This document shows positions 1 to 64,000 of a stretch of DNA of 64,000 nucleotides, piece by piece. How positions within the stretch are numbered: the stretch's first letter is position 1; each line of letters begins with the position of its first letter. The stretch lies in contig CAMDPX010000006.1 in assembly GCA_945905295.1 (NCBI GenBank), positions 22-64,021 of the forward strand, read 5' to 3'. Origin of the DNA: Planctomyces sp. SH-PL62. Lineage in GTDB: Bacteria > Planctomycetota > Planctomycetia > Planctomycetales > Planctomycetaceae. A program made the translations under genes and the position numbers. A model generated the notes under the pieces. That model made no database searches. It was given only the letters and a program-made list of their open reading frames with translations, and had not been told where the DNA came from.

Positions 1-173
1 CCAACAAAAAAAACTCCCGATCCGTCCTCACCGCAGCTATCCCAGACAAGCTCTCCCAAAACGTTCAAAATCCACCAGTGGAACTCGAAAGACCAAACCC
101 AATGCGACAAAGTAAGTGCCATTGGGCTAACGCCCGCCGGCTCGCCTGTGGTTCCGAAACGGTGCCGATGGTT

Positions 174-1370
174 TCAAGCCTTCTCCGCCACCAGCACCAC
201 AGTGAAGGTGCTGCCGTGACCGACTTCGCTGGAGACGTTCAGCGAGCCGCGGTTCTTTTCGAGAATTGCCTGTGAGAGTGCCAAACCCAATCCGATGCCG
301 CGGGCTTTCGTCGAGCGAAATGGCTCGCGGATACGGGGGAGATCTTCCGCGGCGATTCCGCAACCAGTGTCGGTCACAGACACCTCGATCTGATCTTGCA
401 CGTGCCGTGCCGACAGCGTCAGACATCCGCCGCCGGGCATCGACTCGCAGCCGTTGCGGATCAAGTTGCTGAAGACAATGGCCATTTGCTTGTCGTCGGC
501 GAGGGCCTTGGGGAGGCCATTCGGAACCTGAAAGATCAACTCCACATTGTTCGGCCACGAGTCGAGCGGTGCCGAATTCTTTAAGCAGTTGAGAATTGAA
601 ATTGGTTGCAGGTTCGGCGACGGCAGCTTCGCGAACTCGGACAACGCCGTAATCACCGAGTCGGACACGGCGACTTGCCGTTCGATGCGTTGCAGGTGTT
701 CGGCAATCTTTTCCGGTACGGCGTTTTTGGAATTCCGCAGGAAGTACACCGAAGTGCGCATCACGTTGAGCGGATTCCGCAACTCGTGAGCGACCCCGCC
801 CGCGACTCGTCCGATCGCGGCCAGTCGTTCAGAGCGCATCAATCGATCGTTCGTGGCGGTCTCGTAAGCGTCTTGAATGATCGCCAGATCGAGGTCCAGC
901 AGCGTGGTCAGCGACCGCATCGTGGCCGCGAGTTCGTTGACGTCGCCATCACCTGGCCAGTTCTGCCGGAGGACTCGCAGCAGTCCGTTCCGCAACCGCG
1001 AGATGGCCGCCTCAACATAGATTTGCTTGAGGCCGATGTCGACATGCCGATAGCCGACTCGAAAGCGACGTTCGACAAAGGCCATGTCATAGGGACCGGT
1101 GACGAGCTCCCTGAGCCACGCTCGCAGCGTCCCCTTCAAGCGTTCGACCTGCGCGTCGCCGCCGGTGATGACCTTGCGAGTCCCCTCATGCTCGGCGATC
1201 TCGCGATAGAAGTCGTCAATGAGTTCGATAAACGACGACTCCACAAACGGCGCGGCGGCACGAACCCGCTCTGCGTCGGCCTGCGTCCAGCCGACGTAGC
1301 GTTGGATTTCTTGATACCGCTCAAACAATTCATCGACTCGTACATCGAGCGCCACAATCGGACCTTTCAT
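174..1370 (-). CDS. globin-coupled sensor histidine kinase (protoglobin-type sensor + HisKA + HATPase_c)
   Basis: ORF 174..1652(-) trimmed to the ATG at 1370 (MKGPIVALD...). The upstream part of the ORF runs through a palindromic repeat and looks non-coding. Globin-sensor-like segment with candidate proximal His (FRVGYRHVDIGL). H-box VAHELRNPLN, N-box LIRNGCESM, G-boxes DTGCGI and GIGLGL. Confidence 0.8.
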   Translation of the reverse strand: MKGPIVALDVRVDELFERYQEIQRYVGWTQADAERVRAAAPFVESSFIELIDDFYREIAEHEGTRKVITGGDAQVERLKGTLRAWLRELVTGPYDMAFVERRFRVGYRHVDIGLKQIYVEAAISRLRNGLLRVLRQNWPGDGDVNELAATMRSLTTLLDLDLAIIQDAYETATNDRLMRSERLAAIGRVAGGVAHELRNPLNVMRTSVYFLRNSKNAVPEKIAEHLQRIERQVAVSDSVITALSEFAKLPSPNLQPISILNCLKNSAPLDSWPNNVELIFQVPNGLPKALADDKQMAIVFSNLIRNGCESMPGGGCLTLSARHVQDQIEVSVTDTGCGIAAEDLPRIREPFRSTKARGIGLGLALSQAILEKNRGSLNVSSEVGHGSTFTVVLVAEKA

Positions 1371-1552
1371 TGGCCCAAACAAGTAGGGACGGGCACTCCT
1401 GCCCGTCTCTGGTCGAGGAGCAATCCGCCAAAGGCGAACCGGCCGACGTCGCAGAATAACAAATAGCCGCGCGAAACCAGTCCCCCATCCCCCAGGAACC
1501 TTTGACTGTCCCAGCGGTAACCAGTTTCGCGCGGCAAGGCACTTTTTGTTTT

Positions 1553-1631
1553 GTAGGTTGGGACTCTGTCCCGACCCAGTTGGCCAGGATGCAACCCCAA
1601 CCCGGTTGGTCGGGACGGAGTTCCAACCTAC
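1553..1631. repeat. REP-like palindromic element, family A (GTAGGTTGGGACTC.GTCCCGACC ... GGTCGGGACGGAGT.CCAACCTAC)
   Basis: 24-nt arms at 1553..1576 and 1608..1631 are reverse complements (one mismatch). Same arms recur at 57363..57418, and as a half-site at 7135..7158. Lies between the csrA stop and the kinase start. Confidence 0.9.
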
Positions 1632-1636
1632 CAACA

Positions 1637-1849
1637 CTAACAGTGAGCACACTTCAAGACCCGCGTTCGAGGGCCGGGCTCACGCGAGACGGACGGAACT
1701 TTCGTCAGGAGTTCTTCTCGCAAGACCGGAACCTCGGCCGGTGCCACAATCCCCAATCGGACTTGGTTTCCCTTGATGCCGATCACTCGCACAACGATGT
1801 TTTCGGCGATGCGGATTTCCTCGTTCAGCTTACGGGAGAGAACTAACAT
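1637..1849 (-). CDS. csrA: carbon storage regulator CsrA
   Basis: ORF 1637..2041(-) trimmed to the ATG at 1849. MLVLSRKLNEEIRIAENIVVRVIGIKGNQVRLGIVAPAEVPVLREEL is the canonical CsrA fold signature. AAGGAG precedes the ATG. Confidence 0.9.
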   Translation of the reverse strand: MLVLSRKLNEEIRIAENIVVRVIGIKGNQVRLGIVAPAEVPVLREELLTKVPSVSREPGPRTRVLKCAHC

Positions 1850-2089
1850 GGCCGTGCTCCTTGCTGGCGGCGGATCGGCGAAGGCACTGGCTTCTTCCTT
1901 GTAAGCCTCGCACCTTCTCTGTCGGGATACCGAACCGTTCGTGGCCTGGCAGAATCTGCCGGTCGCGAAGGACGTGCCGAACTTGAGAACTCTTTGAAGA
2001 ACACGCTCCGGTGTCCGACAATGGTCGTTCTTTCGAGGCAATTCACGGGATTCTCAGCCGAAATCGTAGGACGCCGATCTTGGCTGTCA

Positions 2090-2109
2090 CCGAAGTCTCA
2101 CGACTTCGG
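2090..2109. repeat. short hairpin CCGAAGTC-TCAC-GACTTCGG followed by CTAC (family F)
   Basis: Perfect 8-bp stem. The identical hairpin in opposite orientation sits at 32571..32590, preceded by GTAG. Confidence 0.8.
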
Positions 2110-2376
2110 CTACGGGGATCTGTGCCATTCGCGCTCATGACGTGCGGCCTTGCACACGTCTCGCTCAACATCACGGCGCTGGCACGCTCTTCGCAATCTC
2201 ACAACCCCCCCCTGTAAACTGCCAAATCCGGCAGACCTGCCTGGCTCCGATTTTCACCCGCCTGGGTTTCTCCGGCACTCCCATTCCGAAACACATTCCG
2301 CCTCGCGAGTTGTTGGTGCGGCGTCGAGTCTTCAAACTACGCGTGCGCACGGCTCGACTAACCAGACTGTCCTCCT

Positions 2377-3126
2377 ATGAACAACTTACTTGCGACCCCT
2401 CAGCGGCCGACTCGTTTGCTGGTCGTGGATGACGACCTCGACACCTGTGCCAATCTGTCGGACATCCTGTCGGACATCGGCTACGACGTGCAAACCGCTT
2501 CCGATGCCACGTCGGCACTGCGTACGATGGATCAGCGCGCCTTCGATGTCGTGCTGTTGGATTTGAAGATGCCCGGCATGGATGGCCTGCAACTCTACCG
2601 CGAACTGAAATGCCGTTCGGCGTCCACCGTCGCGATCTTGATCACCGGCTACGCAGACGCCGAAACGCGCCAGCGAGCCGAACAACTCGGCGTGTGGCGC
2701 ATCCTGCCAAAACCGGTCGATGTCCCGGCGCTCTTGCCTCTGATTTCCGAAGCGGCGAAGCAACCGCTGCTCTTGATCGTCGATGACGACTCCGACTTCT
2801 GTGCCAGCTTGTTCGACGTGCTGCGCGACCGCTCGTTCCGCGTTGGCATCGCGGGGACGGCTCAAGAGGCCGCACTGCAATTGAGCCGCCAAGAGTTCCC
2901 GATCGTATTGGTCGATTGGCGGCTACCGGACGCTGACGGCTTGCAGTTCTTAGAAGAGATTCACAGCCAACATCCGCAGGCGAGAACCATGCTGTTGACC
3001 GGACATCGTCACGAGCTGACCGAGCAATTGCAGAAGAACTCGCTTCCCGGCGCGGATGTCTTTTTCTACAAGCCGCTCGAAATGGCTGCGTTTCTGGATA
3101 CGCTGCAACGCTGGGCGATTCGTTAG
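2377..3126 (+). CDS. response regulator with two tandem receiver (REC) domains, no output domain
   Basis: REC1: LLVVDDDLDTC...VVLLDLKMPGMDG. REC2: LLLIVDDDSDFC...IVLVDWRLPDADG. Both keep the acceptor Asp context. Confidence 0.85.
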   Translation: MNNLLATPQRPTRLLVVDDDLDTCANLSDILSDIGYDVQTASDATSALRTMDQRAFDVVLLDLKMPGMDGLQLYRELKCRSASTVAILITGYADAETRQRAEQLGVWRILPKPVDVPALLPLISEAAKQPLLLIVDDDSDFCASLFDVLRDRSFRVGIAGTAQEAALQLSRQEFPIVLVDWRLPDADGLQFLEEIHSQHPQARTMLLTGHRHELTEQLQKNSLPGADVFFYKPLEMAAFLDTLQRWAIR

Positions 3127-3141
3127 ACGCCGTTTCAAAAC

Positions 3142-3203
3142 GTAGCCTGACTCTCCGAGTCGGGATTTTTCCGAACGATTCCCGACTCGGAGAGTCAGGC
3201 TAC
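3142..3203. repeat. REP-like palindromic element, family B (GTAGCCTGACTCTCCGAGTCGGG ... CCCGACTCGGAGAGTCAGGCTAC)
   Basis: Near-perfect inverted repeat directly after the stop of the REC-REC gene. A composite relative lies at 59582..59698. Confidence 0.9.
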
Positions 3204-3241
3204 GGAGTCTTGCCCCCAATTCCTCACCACGGATTCATCTT

Positions 3242-4363
3242 ATGCCTCAAAACTCGGTCGAGCTTCCCACTCCCGATGCGTTGGGGCCGTTGTCGCTGCT
3301 GGTCGTCGAAGATGATCCCGACACGCGCAGCAACTTGATCGACATCCTCGAAATGGACGGCTACCGCGTGCAGGCCGCCGAGACTTTCGGACAAGCCTTA
3401 CGCGAAGCCCGTTGGGACGAATACTTCGCAATTGTGCTCGATCGCAAACTGCCCGACGGAAACTCCGAGAATTTCTTGCCGCAATTGCGACAGCTCGCGC
3501 CGCAGGCTTCCATCGTGATTGTCACCGGTTACGAGGATTTGACCGGAGCAATCGCCGCGCTCCGCAACGGAGCCTCGGACTACCTCATCAAGCCGGTCGA
3601 TGCCGACACGCTACGCTCGCGGTTGCGGCAACTGGCCGAGAAGCGGCAAGCCGAACTCGCCTTGAAGGTGGCCAACGCGCGCATGTTGCAAGCCGAGCGG
3701 CTCGCCGCCATCGGTCAGATGATGACCGGCCTGGTCCATGAAAGCCGCAACGCGTTGCAACGGGGCGAAGCTTGTTTGGAAATGCTCAGCCTCAATCTGC
3801 AAGGGCAACCGGACTCGCTGGACTTGGTGGCGCGCGTCCAAAAGGCTCAGAAGAAACTGCACGGGCTGTTCGAAGAGGTCCGCAACTACGCGGCCCCGAT
3901 CAAATTGGAACGGACCGATCACGATCTTCGCGATGTGCTCGAAGAAACCTGGGAGAACCTGGTCTGGTCGCGGCAAGGCCGCAATGTGTCGTTCAATCTT
4001 CCCAAGTCAGGCACGTCGCCGCGCTGCTCGGTCGATGCCAATCGACTCGAACAAGTCTTTCGCAACATCTTCGAGAACTCATTAGCGGCGTGTGCCGATC
4101 CCGCGCGAATCGACATCACTTGGAAACCGACGAAACTCAACGGCCGGCCGGCCTGGCAACTCTCCCTCGCCGACAACGGCCCTGGCATGTCCCCCGAACA
4201 ACGCCAAAAAATCTTCGAGCCGTTCTACACGACGAAACCGACCGGCACCGGCCTTGGCATGGCGATCAGCAAACGCATCATCGACGAGCATGACGGCACG
4301 ATCGCGGTCAATGAGATGAAAACGGAAGGGACTGAAATCCTCATCACACTGCCAGCGGCGTGA
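3242..4363 (+). CDS. hybrid response regulator/histidine kinase (REC + HisKA + HATPase_c)
   Basis: N-terminal REC (LLVVEDDPDTRSNL...AIVLDRKLPDGNS). H-box GLVHESRNALQ. G-boxes DNGPGM and GTGLGM. Confidence 0.85.
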   Translation: MPQNSVELPTPDALGPLSLLVVEDDPDTRSNLIDILEMDGYRVQAAETFGQALREARWDEYFAIVLDRKLPDGNSENFLPQLRQLAPQASIVIVTGYEDLTGAIAALRNGASDYLIKPVDADTLRSRLRQLAEKRQAELALKVANARMLQAERLAAIGQMMTGLVHESRNALQRGEACLEMLSLNLQGQPDSLDLVARVQKAQKKLHGLFEEVRNYAAPIKLERTDHDLRDVLEETWENLVWSRQGRNVSFNLPKSGTSPRCSVDANRLEQVFRNIFENSLAACADPARIDITWKPTKLNGRPAWQLSLADNGPGMSPEQRQKIFEPFYTTKPTGTGLGMAISKRIIDEHDGTIAVNEMKTEGTEILITLPAA

Positions 4364-4473
4364 CCGCGCGAGCCGGGGTCGGTGGAGCGCCCTCGCAACT
4401 CTTCGAGCATCGGCGGAATGCGGTTTGCCATTCACTCTGCGAAACAACGTCCCGCCATCGAAAGCCCACCGTC

Positions 4474-5760
4474 ATGTTCCGTTTCGCACTCTTTCTGATC
4501 ATCGCCGCCGCCCCACTGTCCGCTTCCGCACAGTTCGACATCGAACGCGAGCCGGTCAACTATCTCAAGTCGCCGCTATCCGATCCGATCAGCCAGTTGC
4601 AGAAGCGAATCAATGCCGACGAAGTCCGGCTGACGTTCGACGACAAAAGCGGCTACCTGGCCTCGGTGCTCAAAACGCTCAACATTTCTGAGACCTCGCA
4701 AATGCTGGTCTTCTCGAAGACGAGCTTCCAGCGCAGCCGCATCAACCCGCGCACGCCGCGAGCGATCTATTTCAGCGACGACGTTTACGTTGGCTGGTGC
4801 GTACACGGCGATGTTGTGGAAGTCTCGGCCGTCGATCCGCAACTCGGCGGCAACTTCTATTCGCTGAACCAAGAGGAAGTGGACCATCCGAAGTTCTCGC
4901 GGCACACCGACACTTGCACGCTGTGCCATGCCTCGTCGGTCACGCAAGGAGTCCCTGGCCACTTGATTCGATCCGTGTTTCCCGACAGCGTCGGCAATCC
5001 GATTCTCAGCACGACGACGTACCGGACGACGTCGCAAAGCCCGCTCAAGCAGCGGTGGGGCGGCTGGTATGTCAGCGGCACTCACGGCCAGCAGCGGCAC
5101 ATGGGAAACATGATCGCCAAAAGTTCGCGCGAGCCGGAAGCCTTCGACGCCGACGCCGGCGCGAACGTGACCGATCTCTCCAAACTCATCAACGTCGAGC
5201 CGTATCTCACGCCACACAGCGACGTCGTCGCGTTGCTCGTCTTCGAGCATCAGGCTCCGGCGCACAACGCGCTGACGCTGGCCAACTATCAAGCCAAGCT
5301 CGCGCTCCGCGATGAAGAGATCCTGCGGACGATGAGCAAAGAACCGAACCTGCCACGCACGGAAAGTATTCAGCGGCGGCTCGATCATTCCGCCGAACTC
5401 GTGCTGAAACATTTCCTCTTCGTCGAAGAAGCGGCGCTGACGGACCGCATCCAAGGGACATCCGGCTTCGCCGAACAATTCGCCCAACGTGGCCCGCGCG
5501 ACAAACGTGGCCGCTCGCTGCGCGACTTCGATCTGCGAACACGCATCTTTCAGTATTCGTGCAGCTATCTGATTTACTCCGCAGCCTTTGATGGATTGCC
5601 GCCGGAGTTGAAAGCGATCGTCTATCGCAAGTTGCACGACGTGCTCACCGGCATCGACCAATCATCAACGTACCAGCACTTGTCGAAAGAGGATCGCCAG
5701 ACAATCCTCGCCATCCTGCTCGACACGAAGCGGGATTTGCCGGCATCGTGGCGTGAATAG
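4474..5760 (+). CDS. secreted hypothetical protein with a single CXXCH heme-c-type motif
   Basis: ORF 4360..5760 trimmed to the ATG at 4474 (MFRFALFLIIAAAPLSASAQ, signal-peptide-like). Motif HTDTCTLCHASS. No other family recognised. Confidence 0.6.
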   Translation: MFRFALFLIIAAAPLSASAQFDIEREPVNYLKSPLSDPISQLQKRINADEVRLTFDDKSGYLASVLKTLNISETSQMLVFSKTSFQRSRINPRTPRAIYFSDDVYVGWCVHGDVVEVSAVDPQLGGNFYSLNQEEVDHPKFSRHTDTCTLCHASSVTQGVPGHLIRSVFPDSVGNPILSTTTYRTTSQSPLKQRWGGWYVSGTHGQQRHMGNMIAKSSREPEAFDADAGANVTDLSKLINVEPYLTPHSDVVALLVFEHQAPAHNALTLANYQAKLALRDEEILRTMSKEPNLPRTESIQRRLDHSAELVLKHFLFVEEAALTDRIQGTSGFAEQFAQRGPRDKRGRSLRDFDLRTRIFQYSCSYLIYSAAFDGLPPELKAIVYRKLHDVLTGIDQSSTYQHLSKEDRQTILAILLDTKRDLPASWRE

Positions 5761-5806
5761 CCTTCTGCAATTCAGACACGGCCGCGGATGAACGGCAGAG
5801 ACCGGC

Positions 5807-7801
5807 ATGACCAACAACAAGTCTGCATCAACCGCAACGACTCAGCCGGGCGACGAGCATCGCTTTGACAAGTGGATCGCGTTGCTGGCCTTGATCGCGA
5901 TCAGCGGGTATCTGGTCGTGAGATTCGGCGGCCACGCGGATGACTCGCTCGGCCCATTCACGTTGACCGAATGGCCGTTGATCACCGCGCTGGCGGGAGG
6001 CGGTCTGCCGCTGGTGGCCGAGCTGACTTGGAAACTGGTACGTCGCGAGTTCGGCTCGGACCTTTTGGCCGGCATCTCGATCGTTACGTCGATCGTTTTG
6101 GGCGAGTACCTCGCGGGGACGCTCGTCGTGCTGATGCTCTCTGGCGGCGAGGCGCTCGAAGCCTATGCCATGCGGAGCGCGTCGTCGGTCCTCGCCGCGT
6201 TGGCCCGGCGCATGCCGTCGCAAGCTCATCGCAAAACAAACGAGACGATTCACGATGTCGCGGTCGATCAAGTCGTCGTCGGCGACACGCTGCTGGTGTT
6301 TCCGCACGAAGTGTGTCCGGTCGACGGTACGGTGCTCGACGGGCACGGCACGATGGATGAGTCGTTCCTCACCGGCGAACCGTATCTGATGCCGAAGTCC
6401 TCCGGCTCGACGGTCATCTCCGGCGCACTGAATGGCGAAGCGGCGTTGACGATCCGAGCGGACAAGCTCGCGGTCGATTCGCGGTACGCTCAGATCATGC
6501 ACGTCATGCGCGCGGCCGAAGAGCGTCGCCCGCGCCTGCGTCGCTTGGGCGATCAACTCGGCGCGTTCTACACACCGCTGGCGGTCGGACTCGCGTTGCT
6601 GGCATGGGGGCTAAGCGGTGACGTGCATCGGTTCCTCGCCGTGTTGGTCGTCGCGACACCCTGCCCGCTGCTGATCGCGATTCCGGTAGCGATCATCGGT
6701 TCGATTTCGTTGGCGGCTCGACGCGGCATCATCATTCGCGATCCGTCGGTACTCGAACGGATTGAGACCTGTCGCACGGCGATCTTCGACAAGACCGGCA
6801 CACTGACGTACGGGCAACCGGCGCTGACCGAGATCATCGTCGGAGACGGGGTCGGGAGTCTTTTTCAGGTCGGCCCAATGTCAGCAGAATTGCATCGCGA
6901 ACTGGATGGCCGACCTGAGAAAGACTCCCGACCCCTTTCTGCGGACAAAGCGTTGTCGCTGATCGGAAGCGTCGAGCGGTACTCAAAGCATCCGCTCGCG
7001 GCGGCGATCCTGAACGTCGTTCGCGAGCGACACCTCGCGCTGCAAGACGCCACTGAAGTTCACGAACTTCCCGGCCAAGGATTGACCGGTGTTGTCGCTG
7101 GTCGCCGCATTCGCATCACTAGCCGAGGCAAGCTGGTCGGGACGGAGTCCCAACCTACAACCGTCGACCTCCCGCCGCAGGCGGCCGGGATGGAGTGCAT
7201 TGCGATTATCGACGACCTGATCCCGGTGACTTTGCGGTTCCGCGATCAGCCGCGAGCGGATGGGGCGTCGTTCGTGAAACATCTCGCGCCGAACCATCAC
7301 TTCCAGCGGGTGATGATCGTCTCCGGCGACCGCGAGTCGGAGGTCCGTTATCTCGCCGATCTTGTCGGCATCCACGAAGTCCACTTCAGCCAATCGCCCG
7401 AGCAAAAGCTGGCCATCGTGCGGGCCGAAACGCAACGAGCCAACACCGTCTTCGTCGGCGACGGGATCAACGATGCACCGGCACTGACGATCGCGACCGT
7501 GGGCATCGCGTTCGGCGGCAGCAGCGACATCACCTCCGAGGCCGCGCACGCCGTGATCCTCGACAGCTCGCTGAGCAAAGTGGACGAGTTGCTGCACATC
7601 GGCAAACGTCTGCGGCGGATCGCGCTGCAAAGCGCGGTCGGCGGAATGTTGCTGAGCCTCGTCGGAATGCTTCTCGCCGCGTCCGGTCACTTGCCGCCGG
7701 TCGCCGGCGCGATCGCTCAAGAAGTCATCGACTTGCTGGCCGTGTTGAACGCACTGCGCGCGGCGCGGTCGTCTGGAAGTCTGACGGATTTCGGCTCGTA
7801 G
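5807..7801 (+). CDS. heavy-metal P1B-type ATPase, TPCP-motif (P1B-5-like) subtype
   Basis: DKTGTLT phosphorylation motif, [11 protein letters not shown] hinge, TGEP-type actuator (FLTGEPYL), TM motif [11 protein letters not shown]. No N-terminal CxxC metal-binding domain and no C-terminal extension. Confidence 0.85.
6848..6935. repeat. intragenic palindromic element (GGGGTCGGG family) inside the ATPase CDS
   Basis: Arms GGGGTCGGGAGTCTTTTTCAGGTCGGCC (6848..6875) and GGCCGACCTGAGAAAGACTCCCGACCCC (6908..6935) match at 27 of 28 positions. Translated in frame as ...[30 protein letters not shown]... Confidence 0.85.
7135..7158. repeat. half-site of REP family A inside the ATPase CDS
   Basis: GGTCGGGACGGAGTCCCAACCTAC is identical to the right arm at 57395..57418. 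Translated as ...[10 protein letters not shown]... No left arm nearby. Confidence 0.8.
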
Positions 7802-7881
7802 CATCGACACTTTTCACTCTCGGTCAATTAGGCTACGACCACGTCAGTGACAACAACTCACAACGAACTGCCACGCGCCCC

Positions 7882-10800
7882 ATGATGAAACAACTTCTGG
7901 CCATTCTCGCCTGTCTGTTGCTGGCCGCTCCGTTAGCGGCCCAGGAGCGTGTGCGGTTCAGTCGCGATGTGCTGCCGATCCTGACCGAGAACTGTTTTGC
8001 GTGCCACGGCCCGGACGAGTCGCAGCGGAAGGCCGATCTCCGGCTCGATCAGCGCGAGGGAGCCCTGACGGTGCTCTCGCTGGAGAAGCCCGCCGAGAGC
8101 GAATTGCTGGCGCGAGTGCTTTCGACGGATGACGAAGTGGTCATGCCCCCTCCGGCATCGCACAAGAAACGTCTCACCGCGAAGCAAGTGGAGACGCTGC
8201 GCCGCTGGATCGAAGCGGGAGCACCGTGGGGCAAGCATTGGGCGTTCGAGCGACCGGTGCAGGTTGATCCGCCGAAGATCGCCGCTCATCCGATTGATGC
8301 GTTCGTCCGCGCGCGGCTGGCGGAGGAAGGACTCGCACCAGCGGTTCGCGGATTGCGACACACACTCGCGCGGCGCGTGTCGTTCGATCTGACGGGGCTG
8401 CCTCCATCGACGAGTGAACTCGATGAGTTCTTGAAAGACGACTCCAACCTCGCCTACGAACGTTTGGTCGATCGCCTCTTGGCATCGGAGCATTTCGGTG
8501 AGCGGTTGGCGATGTGGTGGCTCGATGCGGCCCGCTATTCCGACACGGACGGGTTTCAAAATGATGCGACGCGGACGAACTGGCCGTGGCGCGATTGGGT
8601 CGTCAGTGCGTTCAATCTCAACCTGCCGTTCGATCAATTCACCATCGAGCAATTCGCGGGGGATCTGTTTCCCAACGCGACTCCGGAGCAACGGCTGGCG
8701 ACTTGTTTTCATCGCAATCACATGACGAACGGCGAAGGGGGCCGCGATCCCGAAGAGTCACGGATCGACTATGTGATCGATCGCGTCAGCACGACCGGCA
8801 CGCTCTGGCTGGGGCTGACGCTCGGCTGCTGCCAGTGTCATTCGCACAAGTACGACCCGATCACGCATCGCGATTTTTACTCGCTGACCGCCTTCTTCAA
8901 TTCCATCGACGAGGACGGTAAAGCGTCCAATGCCGCGAAGCCGTACCTGTCCTATCAATCGCCGTTGGCCGCGCGGGCTGTTCAAGAGGCGCAGGAACTT
9001 GTCGATCAGTGCAAGCCGCGCGAAGCGCAGGCACGCACAGCGGCGGAGGCACCGTTCGCGGACTGGCTCGTCGCTCGCGCGGCGGAAGTGAAAGACGGCT
9101 TCCAAGCCTGGCATCCGCTGGTGAATGCCGAACTCGAATCCATCGAAGGGACGCAGCTCTCGCAAACACCCGACGGAACCGTGCAGGCCAGTGGAGCGAA
9201 TCCGCGTCAGGACGATTATCGACTCGCCGCAACGGTGAAGTTGTCGCGTGTCACGGGGCTGAAGTTGGAAGTGCTGCCGCACGAGTCGCACACCGGCGGT
9301 GGCTTGTCGCGCGGTCGATCGGGCGAGTTCATTCTCACGGATATCAAAGTGCAGGTCCGCCGGCGCGGCAGTTCGCAGATTCGCGATCTCCTGGTCGCCA
9401 ACGCCGTCGCGGATGTTTCGGCCGAGCAGAAGGATGCCCGCAGCTACGGCGATGTCAAAGGCGTACTCGACGACGACCCACGCAACGGCTGGACCACCAA
9501 GAGTCACGATCCCAAGCACCCTCACTTCGCCGTGTTCGCGCTGGCGGAGCCGCTCGAACTGGAGGCGGATGAGGAACTCGTCTTCGAGTTGCGTCACCGT
9601 TCGACGGACGGCGATGCGAACATCGGCCGGTTCCGCGTCTCTGTCACCGATCAGGCCGGAGCGACCGTGCGCAGCATCGACACGCCGCTGCTGGAGCAAC
9701 TCGCCGCGGCGAAGCTCGCTGACCTGAAACAATTGGATGAGAAGCTCCGAGCAAAACTCTTCGACCAGTTCCTCGCGGATCACGAGCCGTATCAAATCGA
9801 GAAGGCCGCGTTGGATCGCGCGACGCGGCAGTTGAGCGAAGTTCAGAACGGAGCGAAGAAGATCGACGTGATGGTGCTCGCCGAACGGGCGGAGCCGCGT
9901 CCGACGCATGTGCTCTTACGCGGTGTGTGGGACAAGAAGGGCGAAGTCGTCCCGCGCGATGTGCCGGCAGCGATCGCGCCCTGGTCGGCCGAAGAACCTC
10001 GCACGCGGGAGCAACTCGCGCATTGGATTGTCTCGCGCGATAACCCGCTGACCGCGCGCGTAATCGTGAATCACTTCTGGCAGATGTTGTTCGGCACGGG
10101 GTTGGTCAAGACCACTGAGGACTTCGGCTTGCAGGGAGAACGGCCGACGCATCCGGAGTTGCTCGATTGGCTGGCGGTCGATTTCATGGAGCACGGCTGG
10201 GACATCAAGCGACTGCTGAAGCTGATCGTCACCAGCGAAACGTACCAGCAAAGTTCGTCGGTCTCGGCCGGGCTGTTGGCACGCGATCCAGAGAATCGCC
10301 TGTTGGCTCGCGGGTCTCGATACCGTCTGCCGAGCTGGATGTTGCGTGACGCGGCGTTGAAGTCGTCCGGGCTGTTGAACTCGGCGCTCGGTGGTCCACC
10401 CGTAAGGCCGTACCAACCAGACGGCGTCTGGGAAGAGATGTTTATGGGCCGCTTCAAATACGAACCGAGCGAAGGCGCGGCACAGCATCGCCGCACCCTC
10501 TATGCCTTTTGGCGGCGAGCGATCGCGCCGACATTTTTGTTTGACTCGGCCCAGCGCCGCGTTTGCGAAGTCCGCCCCTCGCGCACGAATACTCCGTTGC
10601 AGGCGCTGACGCTGCTCAACGATGCCAACTACCTCGCGGCAGCCCGTGCGCTGGCCGCTCACGCGCTGCAAGCGGGGGCTGATCCGGCAACTCGTCTGGC
10701 CGAGATCACACGCCGAGTCGTCTCACGTCCGCCGACGACACGCGAGGCCGTGATCCTGGAGCGAGAACTCGATCGGGCGTTGACCCACTACCGCGCGCAT

Positions 10801-10938
10801 CCCGCCGACGCAAAGAGTTTTTTACGTCAGACCAACTATCAGCATTCTGAGCAGACTCAATCCGATGTCGAGTTAGCCGCCTACACGCTGATTTCCAGTT
10901 TGATTTTGAATTTGGACGAAGCGTTGAATCATGAATGA
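7882..10938 (+). CDS. PSCyt1 / DUF1549 (PSCyt2) / DUF1553 (PSD1) domain protein, secreted
   Basis: ORF 7195..10938 trimmed to the ATG at 7882 ([21 protein letters not shown]). [21 protein letters not shown] (CXXCH), [37 protein letters not shown]. Confidence 0.9.
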   Translation: [1018 protein letters not shown]

Positions 10939-10965
10939 CCTCGTTGCGAATGTCGCAATGGGACA

Positions 10966-11092
10966 GGGGTCAGGTCTTCAAATTTCATTTTTGGCCTCGC
11001 GAATGAGACGTGATGTGATTTGGAATGGTGATGTGGAATCTGAGTCAGGGGCGGATTGTGGGGCCAAAAATGAAATTTGAAGACCTGACCCC
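10966..11092. repeat. REP-like palindromic element, GGGGTCAGG family
   Basis: Arms GGGGTCAGGTCTTCAAATTTCATTTTTGGCC (10966..) and GGCCAAAAATGAAATTTGAAGACCTGACCCC (..11092). This produces mirrored MKFEDLTP pseudo-ORFs on both strands. Confidence 0.9.
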
Positions 11093-11117
11093 GGCTTGCA
11101 CACAGGCCGCGCTCGAC

Positions 11118-12530
11118 ATGACTCGCCGGCACTTTCTCGGTCGCGGCATCGGCGCGGCGGCGCTGACGCAATTGCTCGCGCGTAATGGTCTCGCTGGGGA
11201 TGCTGCGAACGATTCGACGGTGCTCGGCCTGCCTCACTTCGCCGCGCGTGCGAAGCGTGTGATCTTCCTGACTCAATCTGGAGGACCATCGCAGCTTGAG
11301 CTCTACGACGAAAAACCGGAGCTGATGAAATGGGCTGGGAAGGAGCTGCCCGATTCGGTGCGTCAGGGTCAGCGACTGACGACCATGACCGCCAGCCAGA
11401 AGCAGCTCGTAATGCCCTCCCGCGCGAGGTTTCGTCGTTGCGGCGAAAGCGGCGCGACGGTGGGTGAGTGGCTGCCGCACTTGGCGAAGGTCGCCGACGA
11501 GTTGTGCTTCATCAAGTCGATGCACACCGATCAGATCAATCACGCGCCCGCCATGACTCAGTTCCTCACCGGCAATCAGATTCCGGGGAAGCCGAGCATC
11601 GGCACCTGGGTCAGCTATGGACTCGGCAGTGAGAACCGCAACCTGCCGGACTACCTGGTGATGATCTCGAAGATGCAGCGGCCGAGCGATCAGCCGCTCT
11701 ACGATCATTACTGGGGGAGCGGCTTTCTGCCGTCCCGTTATCAGGGAGTGAAGCTGCGCAACGCGCGGGAGCCGGTGCTCTATCTTCGCGACCCCGACGG
11801 TGTGCCGCGCGAACTGCGGCGAGGGATGCTCGATGGACTGGCGGAATTGAATCAGCAGCATCTGGCCGAGACCGGTGATCCGGAAATCGCGACGCGCATC
11901 CGGCAGTACGAGATGTCCTATCGCATGCAAACCAGCGTCCCGGAACTGATCGACCTGAGCGACGAGACCGACGCCACGTTTCAGCTTTACGGTCCCGACT
12001 CGCGACGCCCGGGGAGCTACGCGGCGAACTGTATTCTCGCCCGACGACTGGCCGAGCGTGATGTGCGCTTCATCCAACTGTTCCATCCCGACTGGGATCA
12101 TCACAGCCGGTTGCCGTCATGGTGTACCGCTCGGTGCCGCGATGTGGATCAACCGACGGCGGGTCTCATTACCGATCTCAAACAGCGCGGCCTGTTGAAT
12201 GACACGCTCGTGATCTGGGGCGGCGAATTCGGACGAGGCGTCGCAGGACAAGGCCAATGGGATAGTCCCGAAGCGGGGCGTGATCATCATCCGCGATGCT
12301 TCACGATGTGGCTCGCCGGTGGCGGCGTGAAGCCGGGCCTCACCTACGGATCGACGGATGACTTCAGCTACAACACGGCCGAGAACCCGGTTCACGTTCG
12401 CGACCTGCACGCGACCGTGTTGCATTTGCTCGGCATCGACCACGAGCGACTGACGCACCGTTTTCAAGGACTCGATTTCAAGCTGACCGGCGTCGAGCCA
12501 GCTCGCGTGGTGACGGATCTCTTCGCGTGA
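11118..12530 (+). CDS. DUF1501 domain protein (sulfatase-like fold, Tat-type signal)
   Basis: Start chosen at MTRRHFLGRGIGAAAL (twin-Arg); earlier in-frame starts lie inside the palindrome. KSMHTDQINHAPA, WGGEFGR, GRDHHP. Confidence 0.85.
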   Translation: MTRRHFLGRGIGAAALTQLLARNGLAGDAANDSTVLGLPHFAARAKRVIFLTQSGGPSQLELYDEKPELMKWAGKELPDSVRQGQRLTTMTASQKQLVMPSRARFRRCGESGATVGEWLPHLAKVADELCFIKSMHTDQINHAPAMTQFLTGNQIPGKPSIGTWVSYGLGSENRNLPDYLVMISKMQRPSDQPLYDHYWGSGFLPSRYQGVKLRNAREPVLYLRDPDGVPRELRRGMLDGLAELNQQHLAETGDPEIATRIRQYEMSYRMQTSVPELIDLSDETDATFQLYGPDSRRPGSYAANCILARRLAERDVRFIQLFHPDWDHHSRLPSWCTARCRDVDQPTAGLITDLKQRGLLNDTLVIWGGEFGRGVAGQGQWDSPEAGRDHHPRCFTMWLAGGGVKPGLTYGSTDDFSYNTAENPVHVRDLHATVLHLLGIDHERLTHRFQGLDFKLTGVEPARVVTDLFA

Positions 12531-12540
12531 CCTTGCCTCC

Positions 12541-12604
12541 GTAGCCACGTTCGCCAGAACGTGGGTGATCTCTCAAAAGCCCACGTTCTGGCGAACGTGG
12601 CTAC
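12541..12604. repeat. REP-like palindromic element, family C (GTAGCCACGTTCGCCAGAACGTGGG ... CCCACGTTCTGGCGAACGTGGCTAC)
   Basis: Perfect 25-nt arms. A diverged copy lies at 33298..33349. Confidence 0.9.
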
Positions 12605-12622
12605 GTCTACAAGAACTCGATC

Positions 12623-13492
12623 ATGAAACAACTGCTGTTTGTGGTAGCTCTGCTGGTGAGCCGTCCGTGCTTCGCCGAGGAACGCCTGGATGTCTGGCCG
12701 GACCTCGCTCCCGGTGAGACGACGCGACTGATCGGTGAAGCGCAGCCCCGTCTGGCGAATGAGAATCCTCCGGTCACGCGCGTCATCAACATCACACGGC
12801 CCACATTCACAGTTCACCTGGCTCCAAAACCCAATGGGACCGGAGTGCTGATTCTGCCCGGCGGTGGTTTCGGAAAGGTCGTTCCCGATAAGGAAGGAAC
12901 GGAAGTGGCCGAGTGGCTGAACCGGATCGGTGTGTCCGCGTTTGTGCTGAGCTATCGCACGAAGTCCGGTGCCGACGATCCCGGTTGGTCGCGGCCGTTG
13001 CAGGATGCTCAACGCAGCCTCGCGCTCATTCGCTCGCGAGCGAACGAGTGGGGTTTGAAGCCGGATCGCATTGGACTGCTCGGCCTCTCGGCGGGAGGCA
13101 ACGTCGCCGCGCGACTGCTTAGCGCGTCCGGGCGTCTGACCTACGAGCGCATCGACAAGACCGACGACGTGCCGCATCGACCTGACTTCGCGCTGCTCAT
13201 CTACCCGTGGAACATCTACGACAGCGAGCGGGGCGAACTGATCGCAGGGGCGTCGGTCCCGAAGAATTGCCCGCCCGTGTTTCTGGTCCACACCGACGAC
13301 GATCGCTCATCGTCGCTTGGCTCGGTCCTGTTCTACGCTGGCCTCAAACGGCACGGCATTCCGGCGGAGTTGCACGTTTACGGAAACGGCGGTCACGGCT
13401 ATGGCCTCCGCCCCGTCACGGGTTCCCAAATCTCATCGTGGCCAGATCACGCCGCGCATTGGCTCGACACCAGAAGTCTCCTCAAGAACTGA
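12623..13492 (+). CDS. secreted alpha/beta-hydrolase (esterase/lipase-type)
   Basis: Signal peptide MKQLLFVVALLVSRPCFA, oxyanion-type ILPGGGF, nucleophile elbow GLSAGG, C-terminal GGHGY. Confidence 0.75.
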   Translation: MKQLLFVVALLVSRPCFAEERLDVWPDLAPGETTRLIGEAQPRLANENPPVTRVINITRPTFTVHLAPKPNGTGVLILPGGGFGKVVPDKEGTEVAEWLNRIGVSAFVLSYRTKSGADDPGWSRPLQDAQRSLALIRSRANEWGLKPDRIGLLGLSAGGNVAARLLSASGRLTYERIDKTDDVPHRPDFALLIYPWNIYDSERGELIAGASVPKNCPPVFLVHTDDDRSSSLGSVLFYAGLKRHGIPAELHVYGNGGHGYGLRPVTGSQISSWPDHAAHWLDTRSLLKN

Positions 13493-13520
13493 GAGGCTCC
13501 CCGAGGCTGTGAATAAATGA

Positions 13521-13585
13521 CGTGGGGCACGTTTTCAACGTGCCCAATCAGCCTGTTTTCGAGCACGTTGAAAACGTGCTCCACG
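13521..13585. repeat. nested palindromic element (CGTGGGGCACGTTTTCAACGTGC ... GCACGTTGAAAACGTGCTCCACG)
   Basis: The two arms are reverse complements. Each arm is itself a small hairpin (GGCACGTTTTCAACGTGCC and GAGCACGTTGAAAACGTGCTC). Confidence 0.85.
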
Positions 13586-13845
13586 AAGACGACCTGAATC
13601 ACTGGGTCGGTCATCTCGGCCGGAACACGCTGCCCGCACGAGCGAGCTCGCCAATTGGCTGCCCAAGACCGATGCCGCGAATCTCCCCGGCGCGGATGGC
13701 GGCGGCGCGAAACAGAAAGCGAAGGCGAAACAGCGTTCGCCAACCGACGAAGAATCTCAGGCAGTCGGCTGTGGTGCTGTCGCGACAGGATCTGAATTAC
13801 TCTTCCACCAGAACCATCGCTGGATACCTGCGATCAAAACGCGAT

Positions 13846-13996
13846 TTTTAGACCGATGATCCCCACGGATGGCATGGCGATACCACGGATAATTACGACG
13901 CTTCTCGTTTTTCATCCTTGGTATCGCCATGCCATCCGTGGGGATTTTACGGCTCCATGAAAGTTCAATTGCGATCTGTGGCACTCGCGTCCGGTT
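13846..13996 (+). mobile_element. MITE-like about 150-bp element, copy A
   Basis: Roughly 135 of 150 positions are identical to the reverse complement of 55042..55190. Internal about 30-bp inverted repeat CCCCACGGATGGCATGGCGATACCACGGAT / ATCCTTGGTATCGCCATGCCATCCGTGGGG. Confidence 0.8.
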
Positions 13997-14003
13997 CGAG
14001 CCG

Positions 14004-14153
14004 TTACGAACTGGGGCGAGTGCCCTTCGGCTGATTGAGATTCTTCGGACCTTGCTGTTGCGGCTCGGATTCTGATGGTCGGTGCTCCTGAGCCATCCCG
14101 TGCGACGCGAACGTCCAACAGATGACGGACAACAGAAGAAGTTGCCGATTCAT
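14004..14153 (-). CDS. possible small secreted peptide (49 aa)
   Basis: MNRQLLLLSVICWTFASHGMAQE... is signal-peptide-like. Its ATG overlaps the TGA of the upstream propeller gene (ATGA at 14153..14150), suggesting translational coupling. No homology recognised. Confidence 0.35.
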   Translation of the reverse strand: MNRQLLLLSVICWTFASHGMAQEHRPSESEPQQQGPKNLNQPKGTRPSS

Positions 14154-15541
14154 CGTGTCTTCTCCGATGGTTTGATTGTGGTCGGCGACGTTCCGGCAGA
14201 GACCCCTGCTCCGGATTGGATGCAATACACACGGGCGGACGTGCGAATCAGCAACCGGTCACCAGCGATGGCCGGAGTTGCCATGCACATGTCGTCGGCA
14301 GCGAGTTCGTTCGTGCGCAGCATTTCAAACTGGTCGCCCTCCTTCAACACGAACGTGACGCCGTCTTCGTTCAAACAAAACACCTTGCCATCGTAGGCCC
14401 AGGGCGACGACGTAAACGCTCGGCCGTTCGGCAGTCGTTGTTGGCCGAACAGCTCTTTGCCGTCGTTGGCTTGGAGGCAGCGCAGCATTCCCATGTCGTA
14501 GAGCACATACAGCCGCTCGTTGGAGATCAGGGTCGAAGGGTTGTAGGGAGCGGCTTTCGGTTGGGACCACGCGATGAACTCGTTCGACGTCTCGCCTCCC
14601 TTGAGCGAGATGTCGCCGGTCGCTCCGGGCCGGATCGCGTAGATCGGCTTTGTCAGGTCGAGCACATAGCCCGAGCTGACATAGAGCAGCCCGTTGTATT
14701 CGTAGGGCATCGCGATCGTGATGCTCGACATCCCCTTGAGCGACCAGAGCAGCTTGCCATCGAGATCGTAGGACCGAACTTTGCCAGTTCCCGGCGTCAC
14801 GATCTCGGTGCGTTGACCGTTCTGCCAGACGAACGGCGTCGCCCAGTTGCTCCTCTCGTCGCGTGGCGTGCGCCAGACTTGCTCGCCGGTCTTGGCATCC
14901 AGCGCAAGCAGATAAGAATCCTGATCGTTGTCATTCACAAGATAGAGTCGATCGCGGTGCAGCACCGGTGACGCGGCCGTGCCCCAGCCATTTCGCGTTG
15001 CCTGCGGCTTGAGCTTGTGCTTCCAAACTTCCTGACCGTCGAGGTCGAAGCAGAAGACTCCGACGTTGCCGAAGCAGCAATAGACTCGCTCGCCGTCCGT
15101 GACCGGAGTTTCGGAGGCGTAACTGCTCTTCAAATGAATCGGAGTCTCCGGCTTCGCTTCGTGGACCTGCCGCTCCCAACGGACTTCGCCGGTCTTCACG
15201 TCGAGACAGAAGACTTTCCATTGATGGACCGCGTCCACCGGCTTCGGTCGATCGCCGCCGAAATACAGTCCCTTCTTCGGCTCCTCGGCCTTGCCCGAGT
15301 TGATCACGGTCGTGAGGAACACGCGGTCGCCCCACACAATCGGCGACGACCAGCCGCGCCCTGGAATGTCCCGCTTCCAAGCCACGTTCTCCGTCGCCGA
15401 CCAGCGATCGGGAAGGTTGTTGCCGCTCGCGACGCCACGCGAATCCGCACCGCGAAACTGCGGCCAATTCGTCTGCGCGATCGCCTGCGGGCCACTCGCG
15501 ATGAGAATCAGAAAACAAACAGGAATGCTGGCCAGCTTCAT
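14150..15541 (-). CDS. secreted PQQ-like beta-propeller repeat protein
   Basis: ORF trimmed to the ATG at 15541 (MKLASIPVCFLILIASGPQAIAQ). TNWPQFRGADSRGVA...WKRDIPGRGWSSPIVWGDRVFLTT and repeated blade motifs. Confidence 0.8.
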   Translation of the reverse strand: MKLASIPVCFLILIASGPQAIAQTNWPQFRGADSRGVASGNNLPDRWSATENVAWKRDIPGRGWSSPIVWGDRVFLTTVINSGKAEEPKKGLYFGGDRPKPVDAVHQWKVFCLDVKTGEVRWERQVHEAKPETPIHLKSSYASETPVTDGERVYCCFGNVGVFCFDLDGQEVWKHKLKPQATRNGWGTAASPVLHRDRLYLVNDNDQDSYLLALDAKTGEQVWRTPRDERSNWATPFVWQNGQRTEIVTPGTGKVRSYDLDGKLLWSLKGMSSITIAMPYEYNGLLYVSSGYVLDLTKPIYAIRPGATGDISLKGGETSNEFIAWSQPKAAPYNPSTLISNERLYVLYDMGMLRCLQANDGKELFGQQRLPNGRAFTSSPWAYDGKVFCLNEDGVTFVLKEGDQFEMLRTNELAADDMCMATPAIAGDRLLIRTSARVYCIQSGAGVSAGTSPTTIKPSEKTR

Positions 15542-15581
15542 GGAAGAGTTCTCCTGCACAAGGTCAATCGTTCGGATGCCA

Positions 15582-17030
15582 TTACGCCAAGATTCCTGGG
15601 ACCACTTCGCCATGCACGTCCGTCAGACGGTAGCGGCGACCCTGAAATTTGTACGTCAGACGTTCGTGGTCGATGCCGAGCAACGACAGGATCGTCGCGT
15701 GCAAGTCGTGGATGTGCAGACCGTCACGCGCGATATTGTAGCCAAACTCATCGGTCTCGCCGTAAACCGTGCCGGCCTTGATACCCCCTCCGGCCATCCA
15801 GAGGCTGTAACAGCGCGGATGATGGTCGCGGCCGAAGTTCGGCTGAATCTTCCCTTGGCAATAGTTGGTCCGACCGAACTCGCCTCCCCAAACGACCAGC
15901 GTGTCTTCGAGCAAGCCGCAGCGCTTCAAGTCTTTCACCAGCGCGGCGGCTGGTTGGTCGGTCTCTTGGCAGATTTTGGGCAACGCTCCGGGCAAGCCGC
16001 CGTGATGATCCCAGTCCTGGTGATAGAGCTGGATGAATCTCACGCCCCGTTCGGCCAGTCGCCGAGCTTGCAGGCAATTGGCCGCGAACGTGCCGGGCTT
16101 GGTGACATCCGGCCCGTAGGATTCGAGGACCGCTTTGGGTTCGTGCGAGATGTCGGTCGCCTCCGGCACACTGGTCTGCATCGCGAATGCCATCTCGTAA
16201 TGTTCGATGCGATTTTGAATCTCGGCATCGGGCGTTGCTTCAAGCTGATGCTCGTGCAGCTCGCGCAGGCGATCGAGCATCAACCGGCGACTGCCGCTAC
16301 TCACCCCCGCCGGGTTGCCGAGATACAGCACCGGATCCTGCGCCGCGCGGAACAGGACGCCTTGATGCTTCGTTGGCAAGAAGCCGCTCCCCCAGAGATG
16401 CGCGCCGAGCGGCTGACCCCCTTTGTCCTTCGTGATCAAGACAACGAACGATGGCAGGTTCGCGTTCTCCTGTCCGAGTCCGTAGCTCAGCCAGGCACCC
16501 ATGCTCGGTCGGCCGGCGATCTGAGTCCCCGTTTGCAGAAACGTCACACCAGGACCGTGATTGATCGCCTCGGTATACATCGAGTTGACGACGCACAGTT
16601 CGTTGGCGATGCCGGCCGTGTGCGGCAGCAGTTCGCTGAACCAGGCTCCGCCCGGCCCGTGCTGTTGAAACTTGAACGGCGAACCGACGAGCGGAATCGA
16701 CGATTGATTGCCGGACATCCCCGTCAGCCGTTGCCCGCCGCGAATCGAGTCCGGCAATTGCTCGCCCTGTCGCTGGTTGAGCAGCGGCTTGTAATCCAGC
16801 AGGTCCAATTGCGATGGAGCTCCGGACATAAACAGGTAGATGATCCGCTTGGCTTTCGGAGGAAAGTGCGGCTCACGCAAGACCCCGCGATCGGGCGCGG
16901 CGGCACTCGCGGTATCCTGAGCGAGCAAATCGGCCAGCGCGATCCCGCCGAGTCCGAAGCCAGTGCGAGTCAGAAATTCGCGACGAGGCGACGTCGCTGA
17001 ACTGTGCGATGATTGCTGTGAATGAAACAT
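15582..17030 (-). CDS. DUF1501 domain protein (Tat-type signal)
   Basis: [46 protein letters not shown]. Confidence 0.9.
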   Translation of the reverse strand: MFHSQQSSHSSATSPRREFLTRTGFGLGGIALADLLAQDTASAAAPDRGVLREPHFPPKAKRIIYLFMSGAPSQLDLLDYKPLLNQRQGEQLPDSIRGGQRLTGMSGNQSSIPLVGSPFKFQQHGPGGAWFSELLPHTAGIANELCVVNSMYTEAINHGPGVTFLQTGTQIAGRPSMGAWLSYGLGQENANLPSFVVLITKDKGGQPLGAHLWGSGFLPTKHQGVLFRAAQDPVLYLGNPAGVSSGSRRLMLDRLRELHEHQLEATPDAEIQNRIEHYEMAFAMQTSVPEATDISHEPKAVLESYGPDVTKPGTFAANCLQARRLAERGVRFIQLYHQDWDHHGGLPGALPKICQETDQPAAALVKDLKRCGLLEDTLVVWGGEFGRTNYCQGKIQPNFGRDHHPRCYSLWMAGGGIKAGTVYGETDEFGYNIARDGLHIHDLHATILSLLGIDHERLTYKFQGRRYRLTDVHGEVVPGILA

Positions 17031-17048
17031 GATTCGTGCTCAGAAAAT

Positions 17049-17128
17049 GTAGGGTGGGACCAGCGGAGCGCCGGCCCACCGCATTGATTGAAAAATGGTG
17101 GGCCGGCGCTTCGCTGGTCCCACCCTAC
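17049..17128. repeat. REP-like palindromic element, family D (GTAGGGTGGGACCAGCGGAGCGCCGGCCCACC ... GGTGGGCCGGCGCTTCGCTGGTCCCACCCTAC)
   Basis: Long near-perfect arms in the spacer between the DUF1553 gene and its DUF1501 partner. Confidence 0.9.
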
Positions 17129-17142
17129 GACTACGTTGACGG

Positions 17143-20100
17143 TTATCGCTTCACGACGCACTCGTCGTGATTCAGTAATGCTTGAGCCAGCACCGTGGCG
17201 GCGGCCGCTTGAGGAACTGGAATCGTTGTGTCGCGCGGAGTCTGTCCGATCTTCAGAAGTTGCTCGGCCTCAGTCGCGTGCTGCGTGAAGTGATCGAGTT
17301 GCTCGCGATAGAGCTTCGTCACGATCTCCACTTCGCGAGCATCGGGGCGGCGGCTCAAGCAACGCAGGAAACCGTGTTCGATCATCGCCGGCAGTTCGCC
17401 CTTCGCGTCGCGATGCAGAGCTTCTCCGAGTACGCGGGCGGCTTCGACGTATTGGACTCCGTTGAGCAGGATCAAGGCTTGCAGCGGTGAGTCGGTCCGT
17501 TCGCGTTTGGCGATACAGACCGCTCGGCGCGGCGCGTCGAAGGCGACCATTGCTGGTGGCGGTCCCGTGCGACGCCAGTTCGTGTAGAGGCTGCGTCGGA
17601 AGACGCCGTCACCGGCAGTCGGTGCGGCGGGCTTGAACGATTCGCTCATCTCATAAGGGTTCACCGGCGGGCCGCCGAGTTGCCTCTTGAGCAGTCCAGC
17701 CGCCGCGAGTGCGTTGTCGCGAATCATCTCCGCCGGCAATCGGAATCGCGGCCCGCGCGCGAGCCATTCGTTGTCTGGATCGTCGGCCATCGTCTGTGCG
17801 TCAGCGAGACTCCGCTGCCGATACGTCTGGCTGAGGACGATCGTTTTCACGAGCCGCTTCAGATCCCAACCGCTGTCGATGAAGTCGAGCGCCAGCGCAT
17901 CCAACACCTCCGGATAAAGCGGTCGCGCCCCTTGACTGCCGAAGTCTTCCGACGTCTTCACGAGCCCACGTCCGAAGAGGCTCTGCCAAACGCGATTGAC
18001 CGTCACACGAGCCGTCAGTGGATGCCGTCGATCGGTCAACCACTTCGCGAGGCCGAGCCGATTGCGGGGCGCGTCTTCGGGGAACGGAGACAAAGACGCG
18101 GGAGTGCCGGCCTGCACTTCCTCGCGACGTTGCGCGTACTCGCCACGGAAGAGCACATACGCCTTCTTTGGCTGCGGCAGTTCTCGCATCACCATCAGTT
18201 CTTTGATGCCGTCGCCGAGCTTGTTGAGCTCCGCCCGCGCGGTTTGTAACGCGGCGAGGTACACGGCCCATTCGGCATCGGCGGTCGCGAGGTAATAATC
18301 GAAGAGCTTCTCGCGTGTGGCTTGGCGATTCACGACCTCACGAATCTCGTCATCACGCGACACCGCTTCGGCCTCGAGATCCGTTAGCTCACGGCCAAAG
18401 ACCCGGAAGTCGTCGATCATGCCCCCCTTGAACCCGCGATCCCGGAACCGCTCGCCCAGCGAGATGTTGTCGCCACCGCCGCCGGTGATTTCTTTCGTCA
18501 GTTTGTCCTTCACGATCTCGACACCCGGTTGCCGAGCCAAGCGACGACCGTTGATGAACATCTTCAATCCGTCCGCACGGCTGCTGCCGTCCGAAGAGAC
18601 GACGACGTGCATCCATTCGTTGAGCGGCAGCTTGTCCGTGGCTGCGATCGAGACCGCATTGCCCGGCCAAAAATGGATCAGCGACCACTTCAAGCGTCCC
18701 TCTTCGATCAGCAGTTCGTAGCCTCGGCTCCCAGCATCGGTCCACGCTCGCGAGCGATGAAATACGACGGCACGGTCCTTCACATCGGGCGTCTGCAACC
18801 ACAATGCGACCGAGAACGGCTGATGCCGGCCGAAGTTCCCCAGCGGCAAATCGACAGGATCATCGCCAGTGAATTCGATCGCTTGTCCGTCGTGCCCAGA
18901 CACAAGTTTGTTCTCGCCGCGGAGCGTTGCCGGTTGGCCTGATTTCGTTTCGTTGGCAAGCTTCCCTTGATCGACCACATCGAACCGGAAGCGCGCGAGT
19001 TCCCCGATCACACTGGCATTGTTCGTCTTCGTGAGCGGCACGGCGCTAGCCGCCGGTGTTTGCTGAGGACCGGCGGCTAGCGCCTTGCCGCTCACAGGAC
19101 GGCTTCCGCGATTATCAACCTGACGATCAACAAACCACTTGTCGAATGCCTCGCGCCGCGACTCCCGCAGCTTCGGAGCGTGCCGCTCAAGCTCTGCGAC
19201 CTTTTCTTGCAGCACGACCAGACGCTGCTTGGTCGGGACATCGGACAGCGCCAACGTCGGCGTCGGCGGCGACTGCGTGAAGTATGAATACAGCCCCGCC
19301 TCGTCGATGTTCTGGAACATCGCGAAGAGCTGATAATACTCGCGCTGCGAGATCGGATCGTACTTGTGATCGTGGCAGCGGCAGCATTCAAAGGTCAGGC
19401 CGAGGAACGTCGTCGCGAAAGTCTGCACGCGGTCGGCGACGTACTCGACGCGATACTCCTCTTCGACGCTGCCCCCTTCCGACTCTTGCTGGTGCAGGCG
19501 ATTGAAAGCGGTCGCGAGGATCTGCTCGTCGGTGGCGTCCGGCAGCAAGTCACCGGCCAGTTGCCAGGTGATGAATTGATCGAACGGTTGATTGGCGTTG
19601 AACGCCCGCACGACCCAGTCGCGCCACGGCCACATCTCCCGCTCGCGATCGACCTGAAAGCCGTAGCTGTCCGCATACCGCGCGGCGTCGAGCCAATCGG
19701 TCGCCATCCGTTCGCCGTAATGCTCGGACGCCAGCAGCCGATCGACGAGCCGTTCGTTAGCGCCGGGTGCTTGATCATTCAGAAAGGCTTCGACCTCGGC
19801 CGGAGTCGGGGGCAGCCCGGTCAGATCAAAGGTGAGTCGTCGAATGAGCGTCGTGCGATTCGCTTCCGGTTGCAGCCGCAGCCCACGTTTGGCGAGGCTC
19901 CCCTGAATCAAAGCGTCGATGCCCGTCGCGGGACCGGGCTTGAGCGGAATGAGCGACCAATGGTTCTCGTACTCGGCCCCTTGCTCGATCCAGAGTCGCA
20001 GCGTCCCGATTTCCTGCGCCGTGAGTTTGTCGAGCTTCGATGACGACGGCGGCATGTGCTCATCGGCATCCGTACTGAGAATCCGCCGCACGAGTTCGCT

Positions 20101-20331
20101 CTCGTCCGGCTTTCCGATCACGATCGCTCGCGACTTGACCGCCACGTCACGATCGTCGAGACGCAGATCCGCCTTCCGTTTCTTGGCATCCGGACCATGA
20201 CAGTGAAAGCACTTGTCCGACAAGATCGGCCGCACATCGCGATTGAACTGCACTCGGTCGGCGGCCCAGCCGGTCCCTTCAGCCAGAATGCACAACACGA
20301 CGGAGAGCAATTTGTTACAAGTCGAGTTCAT
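17143..20331 (-). CDS. PSCyt1 / DUF1549 / LamG-like (concanavalin-type) / DUF1553 domain protein, secreted
   Basis: FNRDVRPILSDKCFHCHGPDA, RRLTFDLTGLPPT, CCRCHDHKYDP, SPLQALILLNG. Central segment FSVALWLQT...YELLIEEGRLKWSL...WMHVVVSSDG...MFINGRR resembles Laminin_G_3. Confidence 0.9.
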   Translation of the reverse strand: MNSTCNKLLSVVLCILAEGTGWAADRVQFNRDVRPILSDKCFHCHGPDAKKRKADLRLDDRDVAVKSRAIVIGKPDESELVRRILSTDADEHMPPSSSKLDKLTAQEIGTLRLWIEQGAEYENHWSLIPLKPGPATGIDALIQGSLAKRGLRLQPEANRTTLIRRLTFDLTGLPPTPAEVEAFLNDQAPGANERLVDRLLASEHYGERMATDWLDAARYADSYGFQVDREREMWPWRDWVVRAFNANQPFDQFITWQLAGDLLPDATDEQILATAFNRLHQQESEGGSVEEEYRVEYVADRVQTFATTFLGLTFECCRCHDHKYDPISQREYYQLFAMFQNIDEAGLYSYFTQSPPTPTLALSDVPTKQRLVVLQEKVAELERHAPKLRESRREAFDKWFVDRQVDNRGSRPVSGKALAAGPQQTPAASAVPLTKTNNASVIGELARFRFDVVDQGKLANETKSGQPATLRGENKLVSGHDGQAIEFTGDDPVDLPLGNFGRHQPFSVALWLQTPDVKDRAVVFHRSRAWTDAGSRGYELLIEEGRLKWSLIHFWPGNAVSIAATDKLPLNEWMHVVVSSDGSSRADGLKMFINGRRLARQPGVEIVKDKLTKEITGGGGDNISLGERFRDRGFKGGMIDDFRVFGRELTDLEAEAVSRDDEIREVVNRQATREKLFDYYLATADAEWAVYLAALQTARAELNKLGDGIKELMVMRELPQPKKAYVLFRGEYAQRREEVQAGTPASLSPFPEDAPRNRLGLAKWLTDRRHPLTARVTVNRVWQSLFGRGLVKTSEDFGSQGARPLYPEVLDALALDFIDSGWDLKRLVKTIVLSQTYRQRSLADAQTMADDPDNEWLARGPRFRLPAEMIRDNALAAAGLLKRQLGGPPVNPYEMSESFKPAAPTAGDGVFRRSLYTNWRRTGPPPAMVAFDAPRRAVCIAKRERTDSPLQALILLNGVQYVEAARVLGEALHRDAKGELPAMIEHGFLRCLSRRPDAREVEIVTKLYREQLDHFTQHATEAEQLLKIGQTPRDTTIPVPQAAAATVLAQALLNHDECVVKR
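19042..19084. repeat. intragenic palindrome (GGCGCTAGCCGCCGGT - 11 nt - ACCGGCGGCTAGCGCC)
   Basis: Perfect 16-nt arms inside the CDS, translated as ...GKALAAGPQQTPAASAV... The GCGCTAGC core also occurs at 54986..55057. Confidence 0.85.
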
Positions 20332-20479
20332 GCGAGTCTTCCTGAGGTGGCTCGACTCCGCGCGTCGAACGTGAAAATCGAGTCGGGACGATTAAGCACC
20401 GTTTGGTTGGGGTCTTGGCGATTTCACGCATGTTTTCTTAGATTGGCTGTCGGAACAAGGAACGCCAAGAAATCCGGCA

Positions 20480-20577
20480 GGGGTCAGGCACCGCAAAATT
20501 AAAAATTGGCGGAACCAAGCGTTGGAAGTACTCAGGACGTAGCTCCGCCAATTTTGAATTTTGCGGTGCCTGACCCC
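20480..20577. repeat. REP-like palindromic element, GGGGTCAGG family
   Basis: GGGGTCAGGCACCGCAAAATTAAAAATTGGCGGA ... TCCGCCAATTTTGAATTTTGCGGTGCCTGACCCC, in a divergent intergenic region. Confidence 0.9.
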
Positions 20578-20648
20578 GGACCTCCTGAGGCTTCGATGAC
20601 TCATCGGAGTCGCTGCTGAAAACCGAGAACGATTTGGAAGACAGGGCC

Positions 20649-23600
20649 ATGAAACGATCCTCGCTGGTGGTATTCACTCTGTGGTTTGCGGCCTGTGCGT
20701 CGGCGCGCGCGGAGGAGATTTCGTTCAACCGGGATGTTCGGCCGATCTTGTCGGCGAATTGTTTCGCGTGTCATGGCTTGGATGCCAAGCAACGGAAGGC
20801 GGACTTGCGGCTGGATGTGGCGGACGGCGCATTGGCGGAACGGGACGGCCATGTGGCGATCAAGCCGGGCGACCTTGCCAAGAGCGAAGTCTGGCGGCGA
20901 TTGATCTCAGAGGATGCCGATGTCGTGATGCCTCCGCCGTCCACGAAGAAGAAACTCACGGCCGAGCAAAAGGCGACGATTCGGAAATGGATCGAGCAAG
21001 GTGCTCCGTATCAGAAGCACTGGGCGTTCGAGACACCGACGAAGACCGCCGATCCGCCGGTGCAGAACGGAGCATGGGCGAAGAACAGCATTGATCGCTT
21101 CGTGCTCGCGCGATTGGACAAGGAAGGGCTGGCACCGCGGCCGGAGGCGAGTCGTGCGACGCTGATCCGCCGCGTGGCCTTCGCGGTGACGGGGTTGCCG
21201 CCGACGCCGAAAGAGGTCGCGGAGTTTGAAGGGGACTCGTCGCCGCAGGCTTACGAGAAGATGGTCGATCGGTATCTCCAGTCACCGCGATACGGCGAGG
21301 AGATGGGCCGGCATTGGCTGGACGTCGCGCGGTATGCCGACACGCACGGATTGCATCTCGACAATGAACGCTCCATGTGGGCGTATCGCGATTGGGTCAT
21401 CAAGGCGTTCAATGCCAATCAGCCGTTCGACAAGTTCACCGTCGAACAACTCGCGGGGGACTTGCTGCCGAACCCGACTCAGGACCAGCTCATCGCGACG
21501 GGATTCAATCGCTGCAACGTGACCACCAGCGAAGGGGGAGCGATCGAAGCCGAGTGGCTCTACCGGTACGCCGTGGATCGAACCAGCACGACGGTGCAAA
21601 CCTGGATGGGGCTGACCGGCGGATGTGCCGTCTGTCATGACCACAAGTACGACCCGCTGTCGGCGCGTGAGTTCTATTCGCTGTATGCGTTCTTCTACTC
21701 AGCCGCCGATCCCGGCATGGATCGCAACACCAACACGACCGATCCGTTCTTCAAGCTCTCGACCGCGGAACAAAAAGCCGCGCTGACGAAGTTGCAGGCC
21801 GATGAGACTGTCGCCAAGCAGCAGCTTGAAGCGATCGCCGCGCGCGTCGCTTACGCGGACCCGGCCGATGCTCAACCGCCACCAGCCAAGCAACCGGTCA
21901 GGGATGTCTGGCTTGATGACGTGTTTCCGAATGGCTCAAAGGTGACTTGTTCTTCGCGAAACAATTCCGTGTGGGCCACGGCTCCCGAAGTCGATCCGCC
22001 GCTGGGCCGTCGAGCCCTCAAACAATTCGGAGCCTCGAACTATCACGACAAGTTCGAGAACTCGTTGCAGCCGTTTGTGATTCCGGAGAATCCGAAACTC
22101 TTCGTGTGGGTCCGTCTCGACGAATATGAACCGTCGCAAACCCTGTCGCTGGAATTGATCACCAGCCGAGGTAACCGCCGTTTCCTCTGGGGGAATCCGA
22201 AGAATTACGGAGCGGCCACCACCGACAAGAGTTGGCTCGGAGAAGCACCGCCATCGAATCAGTGGGTTGAACTCGTCGTTGCCGCCGACAAATTGGACCT
22301 GCAACCAGGAGACACCGTCCGCAGCGTGTCTCTCGCACAATTCGGCGGCGTGGCGTGGTGGGACGGCTTAATCATCACGGGTGACACATATCCCGCGACG
22401 GACCTGCGCTCGTCATTCACCGCCTGGTGGAAAGACCGAGCCGGCAAAGAGACACCCGGCATTCCCGGCGAATTGGCCGCGTTTCTCAAAGCCGGCCCGA
22501 CACTAACCCGAAGCGCAAGCGAGGAGAAGCCCGAAGACAAGAAGTCCAACGAGCTCAAAGACAAGTTGCGACAGTTCTATTTGGCGTTCGTCGCTCGCGC
22601 GAGTGACGCGGAACTTCAGCAGCATCAGCAAGCGTGGCTCGCGGCGAACTCGGCCAAGACGTTGCTGGAAGAAGCGATTCCCGGCACGTTCATTTTCAAA
22701 GACCTCGACAAACCGCGCGAAGCGTTCGTGATGCTGCGCGGCCAGTACGACAAGCCGGGCGAGAAGGTGGAGCCGAACGTCCCCGCCGTGTTTCCACCGT
22801 TGAAGAAGCCGACGACAGAGTCTCGATCGACGCGGCTCGATCTCGCGAATTGGCTGCTGGCTCCCGATCACCCGCTGACCGCTCGCGTCACGGTGAATCG
22901 CTTCTGGCAACAACTCTTCGGCACGGGACTGGTGAAGACCAGTTACGATTTCGGCTCGCAAGGGGAACCGCCGAGCCATCCCGAACTGCTCGACTGGCTG
23001 GCGATTTGGTATCGCGAGAACGGTTGGGACACGAAGGCTCTGGTCCGGCTGCTGGTCACCTCTGCGACGTTCCGCCAAGACACGCGAGTCGCTGCTGACC
23101 TGCTGCGGCTTGATCCAGAGAACCGGCTCTACGCACGCGGCCCACGCTTTCGGCTCGATGCGGAGCAGATTCGCGACAACGTGCTTTACGTCAGCGGTCT
23201 CATCAATCTGGAAATGGGGGGCCGCGGCGTGAAGAGTTATCAGCCGCCCAATCTTTGGGAACCGGTCGGATACTCGGACAGCAACACGCGGTTCTATCTG
23301 CAAGATCATGGCCCGGCGATTTACCGGCGCAGCATCTATGCGTTCCTCAAACGAACCGCTCCGCCACCGTTCATGAGCAACTTCGACGGCCCGAACCGCG
23401 AACAGTTTTGCACGCTCCGCGAACGGAGCAACACGCCTCTGCAAGCGCTGCAACTGCTGAACGACACACAACACTTCGAATCGGCCCGCGCGTTCGGCGA
23501 ACGCATTCTCTCAGAAGGTGGCGAGACGGCGGATGAGCGGATCACGTTCGCCTATCGAGCAACGTTGTCCCGCTCACCGAAGCCCGAAGAACTGGCCGTT

Positions 23601-23780
23601 GTGAGACGCGCGTTGGACCAATACCTACAGCGTTATCGAGACGACTCGGCTGCCGCCAAACAAGTTATCTCGGTCGGCGAATCCAAGCGCAAGACAAACC
23701 ATCCCGACACCGAACTGGCGGCCTACACGTTGATCGCGAATCTGATTCTGAACCTCGATGAAACCGTGATGCGAAATTGA
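20649..23780 (+). CDS. PSCyt1 / DUF1549 / DUF1553 domain protein, secreted
   Basis: Start at the ATG at 20649 (MKRSSLVVFTLWFAACASARA). FNRDVRPILSANCFACHGLDA, RRVAFAVTGLPPT, CAVCHDHKYDP, NTPLQALQLLND. Confidence 0.9.
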   Translation: MKRSSLVVFTLWFAACASARAEEISFNRDVRPILSANCFACHGLDAKQRKADLRLDVADGALAERDGHVAIKPGDLAKSEVWRRLISEDADVVMPPPSTKKKLTAEQKATIRKWIEQGAPYQKHWAFETPTKTADPPVQNGAWAKNSIDRFVLARLDKEGLAPRPEASRATLIRRVAFAVTGLPPTPKEVAEFEGDSSPQAYEKMVDRYLQSPRYGEEMGRHWLDVARYADTHGLHLDNERSMWAYRDWVIKAFNANQPFDKFTVEQLAGDLLPNPTQDQLIATGFNRCNVTTSEGGAIEAEWLYRYAVDRTSTTVQTWMGLTGGCAVCHDHKYDPLSAREFYSLYAFFYSAADPGMDRNTNTTDPFFKLSTAEQKAALTKLQADETVAKQQLEAIAARVAYADPADAQPPPAKQPVRDVWLDDVFPNGSKVTCSSRNNSVWATAPEVDPPLGRRALKQFGASNYHDKFENSLQPFVIPENPKLFVWVRLDEYEPSQTLSLELITSRGNRRFLWGNPKNYGAATTDKSWLGEAPPSNQWVELVVAADKLDLQPGDTVRSVSLAQFGGVAWWDGLIITGDTYPATDLRSSFTAWWKDRAGKETPGIPGELAAFLKAGPTLTRSASEEKPEDKKSNELKDKLRQFYLAFVARASDAELQQHQQAWLAANSAKTLLEEAIPGTFIFKDLDKPREAFVMLRGQYDKPGEKVEPNVPAVFPPLKKPTTESRSTRLDLANWLLAPDHPLTARVTVNRFWQQLFGTGLVKTSYDFGSQGEPPSHPELLDWLAIWYRENGWDTKALVRLLVTSATFRQDTRVAADLLRLDPENRLYARGPRFRLDAEQIRDNVLYVSGLINLEMGGRGVKSYQPPNLWEPVGYSDSNTRFYLQDHGPAIYRRSIYAFLKRTAPPPFMSNFDGPNREQFCTLRERSNTPLQALQLLNDTQHFESARAFGERILSEGGETADERITFAYRATLSRSPKPEELAVVRRALDQYLQRYRDDSAAAKQVISVGESKRKTNHPDTELAAYTLIANLILNLDETVMRN

Positions 23781-23794
23781 TTGGAACTTGGACA

Positions 23795-23864
23795 GGCGAG
23801 CCGGAGGGCGTAAGCCCCTGGACGGTCTCTTCGATGTCCGGGGGCTTACGCCCTCCGGCTCGCC
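23795..23864. repeat. REP-like palindromic element, family E (GGCGAGCCGGAGGGCGTAAGCCCC ... GGGGCTTACGCCCTCCGGCTCGCC)
   Basis: Perfect 24-nt arms. Relatives lie at 43315..43392 and 46678..46755. Confidence 0.9.
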
Positions 23865-23882
23865 AAGTATCGGAGCTTAGAC

Positions 23883-25349
23883 ATGCACCCTTTTCTGGAA
23901 TCTCAGCGACATCAAACGCGACGCCAGTTCTTTGGATCGACCGGTCTGCGGCTTGGCGGAACAGCACTCGCCGGGATGCTGGCCAACGCCGCGACTCGCA
24001 CGGCCAACGCGGCTCCGCAGATGCTGCCGCCGTTGCCGGGACTGCCGCACTTCGCTCCGAAGGCGAAGGCGATCATCTATCTCCACATGAATGGTGGTCC
24101 TTCGCAAATCGACTTGTGGGATCATAAGCCGGTCTTGAAGGAGCATTTCGACAAAGACCTGCCCGACAGCATTCGCAAGGGACAGCGGATCACGACGATG
24201 ACCAGCGGGCAGTCGCGTCTGCCAGTCGCTCCGTCGAAGTTCAAGTTTGCTCAGCAGGGCCAGTGCGGGACGTGGGTCAGTGAGCTGTTGCCGTTTACGG
24301 CGAAGCACGTCGATGACATCGCCGTGATCAAGTCCGTGCATACCAATGCGATCAATCACGACCCCGCTTGCACGTTCGTGATGACGGGCAGCGAAGTCCC
24401 CGGCAAAGCGAGCCTCGGTTCGTGGCTGGCCTATGGCTTGGGGAGCGAAAGCAACGATCTGCCCGCCTTCGTGGTGCTGACGCCGATCTGGTCTTCGGGG
24501 GCGGCGGCGCAAGCCCTGTTCACGCGGATGTGGAGCAGCGGCTTTCTGCCATCGAGCTACAACGGTGTCGCGCTGCGGAGTGTCGGCGATCCGGTGCTCT
24601 ATGTGCAGAACCCGCCGGGGGTCGCAGCCCGCGATCGCCGAGTGATGCTCGACGCGCTGTCGCAACTGAATCAACGCCGCTTCGAAGAACTGGGCGATCC
24701 CGAAATCCAAACGCGAATCGCTCAATACGAGATGGCCTTCCGCATGCAATCGAGTGTTCCGGACCTCACCAACCTGGCGACCGAATCGAAAGAGACGCTC
24801 GACATGTACGGCCCCGAAGTCCACAAGCCGGGGACGTTCGCCGCGAGCGCCTTGCTGGCGCGGCGCATGATCGAGCGTGGCGTGCGAGCCGTGCAGATCC
24901 TGCATCGCGGTTGGGATCAGCACGGCAATCTGCCGCGCGACATCACTTCGCAATGCTACGACACCGACCAACCGATCGGTGCGCTGCTGACGGATCTCAA
25001 GCAACGCGGTTTGCTCGACAGCACGCTGGTGGTGTGGGGCGGCGAGTTCGGTCGGACGGTGTACTCACAAGGAACGCTGACCAAAGAGAACTACGGCCGC
25101 GATCATCACCCGCGCAACTTCTGCATGTGGCTGGCCGGCGGCGGCATCAAAGGGGGCATGACTTTCGGTGAGACCGACGACTTCAGCTACAACGTTGTCG
25201 CGAACCCGTGCCACATCAACGACCTCAACGCCACAATGCTGCACTGCCTGGGTATCGACCACGAACGCTTCTCGTTCAAGTTCCAAGGACTCGACCAACG
25301 CCTCACCGGAGTGGAACCGCAACAAGTCATTCAAGACATCCTGGCGTAG
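23883..25349 (+). CDS. DUF1501 domain protein
   Basis: [43 protein letters not shown]. Confidence 0.9.
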
Positions 25350-25516
25350 ACACACTCGCTGGCGGTTCTGAAACAAGAAAAGGCCAAAGCGGCCACATGA
25401 CGACGCTTCACCGGTTTGACGAGCACTTGTCTCCAGCGGCGAGTTGCAATGTGCTGGTGGAATCATAATTGTGCCCCAGCCGATTGACGGCGATAAATCT
25501 GTCGAGGAGACCTTCC

Positions 25517-26752
25517 ATGAATTTGCCGCGGACTTGTTGCCAGGTTTTGGCACTGTTGATTGTTCTCGCCGTGACGGATTGCTTCGCCGAGGACGCCAAC
25601 GTGCGCAGAATTCATGCTCAGCCGAGCTTTGTCGTTTCGACGAAGCAGGTGGAGTTGGCAGTCACCGAATTGGGCGGGCATATGGCTCCGGTGTCGTTCT
25701 TCTGTGATTCCGACAAGCCGGTGCGGCCTTACTACGTCAGCCCGTGGCAGGACGAGAAGCCGTTGGCCATGCCGGCTCCAGTGCTGGTGCCGTTGCGCGG
25801 TGACTTCTTCTGTATGCCGTTCGGAGGAAACTCGGACGAGGTCGCCGGTGAAAAACATCCGCCGCATGGCGAGATCGTCGGCGCGAAATGGAAACACATC
25901 GGTACGAAGAAATCGGGGGACGTGACCACGCTGACGATGTCGATCGACACACAGGTGCGTCGTGGCCGAGTCACCAAGGAACTCTCGTTGATCGAGGCTC
26001 AGAACGTGATCTACTCGCGGCACACGATTGACGGCTTTGCCGGTCGCGTGCCGCTCGGACATCACGCGACACTCGCGATGCCCGACAAAGAGGGAACCGT
26101 GCGGCTCGCGGCCAGTCCGTTTCGATTCGGCATGACATATCCCGGCACGTTCAGCGATCCGAAACAGCGGGAGTATCAATCGCTGCTGCCGGGTGCGAAG
26201 TGGACGACGCTGACCAAAGTTTCGCTCGCTTGGAAAGGGGAGCCGGATGCGGATCTCACCAAGTTGCCGGCTCGGCAGGGGTATGCCGATTTGATTCAGC
26301 TCGTGAATGAACCGTGGGAGAAAACAAACGGCCCCGCTTGGATGACCGCGACGTTTACCGAATCCGGATACCTCTGGTTCTCTCTGAAAGATCCGGCCGT
26401 ATTGAGCAGCACGGTCTTCTGGATCGAGAACCACGGCCGCCACGGACATCCCTGGAACGGCCGCAACAATTGCCTCGGGCTCGAAGATGTCACGGCTCAC
26501 TTTGCCGACGGGTTGGCGGCCTCCACTCGCGAGAACATTCTGAGCAAAGAGGGAATCGCCACGTCGATCGAACTGAAGGGGTCGCAGCCGACGACGGTGA
26601 ATTACATCCAAGGGGCGGTCAAAATTCCCGACGGGTTCGAGATGGTCAAGACGCTCGAATTCGCACCGGGACAAGTCACGTTCGTATCAGCAACCGGCCA
26701 GCGTGTGACCGCGCCCGTACGACACGAGTTTTTGAAAACCGGAAAGCTGTAG
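25517..26752 (+). CDS. secreted hypothetical protein
   Basis: ORF trimmed to the ATG at 25517 (MNLPRTCCQVLALLIVLAVTDCFA). Coding-like composition with no motif I can name confidently. Lies just upstream of the sugar ABC transporter genes. Confidence 0.55.
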   Translation: MNLPRTCCQVLALLIVLAVTDCFAEDANVRRIHAQPSFVVSTKQVELAVTELGGHMAPVSFFCDSDKPVRPYYVSPWQDEKPLAMPAPVLVPLRGDFFCMPFGGNSDEVAGEKHPPHGEIVGAKWKHIGTKKSGDVTTLTMSIDTQVRRGRVTKELSLIEAQNVIYSRHTIDGFAGRVPLGHHATLAMPDKEGTVRLAASPFRFGMTYPGTFSDPKQREYQSLLPGAKWTTLTKVSLAWKGEPDADLTKLPARQGYADLIQLVNEPWEKTNGPAWMTATFTESGYLWFSLKDPAVLSSTVFWIENHGRHGHPWNGRNNCLGLEDVTAHFADGLAASTRENILSKEGIATSIELKGSQPTTVNYIQGAVKIPDGFEMVKTLEFAPGQVTFVSATGQRVTAPVRHEFLKTGKL

Positions 26753-26762
26753 TCCCAAGTCA

Positions 26763-26860
26763 GGGGTCGGGTGTTCGGTTTTTCGGAATTGGCGGGATGA
26801 AGTCTCACTTGCAACCCAAGCGTCGTCCCGCCAATTCCGAAAAACCGAACACCCGACCCC
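26763..26860. repeat. REP-like palindromic element, GGGGTCGGG family
   Basis: GGGGTCGGGTGTTCGGTTTTTCGGAATTGGCGGGA ... TCCCGCCAATTCCGAAAAACCGAACACCCGACCCC. Confidence 0.9.
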
Positions 26861-26888
26861 GGATCCGAAACCTCAAACGAGAACAACC

Positions 26889-27881
26889 ATGAAAAACACG
26901 CTTTGGTTTCTGCTCGCGAGCACATTGCTCTGCTCACTCGGTTGCGGCAAGTCGGATGAAGCTGCGAAACCGTCAGGCGCACAACCGCCCGCGGTCACTC
27001 CCACGACATCCAAGGGAACGATCGGCGTCTCTCTGCTGACGCTCGATAATCCGTTCTTCAAAGTCATCGGCGACAGCATCACCGCCGAGGGAAAAAAGCT
27101 CGGCTACGAAACAATCGTGGTCAGCGGCGATAAGGACGTCGCCAAGCAGAGCAATCAGATCAAGGACTTCATCGTCAAGAAGGTGAGCGCGATCGTGCTC
27201 AGTCCGTGCGATTCGAAGTCGATCATCCCCGTCATTCAAGAGGCGAACGCAGCGGGGATTCCGGTCTTCACCGTCGATATCCCCTGCAACGAACCGGGCG
27301 TGAAGATCGCCACGCAAGTCGCGACCGACAACTACGGCGGCGGCAAAGAGGCGGGACACGCGATGATCGAGGCGCTCGGCGAAGCGGGAGGCAAGGTCGC
27401 CATCTTGCACTTCAAGCAGGCGGAATCCTGTCTGCTCCGCGTGAAGGGTTTTCGCGAGGTCATCGACGAACACAACAAGTCGGCCGCCTCGAAGATTGAT
27501 CTCGTGACCGAACTCGAAAGCGGCGGAGCGAAGGACATGGGCTACAAGGCCGCCGAAGATTCGCTGCAAGCTCACGCCGATCTGCGAGGCATCTTCGCGA
27601 TCAACGATCCCGCCGCGCTGGGCGCGCGAGCCGCGTTGGAGAAGGCCGGCAAAGCGGATCAAGTCTTGATCGTCGGCTTTGACGGTCAGCCGGAAGGGAA
27701 ACAAGCCATCAAGGATGGAAAGATCTACGCGGACCCGATTCAGTTTCCCGACAAGATGGGAGTCGAAATCGTCGCCGCGATCGTGAAGCACTCGAAGGGA
27801 GAGGAACTTCCGCCGCAGATGCTGATCCCGACCAGCCTGTATCGCAAAGCGGACGCCGAGGCTGATCCCGAACTCAAGTAG
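26889..27881 (+). CDS. sugar ABC transporter substrate-binding lipoprotein (ribose/fructose-binding type I PBP)
   Basis: Lipobox LLCSLGCG. IGVSLLTLDNPFFKVIGDSI...VSAIVLSPCDS...GIPVFTVD is typical of RbsB/FrcB-like proteins. Confidence 0.85.
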   Translation: MKNTLWFLLASTLLCSLGCGKSDEAAKPSGAQPPAVTPTTSKGTIGVSLLTLDNPFFKVIGDSITAEGKKLGYETIVVSGDKDVAKQSNQIKDFIVKKVSAIVLSPCDSKSIIPVIQEANAAGIPVFTVDIPCNEPGVKIATQVATDNYGGGKEAGHAMIEALGEAGGKVAILHFKQAESCLLRVKGFREVIDEHNKSAASKIDLVTELESGGAKDMGYKAAEDSLQAHADLRGIFAINDPAALGARAALEKAGKADQVLIVGFDGQPEGKQAIKDGKIYADPIQFPDKMGVEIVAAIVKHSKGEELPPQMLIPTSLYRKADAEADPELK

Positions 27882-27895
27882 TCAGTCGCCTAATA

Positions 27896-28017
27896 AACTT
27901 CAGATTGATATTCGCGCGGCACTTATGTCCTTTTGGTCGCTTTTGTCCCTTGGAATGGACGAAAAGGACCGAAGCGACCAAAGGCATCGCGCGATTATCA
28001 ACCTGAAGAACAATCAG
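27896..28017. repeat. long imperfect palindromic element (TTTTGGTCGCTT / GTCCTTTTCGTCC family)
   Basis: Outer arms CTTCAGATTGATATTCGCGCG / CGCGCGATTATCAACCTGAAG. Inner motifs are shared with 31137..31196. Confidence 0.75.
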
Positions 28018-28036
28018 CGAGTCCCCGATTTCAGAA

Positions 28037-28900
28037 ATGGCCCTCATGAGAGATCCACACAACTTCTTGCATGAATTAGTCGGCTCGATGTCGCAGGGAG
28101 CGGCGGGGAATCCGACGGTGGCGATGATCGAAGCGGCGTTTGCTCATCACGGTTTGCACTGGCGGTATATCAACATGGAGGTGACTCCCGAAGATTTGGG
28201 CGCGGCCGTGCGAGGTGCTCGCGCGCTGGGCTTTCGCGGGTTCAATTGCAGTCTGCCGCACAAGGTAGCGGTCATTTCGCACCTCGACGGACTCGGCGAA
28301 TCGGCCGCGGTGATGGGAGCCGTCAACTGTGTTGTCCGTCGTGGCGACAAACTGATTGGCGAGAACACTGATGGAAAAGGATTTCTGAAATCGCTGACGT
28401 CGGCCACCGACCCTCGCGGCAAATCGGTGGTGATGTTTGGAGCCGGCGGAGCCGCGCGAGCGATTGCTGTCGAGCTGGGACTGGCCGGCATCCGGCAGCT
28501 CACCGTGGTGAACCGATCCGAATCGCGCGGTGCTGAATTGGTCGATCTGCTGCGCAGCAAGCTGAAGCTCAACGCTGAGCTGGTCGTGTGGAGCGGAGAC
28601 TATTCAATTCCCGCTGGGACCGACGTGGTGATCAACGCGACATCGATCGGACTCTACGACGCAGAGGCTCGTCTGAATCTCGATGTCAACACGCTGAAGC
28701 CGGGAATGGTGGTCGCGGACGTGATCGGCAATCCGCCGCGCACGCGGTTGATCCGCGACGCGGCCGAGCGTGGCTGCACGGCGCTCGACGGATTGGGAAT
28801 GCTGGTCAACCAAGGGATCGTCGGCGTGCAGTATTGGACCGGCATCGAACCGGACGCGGCGGTGATGCGGCGAGGTTTGGAACAGGCGCTGGGTATTTGA
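28037..28900 (+). CDS. aroE: shikimate dehydrogenase family protein
   Basis: FNCSLPHKVAV, GENTDGKGF, VMFGAGGAARAIAVEL (Rossmann), and C-terminal GLGMLVNQG. Exact start uncertain. Confidence 0.8.
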   Translation: MALMRDPHNFLHELVGSMSQGAAGNPTVAMIEAAFAHHGLHWRYINMEVTPEDLGAAVRGARALGFRGFNCSLPHKVAVISHLDGLGESAAVMGAVNCVVRRGDKLIGENTDGKGFLKSLTSATDPRGKSVVMFGAGGAARAIAVELGLAGIRQLTVVNRSESRGAELVDLLRSKLKLNAELVVWSGDYSIPAGTDVVINATSIGLYDAEARLNLDVNTLKPGMVVADVIGNPPRTRLIRDAAERGCTALDGLGMLVNQGIVGVQYWTGIEPDAAVMRRGLEQALGI

Positions 28901-28916
28901 GTCGCAGTGGCATCGG

Positions 28917-29240
28917 CTACCGCAAGTCGCGTCGCTTCAGCGGTGCCTGACCGGGGCCACGGATCGCCAGAACTCGGACGTCTGACTCGACGATCGTAAA
29001 CACCATCCGGTACATGCGGCCGCGTGGAGTCTTGAAGAGCGTTTGTCGAATCTCGCGCTTCACGAGCGAATTCTCCGGTGCCAGTGCGCAGCCGTCTGCA
29101 TTTCGTTCCAACTGGTCGAGAGCCTTGTCGAACGCATCCAACCAACGATCCGCTCCCGAAGGAGACCGGTCGTTGAGCCAACGAGCAATCGCTTTGAATT
29201 GCCGATGCGCTCCTGGTTCCAGGATGACTCGAAAACTCAT
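28917..29240 (-). CDS. type II toxin, RelE/ParE superfamily
   Basis: 107 aa. MSFRVILEPGAHRQFKAIARWL...RMYRMVFTIVESDVRVLAIRGPGQ is ParE-like. The upstream gene overlaps it by 4 nt. Confidence 0.75.
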   Translation of the reverse strand: MSFRVILEPGAHRQFKAIARWLNDRSPSGADRWLDAFDKALDQLERNADGCALAPENSLVKREIRQTLFKTPRGRMYRMVFTIVESDVRVLAIRGPGQAPLKRRDLR

Positions 29241-29494
29241 GACTTCGCTCGTGAGCCAAGAGATTGCCGCATTTCAGCGCTCGCGTCGCGGGCCAGAATG
29301 CCCGTCTCCGGACGTATCTCGTCCAGTGTCTGCTGAATTTCCGCGGCACTCGCTTCCAATTCGCCCGGCAGCGGGTGACTCGCACGCCACTGATCCAACA
29401 CCTCTTCGGGAGTCAAATCCTCCGCATCGCCATCCACCTGCTGACTGAGGAATTCCCGGAACTGACGTAGATCGGCTTGAATGGCTGGCTGCAT
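29237..29494 (-). CDS. putative cognate antitoxin
   Basis: 85-aa acidic protein whose stop overlaps the toxin start (29237..29240). The call rests on position and size, not homology. Confidence 0.55.
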   Translation of the reverse strand: MQPAIQADLRQFREFLSQQVDGDAEDLTPEEVLDQWRASHPLPGELEASAAEIQQTLDEIRPETGILARDASAEMRQSLGSRAKS

Positions 29495-29622
29495 GTCATG
29501 TCTCCGTTGGTGTCGCGGCAGGCGAAGTTAATCGGACGTGGGTGAATAATCCACATTTCTCGAATAGCATCGTCCATCGAGATGATTTCCGATGGCCTCT
29601 GTTGGCGAGACGAGAACCAACG

Positions 29623-31113
29623 ATGACAGTTTCCGCACCGCTCTTGAACATGCGCGGCATCGTGAAGTCGTTTCCTGGAGTGCAGGCGCTGCGCGGCGTG
29701 AACTTCTCGCTGAAAGCCGGTGAAGTCCTAGCTTTGTTGGGCGAGAACGGAGCCGGCAAGAGCACGCTGATGAAAGTTCTCGGAGGTGCGTTCCGAGCTG
29801 ACGCGGGTGCGATCGAGATCGACGGAGTCCCCCAACATTTCAACTCGCCGCAGGACTCTCGACGGGCCGGAGTGGCCGTCATCTATCAAGAGTTCAATCT
29901 CGTCCCCGGCCTGACCGCTTGCGAAAACATTTTTCTCGGCCAAGAGCCGACTCACGCGGGTTTCGTCGCACAGACACAGGAACGGCGGCAAGCGGCCGAG
30001 CTGTTTCAGCGGCTCGGAGTCGAAGTCGATCTCGACGCCCCGTGCCGGCGGCTGACGACGGCGCAGCAGCAGCTTGTTGAGATTGCGAAGGCACTCGCGT
30101 TTCAAGTGCGGATCATCGTCATGGACGAACCGAGCGCTGCGCTCACGTCTCACGAGGTCAGCCGGCTGTTCGCGATCATTGAGGAGTTGAAGCGGCAAGG
30201 GATCGGCGTCGTCTACATCAGTCATCGGCTGGATGAAATCTTCACCGTGGCCGACCGAGTCACCGTGCTGCGCGACGGCCTGAACGTCGGCGAGCGGCCG
30301 ATTGCACAAGTCACCCGGCAAGAGCTGATCGAACTGATGGTCGGCCGCGAATTGAGCGATGAGTTTCCGAAACGCTCGACCACGATCGGCCCGCCACGAT
30401 TGGAAGTCACCGGCCTGCGGCGCGGACGTGCCGTGTGCGATGTGTCACTCTCGGTACGGCGCGGTGAGATCTTGGCTCTGACCGGATTGGTCGGAGCCGG
30501 TCGCACGGAAACTGTGCGGCTGATCTTCGGAGCCGATCCGCGCGAAGCGGGCGAGATCCGGCTCGACGGTCGCTTGCTGGCGATTCGGTCGCCGCGCGAT
30601 GCGATTGCCGCCGGAATCGGATTGCTCACCGAGGATCGCAAGTTGCAAGGACTCGTGCTCGGTCATTCGGTGCGAGAGAACTTTGGGCTGCCGAACTTGA
30701 ATTGGCTGACTCGCGGAGGGTTTGTCATGCTTCGCCGCGAGCGAGACGAATTCGCTCGGTATGTCGCGACGCTGCGGATCAAAACCTCCAGTGGCGAGCA
30801 GCGAGCCGGCACTCTGTCGGGAGGGAATCAGCAAAAGGTCGTGCTGGCGAAATGGCTGGCTCGCAATTGCGACGTGCTGATCTTCGACGAGCCGACGCGC
30901 GGCATCGACGTGGGAGCGAAGTACGAGATCTATCTGCTGATGAACGAACTGGCCGCGCAGGGGAAGGCGATCCTCATGATCAGTTCCGAATTGCCGGAGG
31001 TGTTGGGAATGGCCGACCGAATTCTGGTTCTGCACGAAGGCCGCGTGACCGGCGAGATCGCGGACGCTCGCGGTGCGACGCAGGAACAGATTATGAAGCT
31101 CGCGATTGCGTAA
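29623..31113 (+). CDS. sugar ABC transporter ATP-binding protein (duplicated ABC domains, RbsA/FrcA-like)
   Basis: Start at the ATG at 29623 (MTVSAPLLNMRGIVKSFPG). Walker A GENGAGKST. Walker B IIVMDEPSA and VLIFDEPTRGIDV. Signature LSGGNQQKV in the second domain. Confidence 0.9.
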   Translation: MTVSAPLLNMRGIVKSFPGVQALRGVNFSLKAGEVLALLGENGAGKSTLMKVLGGAFRADAGAIEIDGVPQHFNSPQDSRRAGVAVIYQEFNLVPGLTACENIFLGQEPTHAGFVAQTQERRQAAELFQRLGVEVDLDAPCRRLTTAQQQLVEIAKALAFQVRIIVMDEPSAALTSHEVSRLFAIIEELKRQGIGVVYISHRLDEIFTVADRVTVLRDGLNVGERPIAQVTRQELIELMVGRELSDEFPKRSTTIGPPRLEVTGLRRGRAVCDVSLSVRRGEILALTGLVGAGRTETVRLIFGADPREAGEIRLDGRLLAIRSPRDAIAAGIGLLTEDRKLQGLVLGHSVRENFGLPNLNWLTRGGFVMLRRERDEFARYVATLRIKTSSGEQRAGTLSGGNQQKVVLAKWLARNCDVLIFDEPTRGIDVGAKYEIYLLMNELAAQGKAILMISSELPEVLGMADRILVLHEGRVTGEIADARGATQEQIMKLAIA

Positions 31114-31136
31114 ACCTCGATTCTCGATTGGATCAT

Positions 31137-31196
31137 TTTGGTCGCTTGGGTCCTTTTCGTCCCTTCCTAGGGACGGAAGGGACGAAAAGGACCAAA
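31137..31196. repeat. palindromic element (GGTCCTTTTCGTCCCTTCC-TA-GGGACGGAAGGGACGAAAAGGACC)
   Basis: Near-perfect hairpin between the ABC ATPase and permease genes. Same family as 27896..28017. Confidence 0.85.
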
Positions 31197-31235
31197 GTGC
31201 CGCCAGGGTTAAAACGACAGAACATCACATCTCAG

Positions 31236-32570
31236 ATGATGCCCATGACTCGCACGTTGTCCCGATTGCTGACTGACTACGGCATGATCTTCGTGCTGGC
31301 GTTGCTGTGCGCGTTCTTCAGCGTGGCGACTTACAGCGAACAATCTCCGACCGGTGAAGCGGCGGCTCGGCAAGTCGCGAAGACGCTCGATTCACAGTTT
31401 GGCAAGACACCGCGCGTGTTGATCGTGGCTCGCGATCAAGCGGACGAAGCGTTGTTTGCGAGCAAGCTCGATGCAGCCCTGTCGAGCAGCGGAGCGAAGG
31501 TGTTGGCTGTCGTGAAAGGGGAGCCGAAGGACGCTCGCGCGGAGCTCCAGAAAATCGTGGCGTCGGGTGAGTCGCTCGACGCGATCGCCGGTACGCGCGC
31601 GACGGCGGCGTGGCTGGTCTTCGCGGATTTGAAGGCCGACTTCCCGAAGCTCGGCGATCCGCAATTGGTGCAGCCCCGGACCGAGAAATGGCCGAACTTT
31701 TTGAAGTCGGAGAACCTCGTCAACATCGCCAATCAGATTGCGGTGATCGCGATCATCGCGATCGGGATGACGATGGTGATCATCACCGGCGGGATTGATC
31801 TTTCGGTCGGCAGCTTGATCGCGCTGTCGGCGGTGCTGGCCTCGCGGTTCATTCGCGACTACGCGGGGGCCGAGCAAGCGACCGCACTCGGCATGACACT
31901 GGCCGGCATCGCAGCGATTCTGGTCTGTGGGATGATCGGAGCATTCTCCGGCGGGATGATCACGGTGTTCGGCATCCCGCCCTTCATCGTCACGCTGGCC
32001 ATGATGCTGGTGGGGAGCGGATTGGCTTACATCCTCGCGGCGGGTCAGTCGATCTATCAGCTTCCCGATTCGTTCGTGTGGCTCGGTCGAGGCGAAGGGT
32101 TGTGGAAGATCCCGAACGCCGTGTTGCTGATGGCGATTCTGTACGGAGCCGCGCACGTGCTGATGTCGCGAATGCGGCTCGGCCGGCATTTGTATGCGGT
32201 CGGCGGCAATCGCGAGGCGGCGCGGCTGTCCGGCGTGCCGGTGTGGCGCGTGTTGATGTTCGCGTACATCGCGAGTGCTCTGCTGGCGGGACTCGGCGGA
32301 GTGATCATGGCGTCGCAGCTCAAAAGCGGCTCGGCGACCTACGGCAATATGTACGAACTGTATGTCATCGCCGCAGTCGTTGTCGGCGGCACCAGTCTCA
32401 GCGGCGGCGAAGGAAAAATGTTCGGCACGTTGATCGGAGCCTTCACGATTGCCGTCATCCAAAACGGAATGAACCTGACGAACGTCGAAAGCTACACGCA
32501 GAAAGTCGTCCTGGGAGGCGTGATTCTCGGAGCGGTGCTGCTCGACAAGATTCGGCATCGTTCTTCGTAG
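31236..32570 (+). CDS. sugar ABC transporter permease (RbsC/FrcC-type) with an extra about 100-aa N-terminal segment
   Basis: ORF 30702..32570 trimmed to the ATG at 31236 (MMPMTRTLSRLL...). GGIDLSVGS motif and multiple TM segments. The TAG stop at 32568..32570 is part of the GTAG head of the next REP. Confidence 0.85.
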   Translation: MMPMTRTLSRLLTDYGMIFVLALLCAFFSVATYSEQSPTGEAAARQVAKTLDSQFGKTPRVLIVARDQADEALFASKLDAALSSSGAKVLAVVKGEPKDARAELQKIVASGESLDAIAGTRATAAWLVFADLKADFPKLGDPQLVQPRTEKWPNFLKSENLVNIANQIAVIAIIAIGMTMVIITGGIDLSVGSLIALSAVLASRFIRDYAGAEQATALGMTLAGIAAILVCGMIGAFSGGMITVFGIPPFIVTLAMMLVGSGLAYILAAGQSIYQLPDSFVWLGRGEGLWKIPNAVLLMAILYGAAHVLMSRMRLGRHLYAVGGNREAARLSGVPVWRVLMFAYIASALLAGLGGVIMASQLKSGSATYGNMYELYVIAAVVVGGTSLSGGEGKMFGTLIGAFTIAVIQNGMNLTNVESYTQKVVLGGVILGAVLLDKIRHRSS

Positions 32571-32632
32571 CCGAAGTCGTGAGACTTCGGAGGTGTGGTG
32601 AGAAACATCCGAATTCTCACGAATTCGGCTAC
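32567..32632. repeat. REP-like element, family F (GTAGCCGAAGTCGTGAGACTTCGG ... GAATTCGGCTAC)
   Basis: Hairpin identical (reverse orientation) to 2090..2109. GTAG/CTAC termini. Confidence 0.8.
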
Positions 32633-32648
32633 AGCAAATGGGCATCTC

Positions 32649-33293
32649 ATGGCACTCACTGATCCGACGATGCTGACTGAACCAGTCGCCGCCGCCACGA
32701 TTCGCGCGGAGGCCATTCTCGAATCGCTGCGGCAACGCCCCGACGCCTATTTGGTCGCGGTTGCCGGCATCCCCGGTTCCGGCAAAACGACGCTGTGCGA
32801 TGTGCTCAAGAGCCGTCGGCCCGACGCCGTGGTGCTGCCGATGGACGGCTACCATCTGCCTCGGTGCCAGCTTGATGCGGAGGGGATGCGACGTCGCGGT
32901 GCTCAATACACGTTTGATGCCGCGAGCTGTCGAGCGGATTTGGAACGACTGAAACAGACACGATCAGGATTGTTCCCTACCTTCGATCATGCGGAGAAAG
33001 ATCCGAAGCCCGACACGATTCGGGTGACGCCGTCCGTGCCGTTGATCATCGTCGAGGGAATTTACGTCCTGATGCGCGATTGGCAGTTGGAGCGTTTGTT
33101 TGATCTGCGAGTCTTCCTCGACTGCGATCTCGACATCGCGACCGAGCGTCTGACGTTGCGACACCTGGCCTGCGGCATCTCGCACTCCGAGGCAGAAGCC
33201 CGCCACCGCGCGCTGACGAACGACCGGATCAACTCACTTGAGATCCTGGCCGATGGCTGTCGCGAACGTGCGGACTTGGTGCTTCCCGGATAG
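32649..33293 (+). CDS. P-loop kinase of the uridine kinase/phosphoribulokinase family (FrcK-like position)
   Basis: Walker A GIPGSGKTT and PMDGYH. Last gene of the sugar ABC operon, as for the fructose-transport kinase FrcK in rhizobia. Start set at the ATG at 32649 because the GTG at 32595 lies inside the REP. Confidence 0.7.
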   Translation: MALTDPTMLTEPVAAATIRAEAILESLRQRPDAYLVAVAGIPGSGKTTLCDVLKSRRPDAVVLPMDGYHLPRCQLDAEGMRRRGAQYTFDAASCRADLERLKQTRSGLFPTFDHAEKDPKPDTIRVTPSVPLIIVEGIYVLMRDWQLERLFDLRVFLDCDLDIATERLTLRHLACGISHSEAEARHRALTNDRINSLEILADGCRERADLVLPG

Positions 33294-33297
33294 TTAC

Positions 33298-33349
33298 GTA
33301 GCCACGTTCGCCAGAACTTGGGAACCCACACTCTGGCGAGTGTGGCTAC
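33298..33349. repeat. REP-like element, family C (diverged copy)
   Basis: GTAGCCACGTTCGCCAGAACTTGGGAACCCACACTCTGGCGAGTGTGGCTAC. Its CTAC tail provides the TAG stop (33346..33348, minus strand) of the convergent gene. Confidence 0.85.
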
Positions 33350-35679
33350 GGGACTTTCGCCGCGCCTGCTTGTTGAAATCGAAACGGTGGCTGGCCGGTC
33401 AGAGTTTCGCTGGTCATGGTGGGGCACCAGTATTTTTCGACATGCGAAACGATCTGGTCCAGACCCTCGAAATGGTGACCGGGATCGCGATGAAATGAGT
33501 CGGTCAGGTCGCGACACAGAACGACGTTCTTCTTCAGAGAGACCATCTGCCGAATCCCAAACGGTCGGCCGAGGACGCAGCGATTGGTGTGGACGCCGAT
33601 GAGGATCACGTTGTCGATGCCTCGCTCTTGAAGCAGGTTGAAGACCTCCTGTCCGTTGGCGGTGATCGCGTCCGAGTCGTGAATCTTGATCGTGTCGATC
33701 TGCCGGTGCCAAACAATCCGCGACGGACCGCAAGGTTCGGGGGTGTCGCAAGAGCAGCCTCCCTTTTCCAGCTTGTCAGCCAACGGACCTTCGCGATCCG
33801 GATTGAAGTAGTTCCACTGAAACTTGACCGACGCCTCGGCCAGCGGCGCGTCGAGTGCTCGGCGACGCTGGGGAGCGTCCTTGTAGAACTCCATGCAATC
33901 GCTGGGAGCGTGAATGATGAGCGCCCCCTTGTCGCGCGCCGCGCTGATCGTGCGATTGGCGTGCGGTGCCATTTCGACAACGCGTTGCGCAGCGCTGCGA
34001 CAACTGTGCGTGTCCCACATGTCGATGATGATGACGGCGGTCTTTGCGAGATTCCAAGACTCCTGTTTCTCAACGACCCGGAACTGATCCGGCTGACCTT
34101 CGACTTTGATTTGTTGCCGAGTCGTGACGTTTAAGCTCGCCGTTGACCGGTCGGCGGCGCGGCCGACGAACTGCATGGCGTAGAGGTCTGCATCGCGAAG
34201 CACGAATCTCAGGCGGACGGTTTTTCCGGCGAGGCGGCTGACATCGCTACCGGTCTTCCAGGTGACGGTGCGGTTGAGCGTGTCACCGAAAAGGGGTGAG
34301 CAGTCTTCGAGCGTGAAGCCGGGATGCGGCGTGCCGGCCGCGTCTTGAAGCTCGACGCGGATGTCGCCGGCGGCGCTCGTCGCGAAGTTCAGCGTCAACT
34401 TGTCGCCGGTGAAGGTCAGCGGTTTGGTGATGACTTCTCCGCCGCTCAGCGGGGCATTGATCGAAACGAAACCGTCCAGACGCAGCGTGTAGCGACGCAG
34501 CGAATTCCCTTTGCCGTGCCACGAGCCTTCGGCCGCATACAGTGACATCTCGCGCGGAGCTCCTGGCAATGAAGACGCTGTTTCCACGCCCTGCGACGCG
34601 ATGAACTGATGCCCGTAAAGCCAAGTCGCCGGTCGCTCCGGACCGGGCCGCAGAAAGGCTTCGTTCCAGCGCTCGAAATGAACTCCGTTGCGACTGGCCA
34701 TGAGCAAGCCTTCGGTCAACGCGGTGCCGTATCTCTGGTTCGCTGTTGCGCGTTGCTCGCGACGTTCCAGCTCCGGCAAGGCTCGCATCGAGTCGGACCA
34801 GCCGCGATCGACATATCGCGTCGGGAAGCCGATCAGCAGGTGCGGAGCTCGGAAGTACGGTGCGACCTGATTCGTGTAGAGGTGCTCGGCAGGCGAGTCT
34901 TTGTAAGTGAGATCGGCTTCGTGCTCCCACTTCAAGAAGTCGCGCGAGGTCGCGGTGCGGATCGCTCGAAAGCCTTCGGGCTTCCAAACCTTTCCGGTCG
35001 TGATACCGCCGGTGAAGGTGCGGAAGTAAGCCCGATAGACACCAGCCGTCGCGTCCCAGAAGGCGAGGTTCTGCGAATCAAACGCTCCCTCGGTGACAAC
35101 CGGCGGCTCGCGCATCAGCGACCAATGAATGCCGTCGGCGGAGTGAAACGCGAACAGCCCGCCTTGATCCGCGGTTCCGCCCAACGCTTTGTAACGCGAC
35201 TCCTTGGGGCAGTCGGCTCGCGAATCGAGGAACGGAGCGAAGTTGTGCGTACCGACTCCGGTCCAGATGACGTTGTTCTGCTTCGAGCCGTCGATGTCAT
35301 GCAGCCCGAGTTCCGGTTTGGTGAAGGTGACGCCGTCGCGACTCTCGGCGTAGCAGTAGACCTCGCGGCCAGTCTTGAGCCGCCCGTTTTCAACTCCCAG
35401 CGCCGAGCCTCGGTAATACAACCGGTAACGATCGCCGTCGTGAATGATCGAGTGATACCCACTTCCGGCCCCTTCCCACGGAGCATCATGGACGATGGCC
35501 ACGTCGCGCGGTGTCGGATGCTGCAACTGCCGCCGCGCGTCCTTGAGCGACTCGATCAAGTGGCCGTCGACGAACAGCTCGCGCCGCGAGCCAATGTCGA
35601 TCGGTCCATCCGCTGTGAGAGGCGACTCGGTCCAAACCATCAACAGGAGCGTCGTGAGACCGATCAATAAGCGTTGCAT
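33346..35679 (-). CDS. secreted fusion protein: glycoside-hydrolase-like beta-propeller N-terminal region + isochorismatase-family (cysteine hydrolase) C-terminal domain
   Basis: Start at the ATG at 35679 (MQRLLIGLTTLLLMVW). N-terminal region has DAPWEGAGSGYHSIIHDGDRYRLYYRG...YCYAESRDGVTF...FHSADGIHW. C-terminal region has AVIIIDMWDTHSC...VILIGVHTNRCVLGRPFGIRQ. Confidence 0.7.
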   Translation of the reverse strand: MQRLLIGLTTLLLMVWTESPLTADGPIDIGSRRELFVDGHLIESLKDARRQLQHPTPRDVAIVHDAPWEGAGSGYHSIIHDGDRYRLYYRGSALGVENGRLKTGREVYCYAESRDGVTFTKPELGLHDIDGSKQNNVIWTGVGTHNFAPFLDSRADCPKESRYKALGGTADQGGLFAFHSADGIHWSLMREPPVVTEGAFDSQNLAFWDATAGVYRAYFRTFTGGITTGKVWKPEGFRAIRTATSRDFLKWEHEADLTYKDSPAEHLYTNQVAPYFRAPHLLIGFPTRYVDRGWSDSMRALPELERREQRATANQRYGTALTEGLLMASRNGVHFERWNEAFLRPGPERPATWLYGHQFIASQGVETASSLPGAPREMSLYAAEGSWHGKGNSLRRYTLRLDGFVSINAPLSGGEVITKPLTFTGDKLTLNFATSAAGDIRVELQDAAGTPHPGFTLEDCSPLFGDTLNRTVTWKTGSDVSRLAGKTVRLRFVLRDADLYAMQFVGRAADRSTASLNVTTRQQIKVEGQPDQFRVVEKQESWNLAKTAVIIIDMWDTHSCRSAAQRVVEMAPHANRTISAARDKGALIIHAPSDCMEFYKDAPQRRRALDAPLAEASVKFQWNYFNPDREGPLADKLEKGGCSCDTPEPCGPSRIVWHRQIDTIKIHDSDAITANGQEVFNLLQERGIDNVILIGVHTNRCVLGRPFGIRQMVSLKKNVVLCRDLTDSFHRDPGHHFEGLDQIVSHVEKYWCPTMTSETLTGQPPFRFQQAGAAKVP

Positions 35680-35999
35680 GGCGTTTCCCTTCCGTCGGAG
35701 TGGAGTAATGACTGGCGTGGCGATTGTTGCCTTTCGTTCTGCGAAAGGACACCGGAGGAGCAAACTGTAACGCCCGACAGCGGTTCTGATTTCGCAGGTC
35801 ATGCAGGTCGTGCGCGATGCGCGGTCCGACCTGGTCCAGGCTACGCATTCCTTCCCATAAACATGCTGCGGCGAAGCGTCTGCGCGGTTAGGTAGAAGAA
35901 CTTCCCTGCGAGCAATACGAACAGTTCGGAGTCACGCGTGACTGCGTTCGAACACCGGATCAAATGCGATGCCGCAGCCGGATATCCAAGAGGCGAAAC

Positions 36000-38900
36000 A
36001 TGGCGAAGAGACGAACTGCGAACAGAAAGCCGAAACCCATTCCAGTGGCCGCGATCGAGCAAGCCGATCCGGCACCACTGAAGGTCAAACCTTGGACCTT
36101 CCTGCTGTATTTCTGCGGAGATACCAGCGCGTTGAGGGAGGAAGTTCGAAAAGATGTCCTGGAAGTGGCGAAGGCGTGCAAAGCGGGTCTCGATCAAGTG
36201 CATGTGGTTTTGCAGCACGATTCACCCGATGGAGGAGCACGGCGCTACATTGGCTCGGACGGTCAATGGGTCAAGATCAACGAAGCTGATCCGGTGCGAG
36301 TCAACACCGGCGACCCCCAGGAAGCGATCGACTTTTTGACGTGGGGCTTGAAACTCGCTCCATCGCGGCACGTGGCCGTAATCTTTTCCGGGCAGGGGAT
36401 TCGCTTGAAATACGCGTTCGAGATACTTCAGCAACGCGACCTCTTTGTGAGAGGCCGATCCGCAACCAGCAAAAATCAAGACAGTCCCTTCGAAATCTCG
36501 GACTCATTCTCAATCTGTCACGATGAAGTGCATCGGGATGCACTCGACGTCACTCAGTTGAAGAGCATCCTGCAAGCCGTCACCACGTTGCTCGACCGTC
36601 CGGTTGATTTGGTCGTGTTCGATGCGGGCTGCACGGCATTCATCGAAATTGCTTATCAGCTCCGAAGCGTCGCGCTAGCTATGGTGGCTCCGCGCGGATT
36701 GATGCCGGATTCCGGTCTGCCCTATCTCGACGTGTTGCGGAGCTGCAACAAGCTCATCCAAAAGATCGAACGGCTCGAACGGACGCGTATCGCGAAGGTC
36801 GGCCAAGAGGCAAAGGTGCCTTCCGAATGGAGTCCGGAGCGTGTCGCCATCATCATTTCACGAGTCATCGGGCGGGTCGCCGCAAAGGCGAAGTATCCCG
36901 CAAAGGAAATCGCTCCGGAGCTCGTCGTCGTCGACTTGCAGCATACAGCCGCAGCGGTGCAACTCGTAGATTACGTCGCGGCGACGCTACTGAATCAACT
37001 CGGTGATTGGCACGTTCTCAATGCCGTGCGCCGCACACAGAGCTTTATTCGGCTAACAGCAGAACTGGGCGTGTGGCATTCATCACCTAACGGCGCTAGC
37101 GGGGATCTTCCCTCAGCGGACTTGTTCCGATGGCTATGCACTCTTGAAGCCCATCTCGAAAGCGAAGAGGCCCAAACTCCAGCAAGATTCGGTCAATTGA
37201 TGCGACTGCGGCATGTGCGACAAGTGGTTCGAAACGCACGCCTAGAATTGGTTCCGCAACGCTACCTGAACCTAGTCAAGCGGCGGTTGACTGATTTCAT
37301 GGGATCCATCAGTCACAAGGTTCTCAAAGAATTCTCGATCGCGATGGATGCTCGTTGGACCGACGCCGAAATCACGCAGGTGCTGAACAAAGTCAAGACC
37401 ATCGAGAGTTGGTTCGGCGGCTGCAAAGGGAATGACAAGGACGTCATTCCGTTGTGGGTCAAAACGTACTCGCTCTTACCCAGCTTTGGTTTATTGATCG
37501 TCCTTCCGCTGTCACAGAATTTAGACGCAGAACGCGAGACGTCTTCCAGCATCATTCGCGGGTCCAACTACAACTCGCTCGACTTCTGCCGCGATGCCGG
37601 TTGGACGAATTTCCTGGGAGCACTGCAACTCATCCTCGAAAAGCCGCATGCGCTGTGGCGGATGATTAACTCGTTCCTCATCAGTCAGAACGAGCAGACT
37701 CGCAGTTCGACGCTGCGACGCTTTCTCGAATCCAGCAATGTTTTGTCGGGCATCTCCGAGCAGTTTCGAGGATTTCGGTCGGAGTTAGCCATTACATTGA
37801 GCTTGGATGCGAGTTCGGTTGAATCAAGCTCGCAATCCGACGCTGACGAAGGCGGTATCTTTCGCGGAACTGCGGACCGCGAAGAGTTCATCGTGCGATT
37901 GCAGAGTTTTGACGGCTCGCCCCGCATTCAGGAGAACCTCTGTCCGATTTATCGCTCAACGACGCAGAGTGCGCTGCGAAGTTTCGAACGACTACTCAAC
38001 AGCGGCGAATCCGTGGATGACGCGATGGCCGTACTCAGACAGCTCGGCCGGTCGTTGGGAGAAGACATCATCCAAGACCTCGGAGAGCCGCTGTCGGAAG
38101 AACGCAGACGGCTGGAGAATGATACCTCGGTCGCACCGCATCTGCGGTTTCAGATTCCGATGCACCTCATGCGCTATCCGTGGGAGCTGATGAGCGACCA
38201 AGAAGGTTTGTTATTCGAGCGGTTTGCCATGGGCCGGCAGTTCTTCACTCGCTCGCGATTGCCCCGTCAGCAGCCTCGATCGGAAACGGCCCTGCGGGTG
38301 TTGATCCTAGGTGATCCGCAGTTCGATTCCGGCTTCTGGAATAAGAATCGTCCCCATCAACTCTCCGGGGCAGTCCGTGAGGCCCATCACATTGTCGATC
38401 TGTTTCGCGAGTTTCGCGATGACCTCGAAGGTGTCGTCGAGGTGTGGATCGAGGCGCATATCGAGTGCGTCATCACCGTCAGTCAAGTACGTGATCTGAT
38501 CAGGAGCGGACAGTACGACATCATTCATTTCGCAGGGCATGCTTGCTTCAACGAAGATGACCCAGAAGGGAGTGCTTGGCTGCTGAGTGATGGACTGCTG
38601 CACGCCCGCGAGATTCGCAACACTTTGCATTGGACCCCGACGCCTCCGTGGCTGGTCTATGCCAATGCCTGCGAGGCTGGCATGGAAGGGGGCGACTCGG
38701 CACGCAGCGACGGATTGCTGCGTTATCAAGGCGATGTCTGCGGGCTCGGCTCGGCTTTCACCAATCACGGAGTTCGCGGTTATCTAGCTCCGCTTTGGCC
38801 GATCAACGATGACGTCGCATTGCAGATTGCCTCGGACTTTTATCGCGGTTTGCTCATTAAGCGATTCAGTCTGGGCGAGGCACTCTTCAAGGCCAAACAA

Positions 38901-40673
38901 GACGCGAAGACCCGCCTGCTGGGCATCGACGGTCGGGCGCAAGGTTCGCTGTTGCCGGCGCAGGTCGCACTGAGTTGGGCAAGTCTGGTGCTTTACGGCG
39001 AACCGACGCAGCGGCTGTTTCAATCGCTCTGGAGTGGTTCGACTTCCGCTGAGGAAATCGAGCCAGACCTTCACGCCATGCACCAAGACGATCCATCGAA
39101 TGATCATTTCGAACGTTGGACTCCGACAAGCTGGAAGCCACAGCAACGTCGTCGCCGATTCATGCCGCGCATTCAGCAAGCGTCCGCTCGCTCGATTGTG
39201 GATGAAATGAATGGAATGGGCCTCACGGCTGGCGATGCACCGGTCGTTCGCGGTGGCGATGGCAAGTGGATCCAACCTCATAAGGCGCTTGAACTCGTCG
39301 AAGTCAACGGCATCCGATTTTGGCAAATTGTCGATCCGGCCACCGGACTAAAATCCCCTCTGCCGGGGTCCAACTTGCAAGCTCAGGTTGAAAGTCCGGT
39401 GGTCCGGGACCGGCTCGGCTGTAATCGCGGCTTCACCGACTATGTCCGAGTGATCGGCAAGTGGGCGGTGAATCTGGTGGTAGGTACCGCGCAAGACCCG
39501 CTCGAACTGCAACTCGCGCGGCAGTTCGATAAGGGAATCGTCCCGGAAGAACGGCTGGTCGAGGTCCGCGAAGATAGCGCGCTCACGACGCTGAGGCCCG
39601 GACAATGGAAGAAACTCGGACCTCAGGATCGAGTGATCCTCATCATTCACGGCACTTTCAGTCAGGCGAAATCTCCCGTGAATGGCTTTGACTTTGACGC
39701 AGAGAAGCGACCGTCCAAATTCTTTCGCGACCTCACCACTGCCTGGGCGAAGCAAAACAAGACCGAGGTTCAGCCCACATTGCGCGTCCTTGCTTTCGAC
39801 CATTGGACGCTCTCGAAGTCGCCGCTCGATAATGCCGCGGACATGGCGAAAGCCCTATACGATCTCGACCCGCATTTACTCGATGCAGGTCGACTCGACT
39901 TGATCGTGCATAGTCGCGGCGGGCTTGTGGCTCGGTCGTTTGTTGAACTTACTTTTGAAACGGCTCAAGAACGGACATTTCCTGTCAATCAACGTTGCGC
40001 GGCCGTCCGCCGAGTGATTTTCATGGGCACACCCAACGCCGGCACTCAGTTGGCCAACCCCGTGAATGCCGGTCGGCTCGCCGACTTCTTGGTGAACTTA
40101 GCCCACCTGGACGAATTCGGTTTCTTCGCGCGGATGAGTGGTTTGCTGGCTCAAGTGGTAGTCCATGAGGAGCTCAGCAAGATCCCCGGATTGCGGGCAC
40201 AGAATCCCATTAACCGAGATAAGGAGGGGGAGCTGTTACATCGGTTGCACCACAAACCCACGACGGTTTTTGACGACGGCGACAAACTCAAAGTAGGACA
40301 AGAGAAGAAGTATTGGTGCGTGGCCGCGAACTACGAACCCTTCGACGACAAAGGCGTGACGGACCTCACTGGCATCGGCGAACACTTAAAAGCTGTCGGC
40401 TTAGATGAAGCCTTCGATGCGTTCTACAACGTCACGAACGACCTCGTCGTCGATACGCACGGCGTCTGGGCGTTCCGCAAAGAGTCGCAACAGATGCTGG
40501 AGACAACCGGCCCGCTGCCGGGCACGCAGGTGCTGCTCTACAACCCGACGCCCGCTTCGACCAAAGAACCGTCCAACGCGCAACGAGTCCGCGCCGTGCG
40601 AGTGCATCACTGCAACCTCTTCATGAAGCGTGAGGTCCGACAATTCGTGCAAGACATCGTGCTCGAGAAGTAG
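36000..40673 (+). CDS. 1557-aa multidomain protein: clostripain (C11)-like module with His->Gln, helical linker, CHAT caspase-like protease domain, C-terminal alpha/beta-hydrolase (lipase/esterase-like)
   Basis: - C11-like: WTFLLYFCGDTS, VHVVLQHDSP, NTGDPQEAIDFLTWG, AVIFSGQG (Gln codon 36393..36395 where family members carry the catalytic His), VVFDAGCTAFIEIAYQL.
- CHAT: YDIIHFAGHACF (His 38538..38540) and LVYANACEAG (Cys 38670..38672), plus LAPLWPINDDVA.
- Hydrolase: VILIIHGTF and LIVHSRGGLVA (Ser 39912..39914).
- GC is about 52-56% in spot counts versus about 62-68% in neighbours. Confidence 0.75.
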   Translation: MAKRRTANRKPKPIPVAAIEQADPAPLKVKPWTFLLYFCGDTSALREEVRKDVLEVAKACKAGLDQVHVVLQHDSPDGGARRYIGSDGQWVKINEADPVRVNTGDPQEAIDFLTWGLKLAPSRHVAVIFSGQGIRLKYAFEILQQRDLFVRGRSATSKNQDSPFEISDSFSICHDEVHRDALDVTQLKSILQAVTTLLDRPVDLVVFDAGCTAFIEIAYQLRSVALAMVAPRGLMPDSGLPYLDVLRSCNKLIQKIERLERTRIAKVGQEAKVPSEWSPERVAIIISRVIGRVAAKAKYPAKEIAPELVVVDLQHTAAAVQLVDYVAATLLNQLGDWHVLNAVRRTQSFIRLTAELGVWHSSPNGASGDLPSADLFRWLCTLEAHLESEEAQTPARFGQLMRLRHVRQVVRNARLELVPQRYLNLVKRRLTDFMGSISHKVLKEFSIAMDARWTDAEITQVLNKVKTIESWFGGCKGNDKDVIPLWVKTYSLLPSFGLLIVLPLSQNLDAERETSSSIIRGSNYNSLDFCRDAGWTNFLGALQLILEKPHALWRMINSFLISQNEQTRSSTLRRFLESSNVLSGISEQFRGFRSELAITLSLDASSVESSSQSDADEGGIFRGTADREEFIVRLQSFDGSPRIQENLCPIYRSTTQSALRSFERLLNSGESVDDAMAVLRQLGRSLGEDIIQDLGEPLSEERRRLENDTSVAPHLRFQIPMHLMRYPWELMSDQEGLLFERFAMGRQFFTRSRLPRQQPRSETALRVLILGDPQFDSGFWNKNRPHQLSGAVREAHHIVDLFREFRDDLEGVVEVWIEAHIECVITVSQVRDLIRSGQYDIIHFAGHACFNEDDPEGSAWLLSDGLLHAREIRNTLHWTPTPPWLVYANACEAGMEGGDSARSDGLLRYQGDVCGLGSAFTNHGVRGYLAPLWPINDDVALQIASDFYRGLLIKRFSLGEALFKAKQDAKTRLLGIDGRAQGSLLPAQVALSWASLVLYGEPTQRLFQSLWSGSTSAEEIEPDLHAMHQDDPSNDHFERWTPTSWKPQQRRRRFMPRIQQASARSIVDEMNGMGLTAGDAPVVRGGDGKWIQPHKALELVEVNGIRFWQIVDPATGLKSPLPGSNLQAQVESPVVRDRLGCNRGFTDYVRVIGKWAVNLVVGTAQDPLELQLARQFDKGIVPEERLVEVREDSALTTLRPGQWKKLGPQDRVILIIHGTFSQAKSPVNGFDFDAEKRPSKFFRDLTTAWAKQNKTEVQPTLRVLAFDHWTLSKSPLDNAADMAKALYDLDPHLLDAGRLDLIVHSRGGLVARSFVELTFETAQERTFPVNQRCAAVRRVIFMGTPNAGTQLANPVNAGRLADFLVNLAHLDEFGFFARMSGLLAQVVVHEELSKIPGLRAQNPINRDKEGELLHRLHHKPTTVFDDGDKLKVGQEKKYWCVAANYEPFDDKGVTDLTGIGEHLKAVGLDEAFDAFYNVTNDLVVDTHGVWAFRKESQQMLETTGPLPGTQVLLYNPTPASTKEPSNAQRVRAVRVHHCNLFMKREVRQFVQDIVLEK

Positions 40674-40737
40674 CGCGCGAGCCTGCGTCAGTGGTGCTAT
40701 GTCTCGCTTCTGACCGACGCGAGACGCGTCGGCCACG

Positions 40738-43176
40738 CTAAGCTAGCGCCGTCGCCTCACCGTCGGATGGCATCGACCACGGAACCCAGACGAGGGCGAC
40801 TTGGCTGATCGTGATGTCAGACTTCTTGGGTTGCAGCGTGACCTCTTCCAATTCGATCGCGGTGGGATCGACGTGAGCGGAGAGCTTCTCGGTTTCGGCT
40901 TTGAATTCCGCCTCGAGCGCGGCCAACCGTTGTTGCACCGCTTCGAGATTTTCTTCGGCGTAACCGATGTCAGTGCGTTCTTTGGCCAGCTTGCCGGCCG
41001 AGCGTGCTGCTGTGGCCGCTTTGCTGACATTGGTCACGCTCAGTGTCCTCTTGCCGAGGAACGCTCCCAGCAGTGACGATCCCACGGTGAGCATCGTCCC
41101 CCAGGTTTGTGACTTGGCTTGTTCTTCTTCTTTGGCTTTACGTTGCTCGGCTTTGCGAAGTTGTTCGTGCAGAGCGGTGACTTTCGGAGCGTATTTCTGA
41201 CGCAGCTTCTCGACGGCGAGGTCGCGCTCCTCGCGCAGCACTTGGCTGAGTCGCGAACGAAAGTCCCCTTCGTTTTCGTCGGCGCGAGAGACCGCCTTCG
41301 GCGATTTGCATTTCCAGACGGTCAAGCGGTGGACTCGATAGAGATGGTCTTTCAACGCTGTAGTCAGAGTCGCGTACTTCTTGGGCTTCGCGAGATCGGC
41401 GGGAAGCGGCGCGAATGCGGCTCCGCCGGCGGGCGTCTTTTCCAAATCAGGCGGGCCATCGTGCGAGAGTTCGCCGTCGTCCCAGGGATCGAGCGAAACT
41501 TCATCGGCGACGGGAGCGAGAATCGAAACCGCGTCCCAGACATCGACGTCGGCTGTCGTCTTTACGAAGTGAGCCTTCGCGATGCCGAGCAGCGCCGGCC
41601 GATAGACGAACTTGTCTCCGGAGTCCGGATCGCGGCGCGCGGGGATGAAGAACTCGACGATGTCTGGTGACAGCACCGGACGATGTTCGCTGACTCCGTC
41701 GGCTGACGCTGAGGCCGTGTCGGCAGTCGTGGTTGAGGAGGTCGGCTGCGACGACTCCCGGCGTGTTCGCATCAGCGAGTCGATCTGGTCTCGCGACAGC
41801 GGGCCGCGCAGATACGACAGCGACCAGCGCGTTTGAAAAATGCTCGGTGCGTCGTCGTGGACGTTGTTCATCACGAAGACTCGCTTGCCGAGTCCTGACA
41901 GGATCGAGTCCATCGCGGATCGGTCGAAGCTGTGTCCCGTTGAAGCGGATGCCCCTTCCAGTCCATCGAGCACGCGGGCTTTGTCCCGCTCGGTCTGCAA
42001 GCGGCCGAGAAACCAGGTGCCGCAGTTCGACAGCCCCTTGTAGTCGAGATCCACCGGGTTCTGCGTTGCGAGCACGATGCCGAGTCCGAACGCGCGAGCT
42101 TGCTTCAGCAGCGTTAGCATCGGGGTCTTCGAGGGCGGGTTCGCGGTTGGTGGGAAATAGCCGAAGACTTCGTCCATGTAGAGCAGACATCGCAAGCTGG
42201 ACGTCCCCGACTGTGACCGCATCCAGGCGAGCACTTCGTTGAGGAAGATCGTCACGAAAAACATCCGCTCGGAATCGGACAGGTGTGAGATCGACATGAT
42301 CGAAAGCCGAGGTTTACCGTCCGCCGTCCAGAGCAGGCGTTGAATGTCGAGCGCTTCCCCTTCCATCCAAGCCGAGAAGCCGGGCGACGCCAGCAAGTTG
42401 TTGAGCGTCATCGCCAGCGTGAAGCGTTCCGTCGCCGGGTAAAACGTGTCGAGGTCCAAAACGCCGACCTTCTTGAACGAAGGCGATTGAATCTCCCGAA
42501 TAAGCTGACCGAGATCGAGGTCTTTCTTCTCGCGCCAGGCACGGTCGAAGATGTTGGTCAGCAAGATCTGCTCGCGGCTGCGGATCGGGTCCGCGTCGAT
42601 GCCGAGCAACGCCAACAAACCGGCCGCCGCGCCGTTGACTCGCTCACGCATCGCGTCGCTGTTGTCGAGCACCGCTTGCGGCGGAGCTCCAAACGACCGC
42701 ACGACCGTCAGCGGCAAACCCGCCTGACTGCCGGGTGTGTAGATCGCGACGTCGCACGCCTCGCGAAACTTCTGGATGCGTGAGCCGTCTTGATCCCACG
42801 CGGCGAGTCCGTCTTTCCAACTCTGCGCCGACTCAGCCGCAAATTGATCGGGCGTTAGGCCGCGCCGTGTCGCCTCAGACGCATCGACCCACGGCCGGAA
42901 GTCGTCAGCCTTCAACTGCGGAAATGTCAGCAGCAGATTTCCGAGGTCTCCTTTCGGATCGATGATGAGCGCGGGGACGCCGTCGATCGCGGCCTCTTCC
43001 AGCAGGCTCAAACACAACCCAGTCTTACCGCTGCCGGTCATACCGACGACGACCGCGTGAGTCGTCAAATCCTTCGCGTCATACAGCAGGTAATCTGGCT
43101 TTGGCTGCTGAGCCGCGAGGTCGAAGTGTTTTCCGAGATAAAAGACTCCGAGTTTTTCATAGTCCTGACTGGGCAT
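40738..43176 (-). CDS. HerA/FtsK-superfamily P-loop ATPase (DUF87-like) with coiled-coil/TM C-terminal region
   Basis: Start at the ATG at 43176 (MPSQDYEKLGVFYLGK). Walker A VVGMTGSGKTG. Walker B LLYMDEVFGYFP. VLATQNPVDLDYKGLSNCGTWFLGRLQTERD. C-terminal EQRKAKEEEQ coiled coil and the hydrophobic stretch TWGTMLTVGSSLLGAFLG. Confidence 0.8.
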   Translation of the reverse strand: MPSQDYEKLGVFYLGKHFDLAAQQPKPDYLLYDAKDLTTHAVVVGMTGSGKTGLCLSLLEEAAIDGVPALIIDPKGDLGNLLLTFPQLKADDFRPWVDASEATRRGLTPDQFAAESAQSWKDGLAAWDQDGSRIQKFREACDVAIYTPGSQAGLPLTVVRSFGAPPQAVLDNSDAMRERVNGAAAGLLALLGIDADPIRSREQILLTNIFDRAWREKKDLDLGQLIREIQSPSFKKVGVLDLDTFYPATERFTLAMTLNNLLASPGFSAWMEGEALDIQRLLWTADGKPRLSIMSISHLSDSERMFFVTIFLNEVLAWMRSQSGTSSLRCLLYMDEVFGYFPPTANPPSKTPMLTLLKQARAFGLGIVLATQNPVDLDYKGLSNCGTWFLGRLQTERDKARVLDGLEGASASTGHSFDRSAMDSILSGLGKRVFVMNNVHDDAPSIFQTRWSLSYLRGPLSRDQIDSLMRTRRESSQPTSSTTTADTASASADGVSEHRPVLSPDIVEFFIPARRDPDSGDKFVYRPALLGIAKAHFVKTTADVDVWDAVSILAPVADEVSLDPWDDGELSHDGPPDLEKTPAGGAAFAPLPADLAKPKKYATLTTALKDHLYRVHRLTVWKCKSPKAVSRADENEGDFRSRLSQVLREERDLAVEKLRQKYAPKVTALHEQLRKAEQRKAKEEEQAKSQTWGTMLTVGSSLLGAFLGKRTLSVTNVSKAATAARSAGKLAKERTDIGYAEENLEAVQQRLAALEAEFKAETEKLSAHVDPTAIELEEVTLQPKKSDITISQVALVWVPWSMPSDGEATALA

Positions 43177-43314
43177 GACGACATCCGATCGGGTGCGAAA
43201 CAAAAAAGTGCGACGGCGATTCTACTGATCGGCGATGTTCGGCCAAGCAGCGAGGCGTTGGCTTGGTGGATGTGTCCGAGTTCAGACTTTAGTCTGTCGG
43301 CTCGCCGTCGAATC

Positions 43315-43392
43315 GGCGAGCCGTCGGGCGTCAGCCCCCGGACGCATTCCGAAACCGCGACTTGTCCGGGAGCTAACGCTGCCCGGCTCGCC
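43315..43392. repeat. REP-like element, family E (GGCGAGCCGTCGGGCGTCAGCCCCCGG ... CCGGGAGCTAACGCTGCCCGGCTCGCC)
   Basis: Imperfect inverted repeat in the divergent spacer. Shares GGCGAGC...GCGTCAGCCCCC with 46678..46755. Confidence 0.8.
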
Positions 43393-43397
43393 GGAGA

Positions 43398-44180
43398 ATG
43401 ACTGAGATGCCCGAATACACTCGCATGGAATTGATGATCTGTTCGGCCGCGCGGTGGCTGGAGGACGGCGCGATGGTCGTCGTCGGCACCGGTGCTCCGT
43501 GTGCGGCGGCGATGTTGGCTCAAAAGACCACCGCGCCGAATCTCACGCTGCTGTTCGAGGCGGGTGGCATCGGACCTCTGTTGCCGAGGATGCCGATCAG
43601 CGTGGGGGACTCGCGGACGTTCTATCGCGGCCTGATGGCGACCAGCATGGCCGACATCATGGAGACGTGTCAGCGCGGCATGGTCGAGTACACGTTTCTT
43701 GGCGGAGCACAAATCGATCGCTTCGGCAATTTGAACTCGACGCAGATTGGTGACGACTATCAGCATCCGAAGGTGCGGTTGCCCGGCAGCGGCGGCGCGA
43801 ACGATCTCGCATCGTTCTGCTGGCGCGTTCTCGTTCTGACTCCGCATGACAAGCGGCGGTTTGTCGAGCGCTGCGATTTCGTCACGACTCCGGGATACCT
43901 GACCGGTCCCGGCGCTCGTGAGGACGCGGGCCTGCCGCCGGGAACTGGGCCGTATAAGGTCATCACCGATTTGGCGGTGCTCGGCTTTGATGACGCGACC
44001 AAGCGGATGCAGGTCGAGTCGCTGCATCCGGGAGTCACTCTGCAAGAGGTCCGCGACCGCACCGGCTTTGAGTTGCTGGTGCGCGACCCGCTCGAAGCGA
44101 CACCGGCTCCGGATCCAACCGCTCTGGAGATTCTGCGGAATGAAGTCGATCCGCAGCGCTACATCATCGGCCGTGGGTGA
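43398..44180 (+). CDS. CoA-transferase beta subunit (glutaconate/3-oxoacid CoA-transferase family B)
   Basis: MELMICSAARWLEDGAMVVVGTGAP, LLFEAGGIG, LPGSGGANDL. No alpha-subunit gene is adjacent. Confidence 0.75.
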   Translation: MTEMPEYTRMELMICSAARWLEDGAMVVVGTGAPCAAAMLAQKTTAPNLTLLFEAGGIGPLLPRMPISVGDSRTFYRGLMATSMADIMETCQRGMVEYTFLGGAQIDRFGNLNSTQIGDDYQHPKVRLPGSGGANDLASFCWRVLVLTPHDKRRFVERCDFVTTPGYLTGPGAREDAGLPPGTGPYKVITDLAVLGFDDATKRMQVESLHPGVTLQEVRDRTGFELLVRDPLEATPAPDPTALEILRNEVDPQRYIIGRG

Positions 44181-44188
44181 GAGCGCTC

Positions 44189-44241
44189 GTAGTGACCCCA
44201 TTCATGGGGGCGAGAGCCGGACCCGATGAATCGGGTCACTA
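44189..44241. repeat. REP-like element (GTAGTGACCCCATTCATGGGG ... CCCGATGAATCGGGTCACTAC)
   Basis: GTAG/CTAC-terminated inverted repeat between convergent genes. Confidence 0.85.
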
Positions 44242-44248
44242 CGAACGC

Positions 44249-45691
44249 TTACGCGAGCAACGCCTCGACCACATTCCCATGCACGTCGGTCAAACGGAAA
44301 TCGCGGCCGGCGTGGTGGAAGGTCAGGCGTTCGTGATCCAGGCCGAGCAGATGCAGGATCGTGGCTTGCAGGTCGTGGACGTGGACTGGGTTCTCGGTGA
44401 TGTGGAAGCCGAGTTCGTCGGTGGTTCCATAGGTCTGGCCGGGCTTGATGCCTCCGCCGGCGAGCCACATCGTGTAAGCCTGCGGGTGATGGTCTCGGCC
44501 GAGACTGCGGCCGAGCGCGGGGTTGGTTTCGACCATCGGCGTGCGACCGAACTCGCCGCCCCAAATCACCAGCGTCTCGTTGAGCAACCCGCGCTGCTTG
44601 AGATCGGTGATGAGCGCGGCACTCGCTTGATCGGTCTTGCCGCAGTTGTTCTTCAAGTTGCCGGCAACGTCCGAATGCGCGTCCCATCCTTCGTTGTAGA
44701 TATTCACGAACCGCACGCCCCGCTCGATCATCCGCCGTGCCAGCAAGCACGCGCGAGCGAACGACGGCTGAGCCGGATCGCAGCCGTACATTTTGAGCGT
44801 CGCTTCCGACTCCGACTTGAGATCCATCAGTTCCGGAGCAGACGTTTGCAGGCGGAACGCCATCTCATACGACGCGATGCGCGTCGCGATTTCGGGATCG
44901 CCTTCTTTCTCCAACCGCGTGCGATTCAACGAGCCGATCAGGTCGAGCGAATCGCGCTGCAACTTGGCATCGATGCCCGGAGGACTCGACACGTTCAGAA
45001 TCGGATCGCCTTGATTGCGGAGGCGGACACCGGTGTAGACGGTCGGCAGGAAGCCGCTCGACCAATTCGCCGCGCCGCCGCTGATGCCGGCTCCGGTGGA
45101 CATCACGACGAATGCGGGCAAGTCGCTGGTCTCGGCACCGAGGCCGTACAAGACCCACGAACCGAGGCTCGGCCGGCCGGGCTGCGAGAAGCCGGTGTTG
45201 AAAAAGATTTGAGCCGGAGCGTGATTGAACTGATCGGTGCGCACCGACTTCACCAGGCAGAGGTCATCCACGATCTTCGCGAGGTGCGGCAGCACTTCAG
45301 AGAGTTCGGTTCCGCATTCTCCATGCTTCGCGAATTTGAATCGCGGTCCCAGGCAATTCGAGTCCGGGCGGATGAAGGCGTATCGCTGGCTGCCGACGAC
45401 TTCGGGAGGGATCGGCTTTCCTTCGTACTCGGCCAGCTTCGGTTTATTGTCAAAGAGGTCGAGCTGGCTTGGAGCTCCAGCCATGAAGAGATGGATGACC
45501 GCCTTGGCCTTACCGTTGAAGTGCGCCTGTCGCGGCGCGAATGAATTCGTATCGCCAGCAACAGCACCACGAGCCATCGCATCGGCCAGCAGGCCACCGA
45601 GCGCGACTTTGCCCACGCCGATTCCGCAGTCGCGAAAGAAATGCCGGCGCGCCACGAGAGGCGAGGAATCAGGTCTCAGCGAAGGGTTCAT
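44249..45691 (-). CDS. DUF1501 domain protein
   Basis: [47 protein letters not shown]. Lies 6 nt downstream of its DUF1553 partner. Confidence 0.9.
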   Translation of the reverse strand: MNPSLRPDSSPLVARRHFFRDCGIGVGKVALGGLLADAMARGAVAGDTNSFAPRQAHFNGKAKAVIHLFMAGAPSQLDLFDNKPKLAEYEGKPIPPEVVGSQRYAFIRPDSNCLGPRFKFAKHGECGTELSEVLPHLAKIVDDLCLVKSVRTDQFNHAPAQIFFNTGFSQPGRPSLGSWVLYGLGAETSDLPAFVVMSTGAGISGGAANWSSGFLPTVYTGVRLRNQGDPILNVSSPPGIDAKLQRDSLDLIGSLNRTRLEKEGDPEIATRIASYEMAFRLQTSAPELMDLKSESEATLKMYGCDPAQPSFARACLLARRMIERGVRFVNIYNEGWDAHSDVAGNLKNNCGKTDQASAALITDLKQRGLLNETLVIWGGEFGRTPMVETNPALGRSLGRDHHPQAYTMWLAGGGIKPGQTYGTTDELGFHITENPVHVHDLQATILHLLGLDHERLTFHHAGRDFRLTDVHGNVVEALLA

Positions 45692-45697
45692 GACAAC

Positions 45698-48412
45698 TCA
45701 TTCCACATACAAGAAGCGATTTGAACTGAGCAGTGATTGGCACAACAGGGCGAACGCCTGCCGAGCTGGATCGGGGGGAGGCGCGGTGTTGGGCGGTATC
45801 GTTGGCGGCGGAGTCTTCGGCCGGAAGACCTCGGTCTGCGCTGTGACGAAGGCGACCGCTTCGGCGGATTCGGCTTCGGTCGGATCGGTTCCGAAGACCA
45901 GTCGCCACGCCAGCACGATTTGCGATTTCACATCCGGTCCGGCGGCGGTGGCGATTCGCTCGGCCAAGGCGTGCGAGTGGTCTTGCACGAACTCGCTGTT
46001 CATCAGGAAGAGCGATTGCGGCGAGACGGTCGAAGAGTTTCGCTGCGGGCAATTCGGGTCGAGCACCGGCGGGTCGAACGGGTCCATCACGCTGAGCGGC
46101 CGGCTGCGACGGACTTGCACGTAGAGACTGCGGCGGAATTCCTCGCCGTTGAGCGGCACGAGTTTGTCGGGGACGCCGTTGCCGTTGATGTTGTCGATGC
46201 CGAGCACGAATTGACCGATCTCGTCCTGCATCACCGGCACTGGTTTGCCGCCGAGTTTGGCGTTCAGCTTGCCGCTGATCGCGAGTGTCGCGTCGCGAAC
46301 TTCCTCGGCCTGCAATCGACGCAACGGAAAGTGACTGAGCAAGCGATTGTCGGGATCAACGGTGTCTGAGGCAGCCGTGCGCGACGACGATTGACGATAG
46401 GCGGTCGACAACAGCATCTGGCGATGAAGCGACTTCAGCCGCCAACCGCTCGCGACGAAATCGTTGGCCAGCCAATCGAGCAGTTCGGGATGCGAAGGCC
46501 GCTCACCTTGCACGCCGAAGTCGGCGGGAGTGCCGACCAAGCCCCGGCCGAAGTGCTGCATCCACACGCGATTCACGAGCACTCGCGCCAGCATCGGGTG
46601 TTGGCCGGTAGTGAGCCAGCGGGCATAGGCGAGACGTCGGCCGCTGGTTGGGAGCGCTGGGTCGTCCACCGGTATCTGGCGAGCGGGGGGCGTCAGCCCC
46701 CCGGTGCTTTGATCGCTGTCTGAAACCACCGGGGTGCTGACGCCCCCCGCTCGCCTGTGAGAAATGCTTTCGGCCAAGATCGTCAACTCGCCAGGCTCGA
46801 GTTGCTGCTTGGGCGCGAAGTGCTCGCCGCGCGAGAACAGAAACGTCGGCGGGATCACGTTCGGCGTTTCGTTGAGGACCATCAGAAACTCTTCCGGAGG
46901 CTTCGTGCCGCGCAGTTCGGTGGCTTGCTTGCTGAAGGCGTTGACCTCTTCCGCCGCCTTTCCGTCGTACAGCGGCAACGTGCCGCCGTTGACGTTGATG
47001 CTGGGGTGATCCTTCAACAACGCTTTTTGTTCGGGCGTCCGTTTGGCCTCTGGCGTGTTGTGAGCCGTTCGCAACGAGTCGCGCAGCTCTTCCGGCTTCT
47101 TGAGGAGTTCACGTTCCAGGATGCGCTGAATGTGTTCGTCGAGTTTCTTCTGGCGATCGGCGTCGATCTTCGCGGCGCTGGCTTCAATCTCGGCCGCCTT
47201 CGTGCGATCGGCGTCGGTGTAGAGCGTCACCAATCTCCCGTTCGGCACACGCCAGTGTTTCCAATCGTAGGCTGGCTCGAAGATCGCGCGGAAGCGGTAG
47301 TAGTCCGCTTGTGTGATTGGGTCGTACCGGTGGTCGTGGCACTGAGAACATCCCAGGCTCAGCCCCAGCAGTGAGGTCGCGACTGTCTTGATCGTTTCCG
47401 CCATCACCGCATTTCGCGCGATGTTTTGATCGACCGCACCGGAAGCGGTGCCGTCGGGAGCCATCCGCAGGAAGCCGGTGGCGGCGAGCTTGTCGAGGTT
47501 CTCCGCCGAGAGGTTCGCGTGCGGCAGCGGCACCAGTTCGTCGCCGGCCAGTTGTTCGAGCAAGAACTCATCGAAGGGCTTGTCGTTGTTGAACGCGCGA
47601 ATCACGTAGTCGCGATACTTGAAGGACCACGCTCGCACCGGGTCTTCGTCGGTATAGCCATCCGAGTCGGCATAGCCGGCGACGTCGAGCCAATGCCGTC
47701 CCCAGCGCTCTCCGTAGCGCGGCGACGCAAGCAGTCGGTCGATCAATCGCTCGAAGGCATCCGGCTCTGAGTCATTGGCGAACTCTTCCACCTCATCGGG
47801 CGTGGGGGGCAGACCGAGCAGGTCCAAGGTCGCTCGGCGAATCAGCGTGCGGCGGTCGGCTTCGGAGGTGAACGAGAGTTGTTTGGCTTCGAACTGCGAC
47901 AGCAAAAACGAATCGATCGGTCTCTCGGCAGGCCGTCGCCCACCGTCTCGCGATGCGAGCGGGATCTGCGGTCGAACAACCGGTTGGAACGCCCAGTGGT
48001 TTCGTTCCTCCGCGGTGAAGAGGCTCTCTTCGGGCCGCTCCGGTTCCGGAGCGGCGATCTTCGCGCCGCCAGCGATCCAGCGACGTAAGAGATCTCGCTC
48101 GGCGGGAGTCAGCTTGCGTTCGACAGGCGGCATCTCGCCAGATTCGATTCGCTTCAGCAATAAACTTTGATCGGGCTGACCGGGGCTGATGGCCGGTCCT
48201 GTCTCGCCACCTTTTTCGAGCAGCCTCTTCAGTCGGACATCGAGCTTTGCTTCGGTCTTGCCCGCTTCACCGTGACATTGAAAACAGTGAGCTTTCAAAA
48301 TCGGACGGACGTGCTTTTCAAACGTCAACTCCGGGGTGTCGGCCGCGAACGCCGACAGCGACGTTGCCATCCAGCACAGCCCCAACAAACTACGAATCGC
48401 AATACGAGTCAT
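45698..48412 (-). CDS. PSCyt1 / DUF1549 / DUF1553 domain protein, secreted
   Basis: Start at the ATG at 48412 (MTRIAIRSLLGLCWMATSLSAFA). FEKHVRPILKAHCFQCHG, RRATLDLLGLPPT, CSQCHDHRYDP. Confidence 0.9.
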   Translation of the reverse strand: MTRIAIRSLLGLCWMATSLSAFAADTPELTFEKHVRPILKAHCFQCHGEAGKTEAKLDVRLKRLLEKGGETGPAISPGQPDQSLLLKRIESGEMPPVERKLTPAERDLLRRWIAGGAKIAAPEPERPEESLFTAEERNHWAFQPVVRPQIPLASRDGGRRPAERPIDSFLLSQFEAKQLSFTSEADRRTLIRRATLDLLGLPPTPDEVEEFANDSEPDAFERLIDRLLASPRYGERWGRHWLDVAGYADSDGYTDEDPVRAWSFKYRDYVIRAFNNDKPFDEFLLEQLAGDELVPLPHANLSAENLDKLAATGFLRMAPDGTASGAVDQNIARNAVMAETIKTVATSLLGLSLGCSQCHDHRYDPITQADYYRFRAIFEPAYDWKHWRVPNGRLVTLYTDADRTKAAEIEASAAKIDADRQKKLDEHIQRILERELLKKPEELRDSLRTAHNTPEAKRTPEQKALLKDHPSINVNGGTLPLYDGKAAEEVNAFSKQATELRGTKPPEEFLMVLNETPNVIPPTFLFSRGEHFAPKQQLEPGELTILAESISHRRAGGVSTPVVSDSDQSTGGLTPPARQIPVDDPALPTSGRRLAYARWLTTGQHPMLARVLVNRVWMQHFGRGLVGTPADFGVQGERPSHPELLDWLANDFVASGWRLKSLHRQMLLSTAYRQSSSRTAASDTVDPDNRLLSHFPLRRLQAEEVRDATLAISGKLNAKLGGKPVPVMQDEIGQFVLGIDNINGNGVPDKLVPLNGEEFRRSLYVQVRRSRPLSVMDPFDPPVLDPNCPQRNSSTVSPQSLFLMNSEFVQDHSHALAERIATAAGPDVKSQIVLAWRLVFGTDPTEAESAEAVAFVTAQTEVFRPKTPPPTIPPNTAPPPDPARQAFALLCQSLLSSNRFLYVE
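46678..46755. repeat. intragenic REP family E element (78 bp) inside the DUF1553 CDS
   Basis: Arms GGCGAGCGGGGGGCGTCAGCCCCCCGGTG and CACCGGGGTGCTGACGCCCCCCGCTCGCC match at 28 of 29 positions. Translated in frame as ...RRAGGVSTPVVSDSDQSTGGLTPPAR... Confidence 0.85.
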
Positions 48413-48511
48413 CTGCAAGTGCTCCCACAAAGGCCATGGGACACTGTAAATGCCGTCGACGGGGCATGACAGTCCTCGACTTGTCTGCCTGCTGACCCGC
48501 CCCGGTACGCC

Positions 48512-49057
48512 TTAGCGTTGCATCTCGGCCAGGATCGCTTGCTCAAGATCCGCATCGCGGCCGAGCGCAATCCAACCGGACGGGCTGCTTTGCCCAACGA
48601 CGACATTGAGATCGCGTTCCAGCGGCGTGTTCTTGCGGAACGTCGCGGCCCCGGCGGTATTCTCGGCCACGCCCAGCAGGTCTTCCTGCTCTTTGAACGC
48701 TTCGACTCCGACCAGGTAGCCACCTTCCACCGGCGTGAGATCCACGCGGACTTTGCGACGGATGGATTGCAGCGTGCTTTCCATGCGGTTGTACGCGCCG
48801 ACCGAATCGCCATGCCACGGTTCCAACACGTTTGAGCCGACGCGATAGCCCGTCTCGATCACGCCATCCAACCGGTTCTCGCGAGCGATCGGGAAATGAA
48901 AGTCATGCAGCGCATCGACCGTCCGCTCCCAGGCCGAGTGCTGCGAGTTCGCCGGCACGAACACCGGGTTCGACACGATCATCGGACGCGACGATGCGCA
49001 GCCCGACAACAATGTCAGCAGCAGCAAACACCAACTGGAAAATCGGGCAATCGACAT
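48512..49057 (-). CDS. lipoprotein, function unknown
   Basis: Start at the ATG at 49057. MSIARFSSWCLLLLTLLSGCASS has a lipobox. Confidence 0.65.
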   Translation of the reverse strand: MSIARFSSWCLLLLTLLSGCASSRPMIVSNPVFVPANSQHSAWERTVDALHDFHFPIARENRLDGVIETGYRVGSNVLEPWHGDSVGAYNRMESTLQSIRRKVRVDLTPVEGGYLVGVEAFKEQEDLLGVAENTAGAATFRKNTPLERDLNVVVGQSSPSGWIALGRDADLEQAILAEMQR

Positions 49058-49217
49058 GGAAAGACTCGCGCGGAAGAAGTGCTCGCGCCAGAGGGACGGA
49101 ATGGGGGGCGGAATGTCGCAGCACTTCCCAAACCGGTAAAGACGAGTTTCGCCGTCGCGAAGAGGCAAAACAGAATCCTGTTTCACAGAACGATGAAAGC
49201 CGACGGCAGGATTCCAA

Positions 49218-50564
49218 CTACACCAACTCGCGCATTGGCTCGCGGTGCTCGACCAGGTATTGCGGCCGCCCGGTGGGATCAATCAGCGTCGTCGAGCGGG
49301 GGTCAATTCCCAGGTTGTGGTAGATCGTGGCGATGATCTCCTGCATGTGCGTCGGGCGGTCTTTGGCGACTTCGCCCAGACGGTTCGTGCAACCAATCGC
49401 CTGACCGGTGCGCATTCCGCCGCCGGCGAGCAACGCACAACTGACTTGCGGCCAATGATCGCGGCCCGCACCCGGATTGATGCGCGGCGTGCGGCCGAAC
49501 TCACCCCAGACGACGACCGTCACATCGTCAAGCATTCCGCGTTCTTCAAGATCTTGCACCAGCGCGGTGACGGCTTGATCGAGCTTGCCACCATGATCGC
49601 GGACCAATTGGAAATTCTGCCCGTGGCTGTCCCAGCGGCCGAACGTCAGAGTCACGCAACGGACCCCCGCCTCAACCAATCGGCGAGCCATCAGCAAGTG
49701 ATCGTTGCAGGTCGGAGCACCGTCGTACTGAAATTGGTAGGGCTTGCCGTCGCCGTACTTGGCTCGAACCAGCGGGTCTTCCTTCGAGACATCGAGCGCG
49801 TCGGCCAGCTTGCTGGAAGTCAGCACGCCGAACGCCGCTTGATTGAACGCATCGAGTCCTCGCAACATGCCGCTCGCGTCCGCTTCGCGCTTGAGCAGAT
49901 CGAGTCCGCCGAGCAATGACTTGCGGTCTTGCAGACGGTCGAGCGTCACGCCGTTGAGCGTCAAATCGGCCATGCCCTGCCCGTCCGGCTTGAAGGACTG
50001 ACAGGTCGCACCGAGAAAACCAGGACCACCCGGTTCGGACCACGGCACATGTTGAGTCTTGGCCGCGAGAGCCACGAATGGCGGCATGGAGCGAGTGACC
50101 GGGCCTTGCAGTTTCGTCACCACGGCACCGATGCTTGGCCGGCCGCCGATGGAACGATCTTGGTTCCGATTCCAACCGCTCAGACATTGATAGCCGTCGT
50201 GGTTATCGACGCAGCCGACCACGGCGCGAACGGCCACGAACTTGTCGAACGCCGCCGCGATGCGAGGGAACGCCTCGCCGATTTGGATGCCGGGAACCTT
50301 GGTGTTGATCGGCTCGAACTCGCCTCGAATCTCTTTCGGAGCGTCGGTTTTTATTTCCCACATGTCCTGGTGCGGAGGACCGCCACCAAGAAAGACATTG
50401 ATGACCGACTTGTGCTGATTCGTGGTCTCGCTGCCGGTCGCTCGCATCACGTCGGCCAAGCTGAAGCCGCCGGCGGCTCCCAACGAAAAACCGCCGATCT
50501 TCAAAAAGCTGCGGCGGTTGACTCCATCACAGTATTTCTGGCGGCGTCCGAAGAGTGTGAGCAT
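49218..50564 (-). CDS. DUF1501 domain protein (no adjacent DUF1553 partner)
   Basis: Start at the ATG at 50564 (MLTLFGRRQKYCDGVNRRSFLKIGG). WGEFGRTPR, GRDHWP. Confidence 0.85.
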   Translation of the reverse strand: MLTLFGRRQKYCDGVNRRSFLKIGGFSLGAAGGFSLADVMRATGSETTNQHKSVINVFLGGGPPHQDMWEIKTDAPKEIRGEFEPINTKVPGIQIGEAFPRIAAAFDKFVAVRAVVGCVDNHDGYQCLSGWNRNQDRSIGGRPSIGAVVTKLQGPVTRSMPPFVALAAKTQHVPWSEPGGPGFLGATCQSFKPDGQGMADLTLNGVTLDRLQDRKSLLGGLDLLKREADASGMLRGLDAFNQAAFGVLTSSKLADALDVSKEDPLVRAKYGDGKPYQFQYDGAPTCNDHLLMARRLVEAGVRCVTLTFGRWDSHGQNFQLVRDHGGKLDQAVTALVQDLEERGMLDDVTVVVWGEFGRTPRINPGAGRDHWPQVSCALLAGGGMRTGQAIGCTNRLGEVAKDRPTHMQEIIATIYHNLGIDPRSTTLIDPTGRPQYLVEHREPMRELV

Positions 50565-50689
50565 GATGACTTCGTTCGGGAAAAGGCGGGAAATCTCGGT
50601 TGGTGGGTGAAGGACGGTATCGGTCATATCAGCAGCCGTCAATTGATGAAAACCGTCGACGACGGCCACAAATCCTGTTCGGCGCGAAC

Positions 50690-50783
50690 TAACCCGAAGC
50701 GTCAGCGAGGGCGAACGCTTAATACGGCCAGGATTCGGAGATTGAACCAGTGAAGCATTCGCCCTCGCTGGCGCGGCGGGTTA
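50690..50783. repeat. palindromic element (TAACCCGAAGCGTCAGCGAGGGCGAA ... TTCGCCCTCGCTGGCGCGGCGGGTTA)
   Basis: Imperfect about 26-nt arms in a divergent intergenic region. Confidence 0.8.
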
Positions 50784-50804
50784 GTTTACGAGGGATTTTG
50801 CAAA

Positions 50805-51293
50805 ATGCTTGGACAACCATTTGACCGGAAAGGAATCGCCATGAGTCAGCCACAACCGGAACCGATTGATCCCGTGAAGCTGCCGGTCCTCGCCCGTGCC
50901 GTCATCGCGGCCGATCACTTTCCGTACTTGGCCACCATCGACGGCAATCAACCGCGGGTGCGACCGGTTTCCCCTGTGCGAACGGACGGCTTCACCGTCT
51001 ACGTCGCGAACCTCCGCATGTACCACAAGACGGCCGAGATCGCCGCGAACCCGAACGTCGAGCTGTGCTATCTCGATGACAAGCATGACCAAGTCCGCAT
51101 CACCGGCGTTGCGGAGATCGTCACCGAACGGCCCCTCCTGAAAGAAATCTGGGACGCGAATCCGCTGCTCCGTCAGTACCTCGGCAGCTTGGAGAACCCG
51201 GCTCTGATCGTGTACCGCATCCGACCACAGCAAGTCCGCTTCATGCGCGAGTGGGCGTTGAATTACCACGACGTGCCACGACCTCATTGGTGA
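50805..51293 (+). CDS. pyridoxamine 5'-phosphate oxidase-family (general stress protein 26-like) protein
   Basis: FPYLATIDGNQPRVRPVSP...VYVANLRMYHKTAEIAANPNVELCY is typical of the split-barrel FMN-binding family. The start could instead be 50841. Confidence 0.7.
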   Translation: MLGQPFDRKGIAMSQPQPEPIDPVKLPVLARAVIAADHFPYLATIDGNQPRVRPVSPVRTDGFTVYVANLRMYHKTAEIAANPNVELCYLDDKHDQVRITGVAEIVTERPLLKEIWDANPLLRQYLGSLENPALIVYRIRPQQVRFMREWALNYHDVPRPHW

Positions 51294-51372
51294 CTTGAAG
51301 GAACTCAGATGACTTCAGAAGGTCGCTGATCTTTGCCTGGTTAAGTGCTCGCATTGTCGGATCTTCGCGGTT

Positions 51373-53553
51373 TCACTGTTGCAGGTTGCACCAACGTTGC
51401 AGCAGTTCGCGTTTGCCGCCGGAGAGGTCGCGGGTGATCGGCATGTAGATCGTCGAACCCCAGTTGCTGGCGTCGGTGAAGTTCAGGATGTTCGAGGCGA
51501 ACGCTTTGACTTCTGCGGGATTATTTGGCGCGTTGTCCGGGCCCCAGGGGATGACCTTCGACATGATCGGGTACATCACCGAAAACAAGCTGAAGACGTT
51601 CGCATAGATGAAGTCCCAGTTGTTGATTTGCTGGTCGGTGAATTGGCGGAAGTCGTCGAACGGCAGAATCCGGATGTTGGTGTAATCGACGTTGTCCCAG
51701 CCGAAGTTGGGAAGCGGTGGTGGCTGAATCAGCGGATTGACGAAACGAATCATGCTGACGCCGGGGCGCAGCGCGGTGATGTTCAACGTCAGACGCCCGC
51801 CCGGCGGCACGGTGATTTGATCGGTGAGGACATAAGTCGGACCGGGAGGTCCATTCATGAACGGCGACGGATATTCGGTCGGCGTGATCGGCATGGCTCC
51901 CTCGACCATGAAGTAGCGATCGACGACGGGCACCTGTGGCTTGTCGGGATTGATGAGATTCTTCTGGCACATCCAGTACTCCAGATTGAGGGTCGTGGAC
52001 ATCGTCGGTGCCACTCCTTTTTCGAAGACTTGGATCGTGACCTGCGAGGTTCCCGGTTGCGAAGATTTCGGAGTCGGGACTCGCGCGTCGAAGTAGACGG
52101 CGCGGTTGTCGGTTTGGACGTCGATGCTGGGGACTTCCAACAGCAGATTGTTATTCGTGGGGGAGCCCACCTGTTGGATGGCCAACCGGCCGGTCGCGAT
52201 GTTGGCGTTGATGGTCGCTCGGTTCGCGTTGTTGGCGTAGGGAATATCGAGCACTCCTCCGCCATTCTGGTAAAGCGTGGCATCCAGGTAGGGAATCGTG
52301 CCGACCGTCACCGATTGCTCCGCGCCCGTGTTATCGGTGTAGAACAAAGCGAGATTCATCGTCCCCAGGAAGTACTTCGTCCCTGACTTCGGAGCGGACT
52401 CCGGGAACGTGCTGATGCAATCGAGCGACACGACGTTGTTGGCCGTATCGACCTGAGCCAGCGAGACCCCCAAGACGGCCTTTTGTTGAGTGTCGTCGGC
52501 CTTCAACGGCGCGGTCCGTTTGGCTTTGTAGGTGGCGAGCGTGGCGGTCGCCTTCTTCTTGGCCGAGTGCTGAGCAACCGTTAAGAGATTGGAAGGAGGC
52601 GTGTACGAGTACGGCAACTGAATTTGCAATTTGCGGCCCGGAGGAGCCGACGCCAATTCGTTCTTCCCCCAGACCCCAATCGAGCCGAGGACGTTGCCGA
52701 CATACGGATTGGCGACGTATTGCCCTTCGGAAAACTGCTTGTGCAAATCGGTCGCGGGGACGTTGAAGATCGCGTCGTAAAAACAGTAGCGGACCATCAG
52801 CCCCTGCCCGGCCGCCGCCTTCTGTTTCAACTCATCCAAAGCGGGAGAATTGAAACCTGCCGGCGCGAAAAACTGAATCGAGCTGTTGAGGCACGAGAAC
52901 TGAAAGATGGCGGAAACCCCCTCGAAGCCTTTGCAGGCCGGGTTGAGGTTCTTGTGCGGATTGATGTAGTAGGCATAGGCGGGCGACGGATCATTGAGCG
53001 CCAGCACCGGCACCTTCTTGCCGTTCTGCATCACCGAGACCAGCAACTGCCCCGAGAAGATCTGACTGGTGACAAGGGCATACGGATCAACGTCGACCAG
53101 CACCGCGCCGCGCCGTCGCTGATAGAAGACGTCACCCAGCAGCTCAACCGTCGCCTTGAGCAGCGGGTCGGTTCCCGGTGTCGATTGGTAATTGGAGAGG
53201 ACGGCTCCGCTGATCGTCGTTTGCTCGAACGTCGTGTTGTGATCGCCGTAGTAATTCCAGTGAGCTTGCTGGCCGAAGCAAGCGCCTCCTTCGCAGTCCT
53301 CGTTGACGCCGGGCGTGGTGATCAAGCCCATCAGCCAGTTGCGCAGATTCGGGTTGTCTTGCGGACTGCTCCAGGAAAACGTGTCTTGCCCCGCCGGAGC
53401 CACCGCTTTGCCCTGGGGAATCAGCGTCATTTGCGGCTTGAGCTTGACGTTGTCCACGTCAAACACGTCCGCCAGATCATTGTTGGTGGTGGTGGCGGCG
53501 TTGGCTTTCACGGTTCCAAAAAATGACAGGCGTGGGGGCGCGATGTAGCTCAT
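51373..53553 (-). CDS. 726-aa hypothetical protein, no signal peptide, N/Q/T/Y/P-rich
   Basis: Start at the ATG at 53553 (MSYIAPPRLSFFGTVKANAATTTNND...). Long uninterrupted ORF with coding-like periodicity and no motif I recognise. GC is about 52-59% in spot counts. Confidence 0.65.
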   Translation of the reverse strand: MSYIAPPRLSFFGTVKANAATTTNNDLADVFDVDNVKLKPQMTLIPQGKAVAPAGQDTFSWSSPQDNPNLRNWLMGLITTPGVNEDCEGGACFGQQAHWNYYGDHNTTFEQTTISGAVLSNYQSTPGTDPLLKATVELLGDVFYQRRRGAVLVDVDPYALVTSQIFSGQLLVSVMQNGKKVPVLALNDPSPAYAYYINPHKNLNPACKGFEGVSAIFQFSCLNSSIQFFAPAGFNSPALDELKQKAAAGQGLMVRYCFYDAIFNVPATDLHKQFSEGQYVANPYVGNVLGSIGVWGKNELASAPPGRKLQIQLPYSYTPPSNLLTVAQHSAKKKATATLATYKAKRTAPLKADDTQQKAVLGVSLAQVDTANNVVSLDCISTFPESAPKSGTKYFLGTMNLALFYTDNTGAEQSVTVGTIPYLDATLYQNGGGVLDIPYANNANRATINANIATGRLAIQQVGSPTNNNLLLEVPSIDVQTDNRAVYFDARVPTPKSSQPGTSQVTIQVFEKGVAPTMSTTLNLEYWMCQKNLINPDKPQVPVVDRYFMVEGAMPITPTEYPSPFMNGPPGPTYVLTDQITVPPGGRLTLNITALRPGVSMIRFVNPLIQPPPLPNFGWDNVDYTNIRILPFDDFRQFTDQQINNWDFIYANVFSLFSVMYPIMSKVIPWGPDNAPNNPAEVKAFASNILNFTDASNWGSTIYMPITRDLSGGKRELLQRWCNLQQ

Positions 53554-53565
53554 GAGAGATTCCTT

Positions 53566-53644
53566 GTGGCGCACGCGGCTCGCGTGCGAGAGAGTGAATT
53601 GTGAGAGTGAAGCGAATCAGACGCACGCGAGCCGCGTGCGCCAC
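53566..53644. repeat. palindromic element (GTGGCGCACGCGGCTCGCGTGCG ... CGCACGCGAGCCGCGTGCGCCAC)
   Basis: Perfect 23-nt arms. Fills most of the 105-bp spacer between the two co-directional unknown genes. Confidence 0.9.
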
Positions 53645-53658
53645 AAGCGGTGCCGCGA

Positions 53659-54951
53659 TTACTTCTTGAGTGGGCCTTGGCCCTTCTTCAACGCGCTCGC
53701 CTTCGGCTGAGCTTCTCGCAGCGACCAGACGTGGTCCATCTGCTTGAAGGTCATGTTCGGCGCGAGCTGCTTCGCAATCGCCGGAAAATCCACGTTGCCG
53801 ACGCGGCCCCAGATGCCGTCCGTTTGCGTCTCCCAAAAATTCAGCCGGTGCATTTTGCGAGGGCCAATGTTGGCCATCTCGTGACAACTGATGCAGGACG
53901 ACGTCTGCGGGAAATACGTTTCGATATTCATGTTGGCCAGCAACGTCGGCTGGTTGTTGGAGTCCGTGAACTGGTACTGCCAGCCGATGATTTGATAGTT
54001 CGCCCACTTGGTGCCGGCCAGCAACTGTTGCATCTTTTGGTTGTACGGCCCAACGATCGGATTCATCGTCGGGTTCGGCCCGACCGGCTCTTTCGATTTC
54101 TGTTGCAGGAAGTAACGGGATGTGTCCTTGGCGATATCGACTTGCTCGTAGGTCATCCAGAACCAATCGGGAAGCGCCTTGCTGATGACGTGAATCGCCG
54201 TCAATCCAATCCGAGCGTAGGTGAGTTGCTGGTTGTCGTCGTAGAACGCGCCGTAGGCCGTCCAGAATTTCGAGGTGTCGTCATCTGCGTCGAGAATTCG
54301 CCAAGACGCTTTGACCTCCATCGCTTCAACCGGGAAATTGAAATTGAACTTCGGGTCTGCCAGCGCCAGCTCCTGGCCATCAATGTTGAACAGCTCGTAC
54401 CCAGCGGGGTTCTTGGCCACATAGTTGAAATGTTCGAGGTTGTTGCGGACGTCGTAGCGGATGACTCGCGACTCGGGATCGACGACTTGTTGGCCGTCGA
54501 TCATGCGACTCTCGGAGAGGAAATGAATCCAAGTCGAATCGACGGGGCCCAGCAACTGCTTGAGCTGCGCGAGCGTCGGCTGCTTCGAGGGATCACCGGG
54601 GATTTCGCAGACGGTGTTCCAATCGCACGGCGTGCTGCCGTCGGGCCGATAAATCTCCGACACGTTCTTCCACGATTCCCAAACCGTCGCGACCGGAGCA
54701 CCAATCTGGTTTTTGCCGTCGGGCAGTCCACGCTCACCCGGCGTGGCGGGCCAATTGACGATCAGGAACGCGTCCATCGTCGCCTCGGCCAAGTCGGCGG
54801 GAGGGATGTTGTCCTTCCCCTTCAGCTTCAACCGAAAGTCCTTCGGCCGTTGCAGCTTCTTTTGCGCCTCCTGTGCCGTCACGGTCATCGGCATCGGCGT
54901 CAGCACCAAGCAACCCAGTAGCAACCAACCCAGACGGTTTCGGCCCTTCAT
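53659..54951 (-). CDS. 430-aa secreted hypothetical protein with a C-terminal CXXCH motif
   Basis: Start at the ATG at 54951 (MKGRNRLGWLLLGCLVLTPMPMTVTAQEA). Motif QTSSCISCHEMANIG. No other family recognised. Confidence 0.65.
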   Translation of the reverse strand: MKGRNRLGWLLLGCLVLTPMPMTVTAQEAQKKLQRPKDFRLKLKGKDNIPPADLAEATMDAFLIVNWPATPGERGLPDGKNQIGAPVATVWESWKNVSEIYRPDGSTPCDWNTVCEIPGDPSKQPTLAQLKQLLGPVDSTWIHFLSESRMIDGQQVVDPESRVIRYDVRNNLEHFNYVAKNPAGYELFNIDGQELALADPKFNFNFPVEAMEVKASWRILDADDDTSKFWTAYGAFYDDNQQLTYARIGLTAIHVISKALPDWFWMTYEQVDIAKDTSRYFLQQKSKEPVGPNPTMNPIVGPYNQKMQQLLAGTKWANYQIIGWQYQFTDSNNQPTLLANMNIETYFPQTSSCISCHEMANIGPRKMHRLNFWETQTDGIWGRVGNVDFPAIAKQLAPNMTFKQMDHVWSLREAQPKASALKKGQGPLKK

Positions 54952-54985
54952 GAAGTGACTCCTTGATGAATTTTTCAGCCGGAAC

Positions 54986-55057
54986 GCGCTAGCGTCCGGT
55001 TCGGAGACAAAAACCAACATCGAACACATCAACCAACGACTAACCGGACGCTAGCGC
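54986..55057. repeat. inverted repeat GCGCTAGCGTCCGGTT ... AACCGGACGCTAGCGC
   Basis: Perfect 16-nt arms. The right arm is the terminal segment of MITE-like copy B. Confidence 0.85.
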
Positions 55058-55190
55058 CACAGATCGCAATTGAATTGTCATGGAGCCCTAAAGTCCCCAC
55101 GGATGGCATGGCAATACCACGGATGAAAAACGAGAAGCCCTGTTTTATCCGTGGTATCGCCATGCCATCCGCGGGGATCATCGGTCTAAA
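55042..55190 (-). mobile_element. MITE-like about 150-bp element, copy B (inverted relative to copy A)
   Basis: The reverse complement aligns with 13846..13996 over its whole length. Differences cluster in the about 7-nt centre of the hairpin loop. Confidence 0.8.
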
Positions 55191-55280
55191 CAAAATTTTT
55201 ACATTTTGATCAGTAGGCCACCAGCGATGGCTCTGGTGGAAGGTCAATTCTGACCTGTGGCACTAGCGCGTTGAGGCTGA

Positions 55281-58200
55281 TCAGCGTTCGCCGCTGACAA
55301 ATTTCGCATACGCAGCGGCTCCCCATTGGCGGAACAGTTCCGCCGCTCGATTCCGGTACGAGACGGCTTGCGCACTTGATCCTGTCGGATCGCTCGCCGC
55401 AGCGGCCAAGTCGTTGGCCATCGCTTCGATCTGTAAGTAGCCGAATTGCGAGGCCGCTTTCATCGCCGCTTCGTACCCGGCCAGAGCGGCGTCGCGCGAG
55501 CCGCTCAGCCTCGCGAGTTCCGCGGCGAGCAACCGCTCTTTGTGCGCGAAGTTGTGCGGACAGCGGGACGCCCACTTCGCCAATTTCTTCTGAGTCGATC
55601 GGACCGCCGCGACGTGACCGCGGCGTGCGAAGCCGGTCGCACGAGTGGTCAGTGCCGCCCGAATCAATCCCGTGAGAAAATGATGCTCAGCCGAATGCAA
55701 CATGCCGGGCGATTCCTTGAGGTACTTCGCCGACGCCTGCGACGTCACCCAGGCCGCGTCGTATTCGCGCCACAGATACTGCGTCAGCATCTTGTTGACG
55801 AAATAATAGTGCGTGAAATGCCGCGATCCGAACTGCGACAGCTTCGCGACGTAGGCGGCTTCATCAAACGTGCCGTCGCTGAACGTGTCGCGGCCGCGTG
55901 TCTCGCCGCGCAGATTGCGAATCGTCTGTCGCACCGATTCGATCGCGGCAATCGGCTCGCGCAAGCTGAGTGGTTTCAGAAACGCGAGGAACTCATCGGA
56001 CTTCGCGAGGATCTCTGGAAACGGCACGCCGCGCATCAGCAGGCTTTGCGTCGTCCCCGCGCACGAGCAGCCGGTGTGAAACAAGTCGCCGGTGGCTCGG
56101 CCCGATTCATACGTCGTGCGCCACAACGACTCGGCTTCGGTCGCTGGACGCATCCAACTGGTGCCGAAGTAGCCGACGACGAAACTGACTTCAGGCCGTT
56201 GCCGTTCCTGCTGGTACTGATCCACCAACGACAGCGCGAACCGGCCATAGTCATCGCCGAGCGGATGATTGCCCATCACGCCCCCTTGGAAGATCGCTCC
56301 GAAAACCATCCAGGCGATTGCGCAGTCAGGCGTGTTGCCGTGCTTCAGACATTCGTTGACGATCTTCGTCGAGACGGCAACGCAGAGTTCGGGACGGACC
56401 TGATACGCGGCCTTCGCGCACGCATTCGTCAATCGCACGGCGGTTGCCAGCCGAGCGTCTTTCATCAACGGCAAATTGAGCAGTTCGGCAGCCGGACGTT
56501 TGCCGATGCGGAACTTGGCCTTGATGAAGTCGATGATGAACAGCGGCGGAATAAAACCCTTCGGCAGCGACAAGCCGAAGAGCGCCACCGCCTCGCGGCC
56601 GACGGCATACGCATCCGCGAAGCGAGCCATATCGGTCAGGAAGTGAATCAGCTTCTCGTAAGCATCGGCCTTGTCGTTGTCCGACTGAGCCAACCGGACC
56701 GCGCTGCGATAAAAGTCTTCGGCCCGATCGAAGGCGAGCACCTGCACTGCCTGCTCGCCCGCCTTCACGTAGTAGCGACCGGCCTTCACGAATTGATCGG
56801 AGCCTTCCAAATGCAGCGCGATGTCTTCGGGCTTCGCTTCGTCGGTCGATTCCAGCGACGCCGCGAGTCCGGCGTGATGCGTCTTCCGCGTCTCCTTCGC
56901 CAAATGATTGACGACCGATTCGCGAATGCGATCGTGAAACGCTTCGACCTCGGCCTGCATTCCGGGACCGCTGGATCGAATCAGGTGATCGACTCGTAGC
57001 ATCGTCGTCAGTCGCGGCGAGACCTGCTGCAACTGAGCCGCTTCGAGAATGTTCTTCAATCGGGTCGGATGCCCGGCCACCGCAACGACGTGCAAGAATC
57101 GCTGAGCCTCTTCCGACAACCGACCGACTCGCGCCCACAGCACATCATCGAGTCCCGTGCCGCCAATCGCGGACAGATCGAGTCCCGCGTTCAAGTGCCG
57201 AGCCAACTCGTAAACGAAATACGCGCTGCCGCCCGATTGCTCGACGATGCGATCGGCGTTGGCTTCGACGTTCGGGAGGTCGTCGCGTAGCAATCGCCGC
57301 GCGAGCGTGCGTGTCTCGGCGGACGTGAGCGCTTCGACTTTCAATTCGCGCCACGAAGCGGAGTAGGTTGGGACTCCGTCCCGACCCTGCGACTGGTCGG
57401 GACGGAGTCCCAACCTACTTTCGCTGCTTTCCGCCGCCGTCAGCGCTTTCAGGCAGTCGCTGACGCCGATGTACTCACTGCGATACGCCAACAGCAGCAG
57501 CAATCGCGGAGGCTCGGCCGAGGTCAACAAGTCGGTCAGCAGCGCCGCGCTGTCGGTGTCTCCCCACTGCAAGTCATCCAGATAGACCACCAGCCGCTTC
57601 CGCTTTCCGATGCGTGACAACAGCTCGCGAAAGGCTTGGAACGCATCGCGCCGTAGTTCTCGCAAGTCGCTCGAAACCGCCTGCTCGCGGCAGAGCTTTT
57701 CGATCAGCTTCACTCGCTTGAGCACCGGAAAAATCCGCGCGAGCGCCGCGACGTTCTTCGGCAAGAGATCTGCCGCCGGAGTCGTAGGCTGACGCAGATA
57801 CTGAGTCACCGCGTCGATCAGCGAGTCGATCCCTTTGTACGGCACCGATTCTTGTTCGTAACAGCGGCCGGTCAGGACGACGGTGTTTTGACGATGCGAC
57901 AGATCATCCAGAAAGTGTTGAATCAACGTGCTCTTGCCGGCCCCCGACCGGCCATGCACGCGACAGACGATGGTGCGGCTGGCAACCGTTTCCTCGAACG
58001 TTTGATTCAATTCTTCGAGATGCCGTTCGCGTCCGATGAAGGGCATCGACGTCGGAGCGAACGAGTCTTCCTCACCCGCGCTCGTCTCGTCCGAAGCAAA
58101 CGCCGCGACAATTTCGGAACCGTGCGGCCGCTTGGCTGGATCACGCTGCAGCAACTTCACGCACAGAGCGTTCAAGTCGTCGGGCACTCCAATCACAATG

Positions 58201-59522
58201 TCGGCGGGCGGGGGCGCGTCTTGAGTCTGCTTACGTTGCAGAATCTGCGAAGCCTTGCCGAGGATCGGCAGGCGTCCGGTGATCGCCTGGAAGAGCATTA
58301 CTCCGACGGCATACCAGTCACTGGCTTCGGTCAATTCGCGGCCGGCGGCTTGTTCCGGAGCCATGAAGCCGATCGTGCCGGCGATCTCATGAGTCCCCGC
58401 GGAACGAGAAGACGCTCCGTCCGTCGCCGACACCTTCGGTCGCGACAATTCCGCGACGAGTCCGAAATCGAGCAACACGACCGTCCCCGTTTTTCGCGAG
58501 ACCAAGGCGTTGGCTGGCTTCAGATCGCGATGCAGCTTGCCGCTTTGATGCAACGCTCGCACCCCCGCGCACAACTGTCGAAAGACAGACCTCAGCCGCG
58601 TGAAGTCTGCCACCTTCGCGGCCGTTCGTTCCGGAGGAGCCGCCGCGGATTCCACCTCACCGCCACCTGACGAAGCAAACGGGCCGATGATCGTCTGCTC
58701 GCTCGTGTGGTCGACTCCAATGATCGTGCGCTCGTTCGCCGCCGTCGCCGAGCCCGGCTCAACGCTCGGCTCCATCACCGTGGGTTCGCTCAACCCGGCA
58801 TCCGCCTCAGAAACGGAGTTGATGATGGTTGGCTCGATATCCGGCTGCGTCAATTCGTCGGCGTCGATTGGATTCGATTCAACGGAGAATCGCGAATTTT
58901 TATTCGCGAGAACTTGCGTGGGCGCATCGGCCGCGCTGCCGTCAATCGGATCCATCTGCGTTTCGAGAACGGCCTGTTCCCGCACGACCTCGCTGACTTT
59001 CGCGGCGGGAACATTCACCGTTTCGTGTTCGACGGCGGCTTTCGTAACCATCTGCAATTGAGCGTTCGGCCGATCAACCGTCTCGCCAAAATCCGCGTCG
59101 GACGGCGCGATCTGCCGAGCCATCGTCTCGGCCAGCGCTGGATCGGAGGTGATCGTCGGCTCAACCAAGGCGACGGTTGGCGCTTCGCGCGCGTACTCCA
59201 AGAAATCGGCTGCGTCCTCGATCAACTCCATCACGAAGAACCACTGCTCGCCGTCCGAGATCAATTCGTAAAGCGGCACGAGATTCGGATGCGACAGTTC
59301 GGTGAGCGCCCGGAACTCTTGCTTGAACAGGAAGACGGCTGAGGGATCGATATTCTTGAGCGTCTTCAGCGCCAGCCGATTGCCGCTCTCGCGATCAATC
59401 GCCTCATAAACAACGCCCATGCCTCCCGCGCCGAGCTTGCGGACGATTTGGAAACGTTCGGTCCCCGTGAAGAGTTCATCCGCGATCGGAGGCGTTGCTG
59501 GCATGCTGCGACTCGTTGACAT
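55281..59522 (-). CDS. Ser/Thr protein kinase fused to an AAA/STAND-type ATPase and a long helical-repeat C-terminal region
   Basis: - Kinase: LGAGGMGVVYEA, ALK, HRDLKPAN, DFGL, and APE-like FMAPE.
- P-loop: VHGRSGAGKSTL. Walker B: LVVYLDDLQWGD.
- An about 190-aa acidic insert lies between kinase subdomains V and VI. Confidence 0.85.
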   Translation of the reverse strand: MSTSRSMPATPPIADELFTGTERFQIVRKLGAGGMGVVYEAIDRESGNRLALKTLKNIDPSAVFLFKQEFRALTELSHPNLVPLYELISDGEQWFFVMELIEDAADFLEYAREAPTVALVEPTITSDPALAETMARQIAPSDADFGETVDRPNAQLQMVTKAAVEHETVNVPAAKVSEVVREQAVLETQMDPIDGSAADAPTQVLANKNSRFSVESNPIDADELTQPDIEPTIINSVSEADAGLSEPTVMEPSVEPGSATAANERTIIGVDHTSEQTIIGPFASSGGGEVESAAAPPERTAAKVADFTRLRSVFRQLCAGVRALHQSGKLHRDLKPANALVSRKTGTVVLLDFGLVAELSRPKVSATDGASSRSAGTHEIAGTIGFMAPEQAAGRELTEASDWYAVGVMLFQAITGRLPILGKASQILQRKQTQDAPPPADIVIGVPDDLNALCVKLLQRDPAKRPHGSEIVAAFASDETSAGEEDSFAPTSMPFIGRERHLEELNQTFEETVASRTIVCRVHGRSGAGKSTLIQHFLDDLSHRQNTVVLTGRCYEQESVPYKGIDSLIDAVTQYLRQPTTPAADLLPKNVAALARIFPVLKRVKLIEKLCREQAVSSDLRELRRDAFQAFRELLSRIGKRKRLVVYLDDLQWGDTDSAALLTDLLTSAEPPRLLLLLAYRSEYIGVSDCLKALTAAESSESRLGLRPDQSQGRDGVPTYSASWRELKVEALTSAETRTLARRLLRDDLPNVEANADRIVEQSGGSAYFVYELARHLNAGLDLSAIGGTGLDDVLWARVGRLSEEAQRFLHVVAVAGHPTRLKNILEAAQLQQVSPRLTTMLRVDHLIRSSGPGMQAEVEAFHDRIRESVVNHLAKETRKTHHAGLAASLESTDEAKPEDIALHLEGSDQFVKAGRYYVKAGEQAVQVLAFDRAEDFYRSAVRLAQSDNDKADAYEKLIHFLTDMARFADAYAVGREAVALFGLSLPKGFIPPLFIIDFIKAKFRIGKRPAAELLNLPLMKDARLATAVRLTNACAKAAYQVRPELCVAVSTKIVNECLKHGNTPDCAIAWMVFGAIFQGGVMGNHPLGDDYGRFALSLVDQYQQERQRPEVSFVVGYFGTSWMRPATEAESLWRTTYESGRATGDLFHTGCSCAGTTQSLLMRGVPFPEILAKSDEFLAFLKPLSLREPIAAIESVRQTIRNLRGETRGRDTFSDGTFDEAAYVAKLSQFGSRHFTHYYFVNKMLTQYLWREYDAAWVTSQASAKYLKESPGMLHSAEHHFLTGLIRAALTTRATGFARRGHVAAVRSTQKKLAKWASRCPHNFAHKERLLAAELARLSGSRDAALAGYEAAMKAASQFGYLQIEAMANDLAAAASDPTGSSAQAVSYRNRAAELFRQWGAAAYAKFVSGER
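57363..57418. repeat. intragenic REP family A element inside the kinase/ATPase CDS
   Basis: Perfect 24-nt arms GTAGGTTGGGACTCCGTCCCGACC / GGTCGGGACGGAGTCCCAACCTAC. Translated in frame as ...[20 protein letters not shown]... Confidence 0.9.
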
Positions 59523-59581
59523 GATGATCGATGTGGATGCCGGACATCGTAATCGTCACGTCCGCAGAAGCCAGCAAAGCC

Positions 59582-59698
59582 GTAGCTTGACTCTCCGAGT
59601 CGATCATTCTCCGAGTCGAGCACTCTCCGAAAAGTCCCGACTCTCCGAGTCGGGCCGCTGCCGTGAATCGCTCGACCCGACTCAGAGAGTCGGGCTAC
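59582..59698. repeat. composite REP family B element
   Basis: GTAGCTTGACTCTCCGAGTCG ... several CTCTCCGAGTCG(G) units ... CCCGACTCAGAGAGTCGGGCTAC, in the divergent spacer between the kinase and thioredoxin genes. Confidence 0.8.
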
Positions 59699-59917
59699 GG
59701 CCATCGCGCTGCCAAGTTTGCCCACTCTCACCAACTGGCCGCGCACGCCGAGCGGCGTGGGCATCTTCGGCAGAACCGGCAGAGCCGTTTTGATTTTCTC
59801 GACGCTCAACGTCGATAGAACCAGAAGTGGGGTACCCGCGTAGGACAAGCTGTTCAGGACGAACGGCCAGAGATGCCGGACGACGCTCGTCGGACGGTTT
59901 CTGGGTGAGGTGAGAAG

Positions 59918-60850
59918 ATGCGACGCAATCAAATTCTATGGTGCTCGGCCGCTGTGGCCGGCGTGATGATGTTGGTCAGCTTGACGGCGATCGGCGCGAA
60001 CAAGCCGGATGTCTGGAAGCACGACTTCACAGACGCCGCCAAGGAAGCCAAGCAAGCGGCTCGACCGCTGCTGATCCACTTTGGTGCCACCTGGTGCCCA
60101 CCTTGCCGCCAAATGGAAAAGGATGTCTTGCACCATGCCGATGTGCGTGACGTTCTGTCTCGACAGTTCGTGGCGGTGATGATCGACAGCGACCAGCATC
60201 CGGATCTGATCAGTCAGTTCGAGATCAAGAGCTTGCCGACCGATGTGATCGTCGCACCCGATGGAGTGGTCGTGTTGAAGGCGGAAGGTGGACGCGATCG
60301 GAAGACGTACCTCGCACAGCTACGACACGTCCTCGAACAATTCGCTCCGCAACCAGAGACTCCCTCGGAACGTGTCCAGGACGAGCGGATTGCTCAAGAC
60401 AGCGCTGCCGGAACTGCTCGCGTCAGCGAACCAAGCCGCGAACCGGTTCGTGAAGACAAGCCTGCCACAGAAGTCAAACTGCTCGTCGGTCTCGACCGTT
60501 ACAGCCCCGTATCACTGGCGAAGAATCGCCAATGGCGCAAGGGCAAAACGGACCTCGCGCTCGTCTATCAGGGAGTCGTTTACCTTCTGTGCGATGCCGA
60601 GGAATATCGCGAGTTTCAAGCGGACCCGGCCAAATACGCGCCGCGCCTGCTCGGCTGCGATCCGGTCGTTCTCTGGAATTCCGACCGCGCCATTCCCGGC
60701 AGCACGCAGTTCGGAGCGTACTTCGACGGTGAACTGTTCTTGTTCGCCTCGCCCGAAAACCGCGACCGCTTCAAATCCAGCCCGACGCTTTACACGAGAC
60801 CGCAACATGTGCTGAGGGTCGATCAAGTCGATGGGCCGCGATGGCGATGA
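59918..60850 (+). CDS. secreted thioredoxin-fold protein with two C-terminal YHS-like repeats
   Basis: Signal or anchor segment ILWCSAAVAGVMMLVSLTAIG. LLIHFGATWCPPCRQMEKD (WCPPC active site). C-terminal VVYLLCDAEEYREFQADPAKYAP and ELFLFASPENRDRFKSSP. Confidence 0.75.
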   Translation: MRRNQILWCSAAVAGVMMLVSLTAIGANKPDVWKHDFTDAAKEAKQAARPLLIHFGATWCPPCRQMEKDVLHHADVRDVLSRQFVAVMIDSDQHPDLISQFEIKSLPTDVIVAPDGVVVLKAEGGRDRKTYLAQLRHVLEQFAPQPETPSERVQDERIAQDSAAGTARVSEPSREPVREDKPATEVKLLVGLDRYSPVSLAKNRQWRKGKTDLALVYQGVVYLLCDAEEYREFQADPAKYAPRLLGCDPVVLWNSDRAIPGSTQFGAYFDGELFLFASPENRDRFKSSPTLYTRPQHVLRVDQVDGPRWR

Positions 60851-61020
60851 ACGTTCCCCAGAAACCTCTGCATCCCACCTCAGTGGTTCCGCAAACTGAT
60901 TGCTGAACGGTGAATTGCCCATCGCGCCGCGAGAAACACCTCGCTTGGCGTTTCCTCAAAACGCCCGCTATTATCCGCCCCCTTCGCCAGCCGTCACGAA
61001 TGCTGGCTCATCTTGACTTC

Positions 61021-61107
61021 GGAGAGGTGACAGAGCGGCCGATCGTGCTGGTCTCGAAAACCAGTGTACCCGCAAGGGTACCGAGGGTTCGAATCCCTCC
61101 CTCTCCG
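61021..61107 (+). tRNA. tRNA-Ser (anticodon CGA)
   Basis: Acceptor stem GGAGAGG/CCTCTCC plus discriminator G. Anticodon stem CTGGT/ACCAG with loop CTCGAAA. Long variable arm GTACCCGCAAGGGTAC. T-arm GAGGGTTCGAATCCCTC. Confidence 0.9.
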
Positions 61108-61125
61108 CTTAAAAGTTTTGCTGCT

Positions 61126-61165
61126 CGCCGCACTTGATTGAGGGTCAATCAGTTGCGGCGTTTTT
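61126..61165 (+). terminator. rho-independent terminator after the tRNA
   Basis: Hairpin CGCCGCACTTGATTGA-GGG-TCAATCAGTTGCGGCG followed by TTTTT. Confidence 0.7.
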
Positions 61166-61228
61166 CTTGCTCTGAAAGACCGGCCTTGGTGCACGATTGG
61201 TGCACATCATGTGCGCTGGAGGTCTTTC

Positions 61229-62581
61229 ATGCGACAGCGAAAATCGCGTCGCGATCGTGCCCGGTTTCGTGTGGGGCGCGTGTCGGTTTATCTGCACCAC
61301 GGGGCGTGGTGGTTGTACTTTCGCGAGAGTGATCGGCCGGTGCGGCGGCGAGTGGCAGAGACTCGTGAAGCGGCGGAGCGGATTGCGGCCGAGGTGAATG
61401 CTCAGTTTTCGGCGGCGACTTCGACGATGTTCGCCTTCACGCCGTTGACCATCGGTGCTTTGCGTGAGGAATTCTTGCGATATCACGAGCAGGTCCGCAG
61501 GTCGTCGGTGGCGACAATTCGGCGATACCGAACCGCGACCGAGCATTTGGTGGACTACGTCGCGACTCTGAAGAGCGAAGTCCAGGTCCACCAACTCCCG
61601 GTCGCGGGGTTCGTCGGATTTTTGCGTACGCGTGAAGTTGCTCCAAACGGCCATGCCAATTCAAAGCGGCGACGGCTGCGAGACAAGGGAGTCCAGTTCG
61701 TCTTGGAGACATGCCGGTCGCTTTATGCCTATGCGGCGAGGTCACGGCACCTGCCGCCCTACTTTGGGAATCCTTTCGGCGATCTGCAACTGGACCGGAT
61801 GCGGATCGAGGATTCGAAGGCCATCTTCCTCTTTGATGCCGACTCGGAGTTGAAATTCCTTCGTGCCGCACAAGGGACAGAGCGGTGGTTGCACTTCATC
61901 CTGGCCAAGTCGGGAATGCGATCCGGCGAGTTGTGCCATTCGCTGATCGAAGATCTCGACTTGGCAGGCGGCTGGCTACATGTACGGAACAAGGTCGATT
62001 TGGGCTGGCAGATCAAGACTCGCAGCGAGTGATCCATCCCGTTGATTCCGGAAGTCGTCGCGGTCTTACGTCGTGTCATTGGTGACCGTACCGCCGGTCC
62101 TGTTTTTCCACGTCTGAAGTTCGAAGTTGCGAAGTCAGCACTGGCGAACCGGAATCTCCAGCAGATGGCGAAGGCGGTGGAGCACCGAGTGACGCAGGCC
62201 ACAGCGGCATCGTCACAGGAGTTGTCTCGCCAAGAACGATTGAGGATCACGAAAACGGTCTGGCGCGACGCTGGGGCACTTGATCCCGATCACGTCCGCA
62301 AGTCGTTCATCAAGGTGGCGGCCCATGCCGAATTGCTCGGTGCGACTTGCCCGAAGAGTTGGCGGCACTCGTTCGCGACGCTGCTTCAAGATTGCAACAT
62401 CGACCCGTTGATCAGGCAGATCACGCTGGGGCACCAACCGGCCGGAGGCAAAGGGGCGTTGGGCATGACCTCGATCTATTCGCATTCGCGTCCCGAGACC
62501 CAGGCTCGGGAGATTAACCGCGCGTTACGGACCTGGCCCGCGTCATTGGACTTCGTGACTCAGCAATTACAAGGAAGTTAG
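61229..62581 (+). pseudogene. tyrosine recombinase/integrase interrupted by a single in-frame TGA (62030..62032)
   Basis: ORFs 61211..62032 and 62042..62581 are in the same frame: ...WQIKTRSE*SIPLIPEVV... Arg (GMRSGEL), WRHSFAT, LGH and the Tyr region (TSIYSHS) are all present across the two halves. Lies 3' of a tRNA gene. Confidence 0.8.
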
Positions 62582-62604
62582 CCATATTCAACTCCAAGAA
62601 GAAA

Positions 62605-63240
62605 ATGATTCCCAAGAATCCTGACGGCGTTTTGTATGTGTTGCTGATTGGGAGAATTTCAACTCCGCACCAGAACATTGAGAATATCGATGCGTCGTTC
62701 GTGCCGCTCAGGAAAATGATCGCAGATCTGTACGACGGCGAGATTCAGATCAAGCAACTCGGCGAGCGTGGCAGCGGGATGGATCCCATGCGTCAATCGA
62801 TCCGTGAGGCCGAGGATGAGATCGACGAAGGGATCGTCGATCTCGTCATCATGGAAGATTTGTCGCGAGCACACCGCAATTTGGCGTACTTGACCGGCTT
62901 CGTGTTCAACGCGGTCGATCACGAGACGCGAGTCATCGCGCCAGGTGATAGCTTCGACACCGAGGACGAAAACTGGGAAGCGATGTTGTCCGTCGCCGCC
63001 TCGCGTCATGGGATGACCGTTCCGGAAGCTCGTCGGAGGGTTAATCGGACGTCGGATTTTGCGTTCTTCCAGGGTGGCATGGTTCAAAAAATCCTTCCTG
63101 GCTACATCAAACTCACAAAGGATCAAGCCAACAGCGGACAGTTTGGCCCCAAAGGTCTTCGGATCGCCAAGGTCTCCGAATACACGCCGATCATCATGGA
63201 GATGAAACGTCGCACGGAGCGTGGCGACTCGTATCCGATG
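62605..63240 (+). pseudogene. serine recombinase (resolvase-type catalytic domain), C-terminally truncated
   Basis: VLLIGRISTPHQ (catalytic Ser context) and VIMEDLSRAHRNL. Protein-like sequence stops around 63240, after which the frame reads as junk overlapping the PIN fragment. Confidence 0.65.
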
Positions 63241-63242
63241 AC

Positions 63243-63584
63243 GTGTTGTTTTCGGAAAAGTTCACCTTCTTGTCGTCTCAGCACACGCTCTTTGAAGTCG
63301 AGAAGTATTTGCCACACGTCGCGAAAAGGATTCGACGTGACGAGACAGACTTGTGGCGCGAATTCCAACTTCTGCCAATCATCGCCGTTCAGCCGCGCGA
63401 GTACGATTCCGAGCTAACGCGAGCCACGGAATTGATTGGGCAACGCGATCCGAAAGACGTGCATGTGCTGGCGATGGCTCTGCACTTCAGCATTCCAATC
63501 TGGACCGAAGATCGAGATTTTGAAGGATTGCCAGACGTTACCGTCCACAAGACCGCAGACCTCATAACGCTGATGACTTCGTGA
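63243..63584 (+). pseudogene. PIN-domain toxin fragment lacking the N-terminal acidic motif
   Basis: ...QRDPKDVHVLAMALHFSIPIWTEDRDFEGL... matches the C-terminal two-thirds of PIN nucleases. No upstream (V)xDTN-type start. Confidence 0.55.
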
Positions 63585-63867
63585 CCTGCCGCTCGCCAGC
63601 CTGAAAGAAGCGGTCACCGCCGGCTACGACAACTTCGAGCACATCGAGCAGGACACGGAACTCACACCACTCCGCAAGTTGCCAGAGTTCCAAACGCTGC
63701 TCAAACAACACCCTGAGGTGCTCGGTGATTCACTGCGAATTGTGCTCGATGAGTTTCCGCCGATTGCATACGCCCCGTCGGCCAACATCTTGGTCAATCT
63801 GGTACGACGCTTCGCTTCATCACCAGAGAGCCGTCGCAGTTTGCTGACGTTGGGGAATCCTCGATAA
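63577..63867 (+). pseudogene. possible C-terminal remnant of a TPR-type protein
   Basis: The open frame reads ...LKEAVTAGYDNFEHIEQDTELTPLRKLPEFQTLLKQ..., a motif common at TPR protein C-termini. No N-terminal part and no ATG. Confidence 0.3.
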
Positions 63868-64000
63868 CGGTTGCAGCCCGGCATCGCCAAGTCGAAGGCA
63901 GAGACGACTTCAGAGACATCTCTCACTGTAGGGACCGCGGTCGTCTCCGCAGACCGAAGTGGTGAGCTGACGCGCGACAGGATGTATGGCCTTCATAGCT

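Follow-up and report, generated by a model that had tools for sequence, protein, structure and literature searches.

How does a gene for a conserved metal-transporting enzyme come to hold two pieces of repetitive DNA within its reading frame? The 64,000-nucleotide stretch of Planctomycetaceae DNA analysed here (the window) contains a gene for a heavy-metal P-type ATPase, and an earlier note on this DNA had pointed to a long palindrome and a separate REP half-site in the region that encodes the nucleotide-binding domain (N domain), reading both as tolerated insertions into N-domain loops. That reading agrees with our results, in that both segments derive from repeats, keep the frame and are missing in most orthologues. 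With a probability of roughly 0.85, the two segments entered the ATPase gene as selfish palindromic repeats, with the frame kept, at tolerant surface loops of the N domain. The features are collected in Table 1.

Table 1. The ATPase gene, its two repeat-derived segments and related elements. Positions refer to the window, except for the last row, which is on contig C115 of the same genome.
Feature	Position	Strand	Basis or remark
Heavy-metal P1B-type ATPase gene (P0001), 664 aa, intact	5807..7801	+	Stop-free ORF, TIGR01525, Pfam, dN/dS
DKTGT phosphorylation motif, residues 328-332	6788..6802	+	Translation; D328 aligns with D426 of Legionella CopA (3rfu)
Likely inserted unit, 93 nt (GAC + 88-nt palindrome + TT)	6845..6937	+	Flank profile; G015 allele
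Left arm of palindrome (GGGGTCGGGAGTCTTTTTCAGGTCGGCC), 28 nt	6848..6875	+	Arm pairing and window search
Variable 32-nt loop of 88-nt element	6876..6907	+	Loop differs between genome copies
Right arm of palindrome, one mismatch to left arm, 28 nt	6908..6935	+	Arm pairing and window search
SKHPL nucleotide-binding motif, N domain	6983..6997	+	Translation; 15 residues downstream of insert end
Right half of family-A GTAG-type REP doublet (GGTCGGGACGGAGTCCCAACCTAC), read as VGTESQPT	7135..7158	+	0 mismatches to 272-arm family
Reference full family-A doublet, perfect 25+25-nt palindrome	57362..57419	+	Right arm identical to 7135-7158
Y1 transposase gene, 221 aa, RAYT-like	C115:20611-21309		Between full 88-nt copies 20541-20627 and 21343-21429

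The host gene is an intact member of its class. Its product scores 471.6 bits against TIGR01525, the heavy-metal P-type ATPase model (cutoff 346), includes the Pfam domains E1-E2_ATPase and Hydrolase, and has all the marks of a P1B-type ATPase, namely the DKTGT, SxHP and GDGxNDxP motifs in addition to the above-cutoff HMM score. The ATPase motifs, including H395 and P396, are invariant in alignment A1. ATPases of the P1B-5 subgroup carry (T/S)PCP in a metal-binding transmembrane helix, often together with a C-terminal hemerythrin domain. Residues 284-287 of the present protein are TPCP, which is also invariant in A1, and Pfam finds no hemerythrin domain; the P1B-5 label, which comes from the TPCP motif, is tentative. 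The closest orthologues occur in Planctomycetaceae MAGs ("Planctomyces sp."), and the next closest in Schlesneria.

Purifying selection on the gene is strong. Over 516 ungapped codons of a codon alignment, dN/dS is 0.051 against congener G018 (dS 0.32) and 0.07-0.09 against other, more distant congeners. The reading frame is kept in every insert-bearing congener allele, apart from the nonsense codon of congener G015. An independent metagenome assembly (ENA ERZ4201065; L112) has the same gene with 2 differences in 1995 nucleotides and both segments intact, which makes an assembly artefact unlikely. In the window, the upstream gene encodes a hybrid histidine kinase/response regulator, and Pfam matches nothing in two further neighbouring ORFs; no functional link emerges from these neighbours. 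A scan for promoters and terminators around the gene found none above shuffled expectation. Gene neighbourhoods vary among close relatives: of the contigs that carry orthologues P0005 and P0004 (L109 and L110), one shows an upstream RND-type ACR_tran gene and the other a downstream MgtC/DUF4010 gene.

The first segment (site 1) is the palindrome. Its two 28-nucleotide arms are complementary at 27 of 28 positions and enclose 32 nucleotides, as described previously, and our translation of residues 348-377 is identical to the earlier one. The palindrome does lie just downstream of DKTGTLT, at a distance of 13 codons from the last T rather than about 15. Sequences matching the arm with up to three mismatches are found at only these two places in the window, and none of 100 shuffled sequences matched. 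As RNA, a 98-nucleotide stretch around this copy has a predicted folding energy of -67.9 kcal/mol (z = -9.9).

Comparison with nine same-genus genomes that contain the orthologue (82-92% identity) shows what is extra at site 1. Six congeners (G005, G013, G014, G001, G016 and G002) are empty at this site, with the short linker TEIIVGEQLSQEKALSLIG and an interval of 126 nucleotides from DKTGT to HPL, versus 210 nucleotides in the window. G015 has the same 88-nucleotide element, in which the arms are conserved and the loop is different. When 93 nucleotides are subtracted from the G015 allele, a linker of 13 residues remains, the same length as in empty alleles, and this argues for a clean 31-codon insertion without target duplication. 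The window allele has a further 9-nucleotide deletion to the left of the element, for a net gain of 84 nucleotides. G018 instead has another palindrome at site 1 (GTGAGCGGCAGGGCGCTAGCCCCCGGTC...), from a family with 60 arms in the window's genome. Net gains at this site, from comparing alleles, are 84, 93 and 60 nucleotides.

In a phylogenetic tree, the window gene groups with that of G015 at a weak bootstrap support of 61% and then with that of G018 (98%). The first grouping fits a single ancestral insertion, and judging by these sequences the 88-nucleotide element probably entered the gene in a common ancestor of the window species and one congener. The G015 gene (SXKJ01000130.1; L010/L040) has a CAA-to-TAA change at the position of Q155 in the actuator-domain region, at about nucleotide 1951 of L010. 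It also has a long branch, with dN/dS of 0.17-0.28, and is probably a decaying pseudogene.

A wider comparison gives the same picture of site 1. Equally long linkers that lack REP similarity, the pattern that the earlier note had named as evidence against insertion, were not seen in orthologues: besides the six empty congeners, the 18-residue spacing is found in 105 of 113 scorable sequences from a set of the best 120 matches plus the query, obtained in a search of 5.8 billion proteins. All exceptions within this set are close relatives. P0002 is the window allele from another sample, and P0003 and P0006 correspond to G015 and G018. P0004 and P0010 have a third repeat family at site 1 (GTAGCCACGTTCGCCAGAACGTGGG, as at window positions 12540-12605). 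P0007 reads EQNDSRPLSEDKA there, and its DNA keeps only GACTCCCGACCCC+TT, a 15-nucleotide footprint of the right arm. In this last orthologue (L111, JGI 3300020197), site 2 has a footprint as well (GTAGATTGG), and the two footprints look like in-frame remnants of the 88-nucleotide element and of a family-A doublet.

The second segment (site 2) belongs to family A, which has the consensus GTAGGTTGGGACTCCGTCCCGACC with a 5' GTAG head. Each arm of family A forms a 9-base-pair hairpin, and a genome search located 272 arms, of which 114 close inverted pairs were formed alongside true singletons. The match in the ATPase gene is real, because it is identical to the right arm of the complete doublet elsewhere in the window and was reproduced by no shuffle. 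The earlier note had called it a lone right arm. It is indeed a family-A repeat, but it did not arrive as a half-site. A full doublet is present at the same site in P0005, with flanks identical to those of the window (L109: GTAGATTGGGACTCCGTCCCGATC-A-GGTCGGGACGGAGTCCCAACCTAC), and the window allele equals the P0005 allele minus 36 nucleotides, with the loss located between short GGTCG repeats. The apparent lone arm is thus a half-deleted doublet. The view of site 2 as an insertion also needs adjustment: the segment is repeat-derived and in frame, but it replaces a native linker of about 10 amino acids, so that the loop has 11 residues versus 10.

Alleles at site 2 are diverse. The native segment has 15 residues (TKEASDERVARILEQ) in Schlesneria and many others, and 10 residues in G005. 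P0017 has a family-A doublet like that of P0005, with a spacer, and only the right half of the doublet is present in P0004 as well as in the window. G018 and G014 share a GTAGGGTGGGTCGAG... doublet (9 arms in the window's genome), and G013 has a GTAGGGTGGGACCAGCG... doublet (6 arms, as at window positions 17049-17128). Two other palindromes, one in G015 and G016 and one in G002, have no match in the window's genome and are candidate repeat families. Some alleles are short forms that end in PTFE or PTFD and retain a CCTAC tail.

Both sites are in loops of the N domain, according to alignment and a structural model. Legionella CopA (3rfu) aligns to residues 103-349 and 379-645 of the query, and its residues 447 and 448, which flank the gap, are adjacent; the insert therefore appears as a clean extra 29 residues that start 21 residues after the phosphorylated Asp. 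In an AlphaFold2 model built with 39 sequences (mean pLDDT 74), residues 349-373 are coil between a strand (334-345) and a helix (379-390), and residues 445-452 are coil between a helix (440-445) and a strand (462-468). Both coils have pLDDT below 50, in keeping with the loop placement proposed before. For the insert, this low value may reflect its absence from the other aligned sequences. Neither insert touches the conserved SKHPL and PGQGLTG motifs.

The site-1 element is one of many copies in its host, whose genome is an 8.6-Mb draft in 476 contigs with 59.8% G+C. Counting inverted pairs of the terminal arm GGGGTCGGGAGTCTTTTTCA (up to three mismatches) that are 83-105 nucleotides apart yields 180 paired elements and 46 solo arms, many of the latter at contig ends. 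The arms are nearly invariant and the loops vary between copies. Inner stems covary between subfamilies (CATGCCGC/GCGGCATG, CAGGCCGCC/GGCGGCCTG and CAGGTCGGCC/GGCCGACCTG). The ends have the form AC|GGGGTCGGG...CCCGACCCC|TT, and the conserved AC and TT flanks are not direct repeats. The element is also polar: among 155 copies oriented by C at -1 and T at +1, position -2 is A in 99% and position +2 is T in 97%. Pairing bases farther outside are more weakly conserved. Three other palindromes in the window (10966-11092, 20480-20577 and 26760-26863) begin with GGGGTC(A/G)GG like the 88-nucleotide family and differ in their inner arms, which suggests a superfamily that has only the terminal bases in common.

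Genes for Y1 transposases were sought by motif in six-frame ORFs and then by phmmer. The gene on C115, which has full 88-nucleotide copies on both sides, encodes a protein that scores 40.7 bits against PF01797 (Y1_Tnp; cutoff 23). Its best NCBIfam match is NF047646 ("REP-associated tyrosine transposase", REP_Tyr_transpos) at 70.2 bits, below the curated cutoff of 80. C115 is likely to be the master locus of the family, and the arrangement of gene and repeats indicates that its Y1 transposase probably mobilises the 88-nucleotide elements. Paralogues of this type on C56 and C23 have no 88-nucleotide copies within 700 nucleotides. Family A has its own associated genes: its doublets flank the Y1 transposase genes at C225:10385-11197 and C147:135-947. 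Against PF01797 (cutoff 23), the C225 product reaches 25.2 bits, with REP_Tyr_transpos as its best NCBIfam match (58.5 bits, below the cutoff of 80), and the C147 gene was identified only through its phmmer similarity to C225 (2.3e-147).

Two assignments of the 88-nucleotide element were considered and rejected. One orientation ends in ...CCCCGTC, reminiscent of the CGTC-tagged REP superfamily. However, members of that superfamily, as characterised in the part of PMC3733652 used here, have 8-9-base-pair stems, 4-5-nucleotide loops and AT at the first stem positions, a description that sets the CGTC families apart, and an unpaired GTAG or CGTC end tag was not found on the 88-nucleotide family. 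The element is also not a classical MITE, because comparing filled with empty alleles reveals no duplicated target bases and a Y1 transposase gene accompanies the family.

Copies within genes are common. Among the 180 elements, 46 fall within stop-free ORFs that extend for 80 residues or more on each side, and in 38 of these 46 both sides have coding-type composition in the same frame (GC1 ~0.66, GC2 ~0.47, GC3 ~0.72). About 21% of the family is thus in frame inside genes (about 38/180). The earlier note regarded two repeat segments in one gene as unusual, and in this genome they are not, given this share and several genes with two or three copies. ORFs on C179, C357 and C317 have two copies each, with a coding signature on both flanks, and a single ORF of 2445 amino acids at C29:21805-29139 has three in-frame copies. 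An ORF on C278 also has two, both just below the GC3 cutoff on one side. In seven host genes, the element is between or within Pfam domains. These encode a second CPC-type P-type ATPase (C20:41403), a Ser/Thr kinase, a class-V aminotransferase (cysteine-desulfurase-like), an amine oxidase, a GT2 glycosyltransferase, Mfd and a PSCyt2/PSD1 protein. The in-frame element of the second ATPase (C20:41403-41487) follows GNWRWL, in the N-domain loop homologous to site 2.

The lengths and frames of these copies are informative. Core lengths of 1 mod 3, which with 5 extra bases make a multiple of 3, are enriched within genes (28 of 38, versus 52 of 142 elsewhere; Fisher p = 8e-5). The frame that meets a TGA in the right arm is used by no in-gene copy. 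Orientation relative to the host gene shows no bias among the in-gene copies (20 versus 16). Together, these patterns are the signature of copies that insert at random and are then selected for keeping the frame open. The length and frame pattern also argues that the elements are translated, rather than removed from the mRNA or the protein.

Under the insertion reading, the RAYT-like Y1 transposase of C115 would move the 88-nucleotide family, and the palindrome would enter as a unit of about 93 nucleotides without target duplication. A GTAG-type REP doublet would have entered site 2, where a 36-nucleotide in-frame deletion would then have left the 24-nucleotide arm. Both inserts may survive because the frame is preserved and the loops accept extra residues. 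The insert peptides are presumably translated, and the pump presumably still works.

Perhaps, instead, an insertion disabled the pump, and the window gene is a young pseudogene in which stop codons are still to come. G015 gives some substance to this idea. It is the sole other genome with the 88-nucleotide element at the site, and its nonsense codon and relaxed branch, with the raised dN/dS, mean that the insert could be mildly harmful. However, the window gene is intact over 664 codons and has dN/dS of 0.051 against G018 and 0.07-0.09 against farther congeners, all insert-bearing congener alleles keep the frame, and a second sample holds a near-identical allele, so that loss of the pump is quite unlikely. 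The opposite idea is that the element was co-opted, either because the mRNA hairpin tunes translation or mRNA stability, or because the peptide loop gained a function. The very stable predicted fold, the conservation of the arms between the window and G015 while the loop differs, and the repeated hits to the same loops in the genus would be expected in that case. Yet the same element occurs in unrelated proteins (the kinase, the cysteine-desulfurase-like enzyme, Mfd and the GT2 protein), different families replace each other at the site, and relatives show stepwise in-frame deletion down to footprints, which is the behaviour expected of neutral passengers. We consider co-option quite unlikely.

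It is also conceivable that the site-1 segment is removed before the mature protein is made, by RNA excision, ribosome bypass or protein splicing, which would restore the normal short linker. A strong hairpin could in principle promote bypass, and this is the only feature in favour. Against it, the two flanks share a reading frame only when translation continues across the element, given the net gains at site 1; frame-keeping lengths and an avoided stop frame would be a pointless filter if the element were removed; and intein or intron features are absent. Removal is accordingly most improbable. Hardly any weight can be given to an assembly artefact or a chance resemblance either. The genome is a 476-contig draft with many repeat copies at contig ends, but no shuffle reproduced either match, the independent assembly has nearly the same sequence, and one congener carries this element too, with another loop sequence.

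A further proposal builds on selfish insertion, and we put it forward tentatively as a possible but doubtful extension. The two N-domain loops might be true landing pads, where a resident REP hairpin draws in further REP families, either by Y1-mediated insertion or by recombination. Each site would then pass through serial replacement and in-frame decay. Within one genus, the confirmed repeat families at these same two loops number at least four, and two or more additional palindromes occur there; the second ATPase (C20), a paralogue, has the 88-nucleotide element at the loop homologous to site 2. If the landing pads are real, they would naturally generate surface loops that differ between lineages on a conserved pump.

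The locus suggests that selfish palindromic DNA can add peptide loops to a conserved enzyme without breaking the gene, with enzyme function presumed from the sequence. Empty, filled, half-deleted and footprint alleles are all present in close relatives, which makes this a natural system for distinguishing targeted from selection-filtered intragenic REP sites. The inserts also mark two loops in the N domain of P1B ATPases as apparently able to accept 20-30 inserted residues. In REP-rich Planctomycetaceae, gene annotation and the scoring of homology will encounter many such in-frame inserts.

Several known systems resemble the elements described here. The part of the work of Di Nocera, De Gregorio & Rocco (2013; PMC3733652) used here reports GTAG REPs in the PVC superphylum, including Rhodopirellula baltica, and treats the 5' GTAG head as the hallmark of RAYT-associated REPs. 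Intragenic REPs are reported there from many species, most of all from Opitutus terrae, like the present host a member of the PVC superphylum, and from Rickettsia conorii, in which they are the Rickettsia palindromic elements (RPEs). Intragenic singletons or dimers, usually dimers, encode 20-30 residues, and some genes are hit twice. Family A is like the GTAG REPs and REPINs (PMC3733652; Bertels & Rainey 2011) in its imperfect palindrome of about 24 nucleotides, its GTAG head and its inverted doublets. The doublets that flank the C225 and C147 genes are also like a REPtron, a RAYT gene flanked by its own REPs. In contrast to the known intragenic GTAG REPs, several families here have entered one and the same pair of loops in a single orthologous gene across a genus, with decay intermediates (doublet, half and footprint). 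Neither a site-specific allele series nor P-type ATPase hosts are described in the portion of PMC3733652 on which we draw.

RPEs (Ogata et al. 2000, 2002, via the part of PMC3733652 used here) are palindromes of about 100 nucleotides that, like the 88-nucleotide element, are inserted in frame in many unrelated, seemingly functional genes and encode surface peptides. The host here differs, being a free-living planctomycete with a large genome from another phylum and with another base composition, and the sequence families are presumably unrelated; the likeness shown is one of mode of action. RPE-4 and RPE-6 (CGTC-type) have no dedicated transposase, as far as that same part of PMC3733652 describes them, whereas the 88-nucleotide family flanks a candidate gene.

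The TIRYTs, terminal inverted repeats (TIRs) that flank tyrosine transposase genes, are similar to the 88-nucleotide family in having long inverted arms, no GTAG head, moderate abundance and a Y1 gene flanked on both sides, as at C115 (TIRYT features as given in the part of PMC3733652 used here). However, about one fifth of the 88-nucleotide copies are intragenic and in frame, which the same part of that paper does not describe for TIR families. Classical MITEs (Nezha, Correia/NEMIS and RUP) are likewise small and non-coding, with terminal inverted repeats and occasional in-frame insertion. They differ from the 88-nucleotide element, which shows no target-site duplication between filled and empty alleles and is associated with a Y1 (HUH) transposase; no DDE insertion sequence sharing its ends was found. 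Intragenic, in-frame REPs were already known, and the present locus involves no new kind of element or mechanism. What is new in comparison with these systems is a P1B ATPase as host, the very high intragenic share of an 88-nucleotide family of non-GTAG type, and the recurrent turnover of repeats at two loops.

Follow-up and report, generated by a model that had tools for sequence, protein, structure and literature searches.

Caspase-like proteases have recently emerged as the executioners in several bacterial immune systems (Craspase, SAVED-CHAT/PCaspase, and type IV Thoeris) and, to our knowledge, their activation there always involves CRISPR or nucleotide signaling. HetF, a CHAT protease of cyanobacteria, has a role in heterocyst development and in division, and characterized C11 enzymes are secreted, stand-alone proteases. 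In the type III-B CRISPR-CBASS hybrid of Haliangium ochraceum, SAVED-CHAT cleaves and activates PCaspase (Steens et al., bioRxiv 10.1101/2023.06.23.546230), and bacterial caspase-like executioners are promiscuous Arg-specific proteases (bioRxiv 10.1101/2024.10.24.620036). Here we analyze a planctomycete gene, found in a window of 64 kb (the whole stretch of DNA that was analyzed), whose product joins a clostripain-like (C11) domain, a CHAT protease domain, and an α/β-hydrolase. In the family to which it belongs, a CHAT protease, accompanied in some members by a metacaspase, is combined with a pseudoprotease placed where a sensor would be and with a lipase that may be a second executioner, and this without CRISPR or nucleotide-signaling modules upstream. 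By analogy, it looks like a further variant of the bacterial caspase-type death and defense systems.

The protein resembles SAVED-CHAT/PCaspase in that its CHAT domain has an intact His/Cys dyad and a predicted fold matching the 8tl0 filament structure; about half of the family has an adjacent stand-alone C14 caspase-like gene, and an initiator-to-executioner logic is plausible by analogy. The two differ in that the family has neither a SAVED domain (Pfam gave no match in the window protein, nor in its segments searched one by one at E up to 5) nor a cyclic-oligonucleotide synthase, and CRISPR genes were not noticed in an unsystematic reading of the family loci. Further differences are that the window protein begins with a dead clostripain-like domain followed by helices, ends in a fused lipase-like hydrolase, and lacks a C14 partner anywhere in the 64 kb. 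Craspase (type III-E Cas7-11/gRAMP with the TPR-CHAT protein Csx29) supplies the top structural matches of the window CHAT domain (7zoq and 8eex) and, by analogy, Csx29 and the window protein would both be large, multidomain proteins in which a noncatalytic N-terminal region precedes, and regulates, a C-terminal CHAT protease. Unlike Csx29, the window protein has no TPR region and carries an extra hydrolase domain; sequence similarity to Csx29 is undetectable by HMMER, and Cas7-11 and Csx30/31 are absent among the annotated neighboring genes (nine ORFs scanned). With type IV Thoeris TIR-caspase, the family shares a C14 caspase-like protease partner of the same kind (bioRxiv 10.1101/2024.10.24.620036), but there is no TIR protein in the family operon, the proposed activator would be a protease rather than a small molecule, and the window member lacks the C14 gene. 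Finally, the parts of the text on NTPase-centered conflict systems that were searched (Kaur et al. 2020/2021, eLife; PMC8195603) describe the domain vocabulary seen in distant relatives of this protein and make no mention of a pseudo-C11/CHAT/DUF7379 arrangement; in contrast to those systems, the window protein gave no Pfam match to an NTPase, an EAD, or a repeat sensor.

Results

A single gene encodes a pseudo-C11, CHAT, and DUF7379 protein

The complete CDS lies at 36000..40673 on the + strand and encodes 1557 aa plus a stop. Counted from its first ATG, the + strand ORF spans 35964-40673; the ATG at 36000 gives a 1557-aa product that is identical to database protein P0001 and has the MAKRR N terminus common to its homologues. 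The ORF list, the translation, and this identity confirm the single uninterrupted frame reported in a preliminary description of the locus. Pfam finds three domains, Peptidase_C11, CHAT, and DUF7379, and no others; the order along the protein is pseudo-C11, middle region, CHAT, linker, and DUF7379 hydrolase. No recognized sensor domain (SAVED, CARF, STAND, or TPR) was found by Pfam in the whole protein or its segments. PADLOC-DB v2 returned zero families at E up to 1, DUF7379 is not mentioned by name in any of the ~8 million papers searched, and literature searches for combinations of CHAT, C11, and C14 found nothing relevant. We conclude that the three-domain architecture is real and, as the preliminary description had supposed, without a description that we could find in the literature.

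Because we found no signal peptide, Tat motif, or hydrophobic/transmembrane segment (maximum Kyte-Doolittle 19-mer 1.43), the protein is predicted to be cytoplasmic. Pairwise ω for the gene is 0.19-0.30, and the gene is thus under purifying selection. Values are lowest in the CHAT (0.13) and hydrolase (0.18) domains, and the N-terminal half evolves fastest. In a scan for promoters and terminators at the gene, sites were no more common than expected by chance. Two AlphaFold2 (AF2) models of parts of the protein reached pLDDT 63-67, which is moderate confidence only, and the interdomain arrangement is putative.

The clostripain-like domain has lost its catalytic dyad

The N-terminal domain (aa 1-340; 36000..37019, + strand) is homologous to the clostripain family. 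Pfam places Peptidase_C11 at aa 171-333 (E 1.1e-12, 48.6-52.1 bits versus a cut-off of 25.8), a PDB profile search with the domain matched clostripain (9cip) at 7e-11, and Foldseek with the AF2 model matched the C11 proteases 6n9j, 6mzo, and 9cip at 1e-11 to 1e-10 (TM ~0.5, target-normalized). When aligned to the related C11 protease 6n9j, WSHG falls over SGxG and FDAC over DxGx. The His position of the dyad is Gln132 (36393-36395), and the Cys position is Gly210 (36627-36629), which is invariant in the core family. Across relatives the His position is occupied by Gln, Leu, Pro, or other residues, and zero family members have both the His and the Cys. We conclude that the module is a C11 homologue, not an active C11 peptidase, and that on these alignments it is catalytically dead throughout the family. 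With the dyad lost, the protein is left with at most two active hydrolase signatures out of three. The preliminary description had read all three as hydrolases: homology to C11, CHAT, and DUF7379 stands by Pfam and Foldseek while C11 catalysis does not, and what it called a protease/protease/lipase fusion is instead a pseudoprotease/protease/lipase.

Like the clostripain family (MEROPS C11; PmC11, iotapain, and clostripain), the window protein shows homology in fold and sequence across ~310-460 residues, the C-terminal domain among them, and it keeps the loop where C11 self-activation cleavage falls. Unlike that family, it has both catalytic residues replaced in its C11 domain (His to Gln/Leu/Pro and Cys to Gly, family-wide), is predicted to reside in the cytoplasm, and is fused to further domains. 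The loop (aa 133-167; 36396..36500, + strand) is predicted to be disordered, with AF2 pLDDT <50 inside an otherwise confident core, and separates the dead His position from the conserved FSICHD strand, which aligns with AICWDD of clostripain. The residues flanking it (G133, I134, Y138, F170, C173, and D175) are all invariant. Its position in the fold matches that of the C11 self-activation cleavage linker, and it may have a role as an activation loop.

Between the C11 and CHAT domains lies a helical region and family-specific middle region (aa 341-690; 37020..38069, + strand). AF2 predicts helices (pLDDT 75-90) up to about aa 480, the stretch is mainly helical as the preliminary description had it, and Pfam found no match here and no credible additional domain in aa 321-700 at E up to 5. 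Part of the region can be assigned to the C11 C-terminal domain because the Foldseek alignments to clostripain reach 458 columns. In the family alignment, the extra length of the planctomycete proteins consists of helical inserts. The ω for aa 341-480 is 0.39, with windows inside it at 0.6-1.0, and nucleotide identity to the nearest relative has its trough at 36721-37520. We consider aa 341-690, the quickest-evolving part of the protein, a candidate sensor or regulatory module.

The CHAT domain has an intact and invariant dyad

The caspase-like cysteine protease domain (aa 691-1005; 38070..39014, + strand) is matched by Pfam CHAT (PF12770, clan CD) at aa 687-1000 (E 1.6e-31, 110.3 bits versus a cut-off of 24), and the match spans profile positions 4-288 of 289. 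The catalytic residues are His847 (38538-38540, in HFAGHA) and Cys891 (38670-38672, in ANACEAG), and this dyad is invariant in all family members covering those positions. Foldseek with the CHAT model matched Csx29 TPR-CHAT (7zoq and 8eex) at 2e-6 to 5e-6 and SAVED-CHAT (8tl0) at 7.5e-6; caspases were also matched. Single-sequence PDB searches with the CHAT and hydrolase segments gave no matches, and only profile and fold searches gave any. The profile-search check proposed with the preliminary description supports both its CHAT and its C11 assignment, and Foldseek agrees. The intact dyad suggests that the CHAT domain is an active protease.

A linker leads to a putative Ser-Asp-His hydrolase

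After the CHAT domain comes an Arg-rich linker (aa 1006-1065, KPQQRRRRFMPRIQQA; 39015..39194, + strand) that is predicted to be disordered (AF2 pLDDT 29-36, model residues 328-382). A basic R-x-R...R[FIL]xxA motif within it is semi-conserved across the family alignment, and we regard the linker as a candidate cleavage site. It is followed by a small, family-specific β-rich domain (aa 1066-1212; 39195..39635, + strand; AF2 strands at pLDDT 60-79), which a family-specific HMM detects in all hydrolase-bearing members. No credible domain emerged in aa 1006-1217 when Pfam was run at E up to 5.

The C-terminal α/β-hydrolase (aa 1213-1557; 39636..40670, + strand) is matched by DUF7379 (PF24096) at aa 1213-1400 (E 1.2e-28, 100.8 bits versus a cut-off of 33). 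Its HGTFS oxyanion motif corresponds to H1217/G1218, and the nucleophile Ser1305 (39912-39914) sits in a lipase-type HSRGG elbow; in a profile search, HSRGGLVA aligned with AHSRGGLVA of the putative lipase 7x2p, and further lipases were matched. The columns S1305, D1481 (40440-40442), and H1536/1537 (40605-40610) are conserved in most family members, and it is this conservation that marks D1481 and H1536/1537 as probable triad members. We therefore describe the DUF7379 part as a putative Ser-Asp-His lipase/esterase-like hydrolase. The HFAGHA, ANACEAG, and HSRGG motifs of the preliminary description are all present, and the codons that it gave at 38538, 38670, and 39912 are exactly those of H847, C891, and S1305.

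The family is rare, patchy, and often paired with a C14 gene

Only 27 cluster representatives at E<=1e-30 were found among 1.84 billion, scattered over many unrelated phyla and concentrated in Planctomycetota, Verrucomicrobiota, Myxococcota, and Chloroflexota. A word-filtered profile search of a 5.8-billion protein set added only three distant proteins to the alignment, and searches of phages and plasmids returned generic CHAT-domain matches but no family members. Because it is present in cultured strains (Novipirellula rosea JCM 17759 and Allorhodopirellula solitaria CA85), the family is testable. Related modules occur in other combinations: the distant relative P0018 has CHAT and C11 modules with EAD7 and STAND/NACHT NTPases, P0019 and P0020 have DUF7379 and CHAT with a TPR-S sensor, and the Ruegeria pomeroyi megaplasmid combines DUF7379 and CHAT with an AAA ATPase.

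A conserved C14 metacaspase-like gene (280 aa) is found at 24 of ~43 evaluable family loci, nearly always directly upstream and on the same strand. Its products have intact HG and DCCHSG motifs and no leaders. All-against-all ORF clustering of 59 loci returned C14, antisense shadows, and lineage-specific genes only; C14 is the sole recurrent neighbor, and there is no conserved small downstream gene. In bacterial gasdermin-protease systems, by comparison, it is a gasdermin gene that adjoins the protease. The statement in the preliminary description that the protein has no partner gene holds for the window, where tblastn with five partner C14 proteins found no homologue in 64 kb (best E 0.26), but not for the family. 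A C14 domain fused to or hidden in the window protein was also ruled out by tblastn, the added length being helical inserts. Across phyla, identity is 56-77% for C14 versus 40-62% for the large protein, and a C14 orthologue (56-63% identity) is likewise found ahead of a protein with another domain order, DUF7379-LCAT-CHAT-TPR-S. In Methylomirabilis (NC10 bacteria), dS of the large gene equals that of the flanks and its ω is 0.18, with ω of 0.075 for the C14 partner; this two-gene unit is vertically inherited under strong purifying selection.

The hydrolase Ser is retained at 13 of 16 loci without C14, while 16 of 22 loci with C14 are missing the Ser or the entire domain (Fisher p 0.0025, uncorrected; p = 0.11 once one lineage is collapsed). 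The hydrolase and C14 may be two alternative executioners, a pattern whose significance is lost on collapsing that lineage.

Discussion

A proposed mechanism

This gene is best read as encoding an effector of cell death or abortive infection because its domain repertoire is that of prokaryotic conflict systems. We propose, with moderate confidence, a CHAT initiator under sensor control with a tethered lipase executioner that kills or arrests the cell, most plausibly as a defense against invaders, and we infer a defense role for the family. In this mechanism the fast-evolving pseudo-C11/helical half would be a regulatory or sensing module that keeps CHAT inactive until a trigger arrives, activated CHAT would be an initiator making specific cuts, and the tethered hydrolase would be the executioner, freed or unmasked by a cut in the disordered linker. 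Where C14 is present, the adjacent 280-aa protein may act as executioner instead or additionally, in parallel to SAVED-CHAT/PCaspase. Because there is no C14 nearby and the hydrolase triad is intact, the window clade may manage with one gene, whose product would kill or arrest the cell, most plausibly as a defense against phage or other invaders. A counterweight to the defense reading is its weak gene-neighborhood support, given the metabolic and transport flanks and the vertical inheritance in NC10.

A more particular form of this mechanism, which we offer as speculation and think unlikely, is a stand-alone caspase cascade without a nucleotide second messenger or NTPase, in which a dead-C11 sensor would act on CHAT and CHAT in turn on one of two interchangeable executioners, the tethered lipase (in the window) or a separate metacaspase (in other phyla). 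The dead C11 could then be, for example, a decoy: cleavage or binding of its retained activation loop by a protease or inhibitor of the invader would switch on CHAT, and the whole would be an apoptosis-like module of three tiers, all of clan CD, with a pseudoenzyme guard at its center. If the mechanism is true, it would provide another route to triggered proteolytic cell death in bacteria, a function for DUF7379, and a natural example of pseudo-caspase/caspase regulation outside eukaryotes.

Alternative functions and the history of the locus

A housekeeping or developmental role, in which CHAT processes endogenous substrates and the hydrolase remodels lipids or protein acylation, is possible but rather doubtful. 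The setting could be a stress response, envelope or division control, or regulated self-lysis, with HetF as an analogue. Such a role would suit the constant syntenic place of the gene, next to transport and metabolic genes, across four planctomycete lineages, the vertical inheritance of the Methylomirabilis unit, the lack of mobile-element hallmarks, PADLOC matches, and plasmid or phage copies, and the concentration of the family in phyla with complex cell biology. Against it, the patchy and rare spread over unrelated phyla is not the pattern expected of a core function, dN in the window clade is ~7-fold that of the flanks, and one syntenic relative, with two nonsense codons, is an apparent pseudogene. 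In addition, the modules recur with the conflict-system domains EAD7, STAND, and TPR-S, and the metacaspase-like pairing mirrors a known immune cascade. Fast dN, variable neighboring cargo, and a pseudogene relative together make up a pattern typical for accessory or immune genes. Domains of the lipase/esterase type are common as antibacterial toxins, and polymorphic toxins use clan-CD peptidases, C11-type ones included, as releasing peptidases; with these precedents, and with an upstream neighbor that is secreted (an N-terminal hydrophobic leader is visible in the alignment), the preliminary description's secreted or contact-dependent toxin precursor would have its proteases release a lipase toxin aimed at other cells. 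We judge this very improbable: the protein has no export signal, hydrophobic segment, or trafficking domain (Rhs/RHS, T6SS, T7SS, filamentous hemagglutinin, and pre-toxin domains are absent by Pfam), the C11 module, on which release would depend, is dead, leaders are missing from the partner C14 proteins as well, and downstream there is a convergent HerA-like ATPase rather than a small immunity-like gene.

The base composition of the gene had suggested a foreign insertion to the preliminary description. The dip itself is real: at 56.6% GC versus 60.0% for the whole window and 59-63% for neighboring genes (not 52-56% versus 62-68%, as first estimated), the gene is the lowest-GC 4.7-kb stretch in 64 kb (0.7th percentile, about -2.7 SD), and its GC3 is 65% versus 69-80% in ten neighboring genes. 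Nucleotide identity to the nearest relative falls abruptly at the gene borders, from ~91% in the flanks to 61-87%, dS is ~2-fold that of the flanks, and the spread over phyla implies horizontal transfer at deeper levels. A recently acquired single-gene island is nonetheless quite unlikely. The same syntenic slot is held in four related lineages; in L001, L009, and L092, as in the window, it lies between a GH-like gene and CoA_trans, and since orthologues fill this identical slot, the gene predates the split of the lineages. The L001 allele has a native-like GC3 of 74.6%, there was no integrase-type Pfam match among the neighboring ORFs scanned, the only tRNA lies at a distance of 20 kb, and the repeats found are short and at chance level. 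What varies between genomes is the cargo in the slots on either side (the HerA-like ATPase, an S8 peptidase/lipase set, a Kelch protein, and a ParE pair). Low GC3 and doubled dS fit in situ allele replacement by recombination, rapid divergence, or relaxed codon usage. Positive selection is not demonstrated, because ω stays <1 almost everywhere and nears 1 only in a few 40-codon windows; the candidate stretches are aa 241-300, 341-374, and 435-474.

The gene is set off by intergenic flanks of 320 bp and 64 bp, and nine neighboring ORFs were assigned by Pfam to transport, metabolic, HerA-like, or planctomycete DUF1501/PSCyt families or had no match. The HerA-like ATPase immediately downstream was ruled out as an obligatory functional partner by its absence at the syntenic loci of L001, L009, and L092, and a 378-aa minus-strand ORF at 43065-44201, considered as a HerA partner, is a shadow of the + strand CoA_trans gene. 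Elsewhere in the family, one type-B locus has a TIR_2 gene ~3 kb away.

Results

The region contains a single long plus-strand ORF, spanning 35964-40673 when counted from its first ATG. The preliminary description had chosen the ATG at 36000, and this start is right because it yields a 1557-aa product that exactly matches a publicly deposited protein and shares the MAKRR beginning with homologues. We found Pfam matches to Peptidase_C11 (aa 171-333, E 1.1e-12), CHAT (aa 687-1000, E 1.6e-31, full profile covered), and DUF7379 (aa 1213-1400, E 1.2e-28), and the codons at 38538, 38670, and 39912 that had been proposed for mutation are exactly H847, C891, and S1305.

The N-terminal domain is a true clostripain homologue, since a 14-homologue profile matches clostripain 9cip (7e-11) and other C11 structures, and Foldseek with an AlphaFold2 model of aa 1-700 (mean pLDDT 66.6, core 80-93) found C11 proteases aligned across as many as 458 columns (1e-11 to 1e-10). 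The C11 C-terminal domain accounts for part of the stretch originally left as unassigned helical sequence. Judged from its residues, the module is a pseudoprotease because none of ~50 family members surveyed carries the C11 His and Cys together: in the alignments, Gln132 (SGQG) stands where C11 enzymes have their catalytic His (WSHG), and Gly210, invariant across the core family, where they have their Cys (FDAC). A predicted disordered loop (aa 133-167, AlphaFold2 pLDDT below 50) is kept in the place of the self-activation cleavage linker of C11 enzymes, and FSICHD, next in the sequence, lines up with clostripain's AICWDD.

The CHAT His/Cys dyad (H847/C891) is invariant in every family member, and the closest folds to the CHAT part of a second AlphaFold2 model (aa 681-1557, pLDDT 63.1) are Csx29 TPR-CHAT, SAVED-CHAT, and caspases. 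Downstream lie a predicted disordered Arg-rich linker (aa 1006-1065), a small beta-rich domain without known relatives, and the DUF7379 hydrolase, whose elbow HSRGGLVA aligns with AHSRGGLVA of the putative lipase 7x2p and in which most family members preserve the Ser, Asp, and His positions.

The gene had been described as a low-GC island that looks like a foreign insertion. The direction of the compositional claim holds, as GC is 56.6% against 60.0% for the whole window and this is the lowest-GC 4.7-kb stretch within the 64 kb (0.7th percentile), but its size was overstated; GC3 is 65%, compared with 69-80% in ten neighbouring genes. The insertion claim fails because in L001, L009, and L092, three more lineages of related planctomycetes, an orthologue holds the same slot 5' of the CoA-transferase gene. 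In L001 and L092, for which the upstream flank is available, the orthologue follows the same secreted GH-like gene amid the same transport and DUF1501/PSCyt genes. No nearby tRNA or long repeat flanks the gene, and the neighbouring ORFs scanned gave no integrase-type Pfam match. The gene is thus no fresh insertion.

Relative to L001, nucleotide identity is about 91% in flanking genes versus 61-87% in the large gene, protein identity 94-98% versus 73.5%, dN 0.01-0.03 versus 0.18, and dS 0.24-0.38 versus 0.65, and the drop in identity coincides with the gene borders at both ends. The N-terminal half diverges most (omega 0.39 at aa 341-480, with windows of 0.6-1.0), while CHAT (omega 0.13) and the hydrolase (omega 0.18) are conserved. 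The L001 allele has a native-like GC3 of 74.6%. We read the gene as an old resident locus, with an allele replaced by recombination or fast-diverged, and not as an inserted island. The Methylomirabilis orthologue has the same dS as its flanks and an omega of 0.18. In L092, a more distant relative, the orthologue is otherwise intact and called as three genes, but has two single-base nonsense codons: TAA at 8174-8176 in place of the window's GAA (Glu), and TAG at 9977-9979 in place of its CAG (Gln). It is probably a recent pseudogene, or else a consensus or readthrough oddity; given these two codons, the gene appears dispensable.

The family is rare: among 1.84 billion cluster representatives, a query with aa 1-700 retrieved 27 at E<=1e-30. 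Relaxing the threshold to E<=1e-10 raised this to 140, and the looser set includes ordinary 400-aa C11 enzymes. Members are scattered over distant groups, occurring in Planctomycetota (among them the cultured Novipirellula rosea and Allorhodopirellula solitaria) and in Verrucomicrobiota, Chloroflexota, Acidobacteriota, NC10, and Myxococcota. When all ORFs of 59 loci were clustered, the sole recurrent neighbour was a ~280-aa Peptidase_C14 gene, nearly always directly 5' of the large gene on the same strand and present at 24 of ~43 loci with enough upstream sequence. Its product resembles metacaspase p20 domains (4e-36), has intact HG and DCCHSG motifs, and is 56-77% identical across phyla, compared with 40-62% for the large protein. 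The C14 gene is not adjacent in the window clade and is found nowhere in the 64-kb window, so that the original statement of no partner gene is correct for the window but not for the family. An orthologous C14 gene also lies 31 bp 5' of a DUF7379-LCAT-CHAT-TPR-S protein (type-B); thus, the C14, CHAT, and DUF7379 trio is a recurring unit. The hydrolase Ser is retained in most members that lack C14, while in C14-bearing members it is often replaced by Gly or the domain is missing. This complementarity (Fisher p 0.0025, uncorrected) is only suggestive because p is 0.11 once one acidobacterial lineage is collapsed.

Genes around the large gene vary. An 812-aa HerA-like ATPase (40738-43176, minus strand), tail-to-tail with the CHAT gene, weakly matches the mad8 and HerA models of PADLOC and has an unassigned C-terminal half; it occurs beside the large gene in the window only and is a strain-variable insertion because it is missing from syntenic L001, L009, and L092. 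Imperfect 16-nt direct repeats near both of its ends (40753 and 43298/43384) may be chance. A 378-aa ORF without a Pfam match (43065-44201, minus strand) was rejected as a shadow of the real CoA_trans gene (43407-44180, plus strand), whose protein is 98% identical to that of L001. The GH-like gene (33346-35679, minus strand) is 95% identical over 509 residues to a 511-aa L001 protein. In the window it also carries ~270 extra residues at the C terminus that give an isochorismatase-like match, so these close relatives differ by the gain or loss of a domain. A ParE-like toxin gene with a small upstream partner (about 28917-29494, minus strand) separates the shikimate dehydrogenase gene from ABC transporter genes, both in the window and in L010, a related locus, and is missing at that spot in L001. 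Between the CHAT and CoA_trans genes, L009 has ORF6N, an AAA ATPase, a 923-aa S8 peptidase (Y4kK_2nd), and Lipase_3 (5583-11799), which may make up a further cassette of accessory or defence-like genes at this hotspot; L092 has a Kelch protein beside the large gene. Intergenic sequences of 65-104 nt (19030-19095, 26760-26863, 27916-27982, and 31137-31203) are REP-like palindromic repeats: they show matches in both orientations, to one another or within themselves, and turn up again in related contigs.

Discussion

By Pfam, the large protein belongs to the CHAT and DUF7379 families; it is also a C11 homologue, though not an active C11 peptidase. It is neither a SAVED-CHAT nor a Craspase nor a STAND-type system, because the sensor domains that define these are absent from it (Pfam). 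No partner genes of these systems, or of gasdermin-associated ones, were seen among the neighbours examined by ORF clustering and general Pfam scans. Our literature search turned up no account of the pseudo-C11/CHAT/DUF7379 architecture, or of DUF7379 on its own, and we rate the protein as belonging among caspase-like protease conflict systems, in an architecture without a published description.

SAVED-CHAT provides a precedent for specific CHAT cleavage activating a caspase-like executioner: it specifically cleaves and activates PCaspase, whose subsequent degradation of many proteins causes an abortive phenotype (bioRxiv 10.1101/2023.06.23.546230). Because bacterial C14 executioners are promiscuous proteases with Arg specificity (bioRxiv 10.1101/2024.10.24.620036), the Arg-rich linker is a plausible cut site. 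The domain set with its intact active sites, the cytoplasmic location, the pairing with C14 in relatives, and the pattern of evolution are established here. The function as a whole we infer, giving an even chance to a scheme in which the pseudo-C11/helical half would regulate or sense, CHAT would be a specific initiator protease, and execution would fall to the tethered lipase-like hydrolase, to the C14 protease where there is one, or to both.

The main rival, a housekeeping or developmental regulatory protease, we consider possible but rather doubtful; stable synteny, an ordinary gene context, vertical inheritance in NC10, and the lack of a PADLOC match speak for it. A recent foreign island, to which the low GC had pointed, fits the data poorly given the shared slot, and is improbable. 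The protein has no signal peptide and no hydrophobic segment and is therefore cytoplasmic; a secreted toxin precursor likewise fits poorly, and we regard it as very improbable.

Relatives of this initiator-executioner candidate mix the modules in other ways, including EAD7-CHAT-C11 with STAND/NACHT NTPases. Four Vicinamibacterales loci (L056, L059, L060, and L064, about 1-6000) carry two systems back to back: C14 plus a pseudo-C11/CHAT gene without the hydrolase on one strand and, divergently, a second C14 followed by a DUF7379-bearing gene (type-B-like), with a downstream CHAT match on the same strand only in L064. At another related locus, L094, type-B (244-1101 and 4158-10682) lies ~3 kb from a TIR_2-domain gene and adjoins a flagellar gene cluster. 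The Ruegeria pomeroyi megaplasmid combines a DUF7379-like domain and CHAT, followed by an AAA ATPase: in strain DSS-3 (L095, 6398-13202), SPO_RS20450, annotated as CHAT domain-containing, has an N-terminal DUF7379-like hydrolase; next come the 986-aa AAA ATPase and one hypothetical gene, with an IS5 transposase alongside. Strain DSS-3, with this related module, is a genetically tractable model bacterium.

Follow-up and report, generated by a model that had tools for sequence, protein, structure and literature searches.

REPINs consist of two inverted REP units that form a hairpin of about 70–100 nt, and they occur in hundreds of copies, with very little variation among the arms of any one genome. 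Together with their RAYT transposases they were reportedly described by Bertels and Rainey in 2011 and by Nunvar et al. in 2010, and to our knowledge they have been described as essentially extragenic. The enterobacterial BIMEs and REPs of Gilson, Bachellier and colleagues are said to occupy the same intergenic sites with species-specific sequences, and Rickettsia palindromic elements (RPEs) were reportedly described by Ogata et al. in 2000. RPEs are palindromic repeats found in frame in unrelated housekeeping genes, where they add a peptide and leave the protein intact, and nearly half of their copies are genic (MITE review, PMC10969869). The GTAG- and CGTC-tagged REP superfamilies comprise short palindromes, most of them paired as inverted dimers able to fold into a single long hairpin, with a spacer varying in both sequence and length; a minority of copies is genic, the dimers there encode 20–30 residues, their hosts include uvrA and other repair genes, and Planctomycetes and Verrucomicrobia are named as carriers (Di Nocera, De Gregorio and Rocco 2013, PMC3733652).

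The in-frame colonisation of genes by palindromes is thus already known from RPEs and intragenic REP dimers, and the repeat investigated here, family E, is a clean further example. It was studied in Planctomyces sp. SH-PL62 (assembly GCA_945905295.1, 476 contigs), with a focal copy in a 64,000-nt stretch of one contig, referred to below as the window.

The focal palindrome and its host gene

The focal copy is a 78-nt palindrome (46678–46755, no strand assigned) of a family-E subfamily with 28-nt arms, delimited by repeat search, arm-pattern matches and RNA folding. Read on the + strand, it comprises a left arm (46678–46705, taken from the sequence and the family consensus), a 22-nt loop or spacer (46706–46727) and a right arm (46728–46755) that is an inverted copy of the left one with one mismatch; the gene-strand reading is GGCGAGCGGGGGGCGTCAGCACCCCGGT-loop-ACCGGGGGGCTGACGCCCCCCGCTCGCC. 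The left arm has a small hairpin of its own, formed by GGGGGGC (46685–46691), GTCA (46692–46695) and GCCCCCC (46696–46702), so that each arm is a REP-like unit. The loop, which was compared with the loops of the 78-nt class and with the orthologue P0003, is akin to the semi-conserved loop of that class (GTGGTCACGATGGCCGCTGAAAAC). In the repeat search the arms reached 33 nt (46678–46710 and 46723–46755; 94% complementary, spacing 12 nt), and a 29-nt arm pattern matched once per strand, with 0 and 1 mismatch, and in none of 100 shuffles. The RNA fold of the element has an energy of -72.1 kcal/mol (z = -10). A search of Rfam gave no match above the gathering score, the only sub-threshold matches being miRNA-precursor-like, i.e. 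generic hairpins.

The host gene (45698–48412, minus strand) encodes a 904-aa PSCyt1-PSCyt2(DUF1549)-PSD1(DUF1553) protein; its ORF spans 45698–48430, with the ATG start at 48412, and Pfam places the PSCyt2/DUF1549 domain at residues 171–386 and PSD1/DUF1553 at 598–861. The initial annotation of a palindrome in frame inside a DUF1553 gene was borne out together with its coordinates, as the element is translated without a stop (...ISH RRAGGVSTPVVSDSDQSTGGLTPPARQ IPVDDP...). It had been given as exactly 26 codons, but its 78 nt begin at codon position 2 and touch 27 codons, yielding a Gly/Pro/Ser/Thr-rich loop of 27 residues (553–579 of the host protein). Similarly, it had been placed between conserved DUF1553 blocks, but RRAGGVSTPVVSDSDQSTGGLTPPARQ lies 13 residues ahead of the PSD1 domain and the element falls within the flexible linker between PSCyt2/DUF1549 and PSD1/DUF1553, outside DUF1553 proper. 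Between the element and the conserved ...AES sits a 10-nt junction (46756–46765, minus strand; ATTTCTCACA on the gene strand, codons ISH plus 1 nt), which in the orthologue DNA comparison shows no relationship to the 33-nt stretch found in the empty allele and departs from the P0003 orthologue at 7 of 10 positions. An AlphaFold model of the host protein places the insert in a stretch with pLDDT below 50 (residues 507–593); with a mean pLDDT of 53.5 the model was too poor to interpret and was set aside as proof of a surface loop.

Six nucleotides past the host gene stop lies a downstream partner ORF of 480 aa (44249–45691, minus strand), whose counterparts at the orthologous loci L009 and L010 were called DUF1501 (PF07394). 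Two further elements of the window, at 23795 and 43315, had been regarded as the same type as the focal one; this is accurate at the level of the superfamily, but they belong to a sister subfamily with arms GGCGAGCCGGAGGGCGT[A/C]AGCCCC.GGAC. One is an intergenic copy at 23795–23864 (arms GGCGAGCCGGAGGGCGTAAGCCCCTGGAC) and the other, at 43314–43393, is read as intergenic, neither having an assigned strand. The latter lies just upstream of a + strand ORF (43398–44180; CoA-transferase at the orthologous locus L009), and is also spanned by a minus-strand ORF (43065–44201) that failed the codon-usage test.

Family E across the genome

The genome contains 240 strict copies with the consensus arms GGCGAGCGGGGCGGCGTCAGCCCCCCGGT, and a wider census gave 921 arms, among them 308 inverted pairs, i.e. 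complete copies. The arm is a unit of 28–29 nt with GGGG(C)GGC-GTCA-GCCCCCC, a 7–8-bp all-G/C stem closed by a 4-nt loop, and the termini are GGCGAGC...GCTCGCC with YW/WR tails. It is thus a short imperfect palindrome in the 20–40 nt range of REP units, and the inverted pairing into one long hairpin that characterizes REPs and REPINs is found in the 308 pairs and in the focal fold. Family E is an abundant, hairpin-forming repeat of the REP-dimer or REPIN-like kind. The GTAG or CGTC tag (criteria of PMC3733652) was not found at the unit end, which reads YW-GGCGAGC, and within the arms CGTC is confined to the small hairpin's loop. Semi-conserved consensus sequences, in either orientation, recur among the loops of the 72- and 78-nt classes, and the idea that loops are host DNA trapped between two separately inserted arms was rejected on this ground; when the arms of the focal copy were removed, nothing convincingly like the empty site was left.

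Arms lie at 224 of the 952 contig ends, and 206 of the 305 unpaired arms are found there. No pairs in opposite order occur among the family-E arms of the assembly, and a look for a parent IS with the same terminal inverted repeats showed, in these fragmentary contigs, only seven long-spaced inverted arm pairs, 175–955 nt apart and too short for a typical transposase gene. None of the 13 Y1-transposase genes (PF01797) has a family-E arm within 2 kb in the 476-contig assembly, which breaks at these repeats, and no direct repeat indicating a target-site duplication exceeded chance at offsets 0–3 in 233 copies. We infer from the distribution of its copies only that family E may be mobile. Relatives often carry palindromes of other families at orthologous sites, also in frame inside coding sequence, and deletions of family E that leave terminal remnants (CCCCGCTCGCC) were seen at other sites.

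Copies were counted as genic when lying inside a long ORF with coding codon usage on both sides. This holds for 73 of the 240 strict copies, and at least 95 of 288 testable pairs are in frame inside genes; as 716 of 1500 random 78-nt windows pass the same test, genic copies are mildly depleted relative to random placement (33% vs 48%). Hosts checked with Pfam include MetH, a phosphoglucomutase, an ArgZ-like enzyme, a C-methyltransferase and AcrB, and in five of six such hosts the copy lies between domains or at a domain edge, the exception being the ArgZ-like enzyme, where a domain is interrupted. The UvrA gene carries two family-E copies; a search for empty sites among UvrA homologues returned only relatives with at most 59–60% identity, and hence no DNA-level comparison. 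The idea that intragenic copies follow a multiple-of-three rule failed, since only 35 of the 73 genic copies have a terminus-to-terminus length divisible by three (29 are 2 mod 3 and 9 are 1 mod 3), a share close to that in non-genic copies. At least seven frame combinations are in use among the 73 copies. All three frames occur for the left arm, and for the right arm both of those that bypass its TGA; several frames of the arms are thus free of stops, and differences in phase are taken up by the junctions. The encoded peptides consist of about 63% P/G/S/A/T.

Origin of the linker element

In an alignment of 22 orthologues, SH-PL62 and the 94% identical P0003 are alone in their clade in carrying the element at the focal site. 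In its place, P0004–P0008 (88–89% identity over the searched part, residues 400–910; 89–92% over the full length) have a short homologous linker of 11 residues, RKPIAESRQPN, whose general form RKP[IM]AE[SN]RQPN is also found in most of the next clade, and outgroup orthologues carry unrelated linkers. In a maximum-likelihood tree built with the linker masked, SH-PL62 and P0003 are nested among lineages of the RKP state, and by this nesting the element is, as judged from alignment and tree, a derived, lineage-specific gain and not ancestral. The initial proposal of an insertion rather than an ancestral segment is thereby supported, though not through the comparison that it had drawn on: the segment is indeed missing from the in-window paralogues, but with an identity of only 32–36% and a different, far larger and unalignable middle region these provide no meaningful insertion test and were discarded for this purpose. 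The element allele measures 90 nt (10 nt + 78 nt + 2 nt) against 33 nt in the empty allele, a net gain of 57 nt or 19 codons. A simple 78-bp insertion, by cut-and-paste or copy-in, is not a full description, as the 33 nt of the empty allele are gone. An element is also present at the same spot in a second lineage (P0009/L014), the sisters of which are empty, and in a third (L015) the linker is replaced by a 78-nt palindrome of another family; the well-supported branches of the tree require at least two state changes.

Purifying selection acts on the host gene both upstream and downstream of the element, the dN/dS against the P0003 orthologue being 0.10 in either part (dS 0.28). The insert-encoded peptide is not conserved: insert and junction show nine nonsynonymous changes and one synonymous change relative to P0003. 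In the arms a single one of 56 positions has changed, compared to 18% of four-fold sites (n = 439; binomial P = 2e-4), and in the loop 2 of 22. Across 15 shared orthologous copies, identity is 94.5% in the arms, 63% in the loops and 86.7% in the flanks, with a loop orientation that fits descent in 12 of the 15, and in six shared genic copies the arms are about 98% identical compared to 80–92% for the flanking coding DNA.

Very probably, a family-E copy entered the variable linker between DUF1549 and DUF1553 in a recent common ancestor of SH-PL62 and P0003, and has since been read through and tolerated. About 33 nt of the former linker would have been lost during the insertion or after it. With no stop in the used frame and a net 57 nt added, the gene stays open and the element is translated as the 27-residue loop. 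The copy may then be regarded as a tolerated passenger, surviving because it landed in a length-variable, putative surface linker that would be one of few harmless places for insertion in a gene. Its arms would be held constant either through gene conversion, with hundreds of further copies as partners, or through a constraint at the DNA or RNA level, for which hairpin formation and recognition by a protein are candidates. Strong arm conservation inside a gene is not predicted for a neutral passenger unless gene conversion acts, and it could instead reflect a functional module, with arms under direct DNA- or RNA-level selection and genic copies kept as useful, possibly as a stable mRNA hairpin that pauses ribosomes at the domain boundary or as a site for binding or cleavage by a structure-specific protein. 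The contrast between the arms and the neutral sites of the same gene pair, its recurrence in the six shared genic copies, the fold of -72 kcal/mol, the placement of copies in five of the six Pfam-checked hosts and the merely mild depletion of genic copies would all agree with such a module. We nevertheless consider it unlikely, given that the arms of intergenic copies are equally conserved, that ectopic gene conversion among hundreds of identical copies is a sufficient explanation, that the hosts are functionally unrelated and that close orthologues manage without the element; moreover, the other palindrome families at the same sites in relatives point to tolerant sites rather than to a specific function.

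The second lineage also speaks against the passenger reading, as pure chance poorly explains why the element of P0009/L014 agrees in length, phase, arm variant and position. In both lineages it starts 10 nt after GAA[A/C]GC and stands directly before AG-ATA, in the same phase, with 78 nt and the 28-nt variant in both arms. A single insertion might have been followed by transfer of the patch between lineages through homologous recombination, or a site-specific swap may have removed the old linker; the replaced linker of L015 and the different-family palindromes of relatives at many orthologous sites would be in line with this. We treat the proposal as tentative and rather doubtful, because the flanks follow the species tree up to the junction (P0009 resembles P0014, not SH-PL62), about 12 of 22 loop positions match between the lineages by eye, close to the mean of 0.54 for random family pairs, agreement between the 10-nt junctions is limited to 5 of 10 positions, and the branches noted above force at least two changes of state. 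That the segment was ancestral to the orthologue group and lost in most lineages is highly improbable. Deletions with remnants do occur at other sites, but a homologous 33-nt linker is common to the empty alleles of both clades and missing from the element alleles, and it cannot be the product of independent deletions, and the outgroup linkers are unrelated; the 9-mer CGTCAGCCC, shared by the empty allele of L010 and the arm core and considered as a relic or microhomology target, is absent from L013, L071 and L018 and was put down to chance. An assembly or gene-calling artefact, in which the palindrome was mis-joined into the gene at a repeat, would fit the disturbance of assembly seen at contig ends, but its probability is negligible: the identical protein is found on three contigs, the element is likewise seen in two relatives assembled independently, the arrangement recurs in L009, an ENA assembly of separate origin, as well as in L011 and L014, and either side of the element has the codon usage and dN/dS of a gene. 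Returning to the tolerated passenger, there is a small chance that family-E hairpins are not inert after all, through a targeted insertion that replaces the spacer or through a selected role at domain boundaries, the latter, e.g. translational pausing or a putative protein-binding site, sharing in that same low likelihood. This reading is based on the constancy of the arms in genes despite a drifting peptide, and on three separate refillings of this linker with palindromes among close relatives, the old linker being lost in each case.

Family E and known palindromic repeats

In family E the colonisation of genes is unusually extensive (at least 95 genic copies, about a third of those testable), with core genes such as metH, uvrA and acrB among the hosts. 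The repeats fragment assemblies, about a quarter of contig ends carrying arms, and through them predicted planctomycete proteins gain G/P/S/T-rich, "low-complexity" segments; they can also mislead domain and orthology analyses. Conserved arms, a drifting peptide and recurrent occupation of the linker in relatives make this a tractable evolutionary case, and raise the question of what maintains such repeats: gene conversion, selection on structure or a targeted insertion mechanism.

Compared to the REP dimers of PMC3733652, family E likewise forms inverted palindrome dimers with variable spacers, has genic copies and counts uvrA among its hosts; it differs in its GGCGAGC...GCTCGCC termini with YW/WR tails instead of GTAG or CGTC, in stems that are all-G/C where the CGTC type has A/T at the first stem positions, and in a genic share (at least a third) that is very high beside that of GTAG/CGTC REPs. 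With REPINs it shares the hairpin of inverted units, the hundreds of copies and the homogeneous arms, but no arm lies near any of the 13 Y1-transposase genes and many copies are genic. Different palindrome types at the orthologous sites of relatives recall the BIMEs and REPs of enterobacteria, except that in family E the turnover of sites also takes place inside coding sequence, in frame. By description family E stands beside RPEs, being inserted in frame in unrelated protein-coding genes, yet RPEs are longer (about 100–150 bp vs 78 nt for the focal copy) and an RPE family has one conserved peptide in one frame, which family E lacks, its left arm being read in three frames and its right arm in two; its host, in turn, is a free-living planctomycete with a large genome rather than a Rickettsia.

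A family-E palindrome in an inter-domain linker

The palindrome at window 46678–46755, a member of palindromic repeat family E, was found to be real: the inverted-repeat search returned a 78-nt element with arms of 33 nt that are 94% complementary, and the 29-nt arm pattern had a single match per strand (0 and 1 mismatch) and none in 100 shuffles. As RNA, the region is predicted to fold into a single hairpin (−72.1 kcal/mol, z = −10); each arm also has a small internal hairpin in its sequence (GGGGGGC-GTCA-GCCCCCC), and the loop belongs to the 78-nt class of family-E loops. The element lies in a minus-strand ORF at 45698–48430, the product of which is identical to a public protein of 904 aa (P0002; start at the ATG at 48412) with the Pfam domains PSCyt1 (49–103), PSCyt2/DUF1549 (171–386) and PSD1/DUF1553 (598–861). 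The encoded peptide, RRAGGVSTPVVSDSDQSTGGLTPPARQ, spans residues 559–585 of the 910-aa ORF (553–579 of the 904-aa protein); the AlphaFold model of the protein is of poor quality. The initial annotation had described 78 bp, exactly 26 codons, in frame between conserved blocks of a DUF1553 gene. Host gene, length and frame were upheld, but the element begins at codon position 2 and thus involves 27 codons, and, by the domain search, it sits in the linker between domains, 13 residues upstream of PSD1.

Gain of the element and constancy of its arms

Orthologues were collected by searching with the C-terminal half of the host protein, giving a graded series of identities (to residues 400–910, the part searched), and linker states were read from the protein alignment and the DNA. 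The element is shared with P0003 (locus L009, 94% identity), while P0004–P0008 and L013 (87–89%) have an empty linker, AES-RKPIAESRQPN-ILPDDP, and the next clade (P0012, P0014/L071, P0015 and L018; 81–83%) has RKPMAENRQPN and variants. P0009 (L011/L014, 83%) carries a family-E element that agrees in length, phase and position, and in L015 (80%) this linker is occupied by a 78-nt palindrome from a different family (GTGGGGCAGGTTTCCAACC...); more distant orthologues, of lower identity, have unrelated linkers of ~2–34 residues. In a maximum-likelihood tree computed with the linker masked, the source genome and P0003 were sister to P0005, P0009 to P0014, and L015 to P0015, the second member being empty in each case, and well-supported branches forced at least two gains of the family-E state. 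Given this nesting of element-bearers beside empty sisters, the segment is a lineage-specific acquisition, in agreement with the earlier proposal of an insertion rather than an ancestral segment. The insertion was not clean: 10 unrelated nt, the 78 nt and a further 2 nt replace 33 nt of the empty alleles, a net gain of 57 nt (19 codons). At just 32–36% identity to the host, and with a different and larger middle region, the in-window paralogues are uninformative either way.

Several further observations concern these loci. The L015 palindrome, in exactly the focal linker (region L015:9705–9866), reads GTGGGGCAGGTTTCCAACCTACCC...GGGCAGGTTGGAAACCTGCCCCAC and is translated as VGQVSNLPGQSLSVAAPAGQVGNLPH; it takes the place of 51 nt of ancestral linker sequence. 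The MAG is labelled Kuenenia, probably wrongly. P0015 has ~40 extra residues, PLGECGRRPSEG...LTLALSQGERG, in the linker before PSCyt2 (alignment columns 230–275), resembling a translated palindrome of yet another family, and IPLASRDGGRRPAERP at this site in the clade of the source genome may be a remnant of the segment. At the P0009 locus, a Uma2-family gene (PF05685; L011:5730–6317) lies between the DUF1553 gene and thiG and is missing at the syntenic P0014 locus (L012); in the P0009/P0014 clade the DUF1553 gene lacks the downstream DUF1501 partner.

Selection was compared between the source genome and L009, which both carry the element. The dN/dS was 0.10 (dS 0.28) upstream and 0.10 (dS 0.28) downstream of the insert, and both halves of the gene are still functional. 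The insert with three junction codons showed 9 nonsynonymous changes against 1 synonymous; the peptide is under no constraint. The arms differed at 1 of 56 positions, compared to 18% of 439 four-fold sites (binomial P = 2e-4), and the loop at 2 of 22. For 15 orthologous copies also present in metagenome relatives, identity was 94.5% in the arms, 63% in the loops and 86.7% in the flanks, which are mostly coding. The syntenic orientation gave the better loop match in 12 of the 15 pairs, and loop pairs of equal length mostly exceeded the 95th percentile of random pairs, so the shared copies are related by descent. The arms are therefore kept constant, whether through concerted evolution with the other copies or through a constraint acting on DNA or RNA.

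Family E in the genome and within genes

The strict search of the assembly (8.6 Mb, 476 contigs, 59.8% G+C; the window is C6:22–64021) found 240 copies that have palindromic arms and the termini GGCGAGC...GCTCGCC, with the consensus YW-GGCGAGCGGGGCGGCGTCAGCCCCCCGGT-loop-ACCGGGGGGCTGACGCCGCCCCGCTCGCC-WR; family E includes a subfamily E2, and look-alike hairpins with a GGCGTCAGCC core occur in other genomes. The length distribution has maxima at 72 and 78 nt; loops in these two classes are semi-conserved (GTGCATTCGCCGCAGGAC and GTGGTCACGATGGCCGCTGAAAAC) and occur in either orientation. A BLAST census counted 921 arms and 308 inverted pairs, and 206 of the 305 unpaired arms were at contig ends. 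Since 224 of the 952 contig ends stop inside an arm (e.g. C100:22–50, C101:12–40 and 25597–25625), much of the assembly's fragmentation is ascribed to this single repeat family, one of the main causes of its breaks; the true copy number is therefore higher than counted. No target-site duplication was seen at offsets 0–3 around 233 copies, none of the 13 Y1-transposase (PF01797) genes of the assembly had a family-E arm within 2 kb, and an Rfam search gave no above-threshold match. An exact-pattern scan of metagenome contigs matched at least 120 stretches; many of them come from the lake studies that also yielded the closest MAGs, which are labelled Planctomyces sp. or Planctomycetaceae. Chimeric arrangements join a family-E arm to ...CCAATGGCACTCACTTTG-GTGAGCGGCACGGCGCTAGCCGCCGGT, of the family at window 19031 (C12:48773–49164, C1:1168, C221).

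Copies were conservatively called genic where the ORF extends 60 codons or more to each side and codon usage on either side is coding-like, by a log-odds score trained on 613 ORFs of 800 codons or longer. Of the 240 strict copies, 73 qualified, as did 95 of 288 testable pairs, compared to 716 of 1500 random 78-nt windows; at 33% against 48%, genic copies are thus only mildly depleted. Beyond this test, the focal gene and five further hosts were assigned by Pfam: MetH (copy between two B12-binding domains), phosphoglucomutase (end of domain III), an ArgZ-like enzyme (inside a domain), a C-methyltransferase (between domains) and an AcrB transporter. UvrA (C38:17792–20281), named from BLAST matches, has two in-frame 95-nt copies; its stop-to-stop ORF departs from the UvrA frame near the 3' end, perhaps because of a frameshift or a fault in the assembly. 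Copies also occur, at other positions, in further DUF1553 paralogues. Translation uses all three frames of the left arm (GERGGVSPPV, xRAGGVSPPV, xASGAASAPR, xASGGRQPPG) and, in the right arm, the two without its TGA (..GLTPPRSP/..GLTPPARx, ..GADAAPLA), yielding peptides in which P, G, S, A, R and T predominate. A length in multiples of three, which the initial annotation had proposed checking genome-wide, is not general: terminus-to-terminus lengths were 0 mod 3 in 35 genic copies, 2 in 29 and 1 in 9.

Several hosts (C68, AcrB; C127; C29) contain two or more translated palindromes, which in some cases belong to different families; the AcrB homologue has one of 23 residues plus LASGGRQPPG..., and a hybrid kinase has VGHVSNVPG...NGQVDNLPNE. 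Two paralogous 854-aa proteins (C1:83827, C47:3422) share the position of an E2 copy, reflecting either an insertion older than the duplication or gene conversion from one paralogue to the other.

Site turnover and comparison with known repeats

Thirty sites with a copy in a metagenome relative, and 52 flank-match pairs for the opposite comparison, were examined; a palindrome of a different family was often present at the other genome's homologous site, in intergenic DNA and genes alike (e.g. C2:91993 and C263:7590, in DUF1553 paralogues, and C260). Partial deletions leave the terminal 11–14 nt of one arm, CCCCGCTCGCC / GCCCCCCGCTCGCC (C234:~12064–12105 vs L163:4104–4187; L145 vs C16:31994), and solo arm remnants may be common; genic loops showed in-frame indels of 15 and 21 nt between relatives. 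This turnover, and the fact that the focal linker was filled three times, suggest that a few tolerant sites are hit again and again while copies are gained and lost at a high rate. A mechanism of targeted replacement at such sites is also conceivable.

The in-frame family-E element is thus real and had been correctly interpreted. REP dimers have variable spacers, their intragenic copies encode 20–30 residues, uvrA is a repeated host, and one planctomycete carries several REP families and tyrosine transposases (Di Nocera et al. 2013, PMC3733652); nearly half of the Rickettsia RPEs lie in frame in genes (MITE review PMC10969869). Unlike these, family E lacks a GTAG/CGTC tag and a RAYT neighbour, and its copies are translated in several frames. 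Two features deserve attention, namely the nucleotide-level conservation of arms within genes and the repeated replacement of the focal linker. As an event, the insertion is of the same type as those known for intragenic REP dimers and RPEs.

Follow-up and report, generated by a model that had tools for sequence, protein, structure and literature searches.

A putative operon of a STAND-type kinase, a predicted periplasmic heme c protein and a stand-alone VioB-like protein is conserved in several bacterial phyla

The window analysed here is a stretch of 64 kb of planctomycete DNA that carries three consecutive genes on its minus strand: a kinase gene (55281..59522, 1413 aa), which stands first in the module, followed by gene A (53659..54951, 430 aa) and gene B (51373..53553, 726 aa). 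The starts of A and B are backed by conserved N-termini and by AAGGAG/AAGGA ribosome-binding sites, and the two co-directional open reading frames delimited by an earlier note on this DNA are confirmed. The description of the pair as uncharacterised also holds: all homologs of A and B are annotated as hypothetical, and neither protein is matched by a Pfam family, a PDB entry or a PADLOC model. Besides the kinase and A, the genes lying within 10 kb comprise a PNPOx-like gene, DUF1501, PSCyt/PSD1, a thioredoxin-like gene and a resolvase gene. The whole window yielded neither an exporter nor an ebo gene, a tryptophan oxidase, a ferritin-like gene, a GAF gene or a TonB receptor.

The kinase consists of a Ser/Thr kinase domain (Pfam Pkinase, 9.6e-40), an AAA_16 NTPase of the STAND type (3e-24) and a C-terminal part of ~700 aa that is helical, in that order, and is predicted to be cytoplasmic. 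The domain order is common to STAND-type Ser/Thr kinases of the Pkinase-AAA_16-TPR-like, PknK/MalT-like class. Unlike such kinases in general, the window kinase belongs to an ortholog group that is syntenically tied to A and B in two phyla. Full-length orthologs encoded upstream of A at 16 loci share 40-63% identity with it over residues ~16-1407, and an acidobacterial ortholog is covered by a single BLASTP alignment of 1402 residues at 40% identity.

Gene A encodes a predicted periplasmic mono-heme c-type cytochrome of a new, unnamed family. A hydrophobic, signal-like N-terminus is found in 32 of 36 family members, and several carry a lipobox-like cysteine, which points to Sec export and possibly to a lipoprotein. 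The earlier note had recognised both the signal peptide and a single CISCH site. The site (residues 353-357; 53881..53895, minus strand) is invariant across the family: S352, C353, C356 and H357 are retained in all 36 members at identities down to 24%, as are H254, K214 and E212. The invariance of CXXCH among such diverse proteins makes A very probably a heme c protein, in agreement with the earlier reading of the motif. The family falls outside the described cytochrome c families: no Pfam domain occurs in any of 117 homologs, A has no Pfam or NCBIfam match, PF00034 is hit in one of 36 members with an E-value of 0.19, and the PDB profile matches of A are confined to the local motif (E 0.6).

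The AlphaFold2 model of A (pLDDT 90) is rich in beta structure, and in a Foldseek search against the PDB its top five matches and match 9 are cytochromes c'-beta/P460 (E 0.03-1.1, TM 0.34-0.36 on the target). These are the only coherent structural matches of the model, and they are weak (E 0.03-0.1, TM 0.35, ~112 aligned columns). Like A as predicted, cytochromes c'-beta/P460 are periplasmic and have a beta-sheet domain ahead of a C-terminal CXXCH; A is three times larger and has no Pfam or sequence match to them, and none of the 36 members gives a Pfam hit to these families at E-values up to 1. Two homologs of A occupy the place expected for the cytochrome subunit of a GMC flavoprotein dehydrogenase.

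Gene B encodes a beta-rich protein that, by sequence comparison, is homologous to the N-terminal module (residues 1-575) shared by VioB, StaD and RebD (iminophenyl-pyruvate dimer synthase, chromopyrrolic acid synthase) and represents this module as a separate protein; the coupling step performed by VioB belongs to violacein and indolocarbazole synthesis. B matches the NCBIfam VioB model TIGR04492 piecewise, with residues 85-310 aligned to profile positions 70-289 and residues 621-720 to positions 483-577, and alignment of the B family to validated VioB with hhalign extends over the whole length (probability 99.6%, E 6.8e-25, B 1-717 to VioB 1-575). The NCBIfam match, at 65.4 bits, is significant and lies below the equivalog cutoff of 1250 bits, a cutoff passed by genuine VioB with 1924 bits. 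Where the earlier note saw no motif to assign, B thus gives a match to the VioB model. B and VioB share the N-terminus MSYL..P.I.F.G...NPSTANN and the C-terminal helical segment YMPITRDLS, and both lack an export signal. The most conserved motif of B, AHWNYYGDH, is shared with VioB only in part. B ends before the ferritin-like domain of VioB (PF12902, residues 605-827), for which neither B nor any protein in the window gives a match, and no tryptophan oxidase (VioA/StaO/RebO) or other vio, sta or reb gene lies nearby. Unlike VioB, B has an exported, predicted heme c protein as its partner and is tied to a STAND kinase.

None of 28 B family members has an export signal, in line with the lack of a signal peptide in B seen by the earlier note, and B is predicted to be cytoplasmic. 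The AlphaFold2 model of B has a pLDDT of 82.5, and no PDB relative was found for it. The superfamily is large, with at least 1248 clusters at 50% identity. The oxidases VioB, RebD and StaD contain heme and join two imine molecules; VioB and RebD bind heme b and act on two indole-3-pyruvate imines (PMC12710047, PMC10851217). B alone may not be catalytic.

The association of the three genes is evolutionarily stable. Wherever an orthologous locus (at least 42% identity) includes the upstream DNA, A immediately precedes B on the same strand; the two families are indeed paired in other genomes, as the earlier note had proposed to check. The identities of A homologs to the A protein of the window rise and fall with those of B homologs to its B protein (r = 0.93, n = 26). 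In Planctomycetota and Acidobacteriota, 16 of 19 informative loci have a kinase ortholog immediately before A in the same orientation, and the kinase gene co-evolves with A and B; in Verrucomicrobiota, A precedes B without the kinase. Among 56 informative loci seeded from distant A homologs, B follows immediately 3' of A in 23 and is absent in more than half. The order kinase, A, B represents a putative operon conserved in several bacterial phyla. We are confident that A and B form the distal part of a unit maintained by vertical descent in Planctomycetota and Acidobacteriota, and this confidence extends jointly to the architecture of the kinase, to A as a heme c protein, to B as a VioB-like protein and to palindromic repeats as lineage-specific occupants of the two operon spacers.

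The spacer between A and B contains a perfect inverted repeat (53563..53647) with arms of 26 bp (53563-53588 and 53622-53647); the earlier note had reported this palindrome with a 23-bp stem. The corresponding RNA hairpin folds with -63 kcal/mol (z -7) and, having no U-tract, is not an intrinsic terminator. The arm nearest to B ends 9 nt before its ATG and overlaps the AAGGA ribosome-binding site. The hairpin may make the expression of A and B differ, as the earlier note proposed for mRNA stability. Each arm holds a 19-bp palindromic core, CGCACGCG-N3-CGCGTGCG (53570-53588 and 53622-53640). At L149, the closest ortholog locus, the module spacers hold three copies of this core, one of them 17 nt before the ATG of B; the rest of the window has none, and 1.76 Mb of other loci contain two. 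Between A and B, three further planctomycete loci carry long inverted repeats whose sequence is unrelated.

The spacer between the kinase and A is occupied by a dispersed palindromic element of the MITE/REP-like kind (54975..55280), with nested inverted repeats (55094-55128/55143-55177 and 54986-55001/55042-55057) inside outer arms of 18 nt and 89% identity (54975-54992/55263-55280). The element measures ~210-300 bp and has two copies in the 64 kb, the second of which is inverted and intergenic (~13850-14060, between the open reading frames 12623-13492 and 14216-14971). It is absent from the same spacer at L149, and acidobacterial orthologs have kinase-A spacers of ~0-60 bp. The MITE-like element noted upstream of A is real, but it does not bound a cassette: the repeat lies on one side only, inside the conserved operon. 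A repeat-delimited cassette is not supported, as the repeats sit in operon spacers and the upstream element is missing at the closest ortholog locus. The module resembles operons with REP/MITE-like palindromes in having a very stable hairpin between two co-directional genes and an upstream element with a second copy in the window. Unlike genome-wide REP sequences, the hairpin core is an 8-3-8 palindrome that, in the two genomes available, is confined to the spacers of this module, a pattern that may be closer to that of an operator.

The base composition of A and B shows a small dip, to 57.1% and 58.4% GC (z -1.6 and -1.0), where the genes of the window average 60.2% (sd 1.9). GC at third codon positions is 0.775 and 0.781, above the window mean of 0.711 (z +1.4 and +1.6). 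Since the dip is confined to first and second codon positions while GC3 is high, it reflects amino acid composition; B is indeed, as noted earlier, rich in Asn, Gln, Thr and Tyr (24.9%, the highest of 35 window genes, z +3.5). The atypical codon-level composition that marks a recently transferred genomic island is absent from both genes when their GC3 is set against the window. The low-GC cassette of the earlier note thus shrinks to a difference of 57-58% against 60%, and the adjacent kinase gene has 61.2% GC, not 64%. Recent horizontal acquisition of A and B is not supported, with GC3 host-like or higher and the flanking kinase part of the same conserved unit.

These results bear on the reading originally proposed, that of a recently acquired, low-GC, repeat-bounded cassette whose products would be a toxin or adhesin and a heme partner. 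The odd composition of B, Foldseek matches of its model to Ig-like beta-sandwiches of integrins and the adhesin SdrG, the nearby repeat element and resolvase gene and the patchy phyletic spread speak for it; the Foldseek matches have a TM of ~0.1, however, and the reading is largely refuted by the GC3 values, by the lack of an export signal in B (28 of 28 members) together with its full-length homology to the cytoplasmic VioB module, by the one-sided repeat inside the operon and by the co-evolving kinase, which leaves it with hardly any credibility. The earlier note therefore stands in its observations of an uncharacterised, paired module with a heme c protein, and falls in its interpretation as a transferred, repeat-bounded toxin or adhesin. 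An anti-phage or conflict system in which A and B serve as effectors or sensors around the STAND NTPase is very unlikely in our view. The kinase has the AAA_16 domain of STAND proteins and matches defence-system kinase models in a PADLOC search, and at two Opitutaceae loci the neighbours of A and B encode a cNMP-binding-TIR protein (match to PycTIR, 1e-12) and a cyclase (match to PycC, 2e-10). The PADLOC matches span only the generic kinase domain, however, and neither A nor B is matched; the TIR and cyclase context is limited to two related genomes, no defence-island features surround the module in the window, and exported cytochromes and VioB-like proteins are, to our knowledge, not known parts of defence systems.

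More distant relatives of B are found with varied partners: a separate ferritin-like gene, a second copy of B, or A, in some cases beside ebo genes. A free-standing ferritin-like gene (PF12902) is the neighbour of the B homolog in 9 of 63 genome loci, an arrangement that may be called split VioB and of which no description was found in the searchable literature. It is carried by Micromonospora carbonacea, Paraburkholderia species, Alphaproteobacteria and Gloeothece. Split VioB pairs share with A-B the B superfamily and a layout of two genes in which the partner immediately precedes B. Their partner is a cytoplasmic, ferritin-like protein as opposed to an exported cytochrome, a kinase is lacking, and their B proteins are only ~25-32% identical to those associated with A, the two sets falling into different subgroups. 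Both kinds of pair lie side by side on a megaplasmid of Gloeothece verrucosa PCC 7822. A-B or ferritin-B pairs adjoin ebo genes at no fewer than six loci (L037, L041, L065, L067, L068, L150), with EboA scoring 169 and 153 bits where the cutoff is 50; A-B pairs are so placed in Ferruginivarius (L037) and Gloeothece, and some split VioB pairs likewise. A tblastn search found no ebo genes in the window, and those of Planctomycetota are reported as scattered. The ebo genes have been linked to the delivery of a scytonemin precursor into the periplasm (PMC6282210) and to the synthesis of a prenylated N-heteroaromatic signal (preprint 10.64898/2026.05.21.724671).

Two further explanations assign the module a role in uptake or in signalling. 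A substrate might enter through a TonB-dependent receptor, be oxidised in the periplasm with A as the cytochrome that transfers the electrons and then be processed in the cytoplasm by B under the control of the kinase, an unlikely but not negligible account. A TonB-dependent receptor family adjoins B in 14 loci, orthologous ones included; homologs of A or B repeatedly have PQQ-type beta-propellers, a multicopper oxidase and a GMC oxidoreductase nearby, and A homologs stand in the cytochrome position beside a GMC dehydrogenase. The window contains no homolog of this receptor, however, and TonB receptors are numerous in Acidobacteriota, so that some adjacency to B is expected by chance. The only characterised relatives of B are biosynthetic enzymes, and the ebo genes near some relatives are tied to biosynthesis or export, not to import. 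Alternatively, A may be a periplasmic heme sensor of gas or redox state, B a cytoplasmic adaptor or ligand scaffold and the kinase the output, which we regard as improbable. Cytochromes c' sense NO and CO, and the ligand-binding cytochromes c'-beta/P460 are the only structural matches of A, though weak ones; the kinase is strictly linked to A and B with its whole sensor region conserved, a small GAF protein is often encoded just upstream of the kinase or of B, and the Opitutaceae flanks again encode signalling proteins, of cyclase-AAA_16-TPR and cNMP-binding-TIR architecture. The Opitutaceae cyclase shares only 23% identity with the kinase over 298 residues and is therefore not the same sensor with a swapped output domain. 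There is no membrane-spanning component to relay a signal from A to the cytoplasm, and B belongs to an enzyme superfamily whose clusters mostly occur without a kinase.

The explanation that we prefer joins the identity of the conserved unit to an oxidative function. In the cytoplasm, B would perform or scaffold an oxidative conversion of the VioB type on a small aromatic or enamine-type metabolite, and its product, or a precursor of that product, would pass the inner membrane. In the periplasm A, as a heme oxidoreductase, may act on this compound or move electrons for it. The STAND kinase would sense a cytoplasmic cue and control the pathway, and the hairpin, with one arm over the ribosome-binding site of B, may lower the translation of B relative to A or protect the upstream A message. 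The conserved synteny, the homology of B to the VioB module, the two compartments, the ebo neighbours, the switching of partners, the invariant CXXCH, the A homologs in the cytochrome position of a GMC dehydrogenase and the native GC3 count for this explanation. One point against it is that A and B, predicted to reside in different compartments, could not form a complex of the kind suggested by tight gene coupling in other phyla. Also counting against it are the possibility that B alone is not catalytic, the lack of ebo, exporter, tryptophan oxidase, ferritin-like, GAF and TonB genes in the window, a VioB score of 65 bits against 1250, a most conserved B motif that VioB shares only in part, the likeness of A to cytochromes c'-beta/P460, which is weak and has no sequence support, and the distant A homologs, over half of them without B. 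Identity and mechanism taken together appear plausible, if somewhat short of probable. As to function, we tentatively infer that the module may serve as a kinase-controlled oxidative pathway for a small aromatic molecule, divided between the cytoplasm, where B would act, and the periplasm, where A would.

Protein A, an exported 430-aa protein with a CISCH site (53659..54951, minus strand), protein B, of 726 aa (51373..53553, minus strand), and a 1413-aa Ser/Thr kinase-STAND protein encoded upstream of A (55281..59522, minus strand) form an arrangement that is real, conserved and previously undescribed. Its parts are of recognisable kinds: a VioB-type module, a c-type cytochrome and a STAND kinase. 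Both open reading frames of the A-B pair are present as the earlier note had placed them. Their shorter starts are the right ones, since the N-termini of the families align from residue 1 and since both ATGs have an AAGGAG/AAGGA ribosome-binding site in front of them, as is also the case in the closest ortholog locus (L149), whose A and B proteins are 73% and 82% identical to those of the window. The pair had been described as a low-GC cassette. Per-gene statistics across the 35 genes of the window show only a small deficit, with 57.1% GC in A (z -1.6) and 58.4% in B (z -1.0) against a window mean of 60.2% (sd 1.9), and GC3 lies above the window mean of 0.711 in both genes (0.775, z +1.4, and 0.781, z +1.6, respectively). 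The deficit resides entirely in codon positions 1 and 2, so that it is the amino acid composition that shows. The adjacent kinase gene, formerly put at 64% GC, measures 61.2%. B is rich in Asn, Gln, Thr and Tyr as claimed (24.9% in sum, z +3.5), and this composition gives no indication of foreign origin.

The pairing of A and B in other genomes, which the earlier note proposed to check, is borne out. A B-seeded scan of one genome per species gave 65 loci. Every orthologous locus (at least 42% identity) whose sequence extends upstream of B has A immediately before B in the same orientation, and the identities of A and B to the window proteins are correlated (r = 0.93, n = 26). In the kinase, a Pkinase domain is followed by an AAA_16 domain and then by a helical stretch of some 700 aa. 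Of 19 informative loci, 16 encode a full-length kinase ortholog immediately before A and in the same orientation, which makes kinase, A and B, in this order, the conserved unit. Kinase orthologs are 58-63% identical to that of the window in Planctomycetota and 40-47% in Acidobacteriota, a single BLASTP alignment extending over 1402 residues at 40% identity, and the kinase is absent from just three loci, all of them in Verrucomicrobiota. Spacers of about 0-60 bp in the acidobacterial units suggest that the three genes form an operon and would be co-transcribed. One locus with the same synteny (L016, CAYUPN010000005.1) belongs to a metagenome-assembled genome labelled 'uncultured Bifidobacteriaceae'; its identity to the window proteins is about 46%, a level similar to that of a Vicinamibacterales metagenome-assembled genome (L017), and the contig may be mis-binned.

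An A-seeded scan of metagenome contigs returned at least 553 relatives of A and 56 informative loci. B is present in 24 of these, immediately downstream of A in 23, and the remaining loci carry A-A' tandems with unknown genes. At eight of them (L083, L088, L093, L094, L099, L103, L107 and L110) the tandem is followed by three such genes (about 175, 515 and 220 aa), the third of which weakly matches PEP-CTERM. No Pfam family exceeded its threshold in the genes of the A-A' clusters.

The NCBIfam equivalog model of VioB (TIGR04492) aligns residues 85-310 of B with profile positions 70-289 (E 2e-18), at a sub-threshold score of 65 bits against a cutoff of 1250, and the C-terminal 166 residues of B, scanned alone, match positions 483-577. 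The assertion that neither protein had an assignable motif, apart from the signal peptide and CISCH site of A, thus holds for Pfam, which matched neither A nor B nor any of the 36 aligned members of the A family, and has to be amended for B. For comparison with the B family we used a sequence taken to be Chromobacterium violaceum VioB, admitted only after it had passed the curated TIGR04492 model, which it matches end to end at 1924 bits. Profile comparison aligns the B family with this sequence at a probability of 99.6% (E 6.8e-25), B 1-717 corresponding to VioB 1-575; on this alignment, B is a stand-alone copy of the whole VioB N-terminal module. The sole Pfam domain of this VioB is Ferritin-like PF12902 at 605-827; whereas VioB carries this domain, B ends at the point where it would begin. 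VioB, StaD and RebD catalyse entry into the pathways of bisindole pigments and staurosporine-type drugs. These heme-containing oxidases couple two indole-3-pyruvate imines (PMC12710047, PMC10851217).

A homolog search seeded with the most VioB-like member of the B family returned hypothetical proteins only and no named VioB. The AlphaFold2 model of B is confident (pLDDT 82.5) and beta-rich with a helical bundle at the C-terminus; Foldseek found no real neighbour for it in the PDB, and its matches to integrins, macroglobulins, adhesins and other generic Ig-like sandwiches were dismissed as non-specific (TM about 0.1). PDB sequence and profile searches with A and B picked up the CXXCH motif only. 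The PDB searches turned up no solved relative of the VioB N-terminal module, and the literature searches no description of VioB, StaD or RebD structures. An exhaustive profile search extends the B superfamily to at least 1248 clusters at 50% identity, 311 of them at E <= 1e-30 and most with lengths of 600-780 aa. Two longer members (L028 3145-6621 and protein P0263, 1150 aa) carry about 490 extra residues at the N-terminus, which match no Pfam family and are not the ferritin-like domain.

The 117 homologs of A are all unnamed and all lack Pfam domains. The signal peptide and the single CISCH site reported for A were both recovered, its N-terminus being basic and then hydrophobic. In an alignment of 36 members reaching down to 24% identity, no variation occurs at S352, C353, C356, H357, H254, K214 or E212; 32 of the 36 have a signal-like N-terminus, and several a lipobox-like Cys. 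We call A an exported, predicted mono-heme c protein of a new family. Since none of the 28 members of the B family examined has an export signal, A and B fall into different predicted compartments. The structure model of A is very confident (pLDDT 90), and the only coherent matches to it in the PDB, weak ones (E 0.03-0.1, TM 0.35 on the small target), come from the beta-sheet mono-heme cytochromes c'-beta and P460. Neither the PDB profile search nor Pfam on the 36 members adds sequence support, and the modelled resemblance is no more than a lead. At two further loci (L145 5905-9735 and L147 5812-9523) the genes after an A homolog encode a small protein (about 160 aa) and a GMC flavoprotein oxidoreductase. 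The layout is that of three-subunit periplasmic flavoprotein dehydrogenases, with the A homolog in the place of the cytochrome, and would fit a role in electron transfer.

Among 63 genome loci with a full-length B, the immediate partner is A in 25, a separate PF12902 ferritin-like gene in nine and a second copy of B in tandem in 14 (two of them counted under A or ferritin-like too), and 17 (two truncated) have no partner within 600 bp. A ferritin-like protein paired with B is in effect a 'split VioB'. The B proteins associated with A and those associated with ferritin-like proteins fall into separate subgroups. A one-for-one replacement of the ferritin-like gene by A, considered for two alphaproteobacterial loci of shared context (L037 and L041), was rejected, their B proteins being 32% identical and from different subgroups. 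A small GAF protein, TonB-dependent receptors, a DedA/VTT membrane protein and PQQ-type propellers recur in the neighbourhood. In Acidobacteriota, the small GAF protein, B and its tandem paralog B' form a recurring trio (L035, L040, L042, L044, L046, L047, L053, L057 and others), often opposite a block of a TonB receptor, an MntP-like protein, a PQQ-type propeller and an A homolog.

In Alphaproteobacteria, Paraburkholderia and one cyanobacterium the pair is adjoined by ebo genes, with EboA matches of 169 and 153 bits (cutoff 50) and with EboC-like, DHQ synthase, TatD-like and phosphodiesterase genes. The megaplasmid of Gloeothece verrucosa PCC 7822 (NC_014533.1, about 686-708 kb) brings together an A-B pair, a pair of ferritin-like protein and B', and ebo genes with TatD and DHQS among them; its A and B are annotated as hypothetical. 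Other culturable carriers are Ferruginivarius sediminum WD2A32, which has A-B with ebo genes, Paraburkholderia sacchari, P. tagetis and P. caffeinitolerans, which have ferritin-like-B with ebo genes, and Micromonospora carbonacea DSM 43168. The ebo genes are tied to the delivery of a scytonemin precursor into the periplasm (PMC6282210), and a 2026 preprint links them to the biosynthesis of thallusin, a prenylated N-heteroaromatic signal, and finds them scattered in Planctomycetota (10.64898/2026.05.21.724671). Neither source mentions A, B or the ferritin-like partners, and no description of these partners beside ebo genes was found in the literature. None of these context genes (ebo, ferritin-like, GAF, TonB receptor and others) occurs within the 64-kb window. 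In two Opitutaceae loci of the same layout (L009, 6658-7653 and 11315-14410, and L010), A-B stands without the kinase, between genes for a cNMP-binding-TIR protein (PycTIR-like, 1e-12) and for an adenylate/guanylate cyclase-AAA_16-TPR protein (PycC-like, 2e-10), in what looks like a Pycsar-type pairing beside a presumed metabolic pair. The cyclase was discarded as a version of the kinase's sensor with a swapped output, the two sharing 23% identity over 298 residues only.

The palindrome between A and B is perfect, as noted earlier, with arms of 26 bp (53563-53588 and 53622-53647) rather than 23. It folds at -63 kcal/mol (z = -7 against shuffles). Each arm contains a core of 19 bp, in turn an 8-3-8 palindrome, CGCACGCG-N3-CGCGTGCG; the two copies of the core in the window are confined to this spacer, L149 has three, of which two lie in the kinase-A spacer and the third 17 nt before the B ATG, and 1.76 Mb of other loci contain two matches. 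The B-proximal arm overlaps the AAGGA site, ends 9 nt before the B ATG and is followed by no U-tract. Neither the hairpin nor the region upstream of A gave a hit in a scan for terminators and promoters, and Rfam gave only sub-threshold microRNA models on the spacers, dismissed as generic hairpin matches. Among the other planctomycete A-B spacers, three have long inverted repeats of sequence unrelated to the window hairpin (L004 1373-1500, L013 2129-2186 and L008 9800-9879, with arms of 42, 26 and 18 nt), and five have none. The hairpin may serve as an operator or act on translation or RNA stability, or it may be a local REP-type repeat. Nested inverted repeats do occur upstream of A; they belong to a dispersed repeat with a second, inverted window copy at about 13850-14060. 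Located in the kinase-A spacer and absent from that spacer in L149, this element does not mark the cassette boundary that had been supposed.

Just downstream of B lie PSCyt1/PSCyt2/PSD1 and DUF1501 gene pairs (44249-48430 and 49218-50669, minus strand), which are typical of Planctomycetota. A PNPOx-like gene (pyridoxamine 5'-phosphate oxidase family; 50805-51293, plus strand) converges on B, 80 bp from its stop; it adjoins B on contigs of the same organism only and is absent from orthologous loci in other taxa. A contig identical to that of the window is found in the assembly GCA_947498715.1. A resolvase-family recombinase gene (PF00239; 62605-63417, plus strand), some 3 kb beyond the kinase gene, has a GC content of 53.6%, the lowest among the 35 genes and about 3.5 sd under the mean, and GC along the window falls to 55-57% from 62 kb onward; the gene may mark the edge of a mobile element unrelated to the unit. 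The other low-GC stretch (53.8% in the 37-38 kb bin) contains a 1569-aa ORF of 56.6% GC (35964-40673, plus strand).

From these gene identities, the cross-phylum gene order and the alternative partners of B, we infer a mechanism, tentatively and as a possibility short of even. B would act in the cytoplasm on a small metabolite of aromatic or enamine type, performing or scaffolding an oxidative reaction of the VioB kind; A would act as a periplasmic heme oxidoreductase in the same pathway; the STAND kinase would control the pathway and the hairpin would tune the ratio of A to B. The main weakness of this scheme is the split of A and B between compartments, together with the fact that the window has neither an exporter gene nor a precursor gene. 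A redox system for uptake or catabolism is an unlikely reading, and a heme-based sensing module is less likely still. A STAND-based defence system appears improbable, PADLOC having returned no match to A or B. The observations of the earlier note were partly confirmed and its interpretation found only partial support: the codon composition of both genes is host-like, and a transferred toxin or adhesin cassette with a heme partner is very improbable.

If the oxidative pathway is misread, an ordinary conserved operon of unknown function remains. A broader proposal, which we regard as doubtful, is that the kinase-A-B unit and its relatives (ferritin-like protein with B, B-B', and A-B by ebo genes) make up a widespread, undescribed class of oxidative coupling systems, in which a VioB N-terminal core works with an interchangeable iron or heme partner on unknown aromatic metabolites or signals, under dedicated STAND kinase control in the subgroup of the window. 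The partner would be ferritin-like, either fused as a domain or present as a separate protein, or else a new beta-sheet cytochrome c, and carriers would include Planctomycetota, Acidobacteriota, Verrucomicrobiota, cyanobacteria and Paraburkholderia. A stand-alone VioB N-terminal module with swappable partners in more than 1000 clusters would provide a handle on the roles of the parts of VioB. The dedicated link to a STAND Ser/Thr kinase across phyla would represent an unusual case of a signalling ATPase wired to a specific enzyme pair, and a large untapped oxidative coupling chemistry would reside in soil and freshwater phyla that have been poorly mined for natural products.
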